Of a DNA stretch of 64,000 nucleotides, positions 1 through 64,000 are shown piece by piece (the first letter of the stretch is position 1; each line of letters starts with the position of its first letter). This stretch comes from an uncultured Hormoscilla sp. (GTDB taxonomy: Bacteria; Cyanobacteriota; Cyanobacteriia; Cyanobacteriales; Desertifilaceae): the NCBI GenBank assembly GCA_963921275.4, contig OZ001293.3:1664001-1728000 (forward strand), given 5' to 3'. Both the position numbers and the translations under genes were made by a program. Below the pieces are notes generated by a model, which was not told the DNA's origin, ran no database searches, and saw only the letters and a program-made list of their open reading frames with translations.

Positions 1-62
1 CACTCTGGGGTAAAATTGCAACAATTTTTGGTCAGGATTGACGAGAATTTAAGATTATTAAA

Positions 63-2711
63 CTAAGCTAGGGGGTCGCCCCCCCGACTCGTCTTCAGAA
101 CCGGACGTGAGACTTTCACCTCATCCGGCTCCTCAGTGACGCCACCCTTGTCACGGGTACGGCTGTGACTGCCGTCGCTGGCAGTTTTTATGTAGTGACA
201 GTGCTTGTGTAATAACTGTAGGTTGTCATACCGGTCTTTACCTCCTAATGAAAGGGGCTTGATGTGGTCAACTTCCCACTTGTCACTGTCCAAGAACGTT
301 AGTTCGCAGTGTTGGCATTTTCCCTTTTGCCTCTTTAGTAGCGTTGCTACTCTCTTACTTAGCTCGGGGTTTTTGCCTAGTCTCGTACTCCAATATGTAA
401 GGTTCCCGTCATATGGGCTTGCTGTTCCTTTCACTTTTATGTGTCTGACTATCTCAGTTTCAGAGTGTTTGTACAGCGTTATCTCTCCCTCTCCTGCCTT
501 GTACCGGAATCGCCATTTACCACCCTGGTCTACAGACCAGTACTTATAGGCTATCCAGTGACTTGACTTATTGGGATGTCTCTTTTTGGCCCATTGCCAT
601 AGGATGTTCCATAGGTAGGTATCCATGTCTGTGTAAGTTTCCTTACTCACCACGGTCCTGTAGTAGTTGGACCATCCCCGTATTATCGGGCCTAGCCTGC
701 TTATCAGGGTCGCTTGTGGTGCTGCTTTATGGCTGGCTACCACCTCTGCTAGCCGTTCTTTATGCTTCCCTATGGACTTTTTACTGGGTTTGATTAGGGT
801 TTTGAATCCTAGGGGTGTTCCGTTAGTTGATTTACCGGTTCTGTATTCACCCACCTCATATTGCCTTATGTTGAACCCCAGGAAATCAAATCCCGGTTTT
901 TCTCCCTTTAGCGTATGAGTTATTTTTGTCTTTTCGGCTTTCAACTCTAGCCCCATTCCTTTTAGCCACTCTGCCACCACCATCTGCGCTTTGTCTATCA
1001 TCTCCTTGCTCTCATGCATTACAACAAAGTCATCGGCATATCTGACTATCGTCAGTATCTACTTTTCCTTTTGTGTCCTGACGAGTTTCTTCACTGCCTC
1101 CTCTAACCCGTGGAGGGCTATGTTGGCTAGTAATGGTGATATGACTCCCCCTTGGGGAGTACCCGCCTCGGTTGCATGCCAGTTCCCTTTGTCCATTACC
1201 CCGGCTTTTAGCCATGCCCGTATTTGCTTACGGATTGGTGATATGGTATTCAGTTTTTCCAGTAACGCTCTGTGGTCTATCTTGTCGAAGCATTTCGCGA
1301 TGTCAGCATCCAATACCCACTTGGGTTTATATCTGATGCTTAAGAATATCGCTTCGATTGCATCGTGGCATCCCCTTCCCGGTCTGAACCCGTAGGAGTT
1401 CCCTTCCATATACGCTTCCCACTCGGGTTCGAGCGCAATCTTAAGGAGTCCGTGCGATTCGTTCTAGCCTAACGTGGTCAAACACGGAACGCTAGCCCGG
1501 TTTCATTAGCCGGGAACTCTGACCGCATGGGGGTTAAATTCCCCTCCCCCCAGGTACGGGGGTGACACCGGTCCTCGGTGCTACGAAGCGACATCATCGT
1601 GGTGCTAAGCGAGGACTCAAATGTAGGATAACTGGCAGCCTAAGCCGGTGACGCCGCTAGGAAAGATATCCAAGGTTAGAGCAGGCAAACATGTGCAAGC
1701 CTCGTTATAAGGAACCAGCGAAATAAGGCTATATGCGCTGGCCTAAAAAGGAAATGGTAGCTAGTATTAGTTTTAGACTCTGGCTAATATAGTACTCAAA
1801 TAGCTCCCGGGGTATAGTGTGGACCTAAAGGTATCGCGAAATGTTGTTAGGGAACGAAGTAACCTCTCGTGTGCTGTCCATCAGGACAAGTTAGATGTTA
1901 AGCGCAAGCCACGGGGGGAGGGATGGCCCAAGAAGCGAATGCCCGGGGTAATTCCTGGGATAACATCTACAGTAATGTAGATGATGCTGGGTAGCCAGCG
2001 CTGACGTGGGTCGGTGATACTAGGAAGCTGCTGGAATGAGTAATCCTAAAAAGCCACGGAACTAATCCGAAACGCAAGTGGAGGATAAGGTATGGATAAC
2101 TGGTAAAACTGACTTGAAAATGGTGATACTAACGGTTATCAGAACAACCACTCGCTAAACCAGGAAAGGGAAGAAAAGACAGGCGGCAAGGGCTAACGGA
2201 AGTAATTCCTATTAAGTCTACCTATGAAAAGGGCCTAGTACCCAGTAGCCGGATGCGGTGAAAATCGCAAGTCCGGTTCCGAAAGGGAGGGTCGGGAAGC
2301 GATTCCCGGCTCGACCCCATCCCTGTGTCGCGCGGTCATACATCGTTGGTATTCCTAAAGGACGCTTTTCCTCTCTCCCTGGCTTCGGTATCCATACACG
2401 CCGTGTAGGTTTGGCCTTGTTTGAGATTTCAATCTGTCCTACCAGTTCTAGGCGTTGCTTCGGGGTCAGTGCTTTCACACCGTCCACTCCAGCCGTCTTT
2501 TTTCCCTGGTTATCTTGTGTTACCTGTCGTACCGCTAGACTTTTGGCAGCCCGGGATTTTACCAGTAACCTTTGGAGTCTGCGAACTGGTCGCTTATTAC
2601 GCCTTCCATTGCCGCTCTGTAAATTCGCTTTTGCAACTTAAAGACTACCCGCTCTAGCTTTCGCCAGGGGGTATCCTTCCATTCATTCATCGATTTTGAC
2701 ATCGTGCTCAT
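63..2711 (-). pseudogene. ltrA: Group II intron reverse transcriptase/maturase with C-terminal HNH, disrupted
   Basis: Motifs RPLGIPT, GTPQGG, YADD and HNH (VDHIKPLSLGG). Broken by a 2-nt insertion near 2599, the nested intron at 1452-2320 and an in-frame TAG at 1059-1061 (by comparison with the copy at 6435-8207). Confidence 0.9.
1452..2320 (+). ncRNA. ORF-less group II intron inserted antisense in the RT ORF
   Basis: Starts GTGCGA. DV AGCCGGATGCGGTGAAAATCGCAAGTCCGGTT and a DVI hairpin ending ...ACCCCAT. DI segment resembles that of the host introns. Removing 1452-2322 restores RT residues Q-G-L-L-K. Confidence 0.88.
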
Positions 2712-4337
2712 GACGTATGCATTGCTACTTACAACTTCACAATTGACGTTACCGTGAGGGCGTCAGCATATCCTATCCATTACAGATAGGCGTTAGCTTC
2801 TCCACGAAATCTCTCCCAGATACAACCTGCCTAATGAAAGCAGATGTTGCGCCTGTGGTGGCTACTCAACCTATCGACCGGCGGTTGAGAGTATGTACCT
2901 GGTTTACTTCGTTCCTCTAGATGATTGGTCGTAGTTTTAGGTGGGCTCTCTATGCCGGGTTTTATTGTCAGTGCTTATTGGTCGGAGTCAAAACCGCCAA
3001 TGACCGATATCCTTTCCCTTTTGGACCAGCGTTTCAGCCTTTTCGCTGGTTCCAAGTGACGACACTTATGAGCCTTCACTTTCGTTCATCATGACTACTT
3101 GCTTGACGATGACCGGCTTAGGCTGCTAGTCAGGGCGCCTTTCCTACCCGCTTCACAGATTGATGCCATCGCTACTGTGGGGTAAGTGCTGTCACGAGAG
3201 CACCTGGAGGGGTGGGCTTTCACCACCATCATCTAAAAGTTGTCAGGGCTAATGGAACCCTGCTAATGGTCCCCCACCGGTGTCCCTCTGTTGGTTCACC
3301 GGTAGTTTACACTAAACGAATCGCACTCGACTATCTGTGGCCATAAGGTGGGCATGGCCCACCCGACAACAGTTATTTCAGCTGAAAGCTAGTACCCCGG
3401 TAGCATCCTTGAAAAGAAGTCAGTTTGGTACTAGTGTACTGCTCCAGTCTCTGCACTAGCAAAGGCTTGTATTCCAAGGTATTGAGCCATTTATAGGAGA
3501 AATGACCTGGACGATACCTAATCCTTTTATGAATATACTTGTCAACGGGAACTCCGTCAACCCCTGAGATGCTTTGCTGGTGGTATCCATTGAGCATGAT
3601 GTACTCGACTTCCACTCCTGGGGACAGGGTGACATTCCAATGTACCGGTTCATAGGAGGACAGAGCCAGAATAATAGGTTTCTCTTGACGCTGCACCTTC
3701 ACCTCCACCAGTCCCGTGGGATGATATCCAGCACTATGGTCCGATCGCGCCTCATATACACTAATTACATGTAGCTCTTTAGAACCCATAGTTCGGGCAA
3801 AATAGGCCGAAAAATCTCCTGAACCACCGTCACCGCAGGCGACTATGGGAGTTTCTGTTGCAGCTTGCTGCTGTTGCAGGATCGGCTTTAACCAATACCA
3901 ACCACCGACACCCACAGCAGCGATCAAAGCCGCACCCACCCCGATCGGGATAATATTTTTCAGGTTGCGGAAACCCTCAGAGTTTGTGAAGCGCTCCAGG
4001 TTATTCTTGAGCGCGTCACCTGTTTCTTGGAATAAATTATTGTTGCCATCCAGAGAGGCTAACAAGGCCAAACTTTCCGGCGCTTCCAGTAGACTTTGCA
4101 CATCCGGACCCAGACCTACATAAAGATTTCTGCTGTGCCGGTCTAAAAGGAGCCAGTATTGGTCTGCTGCGCCCAGGTTATAGTCTTGCACTGAGGGACT
4201 GACTTGGGGGTGTTGCAGGAAAACCTGCCAGGCCACACCGTTACCGGTGCCGATATTTTCCCCATCATTGTACATGACTTGGTTGAGTTGGGGTTCCCAG
4301 TGCCAAGCTACCCAACGACTATTAGCTTGATAGCCTA

Positions 4338-5349
4338 ACTCAAGTTGCGACCTATAAAAATTGGATACAAAAAGCTATGATAAAGAGAATTATTTTCAAC
4401 TCTAATCCCTTAGATGTAACAGCATGAATTGACTTGGGAAACAAATTGGTGATTCGACTAAAACAGGTTTCAACTTGTTTTCTTGTTACTTTTTGTATAT
4501 ATTCAAAACAAGAATATTCTTTTCTTTTTGAGTTCTTTTTTCGCAAAGGTTTTAACATTAAACTTGACGACTCTTTTAGTAAATCCTCTAATTGATAATC
4601 ATTATAAGCTTTATCTCCATAAACTATTGAATTTGATGGTAAGTCAAAGCCAAAAGATTGCAAAACTTTAACATCATTATAACTACCAGGATCTAGATAA
4701 AATTCTATTGGCTTTCCATTTTTGTTTACCAACATATGAACTCTTAATCCATAAAAATAACGTTTTTTACTGGCAATATACCCTCGATATTCTTCCTTGT
4801 TATAAATTTGGCATCTATCAATCCTAATATTATCACATACTGGCACCGGGAAACTATCAAGAATATATTCTTGACCCGGATTGAGCTCTTTAAATGTTTG
4901 AGCTATAACTTGAAAGAAAAACATCCAAATTGGTTCGTCAATATTGTGTAATCGACGATTGAACCTACTTTTACTTAACAGATTTTTTATATACTTGTGT
5001 TGGACCATAAATTGACAAGAGCGATCGTGGTGTCCTCCGAAAAAATATGCAGCAACTAATCCGACTGTCATCACTTCAGCATTGTTCATTTTTACTTGTG
5101 GATCTTCTTTTATATTTAACGCTTTTAGTAGCTCGTCACAAAGAACAAAAATTGTTGTAATCATATCTTCCATCATCTACATCCCCCAGCAATTAACTAT
5201 TATTTTAGTACATTATAACCTATAAACAGCCAACCCGCCGTCTAGCACAAAAAAAATATAATTTTGTATCAAAAGCTACGAAATATCCCAAATATCTGTA
5301 AAGTCTAAGTGGGTAATTCATATTTTTTTTAATAGGTCGCAACTTAGGT
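4338..5349 (-). mobile_element. IS982-family element, intact
   Basis: TIRs ACTCAAGTTGCGACCTAT / ATAGGTCGCAACTTAGGT; 7-bp TSD TAGCCTA. Confidence 0.93.
4352..5176 (-). CDS. IS982-family transposase
   Basis: 274 aa with IDSFPVPVC-like, YGLRVH, GDKAY and RKQVETCFS motifs. Confidence 0.92.
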   Translation of the reverse strand: MMEDMITTIFVLCDELLKALNIKEDPQVKMNNAEVMTVGLVAAYFFGGHHDRSCQFMVQHKYIKNLLSKSRFNRRLHNIDEPIWMFFFQVIAQTFKELNPGQEYILDSFPVPVCDNIRIDRCQIYNKEEYRGYIASKKRYFYGLRVHMLVNKNGKPIEFYLDPGSYNDVKVLQSFGFDLPSNSIVYGDKAYNDYQLEDLLKESSSLMLKPLRKKNSKRKEYSCFEYIQKVTRKQVETCFSRITNLFPKSIHAVTSKGLELKIILFIIAFCIQFL

Positions 5350-5692
5350 TAGCCTAGAGTTCTTTCCAGTCGGGGATGGGCCGTAGCGTTTAAGCGTTCA
5401 ACTAAATTGGACATCTCGCTTCCAGGCTGTTTATGGTTTTGTCTATGATAGCTTCTTTTGCCCTGAGTCGGGCAGAGGCGATCGTAGGTTGGGTTCCCCA
5501 CGTTACCCAACCTGAGGTTGCTGCCGCTTGGGAGCACCATCACCCTAAAGGATTCTGTTGACGAATGGGGGCGAAGCCCCCATTGTACCCCAAGGAGAGC
5601 CAATCAGCAGGTGTTGAGTTACGATAGACAGGAAAACTCACGCGGAGACATGGGAGAGTGAGCTATACAAACCCATACCGCCCCAATTACTT

Positions 5693-6110
5693 ATGACCCT
5701 TCATCCCTCACTACAATGGATTGTGCCCCCAGAAACAGTCGCAGTGGCGAAAGCATCGTTTCCCAAAGGGAACATATACATGACAATGCACAAACAATTA
5801 GGAGAAATATAAACAGATAACGACTTTGAGTCTCTTGAGCCCAGATGTGGACAATCGGCAATGTCACAGAGCCAAGTTAGCGCTAATTACAATTATGCAG
5901 GAAGCCGTTGGTCGTTCCAGATAGACAAGCCGCTGATGCCGTGGGTTCAATGTATTGATTGGAAGTATGCTTTAGGCCTAGAATTAACTGGGGAAGGTTT
6001 TGACTATACAGTGTTGACGGAATTTCGCGAGGGTCTGATAGCGAAAAAACAAGAAAATCAACTACTAGATTTAATGCTGACAAAATTGAGAGAGCAATTT
6101 TGGCTCCGTT
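5693..6110 (+). pseudogene. IS1182-family transposase N-terminal fragment
   Basis: VPPETVAVAKASFPKGN and IDWKYALGLELTGEGFDYTVLTEFR motifs, with stops and frameshifts. Confidence 0.7.
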
Positions 6111-6290
6111 CTCGAGTTGGAGCTGCTGACCAGGGGGTAATCCCCGACCTTCGCCAACAGAATCCTAAAGGGTGGGGCTACATGAACAAAGCAATTGTCT
6201 CAGCGAGCGCAGCGTGGCAACCTTCCGGCGCGGGCTAAATTTATCGAGAAGATCGCGTATTATCTCGTATTATTTCGTTGCCAGGTTCTA

Positions 6291-6410
6291 CCTGGCAATG
6301 GACGCGGGAGGCAGAGCCTCCAGTTGCTGGCACAGGAGGCTCTGCCTCGAGTACTGGCGTTCCCAGGCAGAGCCTGGCAATGTACGCGGGAGGCAGAGCC
6401 TCCAGTTGCT
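6291..6410. repeat. REP-like direct/inverted repeat cluster
   Basis: CCTGGCAATG(G/T)ACGCGGGAGGCAGAGCCTCCAGTTGCT occurs twice, plus AGGCTCTGCCT/AGGCAGAGCCT inverted copies. Confidence 0.7.
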
Positions 6411-6428
6411 AGATCGTCGGGCCATTAA

Positions 6429-8826
6429 ATTAAACTAAGCCAGTCCGTCACCGGACCGACTCGTCTTCAAAACCGGACATGAGACTTTCGCCTCATCCTG
6501 CTCCTCGGTCACGCCACCCTTGTCATGGGTACGGCTACTGCCATCGCTGGCAGTCTTTTTGTCGTGGCAGTGTTTGTGTAGCAACTGTAGGTTGTCATAC
6601 CGGTCCTTACCTCCTAGTGAAAGGGGCATGATATGGTCAACTTCCCATTTGTCACTATCCATAAACGTTAGTCCGCACTGTTGGCATTTTCCCTTTTGCT
6701 GCTTGAGTAGCGTTGCTACCCTTTTACTCAGTTCGGGGCTTTTGCCTAATCTTGTGCTCCAATATGTGAGGTTCCCGTCGTATGGGCTTGCGGTCCCTTT
6801 CACTTTTACGTGTCTGATTATCTCAGTTTCGGAGTGTTTGCGTATCTTCATATCACCCTCTTTTGTCTTGCTTCGGAATCGCCATTTAGCATCCTGGTTT
6901 ACAGACCAGTATTTATAGGTTATCCAGTTACTTAACTTGTTAGGGTGCCTCCTTTTGGCCCATTGCCATAGGATGTTTTATAGGTAGTTGTCCATATCGC
7001 TGTAAGTTTCCTTGCTTACCACTGTCCTAAAGTAGTTTGACCATCCCCTTATTATCGGGTTTAGCCTGCTTATTAGGGCCGCTTGTGGTGCTGTTATATG
7101 GCTAGTTACCATTTCTGATAACCGTTCTTTATGCTTCCCTATGGACTTATTACTGGGTTTGATTAGGGTTTTGAATCCTAGGGGTGTTCCGTTTGTTGAT
7201 TTGCCGGTTCTGTATTTTCCCTCTTTATATTGCCTTATATTGAATCCTAGGAAGTCGAATCCCGGGTTTTCTCCATTTAGCCTGTGGGCTATCTTTGTCT
7301 TTTCGGCCTTCAACTCAAGCCCTATTCTTCTTAGCCACTCTGCCACCACTGTTTGCGCTCTGTCTATCATCTCCCTGTCTTCATGCATGATCACAAAGTC
7401 GTCTGCGTATCTGACTACCGTCAGCTTTTGCTTTTCCCTTTGTGTCTTTGCTAATTCCATTACTGCTTCCTCTAACCCCTGTAGGGCTATATTGGCTAGC
7501 AGTGGGGATATGACACCCCCTTGTGGCGTTCCTGCCTCAGTTGTGTGCCATATCTTCTTGTCAATCACCCCGGCTTTTAACCATGCCCGTACTTGTTTAC
7601 GGATTGGTGACGTAGTATTTAATTTTTCGACTAGCGCTTTGTGGTCTATCCTGTCGAAACATTTCGCAATATCTGCATCTAATACCCATTTGGGTTTCTG
7701 TTTAATGCTGCTGAATATTGCCGCAATTGCATCGTGGCATCCCCGACCCGGTCTGAATCCGTATGAGTTCCCCTCCATATATGCTTCCCATTCGGGTTCG
7801 AGCGCAATCTTGAGGAGCCCTTGATTCGCGCGGTCGTGCATCGTGGGTATTCCTAAAGGACGTTTTTCTTCTCTCCCTGGCTTAGGAATCCATACACGAC
7901 GTGTAGGCTTAGCCTTGTTTGAGATTTCAATCTGTCCTACCAGTTCTCGGCGTTGCTTTGGGGTTAGTGATTTCACACCATCCACACCGGCTGTCTTCTT
8001 TCCCTGGTTATCTTGTGTAACCCGTCGTACCGCTAGACATTTGGCAGCCCGGGAGCTTACCAGTAACCTTTGGAGCCTGCGAACTTTTTGCTTATTGCCT
8101 TCTTGTGCCGCTCTGTAAATTCGTTTTTGCAACTTAAAGACTACCCGTTCCAGCCGAGGCCAGGGGATATCCTTCCATTCATTCATCGATTTTGACATCG
8201 TGCTCATGACGTATGTATTGCTACTTACAACTTTACAATTGACGTTACCGTGAGGGCGTCAGCATATCCCATCCATTACAGAAAGGCGTTAGCTTCTCCG
8301 CGAAATCTTTCCCAGATATAACCTGCCGAATGTAAGCAGATGTTGCGCCTTTGGTGGCTGCTCAACCTATCGACCGGTGGTTGAGAGTATGTACCTGGTT
8401 TACTTCGTTCCTCTAGATGATTGGTCGTAGTTTTAGGTGGATTCCTTATGCCGGGTTTATTGTCGGTGCTTATTGGTCGGAAAAGGAACCGCCAATGACC
8501 ATTATCCTTTCCCTTTTGGGCCAGCGTGTTTAGCCTTATTACGCTGGTTTGTCGTAACGACACTGTAAATCTTTGCTTTCGCTCACCGTGACTACTTGCA
8601 CGCTGCGCGAAAAATCGGCGATGACCGGTTTAGGCTACCAGCCAGGGCGCCTTTCGTACCCGCTTCACGGATTGATGCCATCGCTACCGTGGGGTAAGTG
8701 CTGTCACTCCTGCACCTGGAGGGGTGGGCTTTCACCACCATCATCTAAAAGTTATCAAGGCTAATGGAGCCTTGCCAGTGGTCCCCCTTCGGTTATCACC
8801 GGTGGTTTACACTGAACGAGTCGCAC
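6429..8826 (-). mobile_element. Group II intron, paralog of 57-3326
   Basis: GTGCGA 5' end at 8826; DV/DVI ending GCTTAGTTTAAT at 6429; colinear with the first intron. Confidence 0.9.
6435..8207 (-). pseudogene. ltrA: Group II intron RT/maturase/HNH with a single premature stop
   Basis: ORFs 6978-8207 and 6435-6851 are in the same frame. TAA at 6978-6980 replaces the TGG seen in copy 1. YADD is intact. Confidence 0.9.
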
Positions 8827-8926
8827 TAAAACGCCGACATTTTAACAACTCAAAGAGCGACTATAATCGATCTGATATCCTCTGGCCCCTCTCTAGGCGC
8901 GAAGCGCCTGGGAAGCACGCTTCGTG

Positions 8927-8978
8927 CTTACTACGAACCTAATTCTGTTGTCCTTACTACGAACCTAATTCTGTTGTC
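8927..8978. repeat. 26-nt tandem duplication
   Basis: CTTACTACGAACCTAATTCTGTTGTC x2. Confidence 0.8.
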
Positions 8979-9003
8979 ACGTCTATGAATACTTCAACTT
9001 CAC

Positions 9004-10374
9004 GGCTCTTCTCAATCTAGTATGCTAAAATAGGTCTTAAATGGGGGTTAATGCGTCCGGTCAACGGGAGCTTCTGAAAACCGGAAAACATTGCCGGACT
9101 TGACATGTAGAGTTGTGGTATGATCTAGCTTTATAGAAAAACAGGGAGAATTTATAAGATGCCGCGTTCAAATCTAAAAATACTAACAACATTTTTAAGG
9201 CTTCCAGGGGTGAAAGTTGTCTGGTATACCGAGGTGAATTTAACAGAAGTGATAATGACGATAGAGGCAGAAAAACAAGAAGCAATTTGCCCTAGATGTA
9301 ACCAGAAAAGTTGGCATCAAAATCATAATTACTTAATTAATGATTTACCCTGGGGAGAAAAGAAGGTTTTTATCCAAATCAACCGCCAGTGCGATCATTG
9401 TTCAAAACCCTTTAGCGAAGAATTGTCATATGTAGAAGCTCGGCTATACAAAGAGATTGTCTGAACAAGTGGTTCGAGAAGTATTAAATGGTGATATTCG
9501 TTTGGGTAGCAACCCGGTATAGATTAAAAGAATCCGATGTTCAACAAATGCTGTCGGGAAAGTTAAAAATTGAACCACTGAACTAAAAAAGTTAGGTATC
9601 ATTGCCTTGGTAAAAGGTAAAGGAAATTATGCAGCAGTTTTAGCCGTGTCTCCTGGGAGCGCTATTCGCACTACCCAGGAGACGTGGACATTGATAATAG
9701 CAAACTTTTGGAAATCGTCCCGTCTCGACGACAAGAAGATTTGCGAGAAGTCTTGCTATCATGATGATGTCTTAAATGGTATAGAAGAAGTAAGTATCGA
9801 CCTGTGGAAACCGTATAAAAGTTTAGTGACAGAGTTGATGCCGAATGCTGAAGTTGTCGCCGAGCGTTTTCACGTAACAGGTAAATGAAGAACTAGATGC
9901 TGAAAGAAAAAAGATCAAAAATGCCACTAATAAAATTAAAAATAAGCGTCAAGGCGATCTGATCAGGGTTGAACAAAAGTAAAGTTGCTAAAAAATGAGA
10001 AAGATTTGAACAATGAACAAAAAAATTGAGAGAAATTCAAGAAAAAATCCTTAGGGGAAATGCACCGCATCAAGGAACAGCTACGGAATATTTACGAGAG
10101 ATCTGAAAAAGAGGCAAATCCTATCTTACTTTTAATTGATTGGCTCGGCCAAAGAGTATTTTTGTGTGTGAAGACAATTATTCGATGGTTTGGAGAAGTG
10201 GTTGGTTATTTTGAATCGGGGACAACTCAAGGAACTGTAGAAGGAATAAATAACCGTCTCAAGTTAATTAAGCGTCAGGGATATGGGTTTAAAAATTTGG
10301 ATAATTTTCGCTTGCGTAGTCTACTTCGCTGGTGCTTTTAGCATCAATGCCCGCATACTAAATTGAGAAGAGCC
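9004..10374 (+). mobile_element. ISL3-family element, degraded transposase
   Basis: TIRs GGCTCTTCTCAATCTAGTATGC / GCATACTAAATTGAGAAGAGCC. Fragments CPRC, VSIDLWKPY and EGINNRLKLIKRQGYGF, with many frameshifts. Confidence 0.88.
9644..9687. repeat. Core-conserved hairpin element (GGGAGCGCTATTCGCACTACCC core)
   Basis: Inverted arms around the shared core; inserted in the ISL3 transposase. Confidence 0.75.
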
Positions 10375-10478
10375 ATTATATTGAACGCAATCGCATTCCC
10401 GAAGAGTTGGTGCATCAGGCGGTTAAAGCGGCGCTTAAATAGCTACGATCGCTCGTTCACTCGTTCCCTGGGGTCGCC

Positions 10479-11129
10479 CATTGGTGACAACTTAAGGTTA
10501 AAATATAGCTATCAAGCCAGCTCTAGAGGAGGTGTCTGATCGTGAGTCGCCCTCGCAAAAACAACCCAGATCATGCTCGCCTCCGATGTGCTCTGCGCAG
10601 AGCACATCGTCACAACATGCCCGCTCCCAGTAGCAAAGCTATTGAAGCTCACCTGAGTAATCTGTTGACCCCTTTGGTGAACAATCAATTGGGCTCGGGA
10701 TCGCCAATTGGGGTTACGTGCGAGGATTTTGGGACTGCCACTGATGGTGGCGGCGGTATTAACCCTGCTGTGGCGCCAGTTACCAACTGGCTTATCTCTG
10801 GACGGAGTCGCTCAATGGCGTCAAGCTGCCTCTCTGGGCAACCTGGCGGTTCGGCAGCTGTGTTGCTAGACCTGGCGGATGAAGTCGCTGATTGTCTAGA
10901 ATTACCCACAGAGCGTATTTCCTTATAAATGATATTTCAAGGGTTTTATCATTTCACAGTCGCCAAGACCAGGGGCAATAATCAGTCTCTGGTAGAGTAT
11001 TTCTGCGACCCCAAAAATAATGCTCTGGGCATTGTCAAAGTTTTGCCCAAAACCAAGGGAAAGCAAGGGTTATACCTCTCTCCTTTCCCCGACTTGACTT
11101 TGGCGGAATCTTCTTAAGTTGTCATCCCG
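10479..11129 (+). mobile_element. Internally deleted IS4-family-like element
   Basis: Inverted ends GGTGACAACTTAAG / CTTAAGTTGTCATCC; N- and C-terminal transposase-like remnants. Confidence 0.6.
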
Positions 11130-11520
11130 CTCAAAGGCAATAGCCCAGAGGAATTCGGACAGCAGTTGCGACTAGCTGCGGTAATATACTGGTAAGCAAT
11201 TCAAAATTATTTCTTCAAAATTCAAAATATGGCTGCACGCTATCGCTACGCTGCGCGAAGGGGAAAGTCTTTGAGAACAAGGAGCGAGCGCGGATCGGCC
11301 TATGCAATTTAAATGCGCGACTGCGGAGTAACGGGACAACGACGATCTGAAACGGGAGTTAGAACGTGCATGAACGTCCAGCAATTAACCACCTTTAATT
11401 ATTGATGCAGGCTTGCTAAACTATTACGAAAGGTTGTGAACAAGGAAGATAACTTGCTACAATATTTCAAACACTGGTAACTGGTAACCGATCGCTGATA
11501 ACTGACAATAGGCGCTCGCC

Positions 11521-12162
11521 ATGAATAAATTAAAGAAAAAAATTCCGAGAGATACCTGGGTTAAAGCTAGTTGGAAGGAATACATCGAAGTGCTTGAAGA
11601 TGAGGCCGATCGCAAAGGAAAAGGTTACTATTACAACCGAGAACTGAGAATTGAAATGTCACCAGTAGGTAATGACCATGCCAATGACCATTCATTTATT
11701 ACCATTGCGATCGGCTTATTAACTATTACTAAAGGCATTAATCTCAATGTCAAAGATAACTGCACGTACCGCAAAACAGGGATTAAAGAAGCTCAACCTG
11801 ATGTATCCTGTTATATAGGCGAAAACGCCGATGTCGTGCCTTGGGGAACTTCTATTATCGATCTAGACAGATATCCACCGCCGACCTTAGTGATAGAAGT
11901 GGCTAACACCTCACTTGTTGATGATAAAGGAAAAAAGCGCCAGCTTTATCAAGAACTTCAAGTTGCTGAATACTGGATCGTTGACGTGGTAAACGTGCAA
12001 GTTATTGCTTTTGCTATTGCTGATGGCGATAGCAAGGAAATTAGAGAGTCAAGAGTATTGCCCGGATTAGAAATTTTTTTGCTAAATGAAGCCTTTCGCA
12101 TGAGTCGAAGGATGAGTCAAAGTCAAGTTTTAAATTGGTTATTCACCCAATTGCAACAATAG
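11521..12162 (+). CDS. Uma2 (DUF820) family endonuclease-like protein
   Basis: QPDVS, PPTLVIEVANTS and EYWIVD motifs. Confidence 0.9.
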   Translation: MNKLKKKIPRDTWVKASWKEYIEVLEDEADRKGKGYYYNRELRIEMSPVGNDHANDHSFITIAIGLLTITKGINLNVKDNCTYRKTGIKEAQPDVSCYIGENADVVPWGTSIIDLDRYPPPTLVIEVANTSLVDDKGKKRQLYQELQVAEYWIVDVVNVQVIAFAIADGDSKEIRESRVLPGLEIFLLNEAFRMSRRMSQSQVLNWLFTQLQQ

Positions 12163-12202
12163 CACGATCTGGTCAGGTGGGCATCGCCCACCTGACCCAT
12201 TA

Positions 12203-12315
12203 TATAGGGAACCTAAATGAGTTGTGTAACGGGTGATTGCTGAAATTTAGGCACCGCAAGGGTTTCAGCGCTGTCACCCCCATAATAGTTGCACAAATGA
12301 TTTAGACTTACTATA
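12203..12315. mobile_element. MITE with TA ends
   Basis: Imperfect TIRs TATAGGGAACCTAAATGAGTTGTGTAAC / GTTGCACAAATGATTTAGACTTACTATA. Confidence 0.65.
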
Positions 12316-12549
12316 GTAGTTCAAAGCTATCATAAACTGTCCCCATATCCTCGAAGTTACGTGAGCTGCCTTCGTCAGAAAAGGAGAGATTTGAGTGCGA
12401 TAGGGCGAATAATTAGTAGAGATCGGCTATGCCCAGAAACCATGTTTCTTGAAAAAACATGGTTTCTCAATTTGCAAAAAATATTTGTAATTGTTATAGT
12501 AAGATAAGTAAAAGATGTCAAAACTAACATCTTGTACCTTTACCGATAC

Positions 12550-12644
12550 AACCCCGGGATCAAGACTCAAGTCCTGACAGAAAAAGTTTTTAGACCAATA
12601 CAACCCCGGGCTTAAGACTCAAGTCCTGACAGAAAAAGTTTTTA
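12550..12644. repeat. ~52-nt tandem duplication
   Basis: AACCCCGGG...AAGACTCAAGTCCTGACAGAAAAAGTTTTTAG x2. Confidence 0.75.
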
Positions 12645-12690
12645 GTCGGTATAAGACCGACTTTAGTTATTAGCCGGGGGTTTGAACCCT

Positions 12691-12734
12691 CCGTGTATCG
12701 TGGGTAGTGCGAATAGCGCTCCCACGATACACGG
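12691..12734. repeat. Core-conserved hairpin element, reverse orientation
   Basis: CCGTGTATCGT-GGGTAGTGCGAATAGCGCTCCC-ACGATACACGG. Confidence 0.8.
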
Positions 12735-12852
12735 AAGGCGGGCCTCCTGCGAAGATGCTATAATAATTCTCAATGAACAATTCTCAATGAACGATTCTCA
12801 CGCGATCGAAATCATGTAGGATAGAAAAAAGTAGGCTAGCTCACAGCAGAGA

Positions 12853-13914
12853 ATGAACAGAACCTTAATCCCCGTTATCCTCGCCGGTGGCAAAGGAGAA
12901 CGATTTTGGCCTCTCAGCCGCAAAGATCGACCCAAACAGTTTCTCAGTCTGGATGGCAGCGGAAAGAGTCTGCTGCAAGAGACCGCAGACCGACTATTAA
13001 ACATCGCCGGGGGCTGGGAAGGCTTGTGGGTATGTACTTCCAGGCAACTAGCAGACGGGGTACTCCAACAACTACCTCAATTACCCCAGAGTAACTTGCT
13101 AGCGGAACCGGAAGAACGGGATACGGCACTAGCAGTGGCTTGGACGACTTTGAAGATCGCCCAGCGTGAAGGCCAAGAACAGGCGATCGGGTTTTTCCCG
13201 GCGGACCACTGGATCGCAGACCGAGAAGCTTTTGTGCAAACCATCAATGCCGCAACTCAGCTTGCATCGGACCAAGCAGCCATTGTCACCCTGGGAGTAA
13301 AGCCAGCATATCCGGCCACGGGCTACGGGTATATCGAACAAGGTCAACAGACAGGCACTTTTGCCGGGTTGCCTGTATATAAGGTAAAGCAGTTTACCGA
13401 AAAGCCAGATGAAAAGACAGCCGCCGAGTTTATTGCCACAGGTCGTTTTAGCTGGAATAGTGGTATGTTTATCTTCCGGGCTGGGGTGCTGCTAGAGGAG
13501 ATGAGCAAACATGCTCCTGCGATCGTCACCTTGCTGCGATCGCGTGGGGAAGCCGCTTACAGTCAGCTACCCAAAATTTCCATCGACTATGCTTTAATGG
13601 AGAAGACCGATCTAGCTTACGTGCTGCCAGCAGATTTTGGCTGGGATGACTTAGGAGACTGGAATGCCCTATCACGCTTGCTGCAAAGGGACAAGCCCAA
13701 CTTGGAGTTAACCGAGCATGTGGGCATGGATACCAAGGGAGCAATTCTCTACGACACCGATGCCGAGGGAGTTATTGTCACCATTGGCATGTCCGATGTA
13801 GTAGTAGTGCGGGATGGTAAGGTCACCCTGCTAGTGAAAAAAGACCGCACCCAGGAGATCAAAAAGGTACTGGCAATGCTGAAAAATGACCCGAAATTTG
13901 AGCATCTGCTGTAA
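12853..13914 (+). CDS. manC: Mannose-1-phosphate guanylyltransferase
   Basis: LAGGKGERFWPLSR, PADH, WNSGMF, SIDYALMEK and WDDLGDW motifs. Confidence 0.92.
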   Translation: MNRTLIPVILAGGKGERFWPLSRKDRPKQFLSLDGSGKSLLQETADRLLNIAGGWEGLWVCTSRQLADGVLQQLPQLPQSNLLAEPEERDTALAVAWTTLKIAQREGQEQAIGFFPADHWIADREAFVQTINAATQLASDQAAIVTLGVKPAYPATGYGYIEQGQQTGTFAGLPVYKVKQFTEKPDEKTAAEFIATGRFSWNSGMFIFRAGVLLEEMSKHAPAIVTLLRSRGEAAYSQLPKISIDYALMEKTDLAYVLPADFGWDDLGDWNALSRLLQRDKPNLELTEHVGMDTKGAILYDTDAEGVIVTIGMSDVVVVRDGKVTLLVKKDRTQEIKKVLAMLKNDPKFEHLL

Positions 13915-13951
13915 TGACTAATGACAACGAACAATTAGCAACGAACAAAAG

Positions 13952-15073
13952 ATGCTTTCATTAACAAAGACAAGTTCGCGACAGCGAGAAATACTAGAGG
14001 TACTGTTCCGGAATGGCTGGGACTACATCGAAGGACTGATGAAAGGTAGTAAAGGTGGCGAACCCAGACTGCCAACACCTGCCGTCCTACGAAATATTCT
14101 GGTAGAATTGGGTCCAGTATATGTCAAGCTGGGGCAACTGCTGAGTACCCTGAGGTATCTCCCGGGAGCGCTAAAAGCACTACCCGGGAGATACCTCCCT
14201 GACATTCTGCCCTCAGCCTACATAGAAGCATTATCCTCGCTACAAGCGAAAGTGCCGCCAGTAGCATGGTCCCAGATAGAAGTAATGTTGCGGCAAGAGT
14301 TACCCGGACCCCTGCACGAGACATTTTCTGCCATTAATAATCAACCAGTTGCCGTAGGTTCGATCGGTCAAGTGCATCGGGCAACATTAGCAGATGGTCG
14401 GGAAGTGGCCCTGAAAATTCAGCTTCAATGTCTCCTGTCGGAGTCCGGTCAGTCAGTAAATTTGGATCCCTTGGAAAACGACTACGATCGGATGCTGCGC
14501 AAGTATTATAATCTCAGCCTGTCGGAGATATATTTCAGTGAAGTATTCTACGAGTTCTTGGAAATTTCGCGCAAGAATAAAATTAAATTGCCAGGGAATA
14601 TGGGTTTGTACGCTAAAGCCCTAGCCAATTTAGAAGGAGTAGCCCGTAGTTTCAATTCGGAGGTAAATTTACTGGATGAAATAAAGCCATTGATGACAGA
14701 TTTATTTCGGCGTCAGCTGCTGGGAGATAAGCCGATCGAAACCCTACCCTATTGCAAACGGCGTTGGACCTGAAGAGTTTATCCTTGCAATCTCCGCGCA
14801 TGGTAGAGTTACTCCTAGACCGAATAACTTCGGAAACCCTGAAGTGGAATTTAACCATCAAAGATCTAGATCCGTTACGTCGGAGTATAGATGATTCGGC
14901 AAACAGGCTCTCCTTTAGTATTGTAGTAGGTTCCTTGAGGGGCAGCAATTATTTCTAGTAATGCCCAGACGCCGCAAATGTCGGTGGTGAGTGACGTGTT
15001 GTTTGCAGCGGCTAGTATTTTGGGGTTGTGGTTGGCAATCAGTATTCTGCGATCGGGGAGATTACGGTCTTAA
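13952..15073 (+). pseudogene. ABC1/AarF/UbiB kinase, internally deleted and frameshifted
   Basis: LGPVYVKLGQLLST and GSIGQVHRA...VALKIQ are followed directly by the C-terminal region, so the kinase core is missing. Frameshifts near 14750 and 14935. Confidence 0.85.
14152..14197. repeat. Core-conserved hairpin element, in-frame within the ABC1 kinase gene
   Basis: GAGGTATCTCCCGGG-AGCGCTAAAAGCACTA-CCCGGGAGATACCTC; expands the conserved STRPD motif by 15 codons. Confidence 0.82.
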
Positions 15074-15151
15074 AAATGTCAGTCAGGGAAATATAGTATA
15101 AACTAAGTAAGTGAAAAGTTAGTAGAGAACAGGGAGGTTAACGAAGAAAAA

Positions 15152-16675
15152 ATGACTAGCAACAAGTCAAAATTATCGGTCAGAGTTCAAGGGGATATAC
15201 GCGAACGGTTAAGAACATTCCAAGCAGAGCATCAGCTCAAGTCCTTGTCCGGTGCGATCGGAGTAATTCTGGAAAATTACTTTGAAACGATCTCATCGGT
15301 CCCATCCGAAGTAGAACAGGCAGATGTTCTGCCAGCCAGCGACAGCATGACCAATATTCTACTGAAGCGGATAGAAAAGCTGGAAACAAGATTAGTCGAA
15401 ACAGAAAAACACAGCAACGAGCTGGAAGTAAGATTAGTCGAAACAGAAAAACACAGCAACGAGCTGGAAGTAAGATTAGCAGTGGCGGAAGCAGAACTGG
15501 GAAACTATCGTCGGACTGCCAGCACACAAGGACTTAAGTCTCTGAAACCGATACAAGCATCAACAAAACCACACAACTCTATATATGGGCGAGGCGAAGC
15601 TGCCTCTATATATCCAGGATGGGAACTTTCTGCCAATGTCTCCTACGTATTCAGTAGAATTCAGACGCTGAACACGGATGAAGCCAGGGCGGCCTTTGCG
15701 GATAAGTGGATAGGTTTGTGCGCCCAAAGCATTGATACAGCTTGGGTTGTATGTTACCAACTCCTGAGCATCATCAAGGAAAAACAGATGTATAAAATTC
15801 CGCAATGGATGGAAGGGAACAAGACCTACGATTCATTCAGCGACTACTTCGAACAGCGATTCAAGCAGCCCTTCGAGAAGTGGTTGCAACTGGAGCGTAC
15901 TTACAAGTTTGTGGTCGAAACTTGTCCGGAACTGCTAGAGGGACTATTACATCTAGAGTCCAGCCCTGATTTTTCCAGAACGGTGGAAGCTCAAAACGAC
16001 AGTGGTAATGGGGTGATTCCCAGTAAGACAAAGCGCAAGACTCGAAGCCCGCGCAGCCAGAAGCTTCCACAGCCAGAGGCACAGCCAGAAGCACAGCCAG
16101 AACAGCCCCTTGATAGCGTAGAAACCGCTTCAATGTCTCCTGGGAGCGCTAAAAGCACTACCCAGGAGACATTGCCGACACCTGAAGCCGCAAATCAGGT
16201 TGAGAACGACAGTGGTCATGGGGTGATTCCCAGTAAGACAAAGCGCAAGACTCGAAGCCGGCCCAGCCAGAAGCTTCCACAGCCAGAGGCACAGCCAGAA
16301 GCACAGCCAGAACAGCCCCTTGATAGCGTAGAAACCGCTTCAATGTCTCCTGGGAGCGCTAAAAGCACTACCCAGGAGACATTGCCGACACCTGAAGCCG
16401 CAAATCAGGTTGAGAAAGACTCTGATGTACAAGTCACGCCCGATTTTTCCGGAACGGTAGCCCAGAAGCTAGAAACTCAAGAGTCTAGCACTTCCGATCC
16501 CCTATCTGAAATAATGACGACCAGAGAAATATCGGAATTACTAAACTGGCACCGTGATAAATTAGAAGGCCGCAAAAAACGTGGGAATTTGCCGATACAA
16601 GAGGGTGGTTACGTCATCGACTGCATTGGCAAGGAAGGGCGGAAGCTGATTTGGACTGTTAAGCGCCTGAAATAA
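15152..16675 (+). CDS. Hypothetical protein: RHH-like N-terminus, coiled coil, internal repeats, possible C-terminal HTH
   Basis: 507-aa ORF with an upstream GGAGG. 42-nt repeat (RLVETEKHSNELEV x2) and a 210-nt tandem duplication at ~15996-16415. Confidence 0.75.
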   Translation: MTSNKSKLSVRVQGDIRERLRTFQAEHQLKSLSGAIGVILENYFETISSVPSEVEQADVLPASDSMTNILLKRIEKLETRLVETEKHSNELEVRLVETEKHSNELEVRLAVAEAELGNYRRTASTQGLKSLKPIQASTKPHNSIYGRGEAASIYPGWELSANVSYVFSRIQTLNTDEARAAFADKWIGLCAQSIDTAWVVCYQLLSIIKEKQMYKIPQWMEGNKTYDSFSDYFEQRFKQPFEKWLQLERTYKFVVETCPELLEGLLHLESSPDFSRTVEAQNDSGNGVIPSKTKRKTRSPRSQKLPQPEAQPEAQPEQPLDSVETASMSPGSAKSTTQETLPTPEAANQVENDSGHGVIPSKTKRKTRSRPSQKLPQPEAQPEAQPEQPLDSVETASMSPGSAKSTTQETLPTPEAANQVEKDSDVQVTPDFSGTVAQKLETQESSTSDPLSEIMTTREISELLNWHRDKLEGRKKRGNLPIQEGGYVIDCIGKEGRKLIWTVKRLK

Positions 16676-16769
16676 TGGTTACAAGAGTTCGCATACTTCT
16701 GGGGGCTTTGGGAACCAGGAGTACTACCAATGATCGCCAAGCTCCCATCACCCTTTTGGGTAGAGTTCC

Positions 16770-19527
16770 GTGCAAATAGGCGAGAGTCAATGTAGCATCC
16801 AGATGTCACTAGCTCGCACCAAGCTGAAGCTCAGGCAAATACGCAGCGAGCTAATCGAGAAAACCTTGAGGAAATTACCAGGAGTTGTACCAGTGAAAAA
16901 CTTAGGAAAGGAAAAAGTGGGAGTGTCCAAGCCAACCTGGATGTCACAACAACAGTGGCGAGATTTACTGGCATCGTATGACGATCAGCCGCAATGCCAG
17001 TACACAGACAAAACTGCCTCTGAAGCCAAGCTGGTTGTTGACCATATCGTGCCTCGATCGCAAGGAGGCAAGAACGAAGTCAGAAACTACCAGTTCCTGT
17101 GCGAAGATCAAAATCTTCAGAAAGGGGTAAAGCCGGACAGGTATTGGTCGCAGGAGTTATACTACGACAAAGATCACGATCCAAACAACTTCCGCTATGC
17201 TCAGTATTTCCTGGCTTATCTGAAAATTTTGACTCAGGCAGAACACTTCCAACGTCCCTGGTCGCAAATCAACCGAGTAGTCTATCTGCTGGCGTGGATC
17301 ACTGGAGCAGGTAAGACAATGGCTATTCATGCAATTTGCTTTGCGCTCAACCAAATTTTGAAAAGGGATAAAGGAGTTGCTTACCCCAGAGTCGATCGGA
17401 TTTTAGTCTTGGTGAAAGAGCAAGCTCTACGGGACCAACTAGCGAATGAACTGGAAAAGGATGTAGTTGACTATGGAATCTGCAAGATTCCCCCAAAGGT
17501 GGGAGTAGTAGAAAGCAGTGATAAGTTGGAAAATGATTGGTGGCTTGAACAATATGATATAGTTGTTGCCTGTTTACAACAGGATGGGAACGTAAGAATG
17601 GTATTCCTCGCGATAATATTGAGCATATTTTAGGCAAGTTTGCCGTTGTCTTCTTCGATGAACCCCATTACGCTGTAGAGCAGGTGGCTCAGTTAGCAGA
17701 GCAAGGGACCAGAAGCCTTTGTTTTGGGCTGACCAGCACGCCAATCAATGCCAAAGGTGAGGTTTTAGCGTCTTATGTACTGTTTTCGCTCTGTGGTTTG
17801 CAGGAAGCTTATGAGTACCAGCAAAACCTTAAATACCTGTCTTCATCGGAAGCATCAATTATCGAATCAAAGATGGTTGACTATGTGGATGAGGTTGATG
17901 CACGAGAGCATTTTTGTGGCCAGCGTATTGAAATAGAGGGAAGTCCGGACACACCTGACTATAACACGCAGCTCGAACCAGCAAAAACTGTAGCTGAGAA
18001 AATTGTGTCTTATGTGGTTGAAGCTGACCGCTTGTGTAAAAAGGTGTTTTCTGGAGAAATCACTCCTAAACCTGCATCGCACAGAAATGCCAGTGAAGTT
18101 ATACCTGATTTAATTTACCCCATGCACGCCATGATTGCTGTGAGGAGCAAGCATGACGCGGAGGTCTTAGCAAAGCATCTAAATGATAATGTTTTTGAAA
18201 GCAACCCTATGAATATCCACCAGAACAAGGCTTTAGAGTCAAGGTTGTTTTCAGTGCTGGAGTGGATGAGGACGGCAAACCAGTCCCAGGGTACAAACTG
18301 GATACAGAGCATCCCTGGCTAAAGTGCTGGAAAACCAAGAACTTCAAAATGACTGGGCAGGGTTGGGAGCTTCCGAAAGACTGCGCTCGCTTTCTCATTG
18401 TTGTTGGCATGGCCCGCGAGGGAATCAATAACCCGTTCTGTGGAGTAATCGGATTAGGCAATAGAACCGAATCAATCATTGAGGTAATTCAGCGGTTGAT
18501 TGGTCGGCAAATCCGGTCATACCAAGAAACACTCAGAGTTCCTCCAGCACAACTGGACAGTATCAAGATCTGGATGCACAGAGCTTGGGATTATCCCAAG
18601 GCTGGAGATGCACCGGACTATGCTACTACTAAATGTATAAAGGATAGTCTCCACTTCTACGAACACATGGATGAGTGGTTGACTGGTATAACTACATTGG
18701 AAGACTTAATAGAAAAAGGTAAGGAACTAGATCCGGAAACTGAAGTAACAGATCGAGGAACCTTAACAATCGAGGATAAGTTAGACATAGCATATCATGT
18801 AGGCGAGCATCAACTCAAGGATGAAGAAGTTCCTGAAGATGACATTATTGATAATTTGTGCGGTCGCAATAATAAGAAAAGAGAACTTGGCAAGCAGTGG
18901 ATTAACCTGGTTCAGAACGATCCGGATCTGGCTAAGTCTGAACTTAACCAAAAGGTAGTGCTTCGCAAGCTGCATGTGATTGAGTACGAAAGACCGAAAA
19001 TAAATCCTAGTATAACGGATTTGCGTTGGTTCTATGAAGTGCATAATCCTGGCAGTCTTCCACTGCTTGAGACTCTGGAAAACTCGGCAACCGATAGCAC
19101 AACAAAGGAAGCACTGCGTTCTAATATGAATTTTACCTACGAGCAATACATGGCGAAGTTCCATTCATTTGCTGATTTGCCAAAAGTTACGGACTTTGAT
19201 AAGATTCGCACAAAGTTAGTGAGTCAACTGTACAGTCAGCTACGTTTCAACAGTCCTGGTAGTTTCATTGAGGGAGAAGTTAAGGAGATAAAAACTGAGG
19301 CTTGGAAGCAGATTGGATATGCTGTAAAAACTGTACTGGGGTTAAAGAAAGCAGAAAAAGGTAGCGAACACGATACGCCACAATACCACGCTGTCCTGTC
19401 AGATCCCGGTATTGTCAGAAATATTCTAGGGTATGCACGTCAGAAACTATTGGAACAGTTTGCTCGACCTCCTATAGCTAGAAGCTTGCAAATCTCTGAT
19501 GCTGCTCCAGATCCGGAAGTTGATTAA
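16770..19527 (+). pseudogene. HNH endonuclease + SF2 (ResIII-like, DExH) helicase fusion split by two 1-nt frameshifts (real or sequencing error)
   Basis: HNH VDHIVPRSQGG...NYQFLC...N; Walker A TGAGKT; DEPH at 17657-17668; TSTP; MAREGIN; QRLIGRQIR. Frames join near 17583 and 18207. Confidence 0.8.
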
Positions 19528-19723
19528 AGAAGAATAAATACCCTGAGTCCTACCACGGGGGTTAGGGTTTGGTATCCCGTTTGCTCGCGATCGCCTGATC
19601 GGATGGTGTTTCCCTTCCGCTACCACGGGGAGTGGTAGCATAGTGTAAGGGGCGATCGCCACCCCGCCCGAACCCGTGCATGATCCGGCTACTCCGCAAC
19701 ATTGCCTGCCCTATAACTGCTCT

Positions 19724-19755
19724 AACTCCGAACTCCGAACTCCGAACTCCGAACT
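19724..19755. repeat. Heptamer tandem repeat (AACTCCG)n
   Basis: Four or more direct copies; cyanobacterial STRR-like. Confidence 0.85.
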
Positions 19756-19894
19756 TCATTGGGTGTGGTCTTGCGCCCGTTGGCAACCGTTCACCGTTTT
19801 CTGTGAAGCGCATCCCGAAGCACGAGCGCCTAAGCAGCGCATTCCGAAGCACGAGCGCTCTTTGCGAGTGCGGAGAGGAGAGCATGCGGAGAGG

Positions 19895-19968
19895 AGCAAG
19901 TGATGTACTTCTGGCCATAATTGAGGATGCTCTAAATATGGGTCCATACCCGGAAATGGAGATAGCAT
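19895..19968 (-). pseudogene. Truncated DUF4058 paralog, 5' end only
   Basis: MLSPFPGMDPYLEHPQLWPEVHHLL is nearly identical to the start of 23067-23867 and then runs into small repeats. Confidence 0.75.
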
Positions 19969-20139
19969 TGTTATAACTCCAGATGAATTCTGTTTCTTCT
20001 TTCATCATACTTCTATAAATCTCACGCGCAAGGTGGAAAGGTACCCTCGCGCTTGGTTGGTGGGCACCGCCCACCCTACGAGTATTATTAGTCCCGGAGG
20101 CCCCTACACAATTTTACTTGCGATCGACCGGATGTATTA

Positions 20140-20640
20140 TTATGTTTCCGAGACCACTTCAGATGTTTTGGTAGATAAAAGTTGCCTGACTCCAACTGTG
20201 ATAAAATGAGACAGCAAACCCAGGGGGCCGACAAATAAACACAACACCAAAGAGTGCGCAGTCCATACTCCGGTTCCCTGTCCTTCTAAATAGATCCAGC
20301 GTCCTACAAATAGATCCATGACGAGGAAATGAACCCATCCTGCTGCTGTGACTTGCAGGTTGCCAAAGGCGCTAGCAAGATCGGCTAATTTGGGGTTGGA
20401 CAGGGCTTTAGCGGTTTCTGGATCTATAGCACCTGAAAGCAAGTAAAGATACAGTGCCGCCAGTAACATAAAAGGAATAGGGGAACCGATAATCCGCCGA
20501 GTCACGTTCCAGTTGGGAAGGAGGATAATTAAAGCCCAAAAGGGTAAAACGAACAGGTTAGCACTGGTAAATAACAGATCGAGATTCATTATCTTTTTTG
20601 TAACCGCAGATCGCGCCGTTGTTTTCAAGTATGATATCAC
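20140..20640 (-). CDS. ABA4-like (DUF4281) membrane protein (true start possibly ~20589)
   Basis: LPFWAL...P.W..T, AGWVHFLVMDLFVGRWIY and GPLGLLSH motifs. Confidence 0.88.
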   Translation of the reverse strand: MISYLKTTARSAVTKKIMNLDLLFTSANLFVLPFWALIILLPNWNVTRRIIGSPIPFMLLAALYLYLLSGAIDPETAKALSNPKLADLASAFGNLQVTAAGWVHFLVMDLFVGRWIYLEGQGTGVWTAHSLVLCLFVGPLGLLSHFITVGVRQLLSTKTSEVVSET

Positions 20641-20830
20641 ATATAGAAAAAAATGCTACGCTGTCCAGCATCTTTCATTGCATAAAATTCGCTCAAACCT
20701 TCCGTTAAGCCACCGTGGAGCCCTTAAAACTCACATCTTGCACTTTGACCGATCGCCATTAAGTTGAAATCTAGGCATTTGGACTTTTCCCACGAGCGAT
20801 CGGGTAGCACCATCCCTTTCCTCGGGAAAT

Positions 20831-21478
20831 TCACTTAGACCACCCCAAATTTTCGATCGCCTGTTCAATGTCAACTTCTAAGGCCCTAAAAGCAGACAAA
20901 GCCCGCAGGCGTGTAAAATCATTAATCAGTTGAGCTACTCGATGAACTTTTTCGTTGACATTGAATTTCTTCAGCCGTTTGGGTCCCAGTTCGCTGGCTT
21001 GGCGCAAAACTGTGTATAGAATGTTTTTGGGATCGGATAGTTCTTCAACTTTAGCGAGGTCTGGCAATTTTAATGCCTGTCGTCCGCCCGGATTACCAGA
21101 TGCTCTTCGGATTGCTTTTTCGTCAAATAATAACCAAGCTTCTTGCATCCGTACCGGAATAACACAAACTGCGGGGACGGACAGTGATTTTTCATCTGAC
21201 TCTATCGCTTTTCTAATTTCATCCACACGCTTTTGTCGCGGTTCTTTTTCGGCATCTCTATGCACGAATAATAGATCGCAAGGGTAAAGTTCAAGGCTCT
21301 TTTTGATGCGATCGGGCAACTTTTTGGGCGGTTTAGATAACCTTCCTAAATATGCCCATTCAGACTGGATAGCACAGTTAACAACAATATGTTCTCGCAA
21401 TAACCATGTCAGAACATATTGTAACGCTTTGTCTGAACTACCATCAGACAGTAAAGTGTAGCGAAGTTCTTCTTTCAT
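20831..21478 (-). CDS. DUF4276-like (TOPRIM-like) protein
   Basis: SDGSSD, VHRDAE, PVRMQEAWLL and SAFRAL motifs; immediately downstream of the ATPase. Confidence 0.75.
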   Translation of the reverse strand: MKEELRYTLLSDGSSDKALQYVLTWLLREHIVVNCAIQSEWAYLGRLSKPPKKLPDRIKKSLELYPCDLLFVHRDAEKEPRQKRVDEIRKAIESDEKSLSVPAVCVIPVRMQEAWLLFDEKAIRRASGNPGGRQALKLPDLAKVEELSDPKNILYTVLRQASELGPKRLKKFNVNEKVHRVAQLINDFTRLRALSAFRALEVDIEQAIENLGWSK

Positions 21479-21487
21479 AGCAAGTCA

Positions 21488-23056
21488 CTAGGAAAACCGG
21501 GAATCAACGGTTGCAGGTCTTTTCTGTCCCGCAACTCGGCGTTTCTTGGACGATGTATCCGGCGATCGCTGGTAGCTTGCTGCCTCTCCATTTTCATCAG
21601 ATTCTGATTCTTGCGGCATAACTGGATTCAGATAAGCAAGTAGTTTACCTTTAGAAACAACACTAACTCTTTCAGGGGCTTTAACTCGCCAAGTATCAGG
21701 CAAACAGCTAAAACACACCCGCTTAAACCGCTGGTTTGAACTAACCGTTTCCTTCAACTCAGCCACCAAAAGGCTATCATCCCTAACCTGACTGACAACT
21801 CCTGGAGAGTGAGTGTTGACGATTACTTGACGAAGGGGATTGTCAAAACCAATCTCTTCTTCCACATCAGTTGCAATGTCTTGAAGTAGTTCGATCATCT
21901 TCGGGATGCGTTCGGGATGAATGCCGTTTTCCGGTTCTTCTAAGCACAAAACACCCTGTGCTTCTGAATCGAGTTCCAGCACTGCTAATGCCAGAAATCG
22001 CATGGTGCCATCCGATAATGCCCGCGCCGGATGGGATGTCCCGTCTCGATCGGTGACCATTAAGGTGAGGAGTTCGCGGCGATCGTCGCGGTCAATCCAT
22101 ACTTCATCTACATCCTCAATCAATTCTGCCAGACGATTAGCAACTTGAGCATAAACTCGTGCTTCTGCTGCCTCTACATTCTCTGATTGCCCATTAATTT
22201 GGTGATTTTTCGTATGACGTGCTAAATGATAGAGTGTTGAAGCTAGATGAGATCCGTCTGTCCCTAATTTTGTAGGAGCAATAAATTCGCTACTGTGACG
22301 CAAAGATGAAGGTTCGAGCTGAAGTAGGCGCCAGGATTGCATTTCCCGCCGCGCTAACAGCGCCGTAGGACTTTCGGCAGCATTCGTTACAGAAAGTACA
22401 GTCCGGGGCAGATTGACTGCTGACCTAGATAGAGCTCTGCCACTGCTACCACCGTCTTGATGGAGCTTAATGACTCTCTCTGTCCCCTCACCTCCAGTGG
22501 AAATAAAAGGGGCTCCTCTCCGTTCACCGTTTACTACGGACTTACGCCATGTTTTAGCTTTGTGAGGAAACAGTAAGTGCTTGGCAGCTTCACCGATGTT
22601 GATGTGAACTAATTCTTCTTTCAAGAGTTCCAGCGTTCCTAGGGACCGGAGACTATCATCTGCTTTGTAGGCTAGGATAACAGAGTATCTGAGAAAGGTA
22701 ATAGTAGCTTTTGCCTTTTGTCCGAGATCGTCTACTCCCTCATAAGGCACGATCATTTCTGCTTCAAAGGACATTTGCTCAGCATATCGATCGCCGACGC
22801 GGAGGAACAAGCTTCGGACATCACCGGTTTTACCGCTTTCATCCCGCACGGATAAAGCAGCTTCGATGAGAGACCGATCGGCCAAGGCACTCAAAAACCT
22901 AATAGCATCAAACAGATTAGATTTTCCCACCCCATTTGCCCCCGCTACACAGGTGAATGGTCCAAAGCGGACATCAACATCGACGAGGTTCTTAAAACCT
23001 GAAACTTTTAACCTGGTTAGCATAATCTTACTCTTGCGATTACATTTTTTCGCCAT
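21488..23056 (-). CDS. AAA_21/ABC-type ATPase
   Basis: GANGVGKS, LSDGT, LEEPENGIHP and NTHSP motifs. Confidence 0.9.
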   Translation of the reverse strand: MAKKCNRKSKIMLTRLKVSGFKNLVDVDVRFGPFTCVAGANGVGKSNLFDAIRFLSALADRSLIEAALSVRDESGKTGDVRSLFLRVGDRYAEQMSFEAEMIVPYEGVDDLGQKAKATITFLRYSVILAYKADDSLRSLGTLELLKEELVHINIGEAAKHLLFPHKAKTWRKSVVNGERRGAPFISTGGEGTERVIKLHQDGGSSGRALSRSAVNLPRTVLSVTNAAESPTALLARREMQSWRLLQLEPSSLRHSSEFIAPTKLGTDGSHLASTLYHLARHTKNHQINGQSENVEAAEARVYAQVANRLAELIEDVDEVWIDRDDRRELLTLMVTDRDGTSHPARALSDGTMRFLALAVLELDSEAQGVLCLEEPENGIHPERIPKMIELLQDIATDVEEEIGFDNPLRQVIVNTHSPGVVSQVRDDSLLVAELKETVSSNQRFKRVCFSCLPDTWRVKAPERVSVVSKGKLLAYLNPVMPQESESDENGEAASYQRSPDTSSKKRRVAGQKRPATVDSRFS

Positions 23057-23066
23057 TCCCCATTAA

Positions 23067-23867
23067 CTACCGCAGTCCTTTCTCGCGCAACCAAGCGTCC
23101 GCCCAAACTGCATTCACCTCTGATAGCGGTGGTTCTGGGTTTTTGCTGTAATCTATTACCATAGTGTAATCCGATAGGTCATATATCTCATTTAACAACC
23201 TCTGCAAATCTATAACTGGCTCCACATCTCCTGACTGCAAGGGTAATGGAAATGGGGGAATCACCTCTGGTAAGTTAAAGGCATATAAATCAGCCTGGGG
23301 ACGCCGAGAATCTCTACTCACCAAAATCCGATAATCTGAGTCAATATTATCGCCAAAAATTGGCATAGATTTGCCTCCACGCAGTAAATCTATTTCTACT
23401 AAATTTGTTGCACTCCCCAACACTCGCTGTCGCTTCCTGTGATAAGTATCCCATCCTTCACCCGATCGCTTATTTTTCGGAGACAAAATTTCCAGTGCCG
23501 TCACCACCTCACCTGTTTCCACATTTTTCACTGTTAAATACCCTTCTGAGATCGTCTCTGGCATAGGAGTTGTCACTGACACCGGCTGGGCTGGTGGTAA
23601 CAACACAGCCACCTGAGACGTAGAAGATTTGCTTGCCGTCCGATTTTTCCGGAACGGATCGCGTTTTACCGTCACATCAGGAATTCCCACAAGAAATGAC
23701 TGTTCCCCACTGATTTCATACACGCGCACTTCTAGGGCGACTCGATATTTAGGACGCAGTTGGGGGGACAAAAACCTAAAAATCTCACTAATCAGCAGAT
23801 GATGTAATTCTGGCCATACTTGAGGATGTTCTAAATATGGGTCCATACCCGGAAATGGAGATGGCAT
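23067..23867 (-). CDS. DUF4058 family protein
   Basis: MPSPFPGMDPYLE, EILSPKNK and VEIDLLRGG motifs. Confidence 0.88.
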   Translation of the reverse strand: MPSPFPGMDPYLEHPQVWPELHHLLISEIFRFLSPQLRPKYRVALEVRVYEISGEQSFLVGIPDVTVKRDPFRKNRTASKSSTSQVAVLLPPAQPVSVTTPMPETISEGYLTVKNVETGEVVTALEILSPKNKRSGEGWDTYHRKRQRVLGSATNLVEIDLLRGGKSMPIFGDNIDSDYRILVSRDSRRPQADLYAFNLPEVIPPFPLPLQSGDVEPVIDLQRLLNEIYDLSDYTMVIDYSKNPEPPLSEVNAVWADAWLREKGLR

Positions 23868-23958
23868 TGTTCTAACTCCAGATGATGTTTGCTCTTACTT
23901 GTAATCTACCATAATCTCTGGGTCTACTGCCAATTATATCTTGACCCAGCAACATCTC

Positions 23959-23990
23959 TAGGTTGGGTTTCGTGCCTCTACCCAACCTAC
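23959..23990. repeat. REP-like hairpin (TAGGTTGGGT...ACCCAACCTAC)
   Basis: Related copies at ~5484-5513, 40495-40577 and 49620-49700. Confidence 0.7.
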
Positions 23991-24134
23991 AACATTACTT
24001 AACACCCCGGGCGATCGGGAACCTACCAGCAGACTGATTTTAAAGTTATATTGCAAGATTTTAAGAAAAATTAAGAACTCGTTCCAAATATAGTCAGAGC
24101 TGTAACATGAAAAATAAAGATAGCGAGGAAGATC

Positions 24135-24443
24135 ATGGAAAAATTTAACAAATATAATTTCCGCTGCACCCTCACCTTTGGGGACATCTACGCTCAAATT
24201 GTCGTCTGGTTAATCGTGATCATGATCAGCTTGGCCTCCGCAATGGCATTGATGGGCACCACTCGTCCTGCATACGCATTAGCTGCCGTAGGAGTCATCC
24301 TGGTATTGTCTCTGCCCTTTTTGCTGTTTGCCTTCGTCACCACCTTACTCAATCACATCGAGTTAATACCCGTACAGGAAACTGCAACGGCAACCGCTGG
24401 TGAAACCATGCCCACAGGCAAACCGGCCCAAGCTACAAGCTAA
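24135..24443 (+). CDS. Conserved cyanobacterial small membrane protein
   Basis: CTLTFGDIYAQI motif, two TM segments, GAGG RBS. Confidence 0.8.
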   Translation: MEKFNKYNFRCTLTFGDIYAQIVVWLIVIMISLASAMALMGTTRPAYALAAVGVILVLSLPFLLFAFVTTLLNHIELIPVQETATATAGETMPTGKPAQATS

Positions 24444-24470
24444 TCGAGTTTTGCTGTCTCAAATCTCAAC

Positions 24471-24502
24471 AAATTCCCTGCCTGTGGGCAGGGAATTTTT
24501 TT
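24471..24502 (+). terminator. Intrinsic terminator
   Basis: AAATTCCCTGCC-TGTG-GGCAGGGAATTT hairpin followed by a T-run. Confidence 0.75.
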
Positions 24503-24549
24503 GGCGATCGCGATAGACTCAACAAAGAACAGGAGACACCAAACCCAAA

Positions 24550-26277
24550 ATGCTCCAACATGATGTGATTATCGTCGGCGGTGGACTAGCAGGATGTCGG
24601 GCCGCTGTAGAAATTGCCCATATCGATCCCAGCTTAAATGTGGCCATAGTTGCCAAAACCCACCCCATTCGTTCCCACTCGGTGGCGGCCCAGGGAGGTA
24701 TTGCCGCTAGTCTCAAAAATGTAGATTCTCATGACAGTTGGGAAGCCCATGCCTTTGATACGGTCAAAGGTTCCGACTATCTAGCAGACCAAGATGCCGT
24801 AGAAATATTAACACGAGAAGCTCCAGACGTCATCATCGATCTGGAACATATGGGAGTGTTATTCTCCCGCTTACCAGATGGCAGAATTGCCCAACGCCCC
24901 TTTGGCGGTCATAGCCACGATCGCACCTGCTACGCCGCCGATAAAACAGGTCACGCCATTCTCCACGAATTGGTTAACAACCTGCGGCGGAATGGAGTCC
25001 AGGTCTATGAAGAATGGTACGTGATGCGCCTGATTTTAGAAGCTGGTCAGGCTAAAGGCATTGTCATGTACCGCATTTTGGATGGCAAGCTAGAGGTAGT
25101 ACGGGCCAAAGCAGTCATGTTTGCCACAGGGGGCTATGGCCGAGTCTTCAATACCACTTCCAATGACTTTGCCTCCACTGGAGATGGTCTGGCCATAACC
25201 GCAGTTGCTGGCGTCCCCCTAGAAGATATGGAATTTGTCCAGTTTCATCCCACTGGATTGTATCCTGTCGGAGTGCTGATTTCTGAAGCAGTCCGGGGAG
25301 AAGGTGCCTATCTGATTAACTCCGAAGGCGATCGGTTTATGGCCAACTACGCTCCCAGCAAGATGGAACTAGCCCCCCGAGACATTACCTCCAGGGCGAT
25401 CGCTCGGGAACTTCGGGCCGGTCGCGGCATCGATCTTGAGGGCAATGCCGGTGGTCCCTTCGTCTATCTGGACTTGCGCCACATGGGACGGGAGAAAATC
25501 ATGTCTCGGGTGCCCTTCTGCTGGGAAGAAGCCCACCGACTAGCAGGGGTAGACGCCGTAGAACAACCCATTCCCGTGCGTCCCACAGCACATTACTCGA
25601 TGGGGGGCATCCCCGTCAATACCGACGGTCAGGTCCGCAGCAGCAATAGCAGTCTAGTGGATGCCTTCTTTGCCGCCGGTGAATCAGCCTGTGTCTCCGT
25701 ACATGGTGCCAATCGTCTCGGCAGTAATTCTCTGCTAGAATGTGTCGTTTACGGTAAACGGACCGGTACTTCTATAGCCAATTTTGTCCAAAACCGCAAG
25801 CTTCTCGAAGTAGACGAACAATTCTATTTAACAGAAGCCCGAAACCAAATTCAAGGTTTATTAGACCAGCAAGGGGAGTATCGAATTAACCAAGTTTGTC
25901 AAGCCTTTCAAGATTGCATGAGTCAGTATTGTGGCGTCTTTAGAACCGAAGAACTGATGCATGAGGGGTTAAACAAACTGCAACAGTTGCAACAGCAATT
26001 AAGCCAAATCTATTTAGATGATAAAAGTAGTCTTTGGAACACCGAAATCATCGAAGCCTTAGAACTACGCAGCATCATGATTGTCGGACAGATGATACTC
26101 ACATCAGCTATAAACCGACAAGAAAGTCGGGGGGCTCATTACCGTGAAGACTATCCCCAGCGAGACGACAGTAAGTTTGGACAGCATACAATGGCTTACT
26201 ATTCCCCCGCAGGCATAGAATTGAATTATCTACCCGTAACTATGACCATGTTTGAGCCCCAAGAACGGAAATATTAA
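24550..26277 (+). CDS. sdhA: Succinate dehydrogenase/fumarate reductase flavoprotein
   Basis: GGGLAG, SHSVAAQGG, QFHPT, HGANRLGSNSL and ESRGAH motifs. Confidence 0.95.
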   Translation: MLQHDVIIVGGGLAGCRAAVEIAHIDPSLNVAIVAKTHPIRSHSVAAQGGIAASLKNVDSHDSWEAHAFDTVKGSDYLADQDAVEILTREAPDVIIDLEHMGVLFSRLPDGRIAQRPFGGHSHDRTCYAADKTGHAILHELVNNLRRNGVQVYEEWYVMRLILEAGQAKGIVMYRILDGKLEVVRAKAVMFATGGYGRVFNTTSNDFASTGDGLAITAVAGVPLEDMEFVQFHPTGLYPVGVLISEAVRGEGAYLINSEGDRFMANYAPSKMELAPRDITSRAIARELRAGRGIDLEGNAGGPFVYLDLRHMGREKIMSRVPFCWEEAHRLAGVDAVEQPIPVRPTAHYSMGGIPVNTDGQVRSSNSSLVDAFFAAGESACVSVHGANRLGSNSLLECVVYGKRTGTSIANFVQNRKLLEVDEQFYLTEARNQIQGLLDQQGEYRINQVCQAFQDCMSQYCGVFRTEELMHEGLNKLQQLQQQLSQIYLDDKSSLWNTEIIEALELRSIMIVGQMILTSAINRQESRGAHYREDYPQRDDSKFGQHTMAYYSPAGIELNYLPVTMTMFEPQERKY

Positions 26278-26283
26278 AGTGAA

Positions 26284-26360
26284 TGGTCAGTTGTTAGTGG
26301 TCAGTTGTTAGTGGTCAGTTGTTAGTGGTCAGTTGTTAGAGGACAGTTGTTAGTGGTCAG
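26284..26360. repeat. 14-nt tandem repeat (TGGTCAGTTGTTAG)n
   Basis: About 5.5 copies between convergent genes. Confidence 0.9.
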
Positions 26361-26381
26361 CGTCACGGTACTGGCCACTGG

Positions 26382-27260
26382 TCACTGTTCGCTGGTTACT
26401 GCCGTTGGGGGATTATCATCCACTGCTAGCTGATTGATTTGCTCCTGATACTGGGCCGGTGCCAAGGAAGCCGCTTGAGAAAACAGAAGTTGAGCCTCAT
26501 CAGTTTTACCCTGAGTTTTGAGGACAATAGCCTTAGCTAGCACGGGTCGAAAATCATTGCGGTCCTCTTCTATGGCCTGATCGTAGACCGCGATCGCCTC
26601 TGGGTAGCGTTGGTCCGACGCATAAACCCATCCCAGCAGCAGTTTGATCGAGATAGTGTCCGCAGTTCCCGGTTGCAGCTGGTTCGCTTGGGTAGCCTGC
26701 TTGAGGCTATCTTCAAGCAACTCGATCGCCCCGTTAAAATCTCCAGCGGACAGCCGCAGGTTCACCAGACCTTGGAGAGCATTCATCTGGCCGGGATGAG
26801 CAGCCAACACCTGACGATAGGCATTGGATGCCCCCTGGCGATCGCCTATGTACTCCTGAGCCTGAGCCAGCAGCAGTCCGTAATTCGCCTCCTCGGGATG
26901 CAACTCGGCCAGTTTTGTCAAAGGCGCGATCGTCCCGGGAATATCAACCAACTCCAGGCGCACCTCTAGTAGACCCCGGAGGGCCGTCTGATTTTCCGGC
27001 TCTCGTTCTAGGACCAGTTCATAGCCACGGGCTTGAGATTCTAACTCTCCTCGCCGTCTGGGAGTGAGGGCGGGAGTTCCTGTCCCTGCTGCGGTCGTCT
27101 GGACTGACTGATTAGCTAGCTGTTTAGCCATCAAGGCATTACCAAACACCGGAATCATCGAAGACCCCACTAAGGCAGTAATTGCCACCACCAACATCAG
27201 ATAGACTATCCAGTTAATGCGCTTTTTGCTCACGCAATACCCCTTGAACTCTGATGTCAT
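26382..27260 (-). CDS. TPR-repeat protein with N-terminal TM segment
   Basis: TPR-like helices; DFRPVLAKAIV motif. Confidence 0.85.
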   Translation of the reverse strand: MTSEFKGYCVSKKRINWIVYLMLVVAITALVGSSMIPVFGNALMAKQLANQSVQTTAAGTGTPALTPRRRGELESQARGYELVLEREPENQTALRGLLEVRLELVDIPGTIAPLTKLAELHPEEANYGLLLAQAQEYIGDRQGASNAYRQVLAAHPGQMNALQGLVNLRLSAGDFNGAIELLEDSLKQATQANQLQPGTADTISIKLLLGWVYASDQRYPEAIAVYDQAIEEDRNDFRPVLAKAIVLKTQGKTDEAQLLFSQAASLAPAQYQEQINQLAVDDNPPTAVTSEQ

Positions 27261-27725
27261 TTTAGCTCCTGTACCTTCGGCAGTTACCCCTGTAGTTGAA
27301 AAATTGTCTAAATCTGCCGGATAACTCTGGCATCACTTGCATTCAGAAGATAATCCCACTCGTCGAGCCGTTGTTGAGCAGAGCGCGATCGGTAGTTCTT
27401 AGTTCTGCGTTGCACTTCGGACGGGATGATAGACATAGTTGCAATAGTTTTAAACCTAGACTACAAGCGACTTTCAGTAGCGTAGCCTGTGCAAAAAGAG
27501 TATCATCCCCAAAATGTGCAACGCCCTTAGTTCTTCGGGCTGTGTTGGTAGTTTGAATAATAATGCTCGAAATTCCCACAGCCAAAGGGTTTGAACTAAG
27601 TTTACAAAACTTTACACGCCAGAGTCAAACTGATGTCCGACTGCGAAGGTAAGTGAGCGTTCTCCCTCAAGAACGGTACAATAGGCAGACTGACGTAATC
27701 ATCCTGACCGCTTGAATTCAAGTCT

Positions 27726-28598
27726 ATGACTTCTGAGTCTTTATCCAAGGAAGAAAAATCTCGGGAATCTCAGCCAGCTGACGGTGGCCTCTTGGCCAAG
27801 GTCAGCCCGCCCGTGAAGGAAAAGCCAGCTCCACGGCATCCGGCACCGCCAAGACCTCGGCCACAACCGATTTCTCCTCCCAGCGAACCGAAGCAGTACC
27901 GAGCCATTGGCTTAGTCCGGGGTCGATATACCCCCATGCCGACACAATTCACCCAAGGCACCCTGACAGCCTCTGATGGCACTCAGATCAATGCAGTGCT
28001 ACTCGGTCGGATCATAAGTCTGTTGAGGAAGCACATGAATCTAGAGGAAGAACACCTGTGGGTGGTCTATCCCCGCACCCGAGATAAGGAACAAGATTTG
28101 CATACCCAAATTGTCGGAGTCTGGGAGCCAGAAACACTGGTAAAAAATAAGGTCATCGATAAAACCAAGATAGCCGATACCGCCCATTTTGAAGATGGCT
28201 ATTTTTCGATTCGGGGTGAGGTGGTCTATAGTTCCCAAGAAAAGGAGGAGGTAGTTGTCAAGCTTCATCAGGCCCCCCGCAAAAAAGAAGAGTGCCCCAA
28301 GTCGTTCAAGCTGAAGCTCAAGGGCGTGCTCACGGGCAAGGTTTTGAATAACTTCTGGGAATTTGATGTTCAGCGACAGGGGAATGACCTGGGAATTCAG
28401 TCGGGCACTGCTATTGCTGCTCTGGCCAGCAAGTTCAAGCAGAAAAATAATTTTTCCAAGAAGAAGGGCCCCGGCGGTTTCAAAAAGCCCAAAGGCTCTC
28501 CACGTTTACCCGATACTGACGAGTTACAATCATCTTCTGAGCCTCGCAAACCCATCCCTAAACCCTCCCGCTCCCGCAAGCAAAACACTCCCGAATAG
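27726..28598 (+). CDS. Conserved cyanobacterial hypothetical protein
   Basis: PSEPKQYRAIGLVRG and HLWVVYPRT motifs; Pro/Lys-rich termini. Confidence 0.8.
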   Translation: MTSESLSKEEKSRESQPADGGLLAKVSPPVKEKPAPRHPAPPRPRPQPISPPSEPKQYRAIGLVRGRYTPMPTQFTQGTLTASDGTQINAVLLGRIISLLRKHMNLEEEHLWVVYPRTRDKEQDLHTQIVGVWEPETLVKNKVIDKTKIADTAHFEDGYFSIRGEVVYSSQEKEEVVVKLHQAPRKKEECPKSFKLKLKGVLTGKVLNNFWEFDVQRQGNDLGIQSGTAIAALASKFKQKNNFSKKKGPGGFKKPKGSPRLPDTDELQSSSEPRKPIPKPSRSRKQNTPE

Positions 28599-28732
28599 TT
28601 AATTATGCCTGAAATGCGATCGGCCTGGGGCCTGGGCCATAAATAACAGATGGGGCAGCCAAAAATCTGCTGCCCCATCTGCTATGTGCGATCGCCACGC
28701 TGCCAGAGGCAAGCAGAGGCGCTAACCTCAAG

Positions 28733-29209
28733 CTACGCTGTCAATATAGAGAGTAGCTTTTGCTCTGTTAACTCTTCTGTTTCCGCCACCGACTCAAGGC
28801 TAGCAACCACGCTCTTTTCAATCCCTAAAATCTCCGCAGCTTTATAAACAGCTGCTTTTTCCTTTTCGTGGTATATTCCATCAGCGCGGCTCATCTTTAT
28901 AGCTTGGTACAAGATCGTGCGGCGAGCATTGAGGGAAAAATCAAACTTCACCTCAGCCAATTGCTCCTCAATGTTAACATTCTTCCAATCTATGTTACGG
29001 ATCGCTTCAATGTACTCTTTTGTTGCTCCCGTCAAAATTCATTCGTCAAGATACCACTGTAATTCCTCCTCTGCTAGCTCTCCATCCGCACCCGCGATCG
29101 CCAATAATGCCCCACTGTACTTCAGTCCAACTTCAACATCTACCGGTTTGTTGCCGTTATATTTCCGCTGGGCATATTTGCTCGGGTATAGTTTTTTGCT
29201 ACTGCTCAT
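28733..29209 (-). pseudogene. TerB-like protein with an in-frame TGA
   Basis: AIAGADGEL...WYLDE*ILTGAT...ADGIYHEKEK; stop at 29039-29041; GGAGG RBS before the ATG at 29209. Confidence 0.75.
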
Positions 29210-30430
29210 ATTTTCCTCCTTTTCTTCTTTGAAAATAGCCTTTCACTTAATCATACCAACTTCAGATGAGATTTTCAACCCCGCCTTGCCTCAAATAATC
29301 AGCGACGGCCAGCGCTAATTTTATATCTCACTTATCAACCCTCGTCTATCACTATACTACTATTAACATTTTGTCTAAAAAACTAAATTCGTACCGCAGG
29401 AGATTAACGACTTAAAGATAACATTAAATTACCTCCTGTAAATATTTCATAGTCAAATTTATCATTGGATATTTAATTTCTTGTTGTTGCGAGTGAATTA
29501 ATATCTACATATTTGTTAATTATCCCATATCTGTTGATAGGAAATATTCTTACCTCTCCTTTACTTACACGTAATAATTCTCAAACCGCCTGAAGATGAA
29601 AATCGTAATTAAACTTCTTGCTATATCGTGGTTCTGGGGTCTAAAAACTGTCCGGACTATTAAATTCGCCGATCTGTATGAATCTACCGGAAATGGATGG
29701 CCAGTAACGTTTTTAGTTGGGTGTGATGCTCTCCATGATCGCGCTCGTGGAATGGTTGGCAGGGTATTTAAGCCATAGCTTGGCCCTGCGATCGGATGCC
29801 TGGCACATGGTTGCAGATGCGGGCGCAATTTTGCTGGCGAAGAAGTGCGAGTTGGTTGACGGCTAATGTCGGCCGTCTAGATGCGATCGCCGCTAACCAC
29901 AGTGAAATCATCTCCATTAATCAGGGTCTCATCAATCCCCTGCAGGGTGGCCAGGGTTCCCCTTCAAAATTAATCCAGGTATCGAGGCCCTGAGAGACGA
30001 TCGCCAAATTGGCGGAACTCAAACCTTTTGTTAGCGCGATCGCCTGACGGCGCGGCGCGCAGCGCGATCGAGTCCGTGCCATCTTCAAAGTCTATGATAG
30101 TATCCCAGCCCATGCCCGTTCATGCCATTATTAGTAGGCGCCCTCGCAGCGCTCACTTTGGAAGGAACTGAGACCCAAACCACCGGTACTCCCTCGCATT
30201 TGAGAGAAGCTTCAGGTATCGACAAATCCGACAAGTCTGTAAAGCTTTGCCTAGTCACCGGTGGTTCCTTGTCTCCTCTGCAGGGCGATCGCCCTGCAGA
30301 GGAGCGTTACAATGGCCACAAGAGCGATAAAACCGCAACCCTTAGGCCTCCAAAGCTTTTGCAGAACAACCCCACATAGCATATCACAACTCTGGCCAAG
30401 GCAGGTTGGGGGTTGGGGGTGAAGACCTTG

Positions 30431-30720
30431 AATAAATCTATTCCGATCCAGAATAAATCTATTCCGACATATATAATATATATTATGACATATATATTAT
30501 ATTATGACATATATAATATATTATGACATATATAATATATTATGACATATATAATATATATTATGACATATATAATATATATTATGACCCAAAATAAGTC
30601 AATTTTAGTTCAAAATAGGCTTATTATTGGCTATAATAAGTCAATTTTATCTCATATTAAGCTTATTTTTGCCAAGAATACGTCAATTATCTCTCACATA
30701 AAGTATTTTTTTGGGCAAGC
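30431..30720. repeat. AT-rich ~21-nt periodic repeat array
   Basis: GAATAAATCTATTCCGA x2, then (GACATATATAATATATATTAT)-type units, then degenerate units. Confidence 0.8.
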
Positions 30721-30928
30721 TTACTCAATACCCCTAACCACTCGTGGCCTGAACTACCCTCCGTGGATCGACCAGCATGGTTAGAAGCCGGCTGTCAATG
30801 GCCTCTGAAATCACGATAAGATCCTGTCTGCAGAGCAAATTTTTCATTTTTTTGTCTATTCTACAAGAAAGGACTAGAGATAAAGAAAACAGGAGGCCAA
30901 AATTTTGGTACTTAATCCACGCGGAAAG

Positions 30929-31200
30929 TTAGGGGTTGGAGGTTGGGGGTTGGGGAGTGTTGCTGAGGTTGAGGTCGGTAGGAGATTCGGTAACATTGTT
31001 CACGTTAATAGTCAAGGTCTCCGAGTAACTGGCCCCAGTCGAGTCGGTAGTCTGGACGAATATCCTGTAAATCGACTGGGTCTCAAAGTCCAAAGAACTG
31101 TTAGTTAGCAGTTGGTCCCCTACTATGGTGAAGGCGTTGTTGCCGGAGACTAACTGGTAAGTAAAGGGATCTCCCAGGTTGGGGTCGGCCCAAGCCTGCC
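30929..31200 (-). pseudogene. Cadherin-like domain fragment
   Basis: FTYQLVSG, LDFETQSIY and TINVNNVTESPT motifs. Confidence 0.7.
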
Positions 31201-31413
31201 AGAAAGTCCCCACGAATACGACAATGCTGCTGTTGGTCGATCTGCTGCTTCCAGTATCAGGTAGTTTCTCCTGCTTTTTCCCAGAAAGTAGCCCAGTTGC
31301 ACCCCGCTGGCCCAGCACCTACTATCAAATAATCAAATTCTGTCCTTGAGTTCATGTATAATCTGTCTTTGACAATTATACTTTTAGCGGTCAGCTCTCA
31401 GAGCTAAGGCTGA

Positions 31414-31656
31414 TATAGCGTTTCTCAGATAGATGCGATCTAATATCTGAGAAATGAGGTACGCTAAATTGCATGAGCTGAGATGCATTCAAATTGCATA
31501 GTCCCAAATTGCCATTATGGCTGAAACTCTTATAGGTCGAGGGTTGTCTCTATTTTACCCTCAGCCCTAATATGCAGTTTAGAGGCGCGACAGCTTACAG
31601 CATAAGGGTTTCAACGTTTTACTCATATATCGCACGGGCGAAAGAGAAATGCTATA
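31414..31656. mobile_element. TA-flanked MITE containing a nested MITE (~31476-31597)
   Basis: Ends TATAGCGTTTCTC / GAGAAATGCTATA; same family as 43818-43936. Confidence 0.65.
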
Positions 31657-31718
31657 CTGTCCGCCAAAAGGCCAGTTTATGCCCAAGGTCAGTATAACAT
31701 AATCTCTTCTTATGTGGT

Positions 31719-32906
31719 CTATTCAATTTCCATCTCCTGAGAATTCAACTTGTCTTGAGGTAAAAAAGACCGGTCCATTGGAATTGGGGCTACGGGTTCG
31801 GTAAGGGTAAATTTGCCAGCTGTAATCCATTCTTTTAATTCTAGGGCAACTTGACGGGAGAGAAAGATACTGGCAAGGGGGGCAACTCTAACTGCTTTGC
31901 CATCAATGGCAATCTTCCCGCTTTTCAGCTGGGCGTAGCTGACCAGTCCGAAGGTGGGACGGACCCGACGGGGAATGGAAAAATCTACTACGGGGGCGAC
32001 TATATCCTTGTCTTCGACGGCACAATGTTGTACGACTTCTTCGTGCAATACTGGTAGGGGGACGCCGACCCCCAGCATTAAGGAGGGACCGTAATTTTTG
32101 AAGTAGCAGGCCCTGACCAACTTTGGGTTCATTTGCTTGGCATCGCCAATCAGAGCCAGGGTGGCAGCTGGACCTATTGGTGTATCATTGGGGAGGCGTT
32201 TTTGTAAAGGGAAGTGCTGAGTTCCTTCCCAGGAAACATACCCGATCGCACCTCCTAATAATATCTGGCTGCCAATGCCAATCAGTTGCAGTTTGGGGTC
32301 GTTCAGTAGGGGAGAAATGGCTCCCGTGTTGGAGTAGACGGCATTTCCCAGTTGCGGATGTAAGGGACCGAGGTAGGTAAACAGGGTGCGATCACCTCCA
32401 TTGACTCCCACAATAAAATTCTGGTACAGATTGCGAGGATTGTATAAATAAAATTGGTTAATGGTCTTGCTGCTAATTGTGGTTTCAAAGGAGGCTCTCG
32501 GATAACAATCTGTTACCTGTCCCAGAGCTCGTAGCTGCACTGATTTGGCAGCTATCAAGTTTTCAATCACGTGCGCGCCGCCGTGTTCTCTGGTATCTTC
32601 CCCTTCTTCCCGCGTATCCGCTGGTTGAGTTGCTCCTATATATAAATCTACTGGCCCAAAACCGGAATAGGCCGGGATGCCATCTAACCAGCACTGGCGA
32701 ATTTTGATCGGTGGATCGGTCTGTCCTAGGTTGATTATCGCTCCTGAAGACTCCATTGGCTCAAATGTGCCTGTGGCGATCGCATCCACTTCCTTGGCTG
32801 CCTGGGTGACGCCAACTTCTGCTACTCGCGCCTTTACTTCCTCTACCGTCCACACTACTGCCTGTTTGCGGTTTATTTTGTCGTTAATTTCGGCAATCGT
32901 TCTCAT
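31719..32906 (-). CDS. Homocysteine biosynthesis protein (DUF39 / aspartate-semialdehyde sulfurtransferase-like)
   Basis: MRTIAEINDKI start; TGTFEPMESSGA and WEGTQH motifs. Confidence 0.85.
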   Translation of the reverse strand: MRTIAEINDKINRKQAVVWTVEEVKARVAEVGVTQAAKEVDAIATGTFEPMESSGAIINLGQTDPPIKIRQCWLDGIPAYSGFGPVDLYIGATQPADTREEGEDTREHGGAHVIENLIAAKSVQLRALGQVTDCYPRASFETTISSKTINQFYLYNPRNLYQNFIVGVNGGDRTLFTYLGPLHPQLGNAVYSNTGAISPLLNDPKLQLIGIGSQILLGGAIGYVSWEGTQHFPLQKRLPNDTPIGPAATLALIGDAKQMNPKLVRACYFKNYGPSLMLGVGVPLPVLHEEVVQHCAVEDKDIVAPVVDFSIPRRVRPTFGLVSYAQLKSGKIAIDGKAVRVAPLASIFLSRQVALELKEWITAGKFTLTEPVAPIPMDRSFLPQDKLNSQEMEIE

Positions 32907-33037
32907 TATCCTTGCTCTATTGTCCCTCGCCAGCCAAGCGCGATCGCTACTATTATCGTCGGCAGCAGCACTGCTGTCAAGGCTATAAGTCCTGTGGCGG
33001 GCACTGATAGCTGTGGTACCCAGCACAACTGAGGGCT

Positions 33038-33130
33038 TTGGGATGTGAGTCAGGTCAGGGATACTTTTTCTCTAAGCCTTTGGATAGTGAATCTGCAAGT
33101 GAAATTATCGCGGCACACCCCCATTGGCGA
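33038..33130 (+). pseudogene. EAL domain C-terminal remnant
   Basis: GCESGQGYFFSKPL motif. Confidence 0.6.
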
Positions 33131-33513
33131 TCGCGTTTGAGGCATAGGACGGGTGGAGCGCCTGGGAGCCAGTTATATGTCCAAAAAGTGACCATGAAAA
33201 CCTTGCGAGATAAGAGATTTTCTTAATTTGAGTATGATTTTGAGTATGATAGAGACGCTGAAAAATTATACCTACACTCGTCATGGCGGCGGTCAAACGC
33301 TGACCCCTAACCTGAGCACCGGTCTAACTTGATGCCCGATCGCCTTCGCCACCATGTTGCATTCTTCAGGTGTAAGTGGGGAACTGCCCGAGGATGTAAG
33401 TTGCCCGCAGCCAGCGTTCGATGTGCTCTGCTGCTGTGTCTCCTGGGATCGCGCAGCCTGCGCGCAGCGCAGGCGCTAGAGCGTCGGTCAAGTAATAATA
33501 GTTGACAAATAAA

Positions 33514-33703
33514 CTGGACAGTGCGAAGTTCTATGGCTGCGCCACGCTAGGCGATTGGGGAACTGCTCAAGCATGGAAGCGGGTTTGGGCCCGAGAGACC
33601 TATATGCAGCAATTCGCTGGCTCCGAAAGGCTTACAGCCTTTTGGAGCCAGCGGTTCAGCTTTTAGGATAGGTCCTATTTTCAGAGAACTTCGCACTCTC
33701 CAG
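33514..33703. mobile_element. MITE (CTGGA-ended) nested in a CTAG-MITE end (33476-33513)
   Basis: TIRs CTGGACAGTGCGAAGTTCT / AGAACTTCGCACTCTCCAG; TSD AAATAAA. Confidence 0.8.
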
Positions 33704-33910
33704 AAATAAAGCCTTTTATGTATATGGCAACTAGCACGGGAGTTTTCCTATATTTACGACTGAAATTATTATCCTGTAGACTTCTGACAGTTGAATGCTG
33801 AAGAAAAAAGGGGAGTGATGGATGTAGAGTAAATATATAGGTAAAATCAGGCAAATGGTTTTGGTTCATGACTCCTACCGCGAACCACTCTTAATAAATA
33901 AGAAAATATT

Positions 33911-35695
33911 ATGTCTGACCATGGTCCTTATCAAAGCAGATTATTAAACTTGCTGGTGCCCCAATATCGCCGGTTAGTAGAGAAGGGCGAGCGGGCGATC
34001 CGACAGATGAAGGTGGCAGTGTCCTGGGCCGCGCAGGTAGTGATTTACCCAGTCTACCTTTTATTGCAAACAACCAGACTAGCCTTCGGACAGCTGGGAC
34101 AAGCAGTAAAAGCACAATTACCGCAATTACGAGAGGAGGCCCCCGATGTGGACAGGCCCATTCAGGAAGTGCTGCTAGCAGTGCTTCCAGAAGAAGGGGA
34201 GTTAGTATTAACCCCTGACGTTGTCGGACTGCAGTCGCCGAAGCCAAATGTACCCCAGCATTGGGATTTGATTGTCAACAATACTCCTTTGGTGAGTCCG
34301 AAGCAACAAGAGAAAGCCGACCGCCTGCCGGAGGCCACCCCGAGGCCAGCCGATCCAAGGGGCGGGTACAAAGGACAAGTGATTCGGGGCGTCGCTACAG
34401 AGTTGACAAGCAAAAATCTCATCTTAGTCACAGCGGACAATCAGGAACTGGATATATTCACTCAGCAGCAGCAGAAAGAACTACAGCAATTAATTATTTG
34501 GCAACTGGCTAAATATCGGCGTCACTTGCGGCAGCTGGCTACGAGCAAAAGACCTCCAACCTGGGGGAAGTTAGCTGCTAGCAAAACTACCTTACTACCG
34601 ATTCGCCTTTTAGGGCAAGTAATGGCCTGGGAACAGAAAGGAACAGTGGCGCGGGAGATCGACCTTTTTGGTGAATCAAGTTTAGTACATCAGCCAATCA
34701 GGGAACTCGCGCATGATTCAGACTCAGTAGATGTGAAGCAACTAACAGGAAAGGGCATGGCTGGCGCCACCCTAGCGAGAACGGAACTGCCTTTCTCAGA
34801 AGGGCGATCGGGATGGCAAGGAATAAAAAATCAGGTGAGACGTATCCAGTCTTATCCGCAGTTGTTACGCGATAATAATCAACAAGAGGCTTCCCAGAGA
34901 TCAACTGGGAACCAGGCTGAGTTGGATCGGTCCGAGGTGAAGGCACTGTGGAACTCTCATGCGTCGGAAGTAACAGATGGTAAGGCTAGGGAAAAACAGA
35001 ATATTTTCGCCCCGATCGGAGCGGCGATCAGGTACTTTTTTGGCAACAAGAGAGGTGACAAAAACCTGCCAGGAACAGCTGACGAACAGGTGCAGCAACT
35101 GACAGGAAGTTTCGAGAGTGGATCCGAAAAGAGCAGCAGCGATGCACGCACGCTCCGGGAACCCTCCGCTACAAGGTTACCGGTCCTACGCGATTGCGCT
35201 GCGCGCACGCTACGCGAACGGAGATTAACAGGAGCAGAAAAGGGGCTCACGCCTCTCGTGGGCAAGTCAGTAAAAAATCATATATTGCGCATCCTGCGGC
35301 GGCCAGAGCAAGCAGTTGCCCAACCTCAGACTGGCTCCAGAGAAGCCCAAAGCAGTTCACAAGTTGAAGTTTCCGACTGGGTAAGCTGGAGCGATGTATT
35401 TGGCACCCTAGCAGAAAAGGGGAGGAAACAAGCTGTAGCACAACGGTCAGGGGCTGCAACAGCAGAGTCAGTCGGAAGCATGGTGGCGACAACAGCTTCG
35501 GGCTGGACACCGGACCAGCAGGCTCCGAGGGATAACATATATATAGAGCTGACACCGGACTGGATAGAAACCGCTGCCACTCCCAGCGGCTATGTAAAGC
35601 ATCCCCTAGAGAAGATATTAGCATGGCTAGACCGGGGTATCCTGTGGTTGGAAGAGCGGGCGATCGGGATATGGAAATGGTTTCGGGGACAGTAG
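33911..35695 (+). CDS. Conserved cyanobacterial hypothetical protein
   Basis: YQSRLLN, LILVTADNQELDI and GYVKHPLEKILAWLD motifs; lies upstream of psbI. Confidence 0.8.
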   Translation: MSDHGPYQSRLLNLLVPQYRRLVEKGERAIRQMKVAVSWAAQVVIYPVYLLLQTTRLAFGQLGQAVKAQLPQLREEAPDVDRPIQEVLLAVLPEEGELVLTPDVVGLQSPKPNVPQHWDLIVNNTPLVSPKQQEKADRLPEATPRPADPRGGYKGQVIRGVATELTSKNLILVTADNQELDIFTQQQQKELQQLIIWQLAKYRRHLRQLATSKRPPTWGKLAASKTTLLPIRLLGQVMAWEQKGTVAREIDLFGESSLVHQPIRELAHDSDSVDVKQLTGKGMAGATLARTELPFSEGRSGWQGIKNQVRRIQSYPQLLRDNNQQEASQRSTGNQAELDRSEVKALWNSHASEVTDGKAREKQNIFAPIGAAIRYFFGNKRGDKNLPGTADEQVQQLTGSFESGSEKSSSDARTLREPSATRLPVLRDCAARTLRERRLTGAEKGLTPLVGKSVKNHILRILRRPEQAVAQPQTGSREAQSSSQVEVSDWVSWSDVFGTLAEKGRKQAVAQRSGAATAESVGSMVATTASGWTPDQQAPRDNIYIELTPDWIETAATPSGYVKHPLEKILAWLDRGILWLEERAIGIWKWFRGQ

Positions 35696-35749
35696 CAATG
35701 GGGCAAATTTTCGGTATGATAAGAATTATGGTCTTTTGGAAACATCCCT

Positions 35750-35866
35750 ATGCTGACTCTGAAAATCGTTGTTAACATCGTTGTGCTCTTCTTCGTGGGT
35801 TTATTCGTGTTTGGCTTTTTGTCCAACGATCCCTCCCGCAACCCCGGACGGCAGGATATGGAGTAA
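35750..35866 (+). CDS. psbI: Photosystem II reaction centre protein I (below the ORF-track cutoff)
   Basis: Manual translation [38 protein letters not shown]. Confidence 0.96.
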
Positions 35867-36033
35867 ACTGGTACCCTCATTTTCACCCACACCAGAGTAA
35901 GTATGAGTAAGGGCGGGCGACAACCAGTCGCCCGAAAAGCTGCCACCAGCTAGCGATCCGGAGTCGCACGCTTACGCTGCTGCGCGCTCAGAGTTGCATT
36001 GGTCTGGGGCTGTGTTTTGGAATTTATAGAACT

Positions 36034-38166
36034 ATGCCCTACCCCCCAGTACCGCCGCCAGAACAGCCTCCTATAGTCTACAACTTACCGCCAGAGTCCG
36101 TAAGGGAACCGGCGGTAAAATATGTGTGGCTGACTGTGGCATCAGCAGCATCGGCAAAACTGCTAGGACCACCAATGACAGTGGGCTTACCAATTAAATC
36201 GGCTGCAGGACAAGCAAGGCAGCTGCCGGAGGTAACAAGGAATGATACTGCTGCGCAGGCCCCGGCTGCGCCAGACCCGTTGGACCGGGAGACAGGGCCA
36301 TCCGCTCCCCAGGAGGCGATCCCCGAACTCCAGCAATCCCTAATTCAATTAACAGCAGACCGGCAAGAACACGACACCAGACGGCAAGTATTTATAGCTT
36401 CCGGGAATGTCCAGATGAGGTTTGGAAATGCTCTGCTTCAGGCGGCCAAGCTGCAAGTGAATTTGGTAAATAGAATAGCAGTGGCACAGGAAAACGTGTC
36501 CCTGCTCACAGGAGAGCAGCTATTGCTAGGAGAACGCTTTGAGTACAACTTTGTACAGGGAACTGGGGTGATATCGGCGGCGAGAGGCTCGATTTTTGTG
36601 CCCACAACCTCGGAAGACCTGTCCGGTAATGGGACGACTTCTTTGGATGCCACTACAGTAGCAACAGGAACAGTAGGCGAACCCCTGGGGGCAGATCGAC
36701 CCCCGGAAAATGTCATAGTGACTGGTGGGGTGAGTATCGGTGGTGATGGCAACATCCCGGAAGCAGGGGGGGGGATCAGGCGCTTGCGGTTTGAGGCGGA
36801 ACGGATTGACTTCACCCCTGGGGGATGGGAAGCTACTAATATCCGCTTCACTAACGACCCGTTTTCACCACCGGAAGTGGAAGTGAGGGCAGATAAAGCC
36901 ACTCTCACGAGACTATCACCTTTGCAAGATGAGGTGAGGACAAGCAAAGCCCGCTTGGTGTTCGATCAACGTCTGTCCGTGTCCCTATTGCGAGATAGAT
37001 TGCTGATCGATCGCAGAGAAAGAGAACCAGCAATAATAAGCTTCGGTTTTGATGATAGCGACCGGGGAGGACTGTTCGCCGAGCGCAGGTTTAAGCCGAT
37101 CGCCACGGATAAAATATCTTTGAGCTTGACACCGCAGTTTTATCTCCAGAGGGCGCTCAAAGAGGGAAAATTCAACGACCTGAGCATCTATGGACTAAAA
37201 GCGGATCTGAACATGAGGCTAACGAGCACTACTTTATTGCGCTCAAAGGCTGCTTTTGTAGGTTTTGACGATGTCGGAGATACAGCCCGTGCAAGTCTGC
37301 GGGTGTCTCAGTCCATCAAGGACTATACCCTGACAGGAGAATATAGCTATCGCGATCGGCTGTTCAACGGCTCCCTAGGATATCAAACCGTGCAAAGGAG
37401 TATCGGTGCGGTCCTGACATCGCCAGCGATCCAGTTAGGAGATACTGGCATTAATTTCAACTATCAAATTGGCTATCAGGAGGTGAAGGCCAAGACGGAC
37501 CACCGCCGCTTGATTGACGACCCCTTCGATCCGGAAGAGAATGTCACCTTAAATCGCTTTCAAACCAGTGCGACCCTGAACCGAGATTTTATTCTCTGGC
37601 AGGGAGAGGCCCTACCGGCAACGGCTGAAGCAGGATTGAGATACACGCCAACACCAGTGGTGCCATACATCCAGTTGATTTCTCGAATTGTGGGCACCAC
37701 CAGTACCTACAGTAATGATGAAAACCAATCCTCCCTCAAGGGCTCTATTGGACTGCAAGGACAATTGGGTCATTTCTCCCGTCCCTGGTTTGACTATACT
37801 GGCTTTAGTCTGGTGTACTCTCAATTTATCCGCAATGGTGAATCGCCCTTTAAGTTCGATCGAATTGCAGACGTCAGAGTTCTCACGGCCCAACTCACCC
37901 AGCAGATTTATGGGCCATTTCGGTTGGGGGTGCGAACGACGATCAATTTGGATAATAGTGAAGGTCTGAGTACCGACTACACCTTGGAATACAGCCGCCG
38001 CACCTACGGAATGAGCTTGCGCTACAATCCAGTGCTAGGGCTTGGTGCCTTCAACTTCCGCATCAGTGACTTTAACTGGACTGGCAGCACTGAATCTTTT
38101 TCTGAATCGGAAGTGCGTTCAGGAGATGGTGATGTTGAAAATCGAGAATTGAAAATCGAGAATTGA
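36034..38166 (+). CDS. DUF3769 / OstA-LptD-like outer membrane protein
   Basis: OstA-like N-terminus; TNDPFSPPE and YSYRDRLFNGSLG motifs; beta-rich C-terminus. Confidence 0.85.
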   Translation: MPYPPVPPPEQPPIVYNLPPESVREPAVKYVWLTVASAASAKLLGPPMTVGLPIKSAAGQARQLPEVTRNDTAAQAPAAPDPLDRETGPSAPQEAIPELQQSLIQLTADRQEHDTRRQVFIASGNVQMRFGNALLQAAKLQVNLVNRIAVAQENVSLLTGEQLLLGERFEYNFVQGTGVISAARGSIFVPTTSEDLSGNGTTSLDATTVATGTVGEPLGADRPPENVIVTGGVSIGGDGNIPEAGGGIRRLRFEAERIDFTPGGWEATNIRFTNDPFSPPEVEVRADKATLTRLSPLQDEVRTSKARLVFDQRLSVSLLRDRLLIDRREREPAIISFGFDDSDRGGLFAERRFKPIATDKISLSLTPQFYLQRALKEGKFNDLSIYGLKADLNMRLTSTTLLRSKAAFVGFDDVGDTARASLRVSQSIKDYTLTGEYSYRDRLFNGSLGYQTVQRSIGAVLTSPAIQLGDTGINFNYQIGYQEVKAKTDHRRLIDDPFDPEENVTLNRFQTSATLNRDFILWQGEALPATAEAGLRYTPTPVVPYIQLISRIVGTTSTYSNDENQSSLKGSIGLQGQLGHFSRPWFDYTGFSLVYSQFIRNGESPFKFDRIADVRVLTAQLTQQIYGPFRLGVRTTINLDNSEGLSTDYTLEYSRRTYGMSLRYNPVLGLGAFNFRISDFNWTGSTESFSESEVRSGDGDVENRELKIEN

Positions 38167-38331
38167 AAATCGAGAATTTGGCAAAATCTAAATATATGAA
38201 AATTTATGACTATAAAACCAACAGTCAACAATCAACAATTAACAACCACTATCATCCCGACCTTGTGCAACGCCCTGATAATTCACAACTAACAACTGAC
38301 AACTGACAAGGTATCGGCAATGGTATAAGGC

Positions 38332-39057
38332 ATGACAAAAGTAGCTACGAAACTATCCCAATTGGCACCAATAGACATCTTGTGGGGCGAGGCGAGGAGT
38401 ATAACCTCAGAAGATGCGAAAATAGCATGTCAAAACAAGTGGGATATACCAGTGGCAACCTCAAAGGCCTTAACCGAAGCCGCTGCCCTGCTGATTCATT
38501 ATAGCTTTGAGCTATGTGGCGAAAGTGTCAGTAGATTAATCAAGCGCCTCGGAAGTACAGGTCAGTCGGGGTGGGTACGCTTAGCTGTGATTGAGGCACT
38601 GTATCAAGGACGCTACAAAGCTATTTCGGTTGAGCAAATCTTAGCCTTGTGGCATCGGCGGGGTCAGCCAGTCTGTCATTTCAACCTGGAATTTGAACGC
38701 ATTGTTTGCAGCAGGATGCCTTTAGATCTGATAGAGCCAGAAAACTCCAGCGAGCAGTTGGCCGACCTACCGGCAGAAACTAATCCAGCCGAGGTATATG
38801 CCCATCAAGATTCATCAACTGAACCACCCTCCAAGTCACCAGACAGTACTGGAGATCGGGCAGCGACGCTGAATTTAAAAGAATTGGCTGCCCGACAGAG
38901 AGAAACCAACAATCTCGAACCCACAAGCAACACCCAGCCGGGAGGCTCTAAGTCTAACTCTAACTCTAAGTCTGAGCCGATTAGCCAATTTACTCCAGCA
39001 GATTCTGATTTTTCTGCCAAGCTCAAAGCCGTGGTATCACCTACTCAAGACCTTTGA
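38332..39057 (+). CDS. Conserved cyanobacterial hypothetical protein
   Basis: WVRLAVIEALYQGRYKAISVEQIL motif. Confidence 0.78.
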   Translation: MTKVATKLSQLAPIDILWGEARSITSEDAKIACQNKWDIPVATSKALTEAAALLIHYSFELCGESVSRLIKRLGSTGQSGWVRLAVIEALYQGRYKAISVEQILALWHRRGQPVCHFNLEFERIVCSRMPLDLIEPENSSEQLADLPAETNPAEVYAHQDSSTEPPSKSPDSTGDRAATLNLKELAARQRETNNLEPTSNTQPGGSKSNSNSKSEPISQFTPADSDFSAKLKAVVSPTQDL

Positions 39058-39201
39058 TTCAACTTTTAAATTCAGCATATTCACGCTCGATTAATCCCAA
39101 GGGCGAAGCTGTGTCCCCCCTTTTGTGCGAGTAGCGCTCTGTATCTCCCCTTTTGTGCGAATAGCGCTCCCGAGAGACACCTCGCCCCGGGGGACACAGC
39201 C

Positions 39202-39465
39202 GGGAGCATCCAAGTTTTGCAGTAGGTAAAAAGACTTAAGCAGTATTTCCGTCGAGATTGAGATAGGCGCAACGCTGCTTCAACACCTGGTTGACATTCT
39301 CAGACTTCCATTGAGCCCCAGAAATCTTAAGCCGACGACCAATACGCTTAATCGTTGAGGAGACGGCTCCCGACCAATATCAATTTTGAGCTGCTGATCA
39401 GCTGCGTAGTTGGGTAGACGAGAGCGATGCCGGTCAAGATAAGCCAGGAAGTTGTCAACCTGTGG
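39202..39465 (-). mobile_element. ISKra4-family 3' fragment
   Basis: Manual translation NFLAYLDRHRSRLPNY...IKRIGRRLKISGAQW...RCAYLN; end GGATGCTCCC. Confidence 0.75.
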
Positions 39466-40455
39466 AGCTGGCTCCAGGTCAGGTGCTGTCTCCGATGGCA
39501 GGGCAAAATGAATTTCTCAGTGCTCTTGTGGGTGCAAAGGTGTTGGAAGGGTTTGTCAAACCTGAGATATTAGTTCAGATCGTGACTTGTGTCGAAGCAA
39601 CGATTCCCTTCCGAGGAAGGTCGCCCGAAGGTTTAACCCCTAGCGAGGGCCTATACGGGCGGTTGCAGTCAACCAATAGTAAGTTTAACCTGAAGTTGAC
39701 AGATACCCAAATGCGGTCAGCGGTGAGGCAGGCAGTGCGATTATCGAACCGGATGTCGGGGGTTTTGGTCATCCGAGTGCTGTCCTTTTATGGATAATAC
39801 CTGGAGTTTGTTACCGGAAACCAACCACAATCTCAAGAACTCAACCACCTACACAGTGCATGAGTACCGCATGGCCCTGCAAAAGATGGAAGGGTTTATG
39901 CATTTTCTGAAATTGGAACTGGTTTTTAATCAGTTCGACGGAGAGCCAAACGATCGCGATTACCGTAGTCTGCTGGCGAACTCAAAGCAGAATATTGAAA
40001 TAGGGAGGATTTACCTGGGAAGTAAACTGGCGTCGATCGCCATTCTGGAGGCTCTGTCTATACGGTTTGGGCAGGATATTCCCCTTTCGACTATGCTAGC
40101 AGGAGGATGGCCCGAGGAAGGATCGGGAGATACGTTGTCAGATATGCTGCCAACAATTGAGAAGCACTATGAACCTAAAACTGAGATTGAATGTGAGGTG
40201 TTGAAGTTGTTGGAAGTGGGACGAACCAAAAGCCCAGCTTACGATATTAAAAACTTACCCTTAGCAACGTTTATGGTCAAATATATGGGGTTTGACGAGA
40301 TTCTCTACCAGTTGAAGCGGGCGAAGGAGTTCTTTAAGGGCAATATTTCTGCTGAGGATTTTATCTCTAGTTGCGACCCTCACGTGCTCGAAGTGGTGAT
40401 TAACGGAGTCGTGAAGGTGTTTAATAGTCGCAAGGCGGCTTTGTGTCGCAGTTGA
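39462..40455 (+). pseudogene. 5'-truncated, frameshifted conserved hypothetical gene
   Basis: GQNEFLSA, IEATIPF-like and DNTWSLLPETN fragments adjoining the IS remnant. Confidence 0.65.
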
Positions 40456-40615
40456 CAAATGGGGATAATATGTTCTTGACCGCAAGGTTTAGTTGTAGGT
40501 TGGGTTGTCTCGCGTTACTCAACCTACAACTGCTGTTGGTGTTGAGCTGGTTGAGTTATCGTTTGTTACCCAACCTAGGTCGAACATGCATTGAGATGCT
40601 CCCATTCTAGCTTTC

Positions 40616-40846
40616 TATGTGAGCAAAATTACCTCAATAGCTCATAATTGACCTTGACTAACGAGCAAAAAAACCTCAAGGCCGAGGTATTGACCTTGAC
40701 TAACGAGCAAAAAAACCTCAAGATTGAGTCTTTTGCCTTGAGTAGCGAGCAAAAAAACCTCAAGACCGAGGTATTAACCTTGATTTATAAGGAAAATTAC
40801 CTCAATTGAGATTTCCTCACCTTGACTTTTGAGGTGAATTACGTCA
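40616..40846. repeat. 21-nt periodic array with alternating units (42-nt higher order)
   Basis: GAGCAAAAAAACCTCAA alternating with GAGGTATTGACCTTGA-type units; about 11 units. Confidence 0.8.
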
Positions 40847-40857
40847 TACTATGTAGG

Positions 40858-41418
40858 TTACCGTTGAGCAGAAGTCACCTCAGCAGGTTTAGGTGCAGTC
40901 ACGCCCATGCGAATTTCCGAGCAAAAGGAGGTGACATAGAAACCGCTAGCGGGTTTGCAGGTGCTAGTGCGGAACCGCAAGTTGTCAGAGGCAAACCACA
41001 GGCGCTCTTCTATGTGCGCAGTTTCAGAGGAGATAATTAATGTTAAGACCCGGTCACTGCCCATGAGATAACATCCTGTCCCTAGGTCTTGGTCAGGGGA
41101 GTTTCCCGAACGCAGTAATTTGCCGCTAGTGCGCGATCCTCCATCAGCCACCGCGACCAAAACGGTGGCACCGCTATGCCTTTTGATCTGTTGTCCAATA
41201 ATACCATCCCAGGTGACGCGAGTACCGCACAAAGCTAGTCCGGGGTCAATTTGGTATTTTTGGCAGAGTTTGCTCAAGTCAGGGTCAGTCTGGGGGAGGA
41301 AATCAATGACCAAACTTGATTTGCCGATCTCTAAGTCAGTGCTAGCCAGATGGTGAACGGTGCGTTGGGAAAACCATTTGCCTGCACTGAGTTGGAAAAA
41401 TTCTGTTATATCCATCAA
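40858..41418 (-). CDS. CpcS/CpeS-family phycobiliprotein lyase
   Basis: FFQLSAGKWFSQRT, EERLWFASDNLR and FCSEIR motifs. Confidence 0.9.
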   Translation of the reverse strand: MMDITEFFQLSAGKWFSQRTVHHLASTDLEIGKSSLVIDFLPQTDPDLSKLCQKYQIDPGLALCGTRVTWDGIIGQQIKRHSGATVLVAVADGGSRTSGKLLRSGNSPDQDLGTGCYLMGSDRVLTLIISSETAHIEERLWFASDNLRFRTSTCKPASGFYVTSFCSEIRMGVTAPKPAEVTSAQR

Positions 41419-41514
41419 TTACTTGTATCGCGCCAATATTTCTTAGAATATCTTACTTGGGAAGTCCCAGAGGAACTATAATCATTACCTACTAAGATCA
41501 AGAGATTTAAGAGC

Positions 41515-42576
41515 ATGACTGAATCAGATCAGCTTCCTTATCTACTGCGAGCAACTCGTGGCGAACGGCTATCCCGTCCGCCGGTGTGGATGATGCGGCA
41601 GGCGGGTCGCTATATGAAGGTGTACCGAGACTTGCGGGATAAGTATCCCAGCTTCCGCGATCGCTCGGAAAATGCGGAACTGGCGATCGAGATTTCCCTG
41701 CAACCCTATCACGCTTTCCAGCCAGATGGGGTGATTATGTTCTCGGATATTCTCACGCCGCTGCCGGGGATGGGCATTCCTTTTGACATTATAGAAAGTA
41801 AAGGTCCGGTAATCGACCCGCCCATTCGCAGTATAGAACAGATCCAGCAATTGCATCCCCTGGAACCGGCAGAATCTCTGCCCTTCATCCGGGATATTTT
41901 ACAGGCATTGCGTCAGGAAGTGGGCAATAAGGCAGCGGTGCTGGGTTTTGTGGGTGCGCCTTGGACTTTGGCCGCTTACGCGATCGAGGGCAAAACCTCG
42001 AAAAACTATAGCAATATTAAAGGGATGGCTTTTAGCGAACCCGCGATGTTGCATCTATTTCTGGGGAAACTTGCGGACGAGATCGCGACCTATGTCTGCT
42101 ATCAGATAGAAAGCGGTGCCCAGGTGGTGCAAATGTTTGACTCTTGGGCAGGTCATCTGAGTCCCCAAGATTATGAAATATTTGCCTTACCATATCACCA
42201 AAAGGTTATCAAGCAAGTGAAAAAGGTCTATCCCGATACGCCATTAATATTGTACATTAGTGGTAGCGCGGGAGTGTTGGAACGGATGACCAAATCTGGT
42301 GTAGATATGGTCAGTGTAGACTGGACGGTGGATATGGCTGAGGCGCGGAAGAGGCTGGGTAAGGACATGAAAGTACAGGGAAATGTAGACCCGGGTGCTT
42401 TGTTTGGTTCTCAAGAGTTTATTCGCGATCGCATTCTGGATACGATTAAGAAAGCTGGCGACAAAGGTCATATTCTCAACTTGGGTCACGGGATCTTGCC
42501 AGGGACTCCCGAGGAGAATGCGAAGTTCTTCTTTGAAACTGCTAAACAAGTAAATCTGCTACTAGCTGTTGCTTAG
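41515..42576 (+). CDS. hemE: Uroporphyrinogen decarboxylase
   Basis: [16 protein letters not shown] and NLGHG motifs. Confidence 0.96.
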
Positions 42577-42652
42577 ATAAAAAAGGCAGTTCGTAGTAAA
42601 TATTTTAGTCTCGATTTGGCAGGAGGACTAAAGTCCTCACTACAAACACCTA

Positions 42653-43714
42653 ATGACTACTAAGCGGATTTTTATGACAGGTGCTAGTGGCTGTATTGGT
42701 CACTATATAGCGCAATCTCTGATTCAGGAAACGGAGTACGATTTGTACTTACTAGTGCGGAATCAGGAGAAACTGCAGTTTTACTATAAGCACCCAGGCG
42801 TGACGATTTTGCAGGCAGATATGCGAGAAATTGAGCAATTTAGAGACATCCTGGAGACGATCGATGTGGCAGTTTTAGTCGCAACGGCTTGGGGTGGCCC
42901 GCAAGAGGTGTTTGAGGTGAATGTAGCTAAAACTGTTCAACTGGTGCAGTTGCTGAACCCGAATGTCTGTCAGCAGGCGATCTATTTCTCTACGGCTAGC
43001 ATTTTGGACAGCAATAATCAATTGCTTCAAGAAGCTGATGAGTTGGGAACTGATTACATTCGTTCTAAGTATGACTGTTATCGGGAGTTGTCGAAACTGT
43101 CGATCGCACCTCCCATTACGGTCCTGTTTCCAACTTTGGTCTTTGGTGGGGGCGACGATCAACCCTATTCCCACCTGTCAGCGGATCTGCCAGAGATTGT
43201 AAAATGGATTGACTTGGTGCGCTTTTTCCAAGCTGATGGTAGTTTCCACTTCATTCACGGGCGTGATATCGCTACTGTGGTACGTTATCTGATCGATTAT
43301 CCCCCAACCCCCACCCCCACCCCAGGCACTGTCCCCACCCCCACCCTAAAGGGTGGGACTACAGGAACAAAGCCCGCCTGCGCGGGCTATAATGGGATGA
43401 TGGGGGAAAAGTCACCTATAAGTCGTCAATTGGTATTAGGAAATGAGCCGATCGCTGTTAACGAGGCAGTAGCAGAGATTTGTCAGTATCTGGAGAAAAG
43501 GATTTATTTTCGTCTGCCTCTGTATATCTGGCTGGCTGATGTGTTAATATCATTGTTGCGAGCGATCGGGGTAAAGATTGAAATCGCCCCCTGGGACAAG
43601 TTCTGTATGGGCTATCGGCATTTCACTTACAAGGATGCAGTTAATCCTGCTACCTTGGGACTGCCAAGTTACTGCCCGACGCTGAGTGATGTCCTGAAAA
43701 TTAGCGGCATTTGA
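42653..43714 (+). CDS. NAD-dependent epimerase/dehydratase with an in-frame REP-derived insertion
   Basis: TGASGCIG and YIRSK motifs; insert at ~43301-43420. Confidence 0.88.
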   Translation: MTTKRIFMTGASGCIGHYIAQSLIQETEYDLYLLVRNQEKLQFYYKHPGVTILQADMREIEQFRDILETIDVAVLVATAWGGPQEVFEVNVAKTVQLVQLLNPNVCQQAIYFSTASILDSNNQLLQEADELGTDYIRSKYDCYRELSKLSIAPPITVLFPTLVFGGGDDQPYSHLSADLPEIVKWIDLVRFFQADGSFHFIHGRDIATVVRYLIDYPPTPTPTPGTVPTPTLKGGTTGTKPACAGYNGMMGEKSPISRQLVLGNEPIAVNEAVAEICQYLEKRIYFRLPLYIWLADVLISLLRAIGVKIEIAPWDKFCMGYRHFTYKDAVNPATLGLPSYCPTLSDVLKISGI

Positions 43715-43817
43715 CCGGTGGCCAGTGACCAGTGACCACAAACCCAGGGGCGACCATAGCCAAATCACTACATCTTGACGACTACCGTGAAGGTGGCATG
43801 TCAGGAGGGAAAATGGA

Positions 43818-43936
43818 TATAGCATTTCTCAGATTAGTGAAATCTATGGTAAAATAGATAAAACCATTATGGTGTATGCAATTTACCGGCTCACATTTAT
43901 CTGAGACTCGGCTCACATTATCTGAGAAACGCTATA
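43818..43936. mobile_element. TA-flanked MITE
   Basis: TIRs TATAGCATTTCTCAGAT / ATCTGAGAAACGCTATA. Confidence 0.78.
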
Positions 43937-44002
43937 ATAACCCAAGTTACGACCTATTTAAAAAAATATGAATTCCCCACTTAGATTTTACAGATCTTTA
44001 GA

Positions 44003-44238
44003 CAATACTCCGGACAAAATTAGGAGGCTATGGCCCTGTAGGCAAGTAGGTTCTGGTAGTAGGGCGTGAGATTTAATTTTTCGTTGGCTCCAGGTCAAAC
44101 AAGGAAATAAATAAGTTCATGCATATGCTCTCAGAAGCGCCTGTACCGACGAGGGGGAGAGTGTAGTTGACAATGCCTAATAGCCACGAAAATGCTGGTT
44201 ATCAATGGTCAAGAAACTCAAAACTGTCCGGACTATTG
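44003..44238. mobile_element. MITE
   Basis: TIRs CAATACTCCGGACA / TGTCCGGACTATTG; 6-bp TSD TTTAGA. Confidence 0.85.
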
Positions 44239-44285
44239 TTTAGAGATTTATGTATTTTTTGATCCATAAAATTATTTTGATTGTG

Positions 44286-44481
44286 CTAGAGCGTCGGTCC
44301 ATTAATAATACTTGACAAATTCAAACATCTGTGAATCAACGAAAAATCAACATATTCTCGCCTCCCCCCCATGTCCTCCCTCTCCCCCTCATGATTTTAC
44401 CCATAGCGCTGCGCATGGCTGCGCCACGCTACGCTCTGGGGGGCGCAGCCATAAATTTGTTGTACTGGACCGATGCTCTAG
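44286..44481. mobile_element. CTAG-target MITE
   Basis: CTAGAGCGTCGGTCCA...TGGACCGATGCTCTAG at a site that is a single CTAG in the intact IS982. Confidence 0.85.
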
Positions 44482-44759
44482 GTAGCGGGTTTGCTGTTTA
44501 TAGGTTATAATGTACTAAAATAACAGTTAATTGCTAGGGATGTAGATTATGGAATATATGATTACAACAATTTTTGTTCTTGGCGATGAGCTACTAAAAG
44601 ATTTAAATATCTTCATAAGATCCACAAGTGAAAATGAACAATGCAGAGGCAATGACAGTAGGATTGGTTGCTGCATATTTTTGGGGAGGACACCAGGCTC
44701 GCTCTTGTCAATTTATGGTCGAACACAATTATCTAAAAAATCCGTTAAGCAAAAGTAGG

Positions 44760-44924
44760 CTGGAGAGTGCGAATTTCTCCTGAAAAACGACCTAGTATAA
44801 AAGTTGAAACTCTTGCTGGGGGTGGCTTACAGCCAGTAGTGGCCCGCTTATTGATCATGGTCGGTCGATCGGACCAAAACCCGCTTATGACAAGCCGTTA
44901 TCCAAAGAAATTCGCACTGTCCAG
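44760..44924. mobile_element. MITE (CTGGA-ended)
   Basis: TIRs CTGGAGAGTGCGAATTTC / GAAATTCGCACTGTCCAG; 8-bp TSD AAAGTAGG. Confidence 0.85.
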
Positions 44925-45058
44925 AAAGTAGGTTCAATCGTAGATTACATAATATTGGCGAACCAATTTGGATGTTTTTATTCCAAGCCATAGCTCAAAC
45001 ATTTAAGGAGCTAAATCCGGGTCAAGAATATATTCTTGACAGTTTCCCCGTACCAGCA

Positions 45059-46160
45059 CTGGAGAGCGTCTATATAAAAGGATCGTCCGAAACCCTCATC
45101 CAGTAACTGACTTTTCCCGTTAAGTTTGGTGTGCCAGTTGTCATCCAATACATTCGAGAAGTCAACTCTAACCATCCCCGCCAAAGCACTTGAATACCAA
45201 TCGGTGTTTTACGTCGATGCTTCAAATACCCTCCTAATGAGGCCACAGTTTCAACAGCCCAACCCACAGTGAGGACTTGGGGCAACTTAGAGGTAATAGC
45301 CTTGAGAACTGCTAGTTGTACTGGCTGCAAAATTGTTGCAGCCGGAGCATCTGGTTGGGTTCTTTGCAGATAAGTTAATCGCAGTAACTCGGCAGCAATA
45401 ACCGTCAAAAACCCAAGCAATGCTTCCATACTTTTGGCAGCAAGACGATATTTTTCAACCTGACATCCCGATTTAAGAATTTTGTGATATTCCTCCACAT
45501 GCCAACGATAAGTGTAGCAACGTAAAATCCTAGCTGCTTCCGCAGTAGACGTAACAGCTTCAGTCCTTAGCAACATCCAACAAATACCTGGGACAGCTTC
45601 TGGAGGATTAATTTCACCTGCATAAACCGCCTAGAGAAGAAATGGTTCTTGGTTTGCCAGTCCTTCTGGAGATTTTAATGCTACGGAAGAAAATCTTACA
45701 ACTAAGGAAGCGGTCCTTTCCGATTGTTTTTCTATCGCTGTTACTTTAACCTCATACTCAAAAGCACTCTAGCTCGATTCCATATATGCCCACAAATGCC
45801 GAGTATCTTCATTTATACAACGGTCGCGCCTCAGCACGGACAAGCAATCCTGTTCGTCCTAGATCGCGTACCTTGTTAAACACTTCGGCAAGATCGGCTT
45901 CCGCATCAAATACGTGAACTATTCTGGTTGCTAAATCAATTGATTGATTACCACTATTCTCGTTTTTAAGAGAATAAAAATGTTTTTCAATCCTCTCAAA
46001 TTGAGCAGATATTTCCTCCAGGCCTCGACCCATCGATAAGATTCCTTTTCCTCAAACGGTCTGTTTTTATTAGCCTTGCCTTTGGCTGCTTGATGAAAGT
46101 TTTCGCGATAGTTGTGTTGAATAATCTGGCTCCGAAGGCTCCTCGGGACGGTGCCTTCTG
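45059..46160 (-). mobile_element. IS4-family (Tn5/IS50-like) transposase remnants
   Basis: YTYRWHVEEYHKILKSGC, GIQVLWRGW, VFDAEAD and EKESYRW motifs; end CTGGAGAGCG. Confidence 0.8.
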
Positions 46161-46169
46161 TTTTTGCAG

Positions 46170-46620
46170 AGCGCGGTGGTGAAGTGCCAAGAGATAGTTT
46201 TTCTTGTGGCGTTTCGCGCTCGTATTCCAGGCCGCCAGTTCGGATTGAAGAGTGGGAAGGTCCTCTATTCGCTGCGCGAGGCACTGGCCTGTAAGTGCGG
46301 CGAGTTCAATTTCGGCTATATTGAGCCAGGAACCCTGTTTGGGCGTATGATCGATTTCCAGGCGGTTTACTCATACGTCTAGCTTCCTGTGGTGGAAAGG
46401 TTTTGTCAAGAGCCGCAGGCTTGTGGGTGTTGAGGTGATCACAGACGAGAATAACCTTTTGGGCTGTTGGGTAGTCTACATCAAGTAGATGTTTAATTTG
46501 CAGCGCCCAATCAGTCATAGTACGGTGTTCATGAGCTTCGACAGTACGTTTTCCCGACAGAGGTTCACAGAACATGAAGATGCTAGCGGTGCCGTTGCGT
46601 TCCTATTCATAGTCATACCT
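46170..46620 (-). mobile_element. IS630-family transposase fragment
   Basis: MFCEPLSG and VCDHLNTH motifs, followed in a shifted frame by an HTPKQGSWLNIAEIE segment. Confidence 0.75.
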
Positions 46621-46939
46621 TGTCCTCCGAAAAAATATGCAGCAACTAATCCGACTGTCATCACTTCGGCATTGTTCATTTTTACTTGTGGATCTTCTTT
46701 TATATTTAACGCTTTTAGTAGCTCGTCACAAAGAACAAAAATTGTTGTAATCATATCTTCCATCATCTACATCCCCCAGCAATTAACTATTATTTTAGTA
46801 CATTATAACCTATAAACAGCCAACCCGCCGTCTAGCACAAAAAAAATATAATTTTGTATCAAAAGCTACGAAATATCCCAAATATCTGTAAAGTCTAAGT
46901 GGGTAATTCATATTTTTTTTAATAGGTCGCAACTTAGGT
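46621..46939 (-). mobile_element. IS982 5' fragment
   Basis: Nearly identical to 5031-5349, including the TIR. Confidence 0.9.
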
Positions 46940-47156
46940 TACTATCAAGATCTTACCATCGACCTGATGTACTACACTCTGTCTAGTGTCAAGATTACCA
47001 AAAACAATATTGAACACAAACACATGGGTACAGATGGAGATTCATCGATGGTCAATCGCCTTTCAACCCATAAATTATGTACTACTATAAGTATCGCTAA
47101 TTGTAGGATATTCCTGGTTACTGGATCTAGACTTCTGTCAGCTAGCACTACTGATA

Positions 47157-47597
47157 TTGAAATACCGACTCGAAGCTAAAGAAAAACGTCCCGGTATTGA
47201 AATTATCAAAAAATACGGCAATTTACCCCCAGTGTCATGCTTTCCGGGACCAATTAACCAGGTTTTTATGAATATATTAGCAAATGCGATCGATGTTTTA
47301 GAAGAGTCAAATATAGGAGGTGAAGATCGCCAAACTAATCAAATTACTATTATAACAGAGGTAAAGGAAGGAAAAGCGCTCGTGCGGATTATAGATAACG
47401 GGATGGGAATGATAGAGGAGGTGAGGTGTAAAATTTGCGAGTCGGGATTTACCACCAAAGCGGTGGGAAAGGGCACGGGATTGGGAATGGCGATCGCCCG
47501 TCAGATTGTCGAAGAAAAACATGGCAGAACCATAACCTGTACCTCGGAGTTGGGCAAAGGAACGGAATTTACCATTGCTATACCGATTGAGAATTGA
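47157..47597 (+). pseudogene. Histidine kinase HATPase_c C-terminal fragment
   Basis: NQVFMNILANAID, DNGMG and GKGTGLG motifs; no HisKA domain. Confidence 0.8.
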
Positions 47598-47878
47598 GAA
47601 TTGAAGCAGAAACCGGGTTTCTTTTATAGTCTCAGGCAAAAATTAGATATGATGACAACATCAACCCGGTTTATCGCTCTTCTGTCAGATCGGGAAAATC
47701 GTTATGTCAGCCAAGCGCTGAAAGCCTTATTAACTCAGTCATAGAGCGATCAGTTTCTATCAGAAACTCTCATCAAATAGCCTGAGAGCGCAAACGCCCA
47801 TATAATAAGGGTTCTAGATGAGCAGGATGCCCAGTTTGACAAAAGAGCGTTATTCACCGAGGAGTAGGCGATCGACCT

Positions 47879-47965
47879 AACCATTAGCAATTCGCCATTA
47901 GCAATTAACCATTAGCAATTCGCCATTAGCAATTCGCCATTCACAATTGGCAATTAGCCATTAAC
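47879..47965. repeat. 14-nt tandem repeat (CCATTAGCAATTCG)-like
   Basis: About 6 degenerate copies. Confidence 0.8.
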
Positions 47966-48491
47966 CTTTAATTTTTACATCAATCACACTACCATTAAAA
48001 TTGTAGGTTAAGCCTTCCAGTTCAACTGGGGTGCCAATTTTAAGTTTACTGTTACCCAGAACGACACCATTGTCAGAGATCTGAGCATTGCCAGCTAAAG
48101 TAAACAGCAGATCGATCGCCAAAGATTGAGAAAATCGAGGGTCGGGGTAAGCCTTGACCGAACCATCTGGTTGGGGAACGATCGCCTCTCGATTGAGGAC
48201 TTGTACTGATTTGACATCAACTTGACCGTAGGGCTGATTGCGGATAATAATATTGGTTTTCTTGCTTGACTGAAATTCAGAGACTAAACTCTGGGGGTCG
48301 CGCACACTCAAACCCCGGATCAGGACATCCACCTCTACAGGTTTTGTCTGCACTCCAATTTGCGCAACAGAGCCGGAAGTGCTAGGATAGAAAAAGATGC
48401 CGAAGATAACCAGTAGAATCACGAGGGCAGCACCGATATCCAGGATGCTGACTTTGCCGAATAAGCGACCTTTGTCATCTAAAATAGCCAT
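47961..48491 (-). CDS. DUF4330 family protein
   Basis: ILDDKGRLFGKVSILD and IRNQPYG motifs. Confidence 0.85.
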   Translation of the reverse strand: MAILDDKGRLFGKVSILDIGAALVILLVIFGIFFYPSTSGSVAQIGVQTKPVEVDVLIRGLSVRDPQSLVSEFQSSKKTNIIIRNQPYGQVDVKSVQVLNREAIVPQPDGSVKAYPDPRFSQSLAIDLLFTLAGNAQISDNGVVLGNSKLKIGTPVELEGLTYNFNGSVIDVKIKG

Positions 48492-48643
48492 ATTGTTCGT
48501 TTGTAGGTGTTAACCGAGAAGCACTTCTAGATTCTCGTTGTCAGTCTGAGACTGGTGACGAGGCATTAGAGCCTCCAGATCATTGACAATGGTTAGAATA
48601 CCATGAGTTTTGCTCGTGCGGGCGATCGCAGCGATGGGAGGCT

Positions 48644-49576
48644 TTGGGGCAGCAACACCGCTGGTGGGAAATGCGTCTACCTATTTATCTTCATCAAATC
48701 GAGAGCATATTGACCATGTTTAATCTCTTTGCTATAATCAAGAGACCTCTCAAGCGCCGGTTGTTCTATCCCTTGCTTTCCCTGTTGGTAGCTTTGGGTT
48801 TATGCCTGGGTTCTACCCAAAGCGCACCAGCGTTTTCTTGGTTTGACCTGCTGCGTCCAGCAATTCAAGCGATTCAACTGTCCAATATGTCGGACAAGCA
48901 AGAAGTGGCCCTGGGCGAGAAAATTAATCAGCAGCTAGTGAAAGAAGAGGTAAAACTTTATCGCGATCGCTCTTTGAATGCCTATGTGAATCAAATTGGT
49001 CAGCGGTTAGCACGGGAGAGTTCGCGCCCTCCGACCAAAGAGTATAAATACACTTTTCAGGTAGTGGACGATGATAACATCAATGCCTTTGCGACGATGG
49101 GTGGCTTTGTCTACGTGCATACGGAATTATTGAAAGCAGCGGATAATGAAGCCCAGTTGGCGAGTGTGTTGGCCCATGAAATTGGTCACATTACGCAACG
49201 TCATGCTATTAAACAAATGCGTCAGATGGCGATCGCCCTCGGTGTAGCGTCAGCAGCGGGACTGGATAACAACACAGCAGTCCAAATTGGTGTCGATCTA
49301 GCATTGCACCGTCCCAAAAGCCGCCAAGCTGAATATGAAGCCGATCGGGTGGGACTCCAGATGTTAGGGTCTGCTGGCTATGCCCAAAGCGCCATGATTG
49401 ACTTTATGAAAAAACTCCTGAATGGCCCATCGGTTCCTACTGTCTTGAGTACTCACCCCGGAACGCCCGATCGCATTCAAGCCTTGTCAGACAACCTTAA
49501 CCCAGCTTTTGCCGATCGAGGGGATGGCTTAAACGAGGCTGACTACAAAGCTAACATTAAACCAGTTTTGAGATAA
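48644..49576 (+). CDS. M48 family metallopeptidase (start possibly ~48716)
   Basis: INAFATMGG, HEIGH, EYEAD and STHP motifs. Confidence 0.9.
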   Translation: MGQQHRWWEMRLPIYLHQIESILTMFNLFAIIKRPLKRRLFYPLLSLLVALGLCLGSTQSAPAFSWFDLLRPAIQAIQLSNMSDKQEVALGEKINQQLVKEEVKLYRDRSLNAYVNQIGQRLARESSRPPTKEYKYTFQVVDDDNINAFATMGGFVYVHTELLKAADNEAQLASVLAHEIGHITQRHAIKQMRQMAIALGVASAAGLDNNTAVQIGVDLALHRPKSRQAEYEADRVGLQMLGSAGYAQSAMIDFMKKLLNGPSVPTVLSTHPGTPDRIQALSDNLNPAFADRGDGLNEADYKANIKPVLR

Positions 49577-49755
49577 TATCAAGTCCAGTTAAATGCTGAT
49601 AATAAAAAATGAGATCCTTTAGGTTGGGTTTCCGCACGAAACCTAACACGCTACGCTACCACATCGGGTTGGGTTTCGCGCTTAGATCGACCTAACCTAC
49701 AGTCCGATCGCCTGAAGTTGGCCCTAAAGCGCAAGAACAAACTCCCGATAGCCCA

Positions 49756-50535
49756 TTACTGAAGGTGTAACGATCGTACTACCGCTTCTCGAAGTTGCAG
49801 AACCCGGAGTTCGCGGGAGAACACATGCACCTGATAGACCAGAGAGTTAGTCAGATCTAGACCAGTCAACCAGCCACTCTTGCGATGATAGGCACCTGTG
49901 TCGATATCCAGCTAGCCACACCCGGAGGCTATTTTTCCCGGGGCTACTCCTGGCAGGGTAAAGGTGATAGTGTGGTCCGTGATAATCAGTTTATCAGGGA
50001 AGTAAGGCTGCTGCATATTGTGGAATGGCTGGCGAATCCAACATAACTCATGGGCTGTTTGCTCTTCGGGAGGAAATTCCGGATCGACTGCTCTCCTCTC
50101 CGCCTTCGCTAATGCGCTCAGGCTTCGGGATGCGCTAGCATGAGCTAACCACACATCCCCCAGATCCAAGTAAAGTGGCAACTGACGAATCCAGTGAAAA
50201 TGTTCTGTCAGTAGATGAACATCTTTGTTGTAACTAGCAACCGTCGCCAAACCGCCACTGTCAAGCCATGCTTGCAGAGATTGCCGATGAGGTTTCCCCT
50301 CCGGGAAGCTATCGATTAACATCTGTTCGTGGTTCCCCCGCAGGCAGTTGTAGCCATTTTCCTTGACAAAACTCACAACTCGATCGCTCTAGGGGCCCCG
50401 ATCGATCAAGTCCCCCAGCAAGTATACTCGATCGTCTGCACCTGGGGCGATCGCCTCTAGCAGTTGCATCAAGCCATCGTAATCGTAGTGGCTATGAACG
50501 TCTCCAATAAAAATACGCCGGTTAGTTACACTCAT
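49756..50535 (-). pseudogene. Metallophosphoesterase (Ser/Thr phosphatase-like) with internal stops
   Basis: IGDVH, LGDLIDRGP*, RGNHE and IDTG motifs; TAGs at ~50388 and 49912. Confidence 0.82.
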
Positions 50536-50742
50536 CTGTTAATTTTCTAGCTGAAAAAACAGTATCTTCATCCCATGCCGCCAGCTCAATAGCAGCCAAT
50601 TCCACCGATCTCTTATTATGTCTCGTTTGGCTGCAAATTTTATCAACTGATTGGCTATCTGTGTCAAATAACTTGCATTAGTTTTATCCTGGTCAGGCGC
50701 TGCTGGTGACTTAATATGTTAAAATTATACATATATTGGGGC

Positions 50743-51483
50743 TCACTGGCTCAAAGCTCGCAGGAAACTTTGCAGTTGTCCGAGAAAGCCTTTGCGCCGC
50801 TGCTGGGATGGTTGCTGTCGGTCGGGTCCGTCGGTCTGGGTTGCTGGAGCTAAAATCTGCTCTAAGGCTTCTCCCAGGGGTTTTTCAGCTGTTTCAGCAA
50901 TTAGTTTGTATTCAGACTCTGCTGTTTCTTGCCAGACTTGCCAGGGTTCGGGATACCAGCGGATCAGGGCAGCAGCTTTCAGGGGTTTAAGATAATAGCA
51001 CGAGAATATCTTATTCAGGAAGCGTTCCCGCAGCTGACGCCCCGCCAGGCCAATACCGACGATCGCTACATCTTCCAAGTTGGGGTTCAGTATGACTACG
51101 GGTCGATCGCCTGCTAGGTTGTAGAGCTTTTCTACCTGGGCGACTTCCACTGCTGAGGGGTTCACCACTAAGAACAGCTCATCTTCTGAATCTATTTTAC
51201 TATCTACGAGCGATCGGCTGCTGCCAATGTCATCAATCTTAAAGGGAACTTCTCCCCAGTCCCGGCGGGCCAAAGCTGCGGCCCCAGTGTCCGGAAACAA
51301 TACTTTCAACTGATATTCTTGAACAATGGGAATGAATTGTTGGGCAATTTTCTGAGCTTGGAGAGCGATTTCCGGGAACGCTAACTCCACTTGTAGGAGC
51401 CTGTATCCGTCATCTAGGGCTGCTTTCGTAGCTTGCATCGATTGAGCAACTGCCTCTTCTAATGTCTTGGGTAGTTCTGCCAT
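50743..51483 (-). CDS. DUF1995 family protein
   Basis: FPDTGAAALARRDW and VILNPNLED motifs. Confidence 0.87.
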   Translation of the reverse strand: MAELPKTLEEAVAQSMQATKAALDDGYRLLQVELAFPEIALQAQKIAQQFIPIVQEYQLKVLFPDTGAAALARRDWGEVPFKIDDIGSSRSLVDSKIDSEDELFLVVNPSAVEVAQVEKLYNLAGDRPVVILNPNLEDVAIVGIGLAGRQLRERFLNKIFSCYYLKPLKAAALIRWYPEPWQVWQETAESEYKLIAETAEKPLGEALEQILAPATQTDGPDRQQPSQQRRKGFLGQLQSFLRALSQ

Positions 51484-51545
51484 AGTCAGTCTTTTACTTA
51501 ACTTTAAACTTATCTTTGTAGTCAGTCATGAACTCCTCAACAGCA

Positions 51546-51968
51546 CTATTCATTCTGGGGCATAATTACAGGGATCGTTTGATTCCTATTCTTGCGGTAG
51601 ATCGAAAAGTCACTGTCTAAAGTCAACAGTGTACTCCCAGGGGACAATTCAGCCATCCGTACTAAACAGGCATCAGCACAAGACATTGGTACTGACTGAT
51701 AACGATTTATCAATTGTTCTATCGGGCCTGCTTCTGCTTGTAAGTCAAATGCTATCTGGATCAGTCCTCTGTTCACCAGCGAAATAACCGCTGCTGAACC
51801 TGGATAAACATTTCTCACCAGAAAACAAGCTTCTACAAGCACTGCTTCACAAGTCAATAAAGGTGGCTCAATTCTAGCTAACTCACCCATTATCCAGTTA
51901 TGAAACTCGTCTGAGCGATCCAGATAAGCTACCAACGGTCCAGCGTCAATCAGCACTTGTCGTTTCAT
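51546..51968 (-). CDS. PIN-domain (VapC-like) toxin
   Basis: LIDAGPL, MSCADACLV and TLDSDFSIYR motifs. Confidence 0.88.
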   Translation of the reverse strand: MKRQVLIDAGPLVAYLDRSDEFHNWIMGELARIEPPLLTCEAVLVEACFLVRNVYPGSAAVISLVNRGLIQIAFDLQAEAGPIEQLINRYQSVPMSCADACLVRMAELSPGSTLLTLDSDFSIYRKNRNQTIPVIMPQNE

Positions 51969-52204
51969 GATGCCTTGGGTCCTTCAAGGTACTTTTTGTT
52001 ATAGGAAAGATCGCCTATGCCACTTTCCAAACAACCCGCCCATTTCTTGGCAGCAGTCAGAAAAGACACTGGTTCCTTCTCTTGAGTCTGGACTTCTTCG
52101 GTATGGAGTTGACTATGTAAGAATAACACAAAATCCAGGACTTCCTGCTGTTTGGGTGAGGGAAGACTTCTCAGCTTTTCGACTATTGTATCTTCAATGT
52201 TCAT
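51965..52204 (-). CDS. DUF2281-like antitoxin
   Basis: LRSLPSPKQQEVLDFVLFL motif; ATGA overlap with the PIN gene. Confidence 0.8.
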   Translation of the reverse strand: MNIEDTIVEKLRSLPSPKQQEVLDFVLFLHSQLHTEEVQTQEKEPVSFLTAAKKWAGCLESGIGDLSYNKKYLEGPKAS

Positions 52205-53399
52205 AATTTTGATCTCCTCGCCTTGTTAACATCTTAGCTATTGCTAATTCTGGTCTTAATCTTGCCAAAACTTGCTTGAGTACCATTGCTGTCCAATCGA
52301 TATCTGCTATTGTGGTATCGCGCCCCAGGGTCAGGCGAATTCCACCCAAGGCAGCAGACTCACTATATCCCATTGCTAGTAAGATGGGACTAGGAGACAG
52401 TTTGCCGCTGTGACAGGCGGAACCCGCACTGATGCCAATTCCTGCTAGGTTCATTTGCCGCACCAGGGTTTTCCCCGTGATTCTTTCCGTATCTGTTAGG
52501 CAAAAACTGACATGATGGGGGAGGCGGTGCAGCAGATCGCCTGTTGGCACTAAACCCTCTACATCTGATAATCTATCAAACAGGCGATCGCGCAACCCAT
52601 ATAATCTCCGCATTTCCACTGATATTTTCGCTCCTGCCAATTCCGCCGCCACCCCAAACCCGGCAATTGCTGGCACGGCCTGAGTTCCAGAACGCAGTCC
52701 TCTCTCTTGTCCGCCACCACCCAATAACGGCATTAACTCCACCCCCGGACGCACGTAAAGCGCACCTGCACCTTGAGTACCGTAAATCTTGTGGCTAGAC
52801 ACAGATAGCAAATCTACTGGTAAACGCTGTACATCTATTGGCAAACGTCCGGCAATTTGCACAGCATCAGTATGAAAAAGCACCGTGCTTCTCCTACGAG
52901 AACGGAGAATATTCCCCAATACCTCGATCGGTTGTAAGGTGCCGACTTCACTCTGTCCGTAGATAATCGACACTAACACTGTGTTGGATTGTAAAGCCTC
53001 CTCCAAATCTCTAGGATTCACCCGTCCTTGGCGATTCACTGGCAACCGCGTCACTTCCCACCCCTGCTGTTCTAGAAATAGCACTGGCTGTGCGACAGCT
53101 GAATGCTCCACACTGGAAATAATCACATGCTGGGGTGTTCTATAATGACGAGTAACGCCCGTAATCGCTAAATTGTCAGCTTCAGTGCCACCAGTAGTGA
53201 AGATAATCGAGGCTGGATCGGGTGCATTCAATAATTGGGCCACCCGTATTCTGGCCTCTTCCACTACCGTTGCCCCCCTTTGCCCCCACTGATGTAAGCT
53301 CGAAGGATTGCCCCAGAGTTGGGTGAGAACTGATTGCATCGCGGCGATCGCCTCTGGGCTGGGGGGAGTTGTAGCACTGTAATCCAGATAGATTTGCAT
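52194..53399 (-). CDS. Cysteine desulfurase (IscS/NifS family)
   Basis: YLDYSATT, HTDAVQ, SSHKIYG and SAGSACHS motifs. Confidence 0.92.
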   Translation of the reverse strand: MQIYLDYSATTPPSPEAIAAMQSVLTQLWGNPSSLHQWGQRGATVVEEARIRVAQLLNAPDPASIIFTTGGTEADNLAITGVTRHYRTPQHVIISSVEHSAVAQPVLFLEQQGWEVTRLPVNRQGRVNPRDLEEALQSNTVLVSIIYGQSEVGTLQPIEVLGNILRSRRRSTVLFHTDAVQIAGRLPIDVQRLPVDLLSVSSHKIYGTQGAGALYVRPGVELMPLLGGGGQERGLRSGTQAVPAIAGFGVAAELAGAKISVEMRRLYGLRDRLFDRLSDVEGLVPTGDLLHRLPHHVSFCLTDTERITGKTLVRQMNLAGIGISAGSACHSGKLSPSPILLAMGYSESAALGGIRLTLGRDTTIADIDWTAMVLKQVLARLRPELAIAKMLTRRGDQNYEH

Positions 53400-53483
53400 A
53401 AGTCTTGAGTCTAAAGCACGCCGTCTAGGGACGGACTTGTTCAAAGAAGGCGGATATCTTTTTGGACCTCTAGTATATTAGAT

Positions 53484-53882
53484 TTAGCTGCCCGGTTTGC
53501 AAACGTTGTAGTCCTCGTGGGACAATACTTTTTGTGGCTCTAGGTTGCTACCTCGATCGCGGCAGATCATCCGGTAATGTCTAGTGATGGGGATGCTGAC
53601 GATCAAGCGGTTGTGCCTCAGTCGCTTGCCACCAAATTCGGTGTAGTTATTGCAATCAGCCAACCCAGCGATGATCTGCCGCGCCTTGACGACTACATGC
53701 TTGGGCAAGGTACTTAAGTCGATGGGATCTTGCTCAAAGGTTGCTTGCCACTCTCTTCTTTGCTCGCGTTTTTGCGCTTGGGTAAGGGCCGCTTTCGCCA
53801 GTGCTACCTTCTCCTGCGCACAACGATGACATTTTTGACCGTACCCTCTATGCCCGCAGGCAAAGGTCTTTTTCCTTCTCAT
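53484..53882 (-). CDS. Hypothetical protein with N-terminal Cys/His cluster and RelE-like C-terminus
   Basis: CGH...CHRC; YRMICR...SHEDYN. Confidence 0.7.
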   Translation of the reverse strand: MRRKKTFACGHRGYGQKCHRCAQEKVALAKAALTQAQKREQRREWQATFEQDPIDLSTLPKHVVVKARQIIAGLADCNNYTEFGGKRLRHNRLIVSIPITRHYRMICRDRGSNLEPQKVLSHEDYNVCKPGS

Positions 53883-54050
53883 CGCGAAACTCCTTTTGGC
53901 TTAAAATGAAACCCTGACAGCATTGATGATCTCCGATTAGCACTCCATTTCTGGTATGCTGGCCGGAGTAGATTGCAAATGCCATCAATTATTATCAGAT
54001 TAAAACAAAATTATCATTGAATTCAAGGCATCCGATCCCCCAAGGACCAG

Positions 54051-55703
54051 GTGATTGGGGACCGGCGATCGAGGAATGATAAGCAGATGTCAAAATTTTT
54101 ACCACTACATCTAGTTTCTGCCTTGCTGCTGGGGCTGACTATGGGTTGTCAGAAAGTTCCGCCTGAAAAGACGCGACCAGAACCTTTGCCTCAAGATACT
54201 TGGATTGAGGTACATTTTAATCAGTCCCAGTCTGGGGAGTATACGGAACCTTACCGGGAGGTGAGGCGTGAGGGGGACGACCTGGAACGGCTGATTGTTG
54301 ATACTATTAATCAGGCTCAGTCATCGGTGGATGTGGCAGTGCAGGAGTTGCGTTTGTCGAAAATTGCTCGGGCTTTAGTCTCACGTCACCAAGCTGGGGT
54401 CCAGGTGAGGGTAATCTTGGAAAATACTTACTCTCGCCCTTTGAGTGATATGATGGCTGCAGAAGTGGCGGCCTCGGATGGAGGAGATCGCAACCAGGAA
54501 TACTGGCAGTGGGTAGACCGCGATCGGGACGGAAAGCTTTCGGAAGCGGAAATCAACCAGGGAGATGCTTTGGCGATCTTACGTAATGCTAAGGTTCCCA
54601 CGATCGACGATACTGCTGATGGTTCTGCTGGCAGCGGTTTAATGCATCACAAGTTCGTCATTGTCGATGGTCGGACCTCGATCGTCGGTTCGGCTAATTT
54701 CACTCCTAGTGGCATTCACGGAGATTTTACCGCACCGAACAGTCGTGGCAATACTAATAATCTGCTAAAAATTGAAAGTTACGAGTTGGCACAGTTGTTT
54801 AACCAGGAGTTTAATGTGATGTGGGGAGATGGTCCGGGAGGAAACCCGGATAGTCGGTTTGGTCTGGCAAAAACCTGGCGACCTGTAAAGCAGGTGCAGC
54901 TGGGTGATAGCCTGGTATCAGTGCAGTTTTCCCCCATTTCCCCTACCCAACCTTGGAGTCAAAGCGGTAATGGACTGATTGCTAAAACCTTGGGTACTGC
55001 TAGTAAATCTGTTGACTTGGCCTTATTTGTATTCTCGGAACAGAAGCTGGTAAATGTCTTGGAATCTAACCATCGCCAGGCGGTGGAGATTCGCGCTTTG
55101 ATCGATCCCGGTTTTGCCTGGAGGAGTTACTCTGAAGCATTGGATATGCTGGGAGTGGCGATCGCATCTAACTGTAAGTACGAAGCTGATAACCGTCCCT
55201 GGGCAAGTCCGATCGCCACTGTGGGGGTACCGATTATGCCTCCGGGAGACAAGCTACATCATAAGTTTGCGGTGATCGATGGAGAAACTGTAATTACAGG
55301 TTCTCATAACTGGTCGCCAGCGGCTAATCATAATAATGACGAGACCCTATTGGTGATTAAGAATCCGACAGTAGCGGCTCATTTTGTCCGGGAATTTAAC
55401 CGACTTTATACTGATGCCCAGCTAGGGGTTCCCGCTAGACTCCAGCGTCAACTTCTGGCCCAAGAGCAAGAATGTCCTCAGATAACTACCCCATCTAACT
55501 ATAACTTAACTGGGCAGAAAGTCAACCTCAACACTGCGACCCAAGCAGAATTAGAAACTTTACCGGGTGTTGGTCCGAAATTGGCACAGCGAATTATCGA
55601 GGCGCGACAGCAGAAACCGTTTACTTCTCTAGAAGACTTGGACAATGTATCAGGAATTGGTCCCAAGATGTTAGAGAGATTGGAAAGTCGCGTTACTTGG
55701 TAA
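54051..55703 (+). CDS. Phospholipase D-like nuclease with C-terminal ComEA-type HhH (competence ComA-like)
   Basis: Two HKD motifs (HHKFVIVD, HHKFAVID); LPGVGP and VSGIGP HhH; lipoprotein-like N-terminus. Confidence 0.9.
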   Translation: MIGDRRSRNDKQMSKFLPLHLVSALLLGLTMGCQKVPPEKTRPEPLPQDTWIEVHFNQSQSGEYTEPYREVRREGDDLERLIVDTINQAQSSVDVAVQELRLSKIARALVSRHQAGVQVRVILENTYSRPLSDMMAAEVAASDGGDRNQEYWQWVDRDRDGKLSEAEINQGDALAILRNAKVPTIDDTADGSAGSGLMHHKFVIVDGRTSIVGSANFTPSGIHGDFTAPNSRGNTNNLLKIESYELAQLFNQEFNVMWGDGPGGNPDSRFGLAKTWRPVKQVQLGDSLVSVQFSPISPTQPWSQSGNGLIAKTLGTASKSVDLALFVFSEQKLVNVLESNHRQAVEIRALIDPGFAWRSYSEALDMLGVAIASNCKYEADNRPWASPIATVGVPIMPPGDKLHHKFAVIDGETVITGSHNWSPAANHNNDETLLVIKNPTVAAHFVREFNRLYTDAQLGVPARLQRQLLAQEQECPQITTPSNYNLTGQKVNLNTATQAELETLPGVGPKLAQRIIEARQQKPFTSLEDLDNVSGIGPKMLERLESRVTW

Positions 55704-55847
55704 ACATAGTAGAGGATATTTTTGCTCATGATTACCAAGTAAATGACAGAAAGCTGGACAAGTCTCTAGCTTCAAAAATCGGAAAAAGCCTCCCCTGGCG
55801 GCGATCTTCTGAGCAAGAACGAACGGAATGTTATAATCTATCCATTA

Positions 55848-56480
55848 TGGCTGAACTAACCATTCAAGTGCCAGATGAACTGGCTCAACGCTTACAACCT
55901 CTCGAAAGTCGCTTGCCCAATTTGCTTAGTTAGCTAGTAGACACAGTTTACCCTAGGGAGTCTGCGGCTGAGTTGCTTCTAGCAGTTGCTAGTCCCACTG
56001 ACGTACCGCCAGTTTATACGGAAGTTATTGATTTTTTAATCAATGGTCCTAGTCCTGAATAAATTGCTGCCTTCAAGGTTTCTTCGATGTCTCTGGGGTA
56101 GTGCGGGTAGCGCGTCCCCTCTGAGGGACATCGAAAGCAGCACAAGGGCGTTTGCGATCGCTACTGGAGAAAACCCGGGAAGCAACTCTTGAGCGAAACT
56201 GAAATAGCCGAACTAGATCTGTACGAACAGCTAGAGCGTCGGTCCAGTAGAGGGGGTTGACAAAAAAAGAAAATGTGTATATGCCCGCTCGCGCGTTCAG
56301 TAGAACAGATTTGGATAAAATCATGATGTCCAGAGGGAGTGAAAGCCAGATATTTTTACGATAATATACTTATTTTTCGGACATACACAGTAGTTGAAAT
56401 TTGTCAAGTATTATTAATGGACCGACGCTCTAGATAGACTGATAATTTTACTCAAAGCTCGATTCTACAGTAGAGGAAAG
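55848..56480 (+). pseudogene. Antitoxin-like gene with stops, a hairpin insert and a MITE
   Basis: MAELTIQVPDELAQRL...RLRSLLEK...ELDLYEQ|LDRLIILLKAR. Confidence 0.65.
56231..56433. mobile_element. CTAG-target MITE
   Basis: CTAGAGCGTCGGTCCA...TGGACCGACGCTCTAG. Confidence 0.88.
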
Positions 56481-56484
56481 GAAA

Positions 56485-57042
56485 ATGGCTAAAGGAGAAG
56501 AAATGCTCTTTCTAACTATCGATCAGTTAACATTAATGCCCATGACAGCAGAAGCGATGGAAGACATTTTGAAAAGAACGTCTAAAGGCAAACCATTGAT
56601 GCTCAGAGCGGCTGACGGATGGCCGTCTTCTCATTTATTGGCAGCGCTGCAAACCTTTTCCAAGAAGTTGAAAAAGGATCCTTCTACCTTAGGTTGGTAC
56701 GTTTAGACAGTTACCCATCCGAACACAGGTATTATTGGGGAAGTTAGTTTTGGCGGTAAACCAGACTCTAGAGGCCAAATTACGATGAAATACGAAATCG
56801 TTCCTGAATACCGTTGTCAAGGGTATGGGACTGAAGCTGTATCCGCAGTGGTAAAATGGGCGTTTGATAAAATTGCCGTCAAGGGAATTGTCGCCTATTG
56901 TCCTGAAGAAAATATGCCCTCGGTGAAAATTTTGACCCGTCTGGGAATGCAACGGGTCGAATAGGTTGAAGAACCAGAAATCCCCAATTCACAAGTATGG
57001 AAATGGGAGATAACCAGACAAGAATACCGTATGCTGAATTAA
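56485..57042 (+). pseudogene. GNAT (RimJ/RimL-like) acetyltransferase, disrupted
   Basis: YRCQGYGTEAV and NMPSVKILTRLGM motifs; internal stops and a frameshift. Confidence 0.75.
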
Positions 57043-57618
57043 TTGGGAAAATCAAGATGTGAAAATGAGTCGTTATTTGCGATCCAAGTCATGACTAAAC
57101 TAGAAATAGACTTCAAGTGTAATCTCCTCCTGAATGTAAGCCGAGAACACAGATTAGAAGCAGAACGCAGGGCGACACAGATTTTCGTGCTAGCATTGTT
57201 GGAGATGGGCTCCCTTAATGTTGAAAAAGCGGCAGAAATGTTGGCAATAGATCGTCATGAAGTTGTTCAGATGGCAATCTATCTGGGTATTTCCACTAGA
57301 GAAATTGACTCAATGCGACTGTCAATAGATCCAGAGGCGATCGCCTACACCCTGAAAGAAGAGCCAAAGATGTTTAAAACACGTTTTGGCCTGGACAGAG
57401 AGGCGATCGCTTACACAAACCGTCAGGCTAATCTGTTTGAGCAGATGCGATCGGATTTATTAGAGGAATATGAGGGTAAGTGGGTGTTTTTTGAAGATGG
57501 CAAAGTCCTGGATGCGGACTTTGATCGTCATGCTTTGCTGAGTCGAGTTTATCAGACGAGGGGGAACCAACCCGTGTTTATTACCAAACTGCTTCCCAAA
57601 AGCCACAACAGATGGTAA
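57043..57618 (+). CDS. UPF0175-like HTH fused to a DUF5678-like domain
   Basis: GSLNVEKAAEMLAIDR; LLEEYEGKWVFFEDGKVLDAD. Start possibly at ATG 57091. Confidence 0.65.
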   Translation: MGKSRCENESLFAIQVMTKLEIDFKCNLLLNVSREHRLEAERRATQIFVLALLEMGSLNVEKAAEMLAIDRHEVVQMAIYLGISTREIDSMRLSIDPEAIAYTLKEEPKMFKTRFGLDREAIAYTNRQANLFEQMRSDLLEEYEGKWVFFEDGKVLDADFDRHALLSRVYQTRGNQPVFITKLLPKSHNRW

Positions 57619-57650
57619 AAGTTCATAGTAGCTCTCCTGATTAATTAACT

Positions 57651-58046
57651 GTGACCACATACAGCTACACATTTGTCTCGCCCAACATCCCGCCAATTCC
57701 TCTGATTGCTGTTCAACTAACAACCCCTGAATCGTCTGCGGTTTTGGTTAATTGCCAAGGTATTCTAGATACGGGGTCTGATGTTACTTTAGTACCGCTG
57801 CCATTATTGGTGCGGGTTAATGCTGAGGTGGCGGCACGGGCAATTCGCATTCCCTTTAGCGGGACTGTGACATTAGGCATTTCTTACGATGTCGGTCTGA
57901 TTTTGGATAGATATATTTATGAAAAAATCAGAGTCTTTGGCTGTCCAGTTGACGAGGTGAACGAATCCCTGATAATTGGTCGCGATCTGATGAATCAACA
58001 TAACATAGAGTTTGACGGTCTTAACCTGACCTTTACTATTTTTTGA
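57651..58046 (+). CDS. Retropepsin-like (clan AA) aspartyl protease
   Basis: ILDTGSD and IIGRDLM motifs. Confidence 0.82.
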   Translation: MTTYSYTFVSPNIPPIPLIAVQLTTPESSAVLVNCQGILDTGSDVTLVPLPLLVRVNAEVAARAIRIPFSGTVTLGISYDVGLILDRYIYEKIRVFGCPVDEVNESLIIGRDLMNQHNIEFDGLNLTFTIF

Positions 58047-58054
58047 ATAGGACA

Positions 58055-58211
58055 GATCGCAGCTATACTGATAATTAGTGAAGTATTACTGACGACAATC
58101 ATTACCAACCCATTTCTGCAATTGTTTTGAAGTCTTCTCTAAACTTTTTGACTCCATAATGGATGGGAATTCGACGGCTACCTAGCAAGCGCAGGAATTG
58201 GAGTTGATTCA
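58055..58211 (-). pseudogene. Remnant of a UPF0175 / DUF3368(PIN) TA pair
   Basis: Manual translation FLRLLGSRRIPIHYG...DFKTIAEMGW* overlapping MIVVSNTSLIISIAAI. Confidence 0.6.
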
Positions 58212-58225
58212 TTAAAGATATTACC

Positions 58226-59135
58226 TTGAACTGGATTCTGATCGACCATGTGGCGGGGCTGATATATTTTCACATTCGGGATGTGTATTTAGGAAACAAA
58301 CAGATCCATTTTCCATTACAATTCTTTTTACAAGAACCGCTTATCTGGCTGGATTTGATCGATCGGTTTCAGGTTAGCATCGCCTTCGGTCCGAATTTTG
58401 CCTATAGCTTGGTCAATGACTGTGTAGAAGCGAACCCACAACGGCAGTGGGATTTATCGTCAATGAAATTCTTCTTGAACGGCGCTGAAGCCATTGTGGC
58501 GAAAACAGCGCGGCGTTTTTTGCAACTCCTGGCCCCTCACGGACTGGCTGATGATTTGTTTGTGGAAGTCGGGTCGCCAATTCCCGGAGTTGACCTGCGG
58601 ATTGTAGATGACCGAAACCAGGTAGTTGCAGAGGGAGAGATTGGCGCATTATAGGTTAAGGGGTTAACGGTAACCTCTGGTTATTATCAGAATCAGGAGG
58701 CTAACCAACAGGCTTTCACTGAGGATGGATGGTTCAACACGGGAGACTTGGGGTTTCTCAAAGATGGGCGTTTAACCATTACCGGGCGGGAAAAAGATAC
58801 AATTATTATTTACGGCGAAAACTATTATAGCCATGATATCGAAGTTGTCGTGGAAGAAGTTGAAGGGGTTGAAGTATCTTATACCGCTGCCTATGCAGTC
58901 AGAGAACCTGGGGACAATACCGATCGATTGGCAGTCTTTTTCAGTGCCACTGATACTGAATATTTTTCCTTAAACGTACTGATGCAGAAATTCGGAACAA
59001 CGTTGTCGAAAGGATTGGAGTGAGTCCAGATTACCTGATTCCGGTCCCCAAAGAGGCGATTCCGAAAACCGCGATCGGCAAAATTCAGCGCCAGGAACTC
59101 AGAAAAAATTTTGAAGCGGGTGGGTTCGATCTCCG
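58226..59135 (+). pseudogene. Fatty acyl-AMP ligase / adenylation domain remnant
   Basis: [25 protein letters not shown] and IPKTAIGKIQR motifs; deletion, stop and frameshift. Confidence 0.8.
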
Positions 59136-59231
59136 TTCGTAGTAAGGACTTTAGTCCTTGCCGATCGCCCTCTATTCTCAGGTTTGTAGTCAGGACTTTA
59201 GTCCTTGCGATCGCCCTTAGATAAGCGCTCA

Positions 59232-59808
59232 AGAGGTGCATCCTAAAATAAAACTAAGCAGAAATACTCAGGAGAGAGGAATTATTAAGGTAAGCACATC
59301 GAAGACGGAGAATGCGAGGAACATTATCACGCTTCCAACGAGCACCAGAAAGTTTGACACGGGCAGCAACCTGTTTGATTTTGGACTCAACAGAACCCGA
59401 ACCGATAGTAATGCCCAATTGCCGATATTGGTGATAACAAGGAATGCGGTGGCGATGTTTACTTAGATAAGTTTGAAAATTGCGGGCGCGTTTATTCTTG
59501 AGGGCATCAAATTCAGCCATGGCCCTATCAACCCATCCATGCCAGAGAAAGTTTTCCACCCGCGCTAGACGTTGGAGCGACCCGCCAACCTTATAAAGAT
59601 TTTCCATCAAATGGAACCAATCTAAAACCTCACGCTTCAGGATGGGACGTTTTCCTCCTAGACTCTCGAATACATTCCAGACTCCTGGATGTCCATCTCC
59701 CAAACAAGTAAGAAGCCAATCGAAGGGTTGTTTTTCGCTCCATTGTTCCAAAGCATACGGGTCTTGGAAAAAGGCTTCGCAGACTTCACTATGCAGGTTC
59801 ACTAACTT
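59232..59808 (-). mobile_element. ISKra4-family 3' fragment
   Basis: CLGDGHPGVW, LDWFHL and IGSGSVES motifs; RVKLSGARW. Confidence 0.85.
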
Positions 59809-60313
59809 AGGGATTACCAAAAAATAAATTATCCAAAGCTTGGGGTAAATCCCAGATTATGTAGTAGAATAAGTTTAACGCAATAATCAGCAAGGTTTAC
59901 ACACATGGAATTAACTGATTCTTTAAAAAAATTATTGATTGAAGCCCAAAAACAATTGAAAGGCTCTGCTCGGCGGCGTTTTATGGCCCTCACGGTTAAG
60001 GAGCTGGGAACAGGTGGTCAGAATATTGCCGTTCATAGAACTCGGATGGAATCGAGGTACCATCCGTAAAGGAATTCGTGAATTAGATAGTGGTATAACT
60101 TGTGTCGATAACTATCCGAGGACGCAAGAAGATAGAAGAACATCTTCCCAATCTATTAGTCGATCTCAAAGCAATCGTAGATGGTCAGAGCCAAATCGAT
60201 CCTGACTTTAAAAGTAACCGTCTGTATAGCCGCTGTTGCCGAAGTGAGACAACAAATGCTCGAACAAAAAAATTATACTTCGTCAGAATTGCCGGAAACG
60301 ATTCGCAATCTCC
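59809..60313 (+). mobile_element. ISAzo13-family 5' fragment
   Basis: LKGSARRRFMA, LGWNRGTIRKG and SQIDPDFKSNRLY motifs; frameshifted. Confidence 0.78.
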
Positions 60314-61360
60314 TTAATCGATTAGGCGTCCCAGCTTAACTTGTTCCCTACCCAACTGCCCAGCCGCGATCGCCACTAGATCTGCTGCTTGTAGGTTTTG
60401 GGCGATATTCAAGGATTGCTGAGTTAGGTCTATTGCCTCGGACGACTGACCATTTTGGGCGTATAGCTGCCCCCACTTGGCTAATGCTTGGGCTTCCGCG
60501 CGGCCATCTTTGATAGTTTGAGCCGATCGCGTAGCGTGCGCACAGCGCAATCGCACCGCTGCTGCCAGCAACCTATTGGTAGCCGACCAATCGATCTGCT
60601 GTCCCTGGCGTTCCATGTACAGTAAGCTTTCGGCAAAGTACACAATGTTCTCTATTGCCATGCGACTAGGTGGCAGTGAGAATAGTTGGCTTTGTAATTT
60701 CCTGACTATGGTGCTTGCCTCCTGCCACTGTTTTAATTTTACATAAACTCTCAGTTGATTTAGTTCAGCTAACCGTCGATCTTCAGGATTCATTGCCGCT
60801 TGTTCGGCCCGTTGAAAATACTCCAATGCCCGGTCTGTTTCCTGTAGATATACGGCTGCATTGCCTAAACTCAACAGCGTCCTACTGACTTCTGCTGTCG
60901 CCCCAATCCCCTGGGCCACTTGCCAACTTTTTGTTAAGATCTCCTGACTTGCTTTAATCTTGCCCACCACTTGCAAGGCTATTGACAAACTCCGCAACCC
61001 ACTCACCTTAACTATCGAATCTGGCATATCGTCCATTTGTGCTGCCGCTGAGAGCAATTGGCCCTCGGCGCGGCGATAAAATCCCAAGCTTTGTAATGCC
61101 CTCGCTTGATTGATCCTACTTCCCAATACCCCCGTTTCATCTGCTGCTTCCCGATATAATGATTCGGCTCGTTTCCAAGTCTCCAGGGCCTCTTCAGCTT
61201 TTCCCCTTGCTAAGAGTATACTCCCTTGGCTATTCAAGGCTTGGGCTAGTACGATCGCCTCTACTTCTGCTTTGCCTGATCGCAGGATTTCTATGCTTGC
61301 TGCTACCGCTGAAGACGCTGCATCCCACTGACCCAATTCTTGATAAGCTATAGATATATA

Positions 61361-62372
61361 ACTCAAGTTGCGACCTATAAAAATTGGATACAAAAAGCTA
61401 TGATAAAGAGAATTATTTTCAACTCTAATCCCTTAGATGTAACAGCATGAATTGACTTGGGAAACAAATTGGTGATTCGACTAAAACAGGTTTCAACTTG
61501 TTTTCTTGTTACTTTTTGTATATATTCAAAACAAGAATATTCTTTTCTTTTTGAGTTCTTTTTTCGCAAAGGTTTTAACATTATACTTGACGAGTCTTTT
61601 AGTAAATCCTCTAATTGATAATCATTATAAGCTTTATCTCCATAAACTATTGAATTTGATGGTAAGTCAAAGCCAAAAGATTGCAAAACTTTAACATCAT
61701 TATAACTACCAGGATCTAGATAAAATTCTATTGGCTTTCCATTTTTGTTTACCAACATATGAACTCTTAATCCATAAAAATAACGTTTTTTACTGGCAAT
61801 ATACCCTCGATATTCTTCCTTGTTATAAATTTGGCATCTATCAATCCTAATATTATCACATACTGGCACCGGGAAACTATCAAGAATATATTCTTGACCC
61901 GGATTGAGCTCTTTAAATGTTTGAGCTATAACTTGGAAGAAAAACATCCAAATTGGTTCCTCAATATTGTGTAATCGACGATTGAACCTACTTTTACTTA
62001 ACAGATTTTTTATATACTTGTGTTGGACCATAAATTGACAAGAGCGATCGTGGTGTCCTCCGAAAAAATATGCAGCAACTAATCCGACTGTCATCACTTC
62101 GGCATTGTTCATTTTTACTTGTGGATCTTTTTTTATATTTAACGCTTTTAGTAGCTCGTCACAAAGAACAAAAATTGTTGTAATCATATCTTCCATCATC
62201 TACATCCCCCAGCAATTAACTATTATTTTAGTACATTATAACCTATAAACAGCCAACCCGCCGTCTAGCACAAAAAAAATATAATTTTGTATCAAAAGCT
62301 ACGAAATATTCCAAATATCTGTAAAGTCTAAGTGGGTAATTCATATTTTTTTTAATAGGTCGCAACTTAGGT
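61361..62372 (-). mobile_element. IS982-family element, intact
   Basis: Same TIRs as 4338-5349; 6-bp TSD TATATA. Confidence 0.93.
61375..62199 (-). CDS. IS982-family transposase
   Basis: 274 aa, differing from 4352-5176 at only a few residues. Confidence 0.92.
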   Translation of the reverse strand: MMEDMITTIFVLCDELLKALNIKKDPQVKMNNAEVMTVGLVAAYFFGGHHDRSCQFMVQHKYIKNLLSKSRFNRRLHNIEEPIWMFFFQVIAQTFKELNPGQEYILDSFPVPVCDNIRIDRCQIYNKEEYRGYIASKKRYFYGLRVHMLVNKNGKPIEFYLDPGSYNDVKVLQSFGFDLPSNSIVYGDKAYNDYQLEDLLKDSSSIMLKPLRKKNSKRKEYSCFEYIQKVTRKQVETCFSRITNLFPKSIHAVTSKGLELKIILFIIAFCIQFL

Positions 62373-62836
62373 TATATAGATCAAGCTCAGAGCCCGATTT
62401 TCCCGATCGCCTTTTGCCCCGTAGGTTTGGGCAGCTGCTTGCCAAGCTGTTGCTGCTTCGGCGAAACGTCCAGCTTGATAAAAGCTTCTACCTGCCTGCA
62501 CGCGATCGCCCCTTCTCACCGACAGGTCATCAATCCTCGGGGCTTCCTGGGACACTCCCACTGCCGGGGTCATTCCCATTGTCATCGCGATCGCTCCTAA
62601 TCCTAATAATACTGTTAACTTATTCATTTGCCTAACAAACAATTTTCTCTTCTCAACCTTCTTGCTAGTAACATCCCCTAACACCACCCCACATCTGGGA
62701 GCAACGATAATCCATGCACGTTGCAAATGAAAAATTGCGTATACGCAGTGCGCGTATCGCTATGAAAAATGGAGCAATTCTCAATTTTTCATTCCCAATT
62801 TTCCATTTTCAATTCACCAGATGCACTCCATCATCT

Positions 62837-63202
62837 TTATAACTTTTCAATCGTGACCAATCCACCTTCTGTGAACTGCACTACAAGTTCATAGTCTGAC
62901 AAGAGGGCAGTTCCAATCAGGGGGCGAGACCCTGTAGCAAAAACGCGAACTTCTTGCTCTTCTCCATCCCAGAGAATAGTAGCTTCATGTACGGGCAATC
63001 TAACTTCACTGTTGTCTGCCAGATTTGCAGACATCTCATACAGAAAAGGCAAGTTTAATAATGCAACTGCCTCTGGTGGCAAGCAGAGAGCATCCGTAAA
63101 ACCTGTATCTATGACAAACTCAATCGCCATGTCTGGTCTATCGAAAAGGCGAAGCACGATAGTAACCCTTGCATATCCATCAATGACAATTCCAGATATC
63201 AC
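62837..63202 (-). CDS. Clan AA aspartyl protease (AF_0612-like)
   Basis: VIDTGFT, LADNS and LIGTALL motifs. Confidence 0.85.
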   Translation of the reverse strand: MISGIVIDGYARVTIVLRLFDRPDMAIEFVIDTGFTDALCLPPEAVALLNLPFLYEMSANLADNSEVRLPVHEATILWDGEEQEVRVFATGSRPLIGTALLSDYELVVQFTEGGLVTIEKL

Positions 63203-63474
63203 TTATAAGTCTTCTCCATAATCCCACCACCAAAAGAAGCAGCAACATTGTAACCAATTTTGATCCCGAATAGTCGAGCGTAGGGATTTTTTTTGCGCAA
63301 ATATCGTGCCGAAGGCAACCCAGTTTTGTCAACCCCGTATTCCCCTGTTTCTATATCAATTATCACCATCTTACCGATATTTTCTTCTCGCTCTACCGAC
63401 CCACGAATTTTATTGTCGTATAACTCTTTCGCTCGCCTTGCAACTTCTGCGCTACTTAATAATATCGCTTCCAT
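63199..63474 (-). CDS. Small hypothetical partner protein of the aspartyl protease
   Basis: GKMVIIDIETGEY motif; GTGA overlap with the protease gene; AGGAG RBS. Confidence 0.8.
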   Translation of the reverse strand: MEAILLSSAEVARRAKELYDNKIRGSVEREENIGKMVIIDIETGEYGVDKTGLPSARYLRKKNPYARLFGIKIGYNVAASFGGGIMEKTYK

Positions 63475-63702
63475 AGTCTTGCTCCTTTCTAACTGCTGAA
63501 ATCTCTCTATTCTACCTCAATCTCAAATTATTGTATCATGAGATACTTCCTATTTCGCTTATCTCCATATATTTGCGCAGAAAATGCGAATCATAAGTGC
63601 CCGTAGCGCTAGCTGTTGCTGCTTGGGCGAATAGCTGGCTGCGATCGCCTGTTCCCACCGGTAGTCACACGATCGCCGGTACTTCCAATTCATCTGCGCT
63701 AG

Positions 63703-63910
63703 CTAGAGCGTCGGTCCAGTAGAAGTCGTTGACAAAAAAAAGAAAATGTGCATCTACTAAAATTGGTAGCGTCAATAACAATTTTGAGCCTTCGGAGCGA
63801 GTTCCCACAGGGCCATGAGTGAGGAACGGGAGACGAGCAGAAGAACGATTTTCCGATCTCAGCACAGATTGTTAAATTTGTCAAGCATTATTAATGGATC
63901 GATGCTCTAG
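63703..63910. mobile_element. CTAG-target MITE
   Basis: CTAGAGCGTCGGTCCA...TGGATCGATGCTCTAG. Confidence 0.88.
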
Positions 63911-64000
63911 CGTGAGAGAAGCTGTCCCCAGGGGAGTCCCTAACAGTTTAACTTCCACATGATTTACTCTATCATGTTTTCTCCAGCCACGCCAACTTTA

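Follow-up and report, generated by a model that had tools for sequence, protein, structure and literature searches.

The window, a stretch of 64,000 nt on contig OZ001293.3 of an uncultured Hormoscilla sp., carries two neighbouring genes on the forward strand, here called A and B. Gene B (16893-19527, +) encodes a fusion of an HNH nuclease, an SF2 ATPase and a helical tail that is spread over three frames, and gene A encodes its partner protein. The features of the locus are as follows.

15152..16675 (+): gene A, an open frame of 507 aa, the partner protein
15584..15930 (+): conserved core of gene A, ~130 aa, YGRGEA..LNTDEARAAFADKW..SFSDYFEQRF..W..LE
15995..16420 (+): 210-bp tandem duplication in the gene A linker, each copy with a ~40-bp repeat dispersed throughout the genome
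16779..16860 (+): frameshifted leftover of the N-terminal RHH domain carried by intact cyanobacterial B homologues
16893..17583 (+): gene B, piece 1, with likely GTG start, HNH, Q-type motif FRYAQ and Walker A; its 3' limit is a 1-nt deletion
17584..18204 (+): gene B, piece 2, with DEPH, motif III TSTP and the onset of the second RecA-like domain; its 3' limit is the second 1-nt deletion
18205..19527 (+): gene B, piece 3, with motifs V and VI, then a C-terminal domain of ~320 aa
20831..23056 (-): HEC-01A/B candidate defence pair (AAA_21 ATPase and DUF4276; PADLOC E 7e-96 and 7e-28; Pfam), 1.3 kb downstream

ORF calling placed gene B in three frames (16770-17633, 17585-18322 and 18208-19527). 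Alignment with the L007 copy (97.7% identical) revealed that the window is one base short at ~17583 and again at ~18204-18206, the coding part being otherwise free of indels, in agreement with the original prediction that three ORFs are joined through two 1-nt shifts. The predicted length of about 900 aa was corrected: the fused frame stands, but the probable start is the GTG at 16893, with AGGAG at 16880, which gives a product of 878 aa. All of the predicted motifs were located, namely the HNH signature VDHIVP..N..K (17037-17126), TGAGKT (17301), DEPH (17657), TSTP (17732), motif V MAREGIN (18409) and motif VI QRLIGRQIR (18490). In Pfam, piece 1 matched HNH (5e-7) and ResIII (2e-5); the C-terminal domain is specific to the gene B family and matches no known family. 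Among 75 aligned homologues, the Walker A GK, the DE and the Q..R of motif VI are invariant, and the HNH residues D/H/N/N are conserved at 90% or more. The N-terminal RHH of the homologues corresponds to PF01402 in 4/14.

The Logan contigs of three sequencing runs (X1, X2 and X4) equal the window with no gap over either break, and a run from a different organism (X5) has the extra base at both sites. Since three runs carry both deletions and gene B is uninterrupted in relatives (878-955 aa), the gene B of the window is most likely a true pseudogene, and its two breaks are most likely real deletions and not assembly errors. A functional copy, in which both breaks would be sequencing errors or programmed frameshifts, is highly improbable. 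The second deletion does sit within a short C run, and a single study, which may be the source of the assembly itself, supplied all three matching runs, with the library type not on record; however, the first deletion lies outside any homopolymer, no slippery heptamer was seen at either break, contigs of three samples at depths of 16-84 agree with the window, and the locus has decayed differently in G001, G002 and G004. The dN/dS ratio against the sister copy was 0.53, compared with 0.15 for sdhA (manC was left out of the comparison), although short distances inflate this ratio. The gene pair of the window is most likely an inactivated, decayed copy of an unnamed two-gene module whose intact form occurs in other cyanobacteria; a working two-gene system in the window is not supported, as gene B is most likely a pseudogene.

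Gene A begins with an RHH-like segment, followed by a coiled coil, the conserved helical core, the duplicated low-complexity linker and a winged-HTH-like end. The open frame of 507 aa was as predicted, but its length includes the 210-bp duplication and a further tandem duplication of 42 bp, and relatives are 364-470 aa long. In most relatives an additional HTH-type domain follows at the C terminus; the window copy lacks it. The core is constant across clades, and the DNA-binding-type termini are swapped between them. RHH_1 matched 2 of 13 members of the partner family, weakly (best E 0.0015), and no family in Pfam, PHROG, NCBIfam or PADLOC matched the core. In a structure model of a distant homologue (pLDDT 80) the core is all-helical. 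This model had no Foldseek match in the PDB, its best VIA match was to generic helical repeats (Z 7.5), and it resembles three uncharacterised viral proteins (E 1e-4 to 4e-4, TM about 0.2). The comparison with DUF3102 gave a feature score of 0.80 and a Foldseek E of 1.2, and Atlas hits were all below 0.9. DNA binding by A is putative, predicted from the weak HTH/RHH matches and the helices of the model. A ParB-like tail was not supported: hhalign against 10 cyanobacterial ParB proteins gave probabilities below 3, and the model matched Spo0J at rank 34 (Z 4.9, rmsd 4.5, 89 aligned).

Linkage of the two genes was examined in other genomes. A partner gene with the gene A core adjoins B in 17 of the 18 distinct loci with room for one, and the reading frames of A and B often overlap; L011-L013, which match the HNH alone, were left out of all counts. 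The partner profile detected seven non-cyanobacterial loci, none of them used in building it, at E 7e-31 to 4e-25, compared with E 2.1 for the best unrelated one among 3,421 frames. The identities of the A core and of B correlated across 17 pairs (rho 0.62, Mantel p 0.0005), with no correction for shared ancestry. On this comparative evidence A and B are a conserved, co-inherited module, which bears out the two-gene system of the original prediction. No description of the gene pair was found in the literature searched, as judged mostly on titles and abstract openings.

The distribution of the pair is patchy (2/61 relatives and 3/401 genomes of the phylum, its own genome included). G001 yielded no B, and its A has lost exactly the core (a single case); in G005 a different three-gene island occupies the post-AarF site of the module. 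In the genus, the module has long resided at its site and is decaying there. The lack of GCGATCGC (HIP1), from which horizontal acquisition had been read, does not show a recent acquisition. The 4.4 kb do lack it (0 seen, 3.0 expected), but so do 10.8% of 5,000 stretches of 4,376 nt drawn at random from the chromosome, and its absence was rejected as a weak sign of transfer. Bases 1-13,535 of the window are likewise devoid of GCGATCGC, and the GC and GC3 of the locus are near those of neighbouring genes.

The motor of B resembles that of type I restriction enzymes. Profile-profile alignment (hhalign) with EcoAI-type HsdR gave a probability of 97.8 (E 8e-13) over 318 columns covering motifs I-VI, the best SF2 match in the PDB was 3h1t, an R subunit of a type I enzyme (E 5.5e-7), and EcoAI/type IB HsdR (NF046051; 3h1t) has the same order of nuclease, SF2 motor and helical tail. 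In contrast, when compared with 14 aligned EcoAI-type sequences, the nuclease, which is an HNH in B, and the C-terminal domain of B scored probabilities of only 0.2 and 0.5, respectively. The likeness of B to HsdR is thus confined to the motor, which counts against a type I-like reading. Type I systems have HsdM/HsdS, and the pair has instead an unrelated helical partner. Type III systems share with the pair the two genes, a presumed DNA-binding partner and the ResIII match on the first RecA-like domain. However, the type III Mod is an N6-adenine methyltransferase and the partner here has no methyltransferase motif or family; the nuclease of Res is a C-terminal PD-(D/E)XK, unlike the N-terminal HNH of B. 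The predicted mismatch with type I and type III architectures is supported, with no hsdM/hsdS or Mod and with a nuclease and C-terminal domain that are not those of HsdR. As predicted, no adjacent methyltransferase was recognised among the ORFs neighbouring the pair in the window, and a crude regular expression found the motif in none of 22 loci, 7 of which had at least 1.2 kb on both sides.

PADLOC-DB 2.0 returned only HNH-level matches for B (best 6e-7, PtuB, 4/15 members) and none for 6 partners, in line with the expectation of an undescribed system. SauUSI, Hna, Nhi and DdmD are single-chain defence effectors with a nuclease fused to a helicase-type ATPase; they differ from B in nuclease fold or position and show single-motif matches at most, and B has a near-obligate conserved partner. 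Pairs of an HNH-SF2 protein with a partner also occur in actinomycetes, in Saccharomonospora phage PIS 136 (JX006077) and on Streptomyces plasmids NZ_CP108279, NZ_CP100398 and NZ_CP108716. They share the B architecture and a coupled downstream partner, whose HTH-like tail matches the phage-type tail of the gene A family in 2/4 (1e-20 to 1e-23). However, their HNH-SF2 proteins have 614-719 aa, versus 810-955 aa in the B family, with motif-level similarity only (E 1e-10 to 3e-13), and the partner core is unmatched (E 0.01 at best). By these profile comparisons, the actinomycete pairs checked are distant sister clades, likewise uncharacterised. TtrA of Streptomyces linear replicons is, like B, an SF2 helicase of mobile elements, and a TtrA-like gene lies near the sister-clade pair on NZ_CP100398; TtrA was rejected as the closest relative, as that gene scored only E 0.07 against the B profile. 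TtrA carries helicase-associated repeats (10.1101/2024.11.13.623437). BpuC combines DEAD/Helicase_C and HNH in a single chain but differs from B in having its HNH at the C terminus and its gene within a cas operon (10.1101/2025.09.30.679098).

Of the 13 non-cyanobacterial loci, 7 are early or replication regions of temperate phages, in which primase-helicase, RecE/RecT, resolvase, CI/Cro and antiterminator genes, mostly co-oriented, lie beside the pair. In L030 the pair comes immediately after CI-Cro and one more early gene, a place usually occupied by initiators in the lambdoid gene order. Phage loci L022 and L023 each encode their own primase-helicase, and the replicative helicase there is therefore not B. 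A phage replication module had been named as an outcome that would speak against a defence system, and this is partly the case, as the loci outside cyanobacteria show. Given these phage neighbours, defence is the likely but putative role of the pair.

These loci point to the main alternative, which is less likely than the explanation favoured below: an optional phage DNA-processing cassette. Here the partner would tag a position on the DNA of the phage itself, where the HNH-SF2 protein would nick, remodel or resolve intermediates of replication or recombination; in cyanobacteria the pair would be cargo left stranded or would serve its mobile element. The matches of the motor to UvsW, XPB and Hef-type helicases (E 1e-5 to 1e-2) and the sister-clade pair in the cultured phage PIS 136 agree with such a cassette. 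On the other hand, no full-length member of the gene B family was present among 50,697 isolated phage records, which indicates that the pair is not core phage machinery, and PLSDB plasmids and INPHARED phages contained no full-length homologue of the P0011 and L025 query proteins. Intact cyanobacterial pairs, in islands and CAST remnants where phage genes were not recognised, are under purifying selection (dN/dS 0.15-0.26), so the module is maintained in a setting other than a phage. Their gene order and partner ends have been remodelled.

In the tree, built by a quick method, two separately placed cyanobacterial clades of the module occur, both in islands; the clade of the window was placed via L005, L034 and P0007-P0010, without L007. 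L005 and L017, from separately placed clades, were examined as possible type V-K CAST cargo, and both adjoin merR and a cas12k gene that is truncated in each (NCBIfam 2e-79 and 4e-46). The window's own copy has no tnsB/tnsC/tniQ-type neighbours among the window ORFs.

The explanation we favour, to which we give somewhat less than an even chance, is that the intact pair works as a nuclease-motor of type I-like design without a methylase, which the partner loads and which acts against foreign DNA. A is a predicted DNA-binding protein that would dock B, probably through its core. Its variable ends would supply the DNA address, the role that HsdM/S play for HsdR, and B would travel along DNA on ATP, cutting foreign or competing DNA. 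Self would be spared because the host lacks or conceals the address or trigger structure, and not through methylation. The module may be phage-born, with an early role in the lytic programme against host or rival DNA. In cyanobacteria it would have been acquired for defence on two or more occasions, entering islands and type V-K CAST cargo. The phage early-gene position counts against the favoured explanation, as it suits lytic DNA processing and not defence by a lysogen. A bolder version is less likely: an undescribed class of methylase-free restriction machines made of an HsdR-type HNH motor and an adaptor. The conserved core of the adaptor would dock the motor, and its interchangeable HTH/RHH ends would redirect the machine to other DNA targets. 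Such a machine would be a weapon of phages that was domesticated on two occasions as CRISPR-transposon cargo of cyanobacteria, and its sister clades would be those on the phages and plasmids of actinomycetes.

If the favoured explanation is true, a restriction-like motor would separate self from non-self without methylation by means of a small swappable targeting subunit, a new DNA-targeting design and a phage module turned host defence. If the phage cassette is true, the pair would be an unrecognised accessory of temperate-phage replication common to over a hundred sequence clusters. The intact cyanobacterial pairs make the module directly testable under either reading, and the window copy serves only as a pointer.

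The tight coupling of the genes also recalls toxin-antitoxin or abortive infection systems, with B as a toxic nuclease-motor freed by loss or displacement of A, its autoregulating inhibitor. The RHH/HTH-type ends on A and the RHH on cyanobacterial B are typical of autoregulated operons, and A precedes B in one clade. This arrangement is nevertheless improbable: in most clades the partner lies downstream of B, and G002 has an open 887-aa B beside an A split by a group II intron, a combination in which unrestrained B would kill the cell, barring a restoration of A by splicing or a silent B. Still less probable is a type IV-like, modification-dependent restriction, in which the C-terminal domain of B or A itself would read a modified base. 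No methyltransferase motif was found, and weak profile matches were obtained to McrA (6ghc, E 0.1) and to the 953-aa helicase 7clg (E 7e-5), which we take to be SauUSI; however, both matches span single motifs only, and neither A nor B contains SRA, PUA, EVE or another reader family in Pfam, NCBIfam or Atlas.

Scans of viral contigs with query A1 yielded 2 near-identical loci, and A4 and A5 yielded none. Other neighbours of the pair are DUF3800 at L017, Schlafen-AlbA at L008, merR and tRNA-Pro at L029, and tRNA-Val at L028.

Gene B, encoding the HNH-SF2 ATPase-helical-tail fusion (16893-19527), was found in three frames with every motif named in the original prediction. Relative to L007, a Hormoscilla MAG contig that is the nearest titled record (97.7% identity over gene B), the window is short of two single bases, the first at ~17583 and the second at ~18204-18206, in agreement with the two 1-nt shifts that had been proposed. 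Contigs from three runs of one study repeated both deletions with zero gaps, and these runs, whose library type is not recorded, may be the assembly's own source; both missing bases were present in a run from another organism. The first deletion lies outside any homopolymer. It is very improbable that the break is an artefact, and gene B, preceded by a frameshifted RHH remnant, is read from its sequence as a genuine pseudogene, the intact form of which would be an 878-aa protein with a putative GTG start at 16893. Broken copies of B, with an internal deletion or stops, also occur in Prochloron and Paraprochloron (L008:8112-10328 and L009:60-1181), and the L004 copy carries one stop.

The sequence GCGATCGC occurs 34 times in the window, and the host is accordingly a cyanobacterium. 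The reported absence of HIP1 from the 4.4-kb module was correct, but it is a weak sign of horizontal acquisition, as 10.8% of 5,000 random stretches of equal length also lacked it.

Using the C-terminal piece of B as query, 14 full-length proteins of 811-955 aa were obtained among 5,463 candidates, and their profile matched 193 clusters with E values no higher than 1e-30 in 1.84 billion representatives; among the 150 clusters listed, many were 810-900 aa and some were fragments. The HNH D/H/N/N residues were kept in at least 90% of 75 aligned members, and the Walker A GK, the DE and the motif VI Q..R were invariant. The family is sporadic, being detected in 2 of 61 relatives and, with two candidates scored per genome, in 3 of 401 genomes of the phylum, its own included. 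Searches of isolated phages and PLSDB plasmids gave no full-length copy.

Gene A, the partner gene, is an open frame at 15152-16675. Its residues 130-275 retrieved 14 proteins, the window's own included, among 101 candidates, and several lay on contigs of the same size as those with B homologues. After merging (L014/15, L030/31, L003/7 and L006/10/16/20), 25 distinct loci contained B, of which seven (L005, L009, L024, L030, L033, L035 and L037) had no room on the relevant side. A clear partner adjoined B in 17 of the 18 loci with room, so that the two genes are indeed linked in other genomes; the remaining locus, L014, has a divergent partner (E 1.4). Because the partner profile was built from cyanobacterial partners, the telling matches are L021, L022, L023, L025, L026, L032 and L036 (E 7e-31 to 4e-25). 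In the window's clade the partner lies upstream of B; elsewhere it is downstream and usually overlaps the stop of B. Its helical core of ~130 aa is constant across clades and its ends differ. Partners of the window's clade have RHH, coiled-coil and HTH-type domains; in the second cyanobacterial clade the end is short and winged-HTH-like, and the phage-like loci have another HTH-like tail. Identities of the core and B were correlated (rho 0.62, 17 pairs, 5 of them joined solely by equal-sized contigs, relatedness not removed). No family in Pfam, PHROG, NCBIfam or PADLOC covered the core; the structure predicted for a distant partner was all-helical, and this model had no clear relative among solved structures. 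A dispersed repeat of ~40 bp, with 161 genome matches of at least 30 nt, lies in frame within gene A at 16133-16172 and 16343-16382.

The motor of B aligned with EcoAI-type HsdR (probability 97.8), whereas its nuclease and tail had no match there (probability 0.2 and 0.5). As anticipated, no methyltransferase motif was detected in any of 22 loci, the flanks of which were often short, and the pair belongs to neither type I nor type III R-M. It also lies outside every PADLOC 2.0 system, and no description was found in the literature searched; DefenseFinder or paper supplements could hold one. By analogy, the pair may function like a nuclease-motor of the HsdR type whose adaptor is a separate protein, and we tentatively favor a methylase-free type I-like machine. 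We infer that A would bind DNA via its variable ends and dock B through its core, and that B would translocate on DNA and cut; phages would turn the pair on host or rival DNA, and cyanobacteria would retain it as a protective defence. A toxin-antitoxin pair appears improbable, and modification-dependent restriction still more so.

Phage early or replication genes were found in 7 of the 13 non-cyanobacterial loci:

L022, L023: primase-helicase beside the pair (in L023, antiterminator and HNH as well)
L024, L035: RecE/RecT
L030: CI/Cro
L014: Gam-like protein and resolvase
L026: GcrA-like

At L021, neither of the two neighbours tested matched, and the other five loci were too short or outside the neighbour test. 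This placement among replication genes favors the main rival, a phage DNA-processing cassette, which we nonetheless consider rather unlikely, since two of the phage loci have a replicative helicase of their own and the pair is under purifying selection in phage-free cyanobacterial islands. Intact pairs gave dN/dS values of 0.15-0.26.

In a quick tree, the cyanobacterial members formed two well-supported clades placed apart. One locus of each clade (L005 and L017) adjoins a MerR gene and a truncated cas12k; L029 adjoins MerR and tRNA-Pro, and L028 adjoins tRNA-Val. V-K CASTs are described as marked by the MerR-type CvkR (PMC9938897). Defence systems are described as abundant in Tn7-like cargo (PMC8649781), in the main text of which the term 'HNH' is absent.

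In the window, the module follows an AarF kinase gene and lies 1.3 kb from HEC-01A/B. Its site is decaying within the genus. B is broken in the window, and A is split in G002 by a group II intron (L003:12440-14770; RT/maturase-HNH, itself split) in the middle of the partner core. In G001, A is without the core and B was not found; G004 has other sequence in place of the whole stretch, and in G003 a contig break falls at the site. The post-AarF site of G005 holds a different small island:

L052:3852-5573: pentapeptide-repeat-like gene, nucleotidyltransferase-like gene and 96-aa gene

The nucleotidyltransferase-like gene gave a weak PADLOC PDC-S09 match (1e-4), and the three genes are possibly another unnamed defence island.

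Four annotated HNH-SF2 and partner examples, from phage PIS 136 and three Streptomyces plasmids, share the layout of the A/B pair, but their proteins are 614-719 aa and resemble B at motif level only. An HTH-like partner tail is common to two of the four, and the partner core matched none of them. These pairs are sister clades outside the B family. On a subtelomeric Streptomyces plasmid (NZ_CP100398, L071:2869-8404), a TtrA-like helicase and a SLATT protein with a nucleotidyltransferase precede such a sister-clade pair. TtrA was rejected as a relative of B, having nothing in common with it past the SF2 motifs.

The other neighbours in the window were as follows:

9061-10928: ISL3-like transposase fragments upstream of the module, identified by eye
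13952-15072: AarF/ABC1 kinase gene, upstream
19756-19968: fragment of a DUF4058 gene shortly after B
20831-23056, minus strand: AAA_21 ATPase and DUF4276 pair (PADLOC HEC-01A 7e-96, HEC-01B 7e-28)

The kinase gene is disrupted in the window by deletions and frameshifts, is split in G002, and is intact in G001 and G005. The AAA_21 and DUF4276 pair is also present in G002 and G004, and comparison with G002 gave dN/dS values of 0.63 and 1.19 from few changes. Further dispersed repeats lie at 19650-19815.
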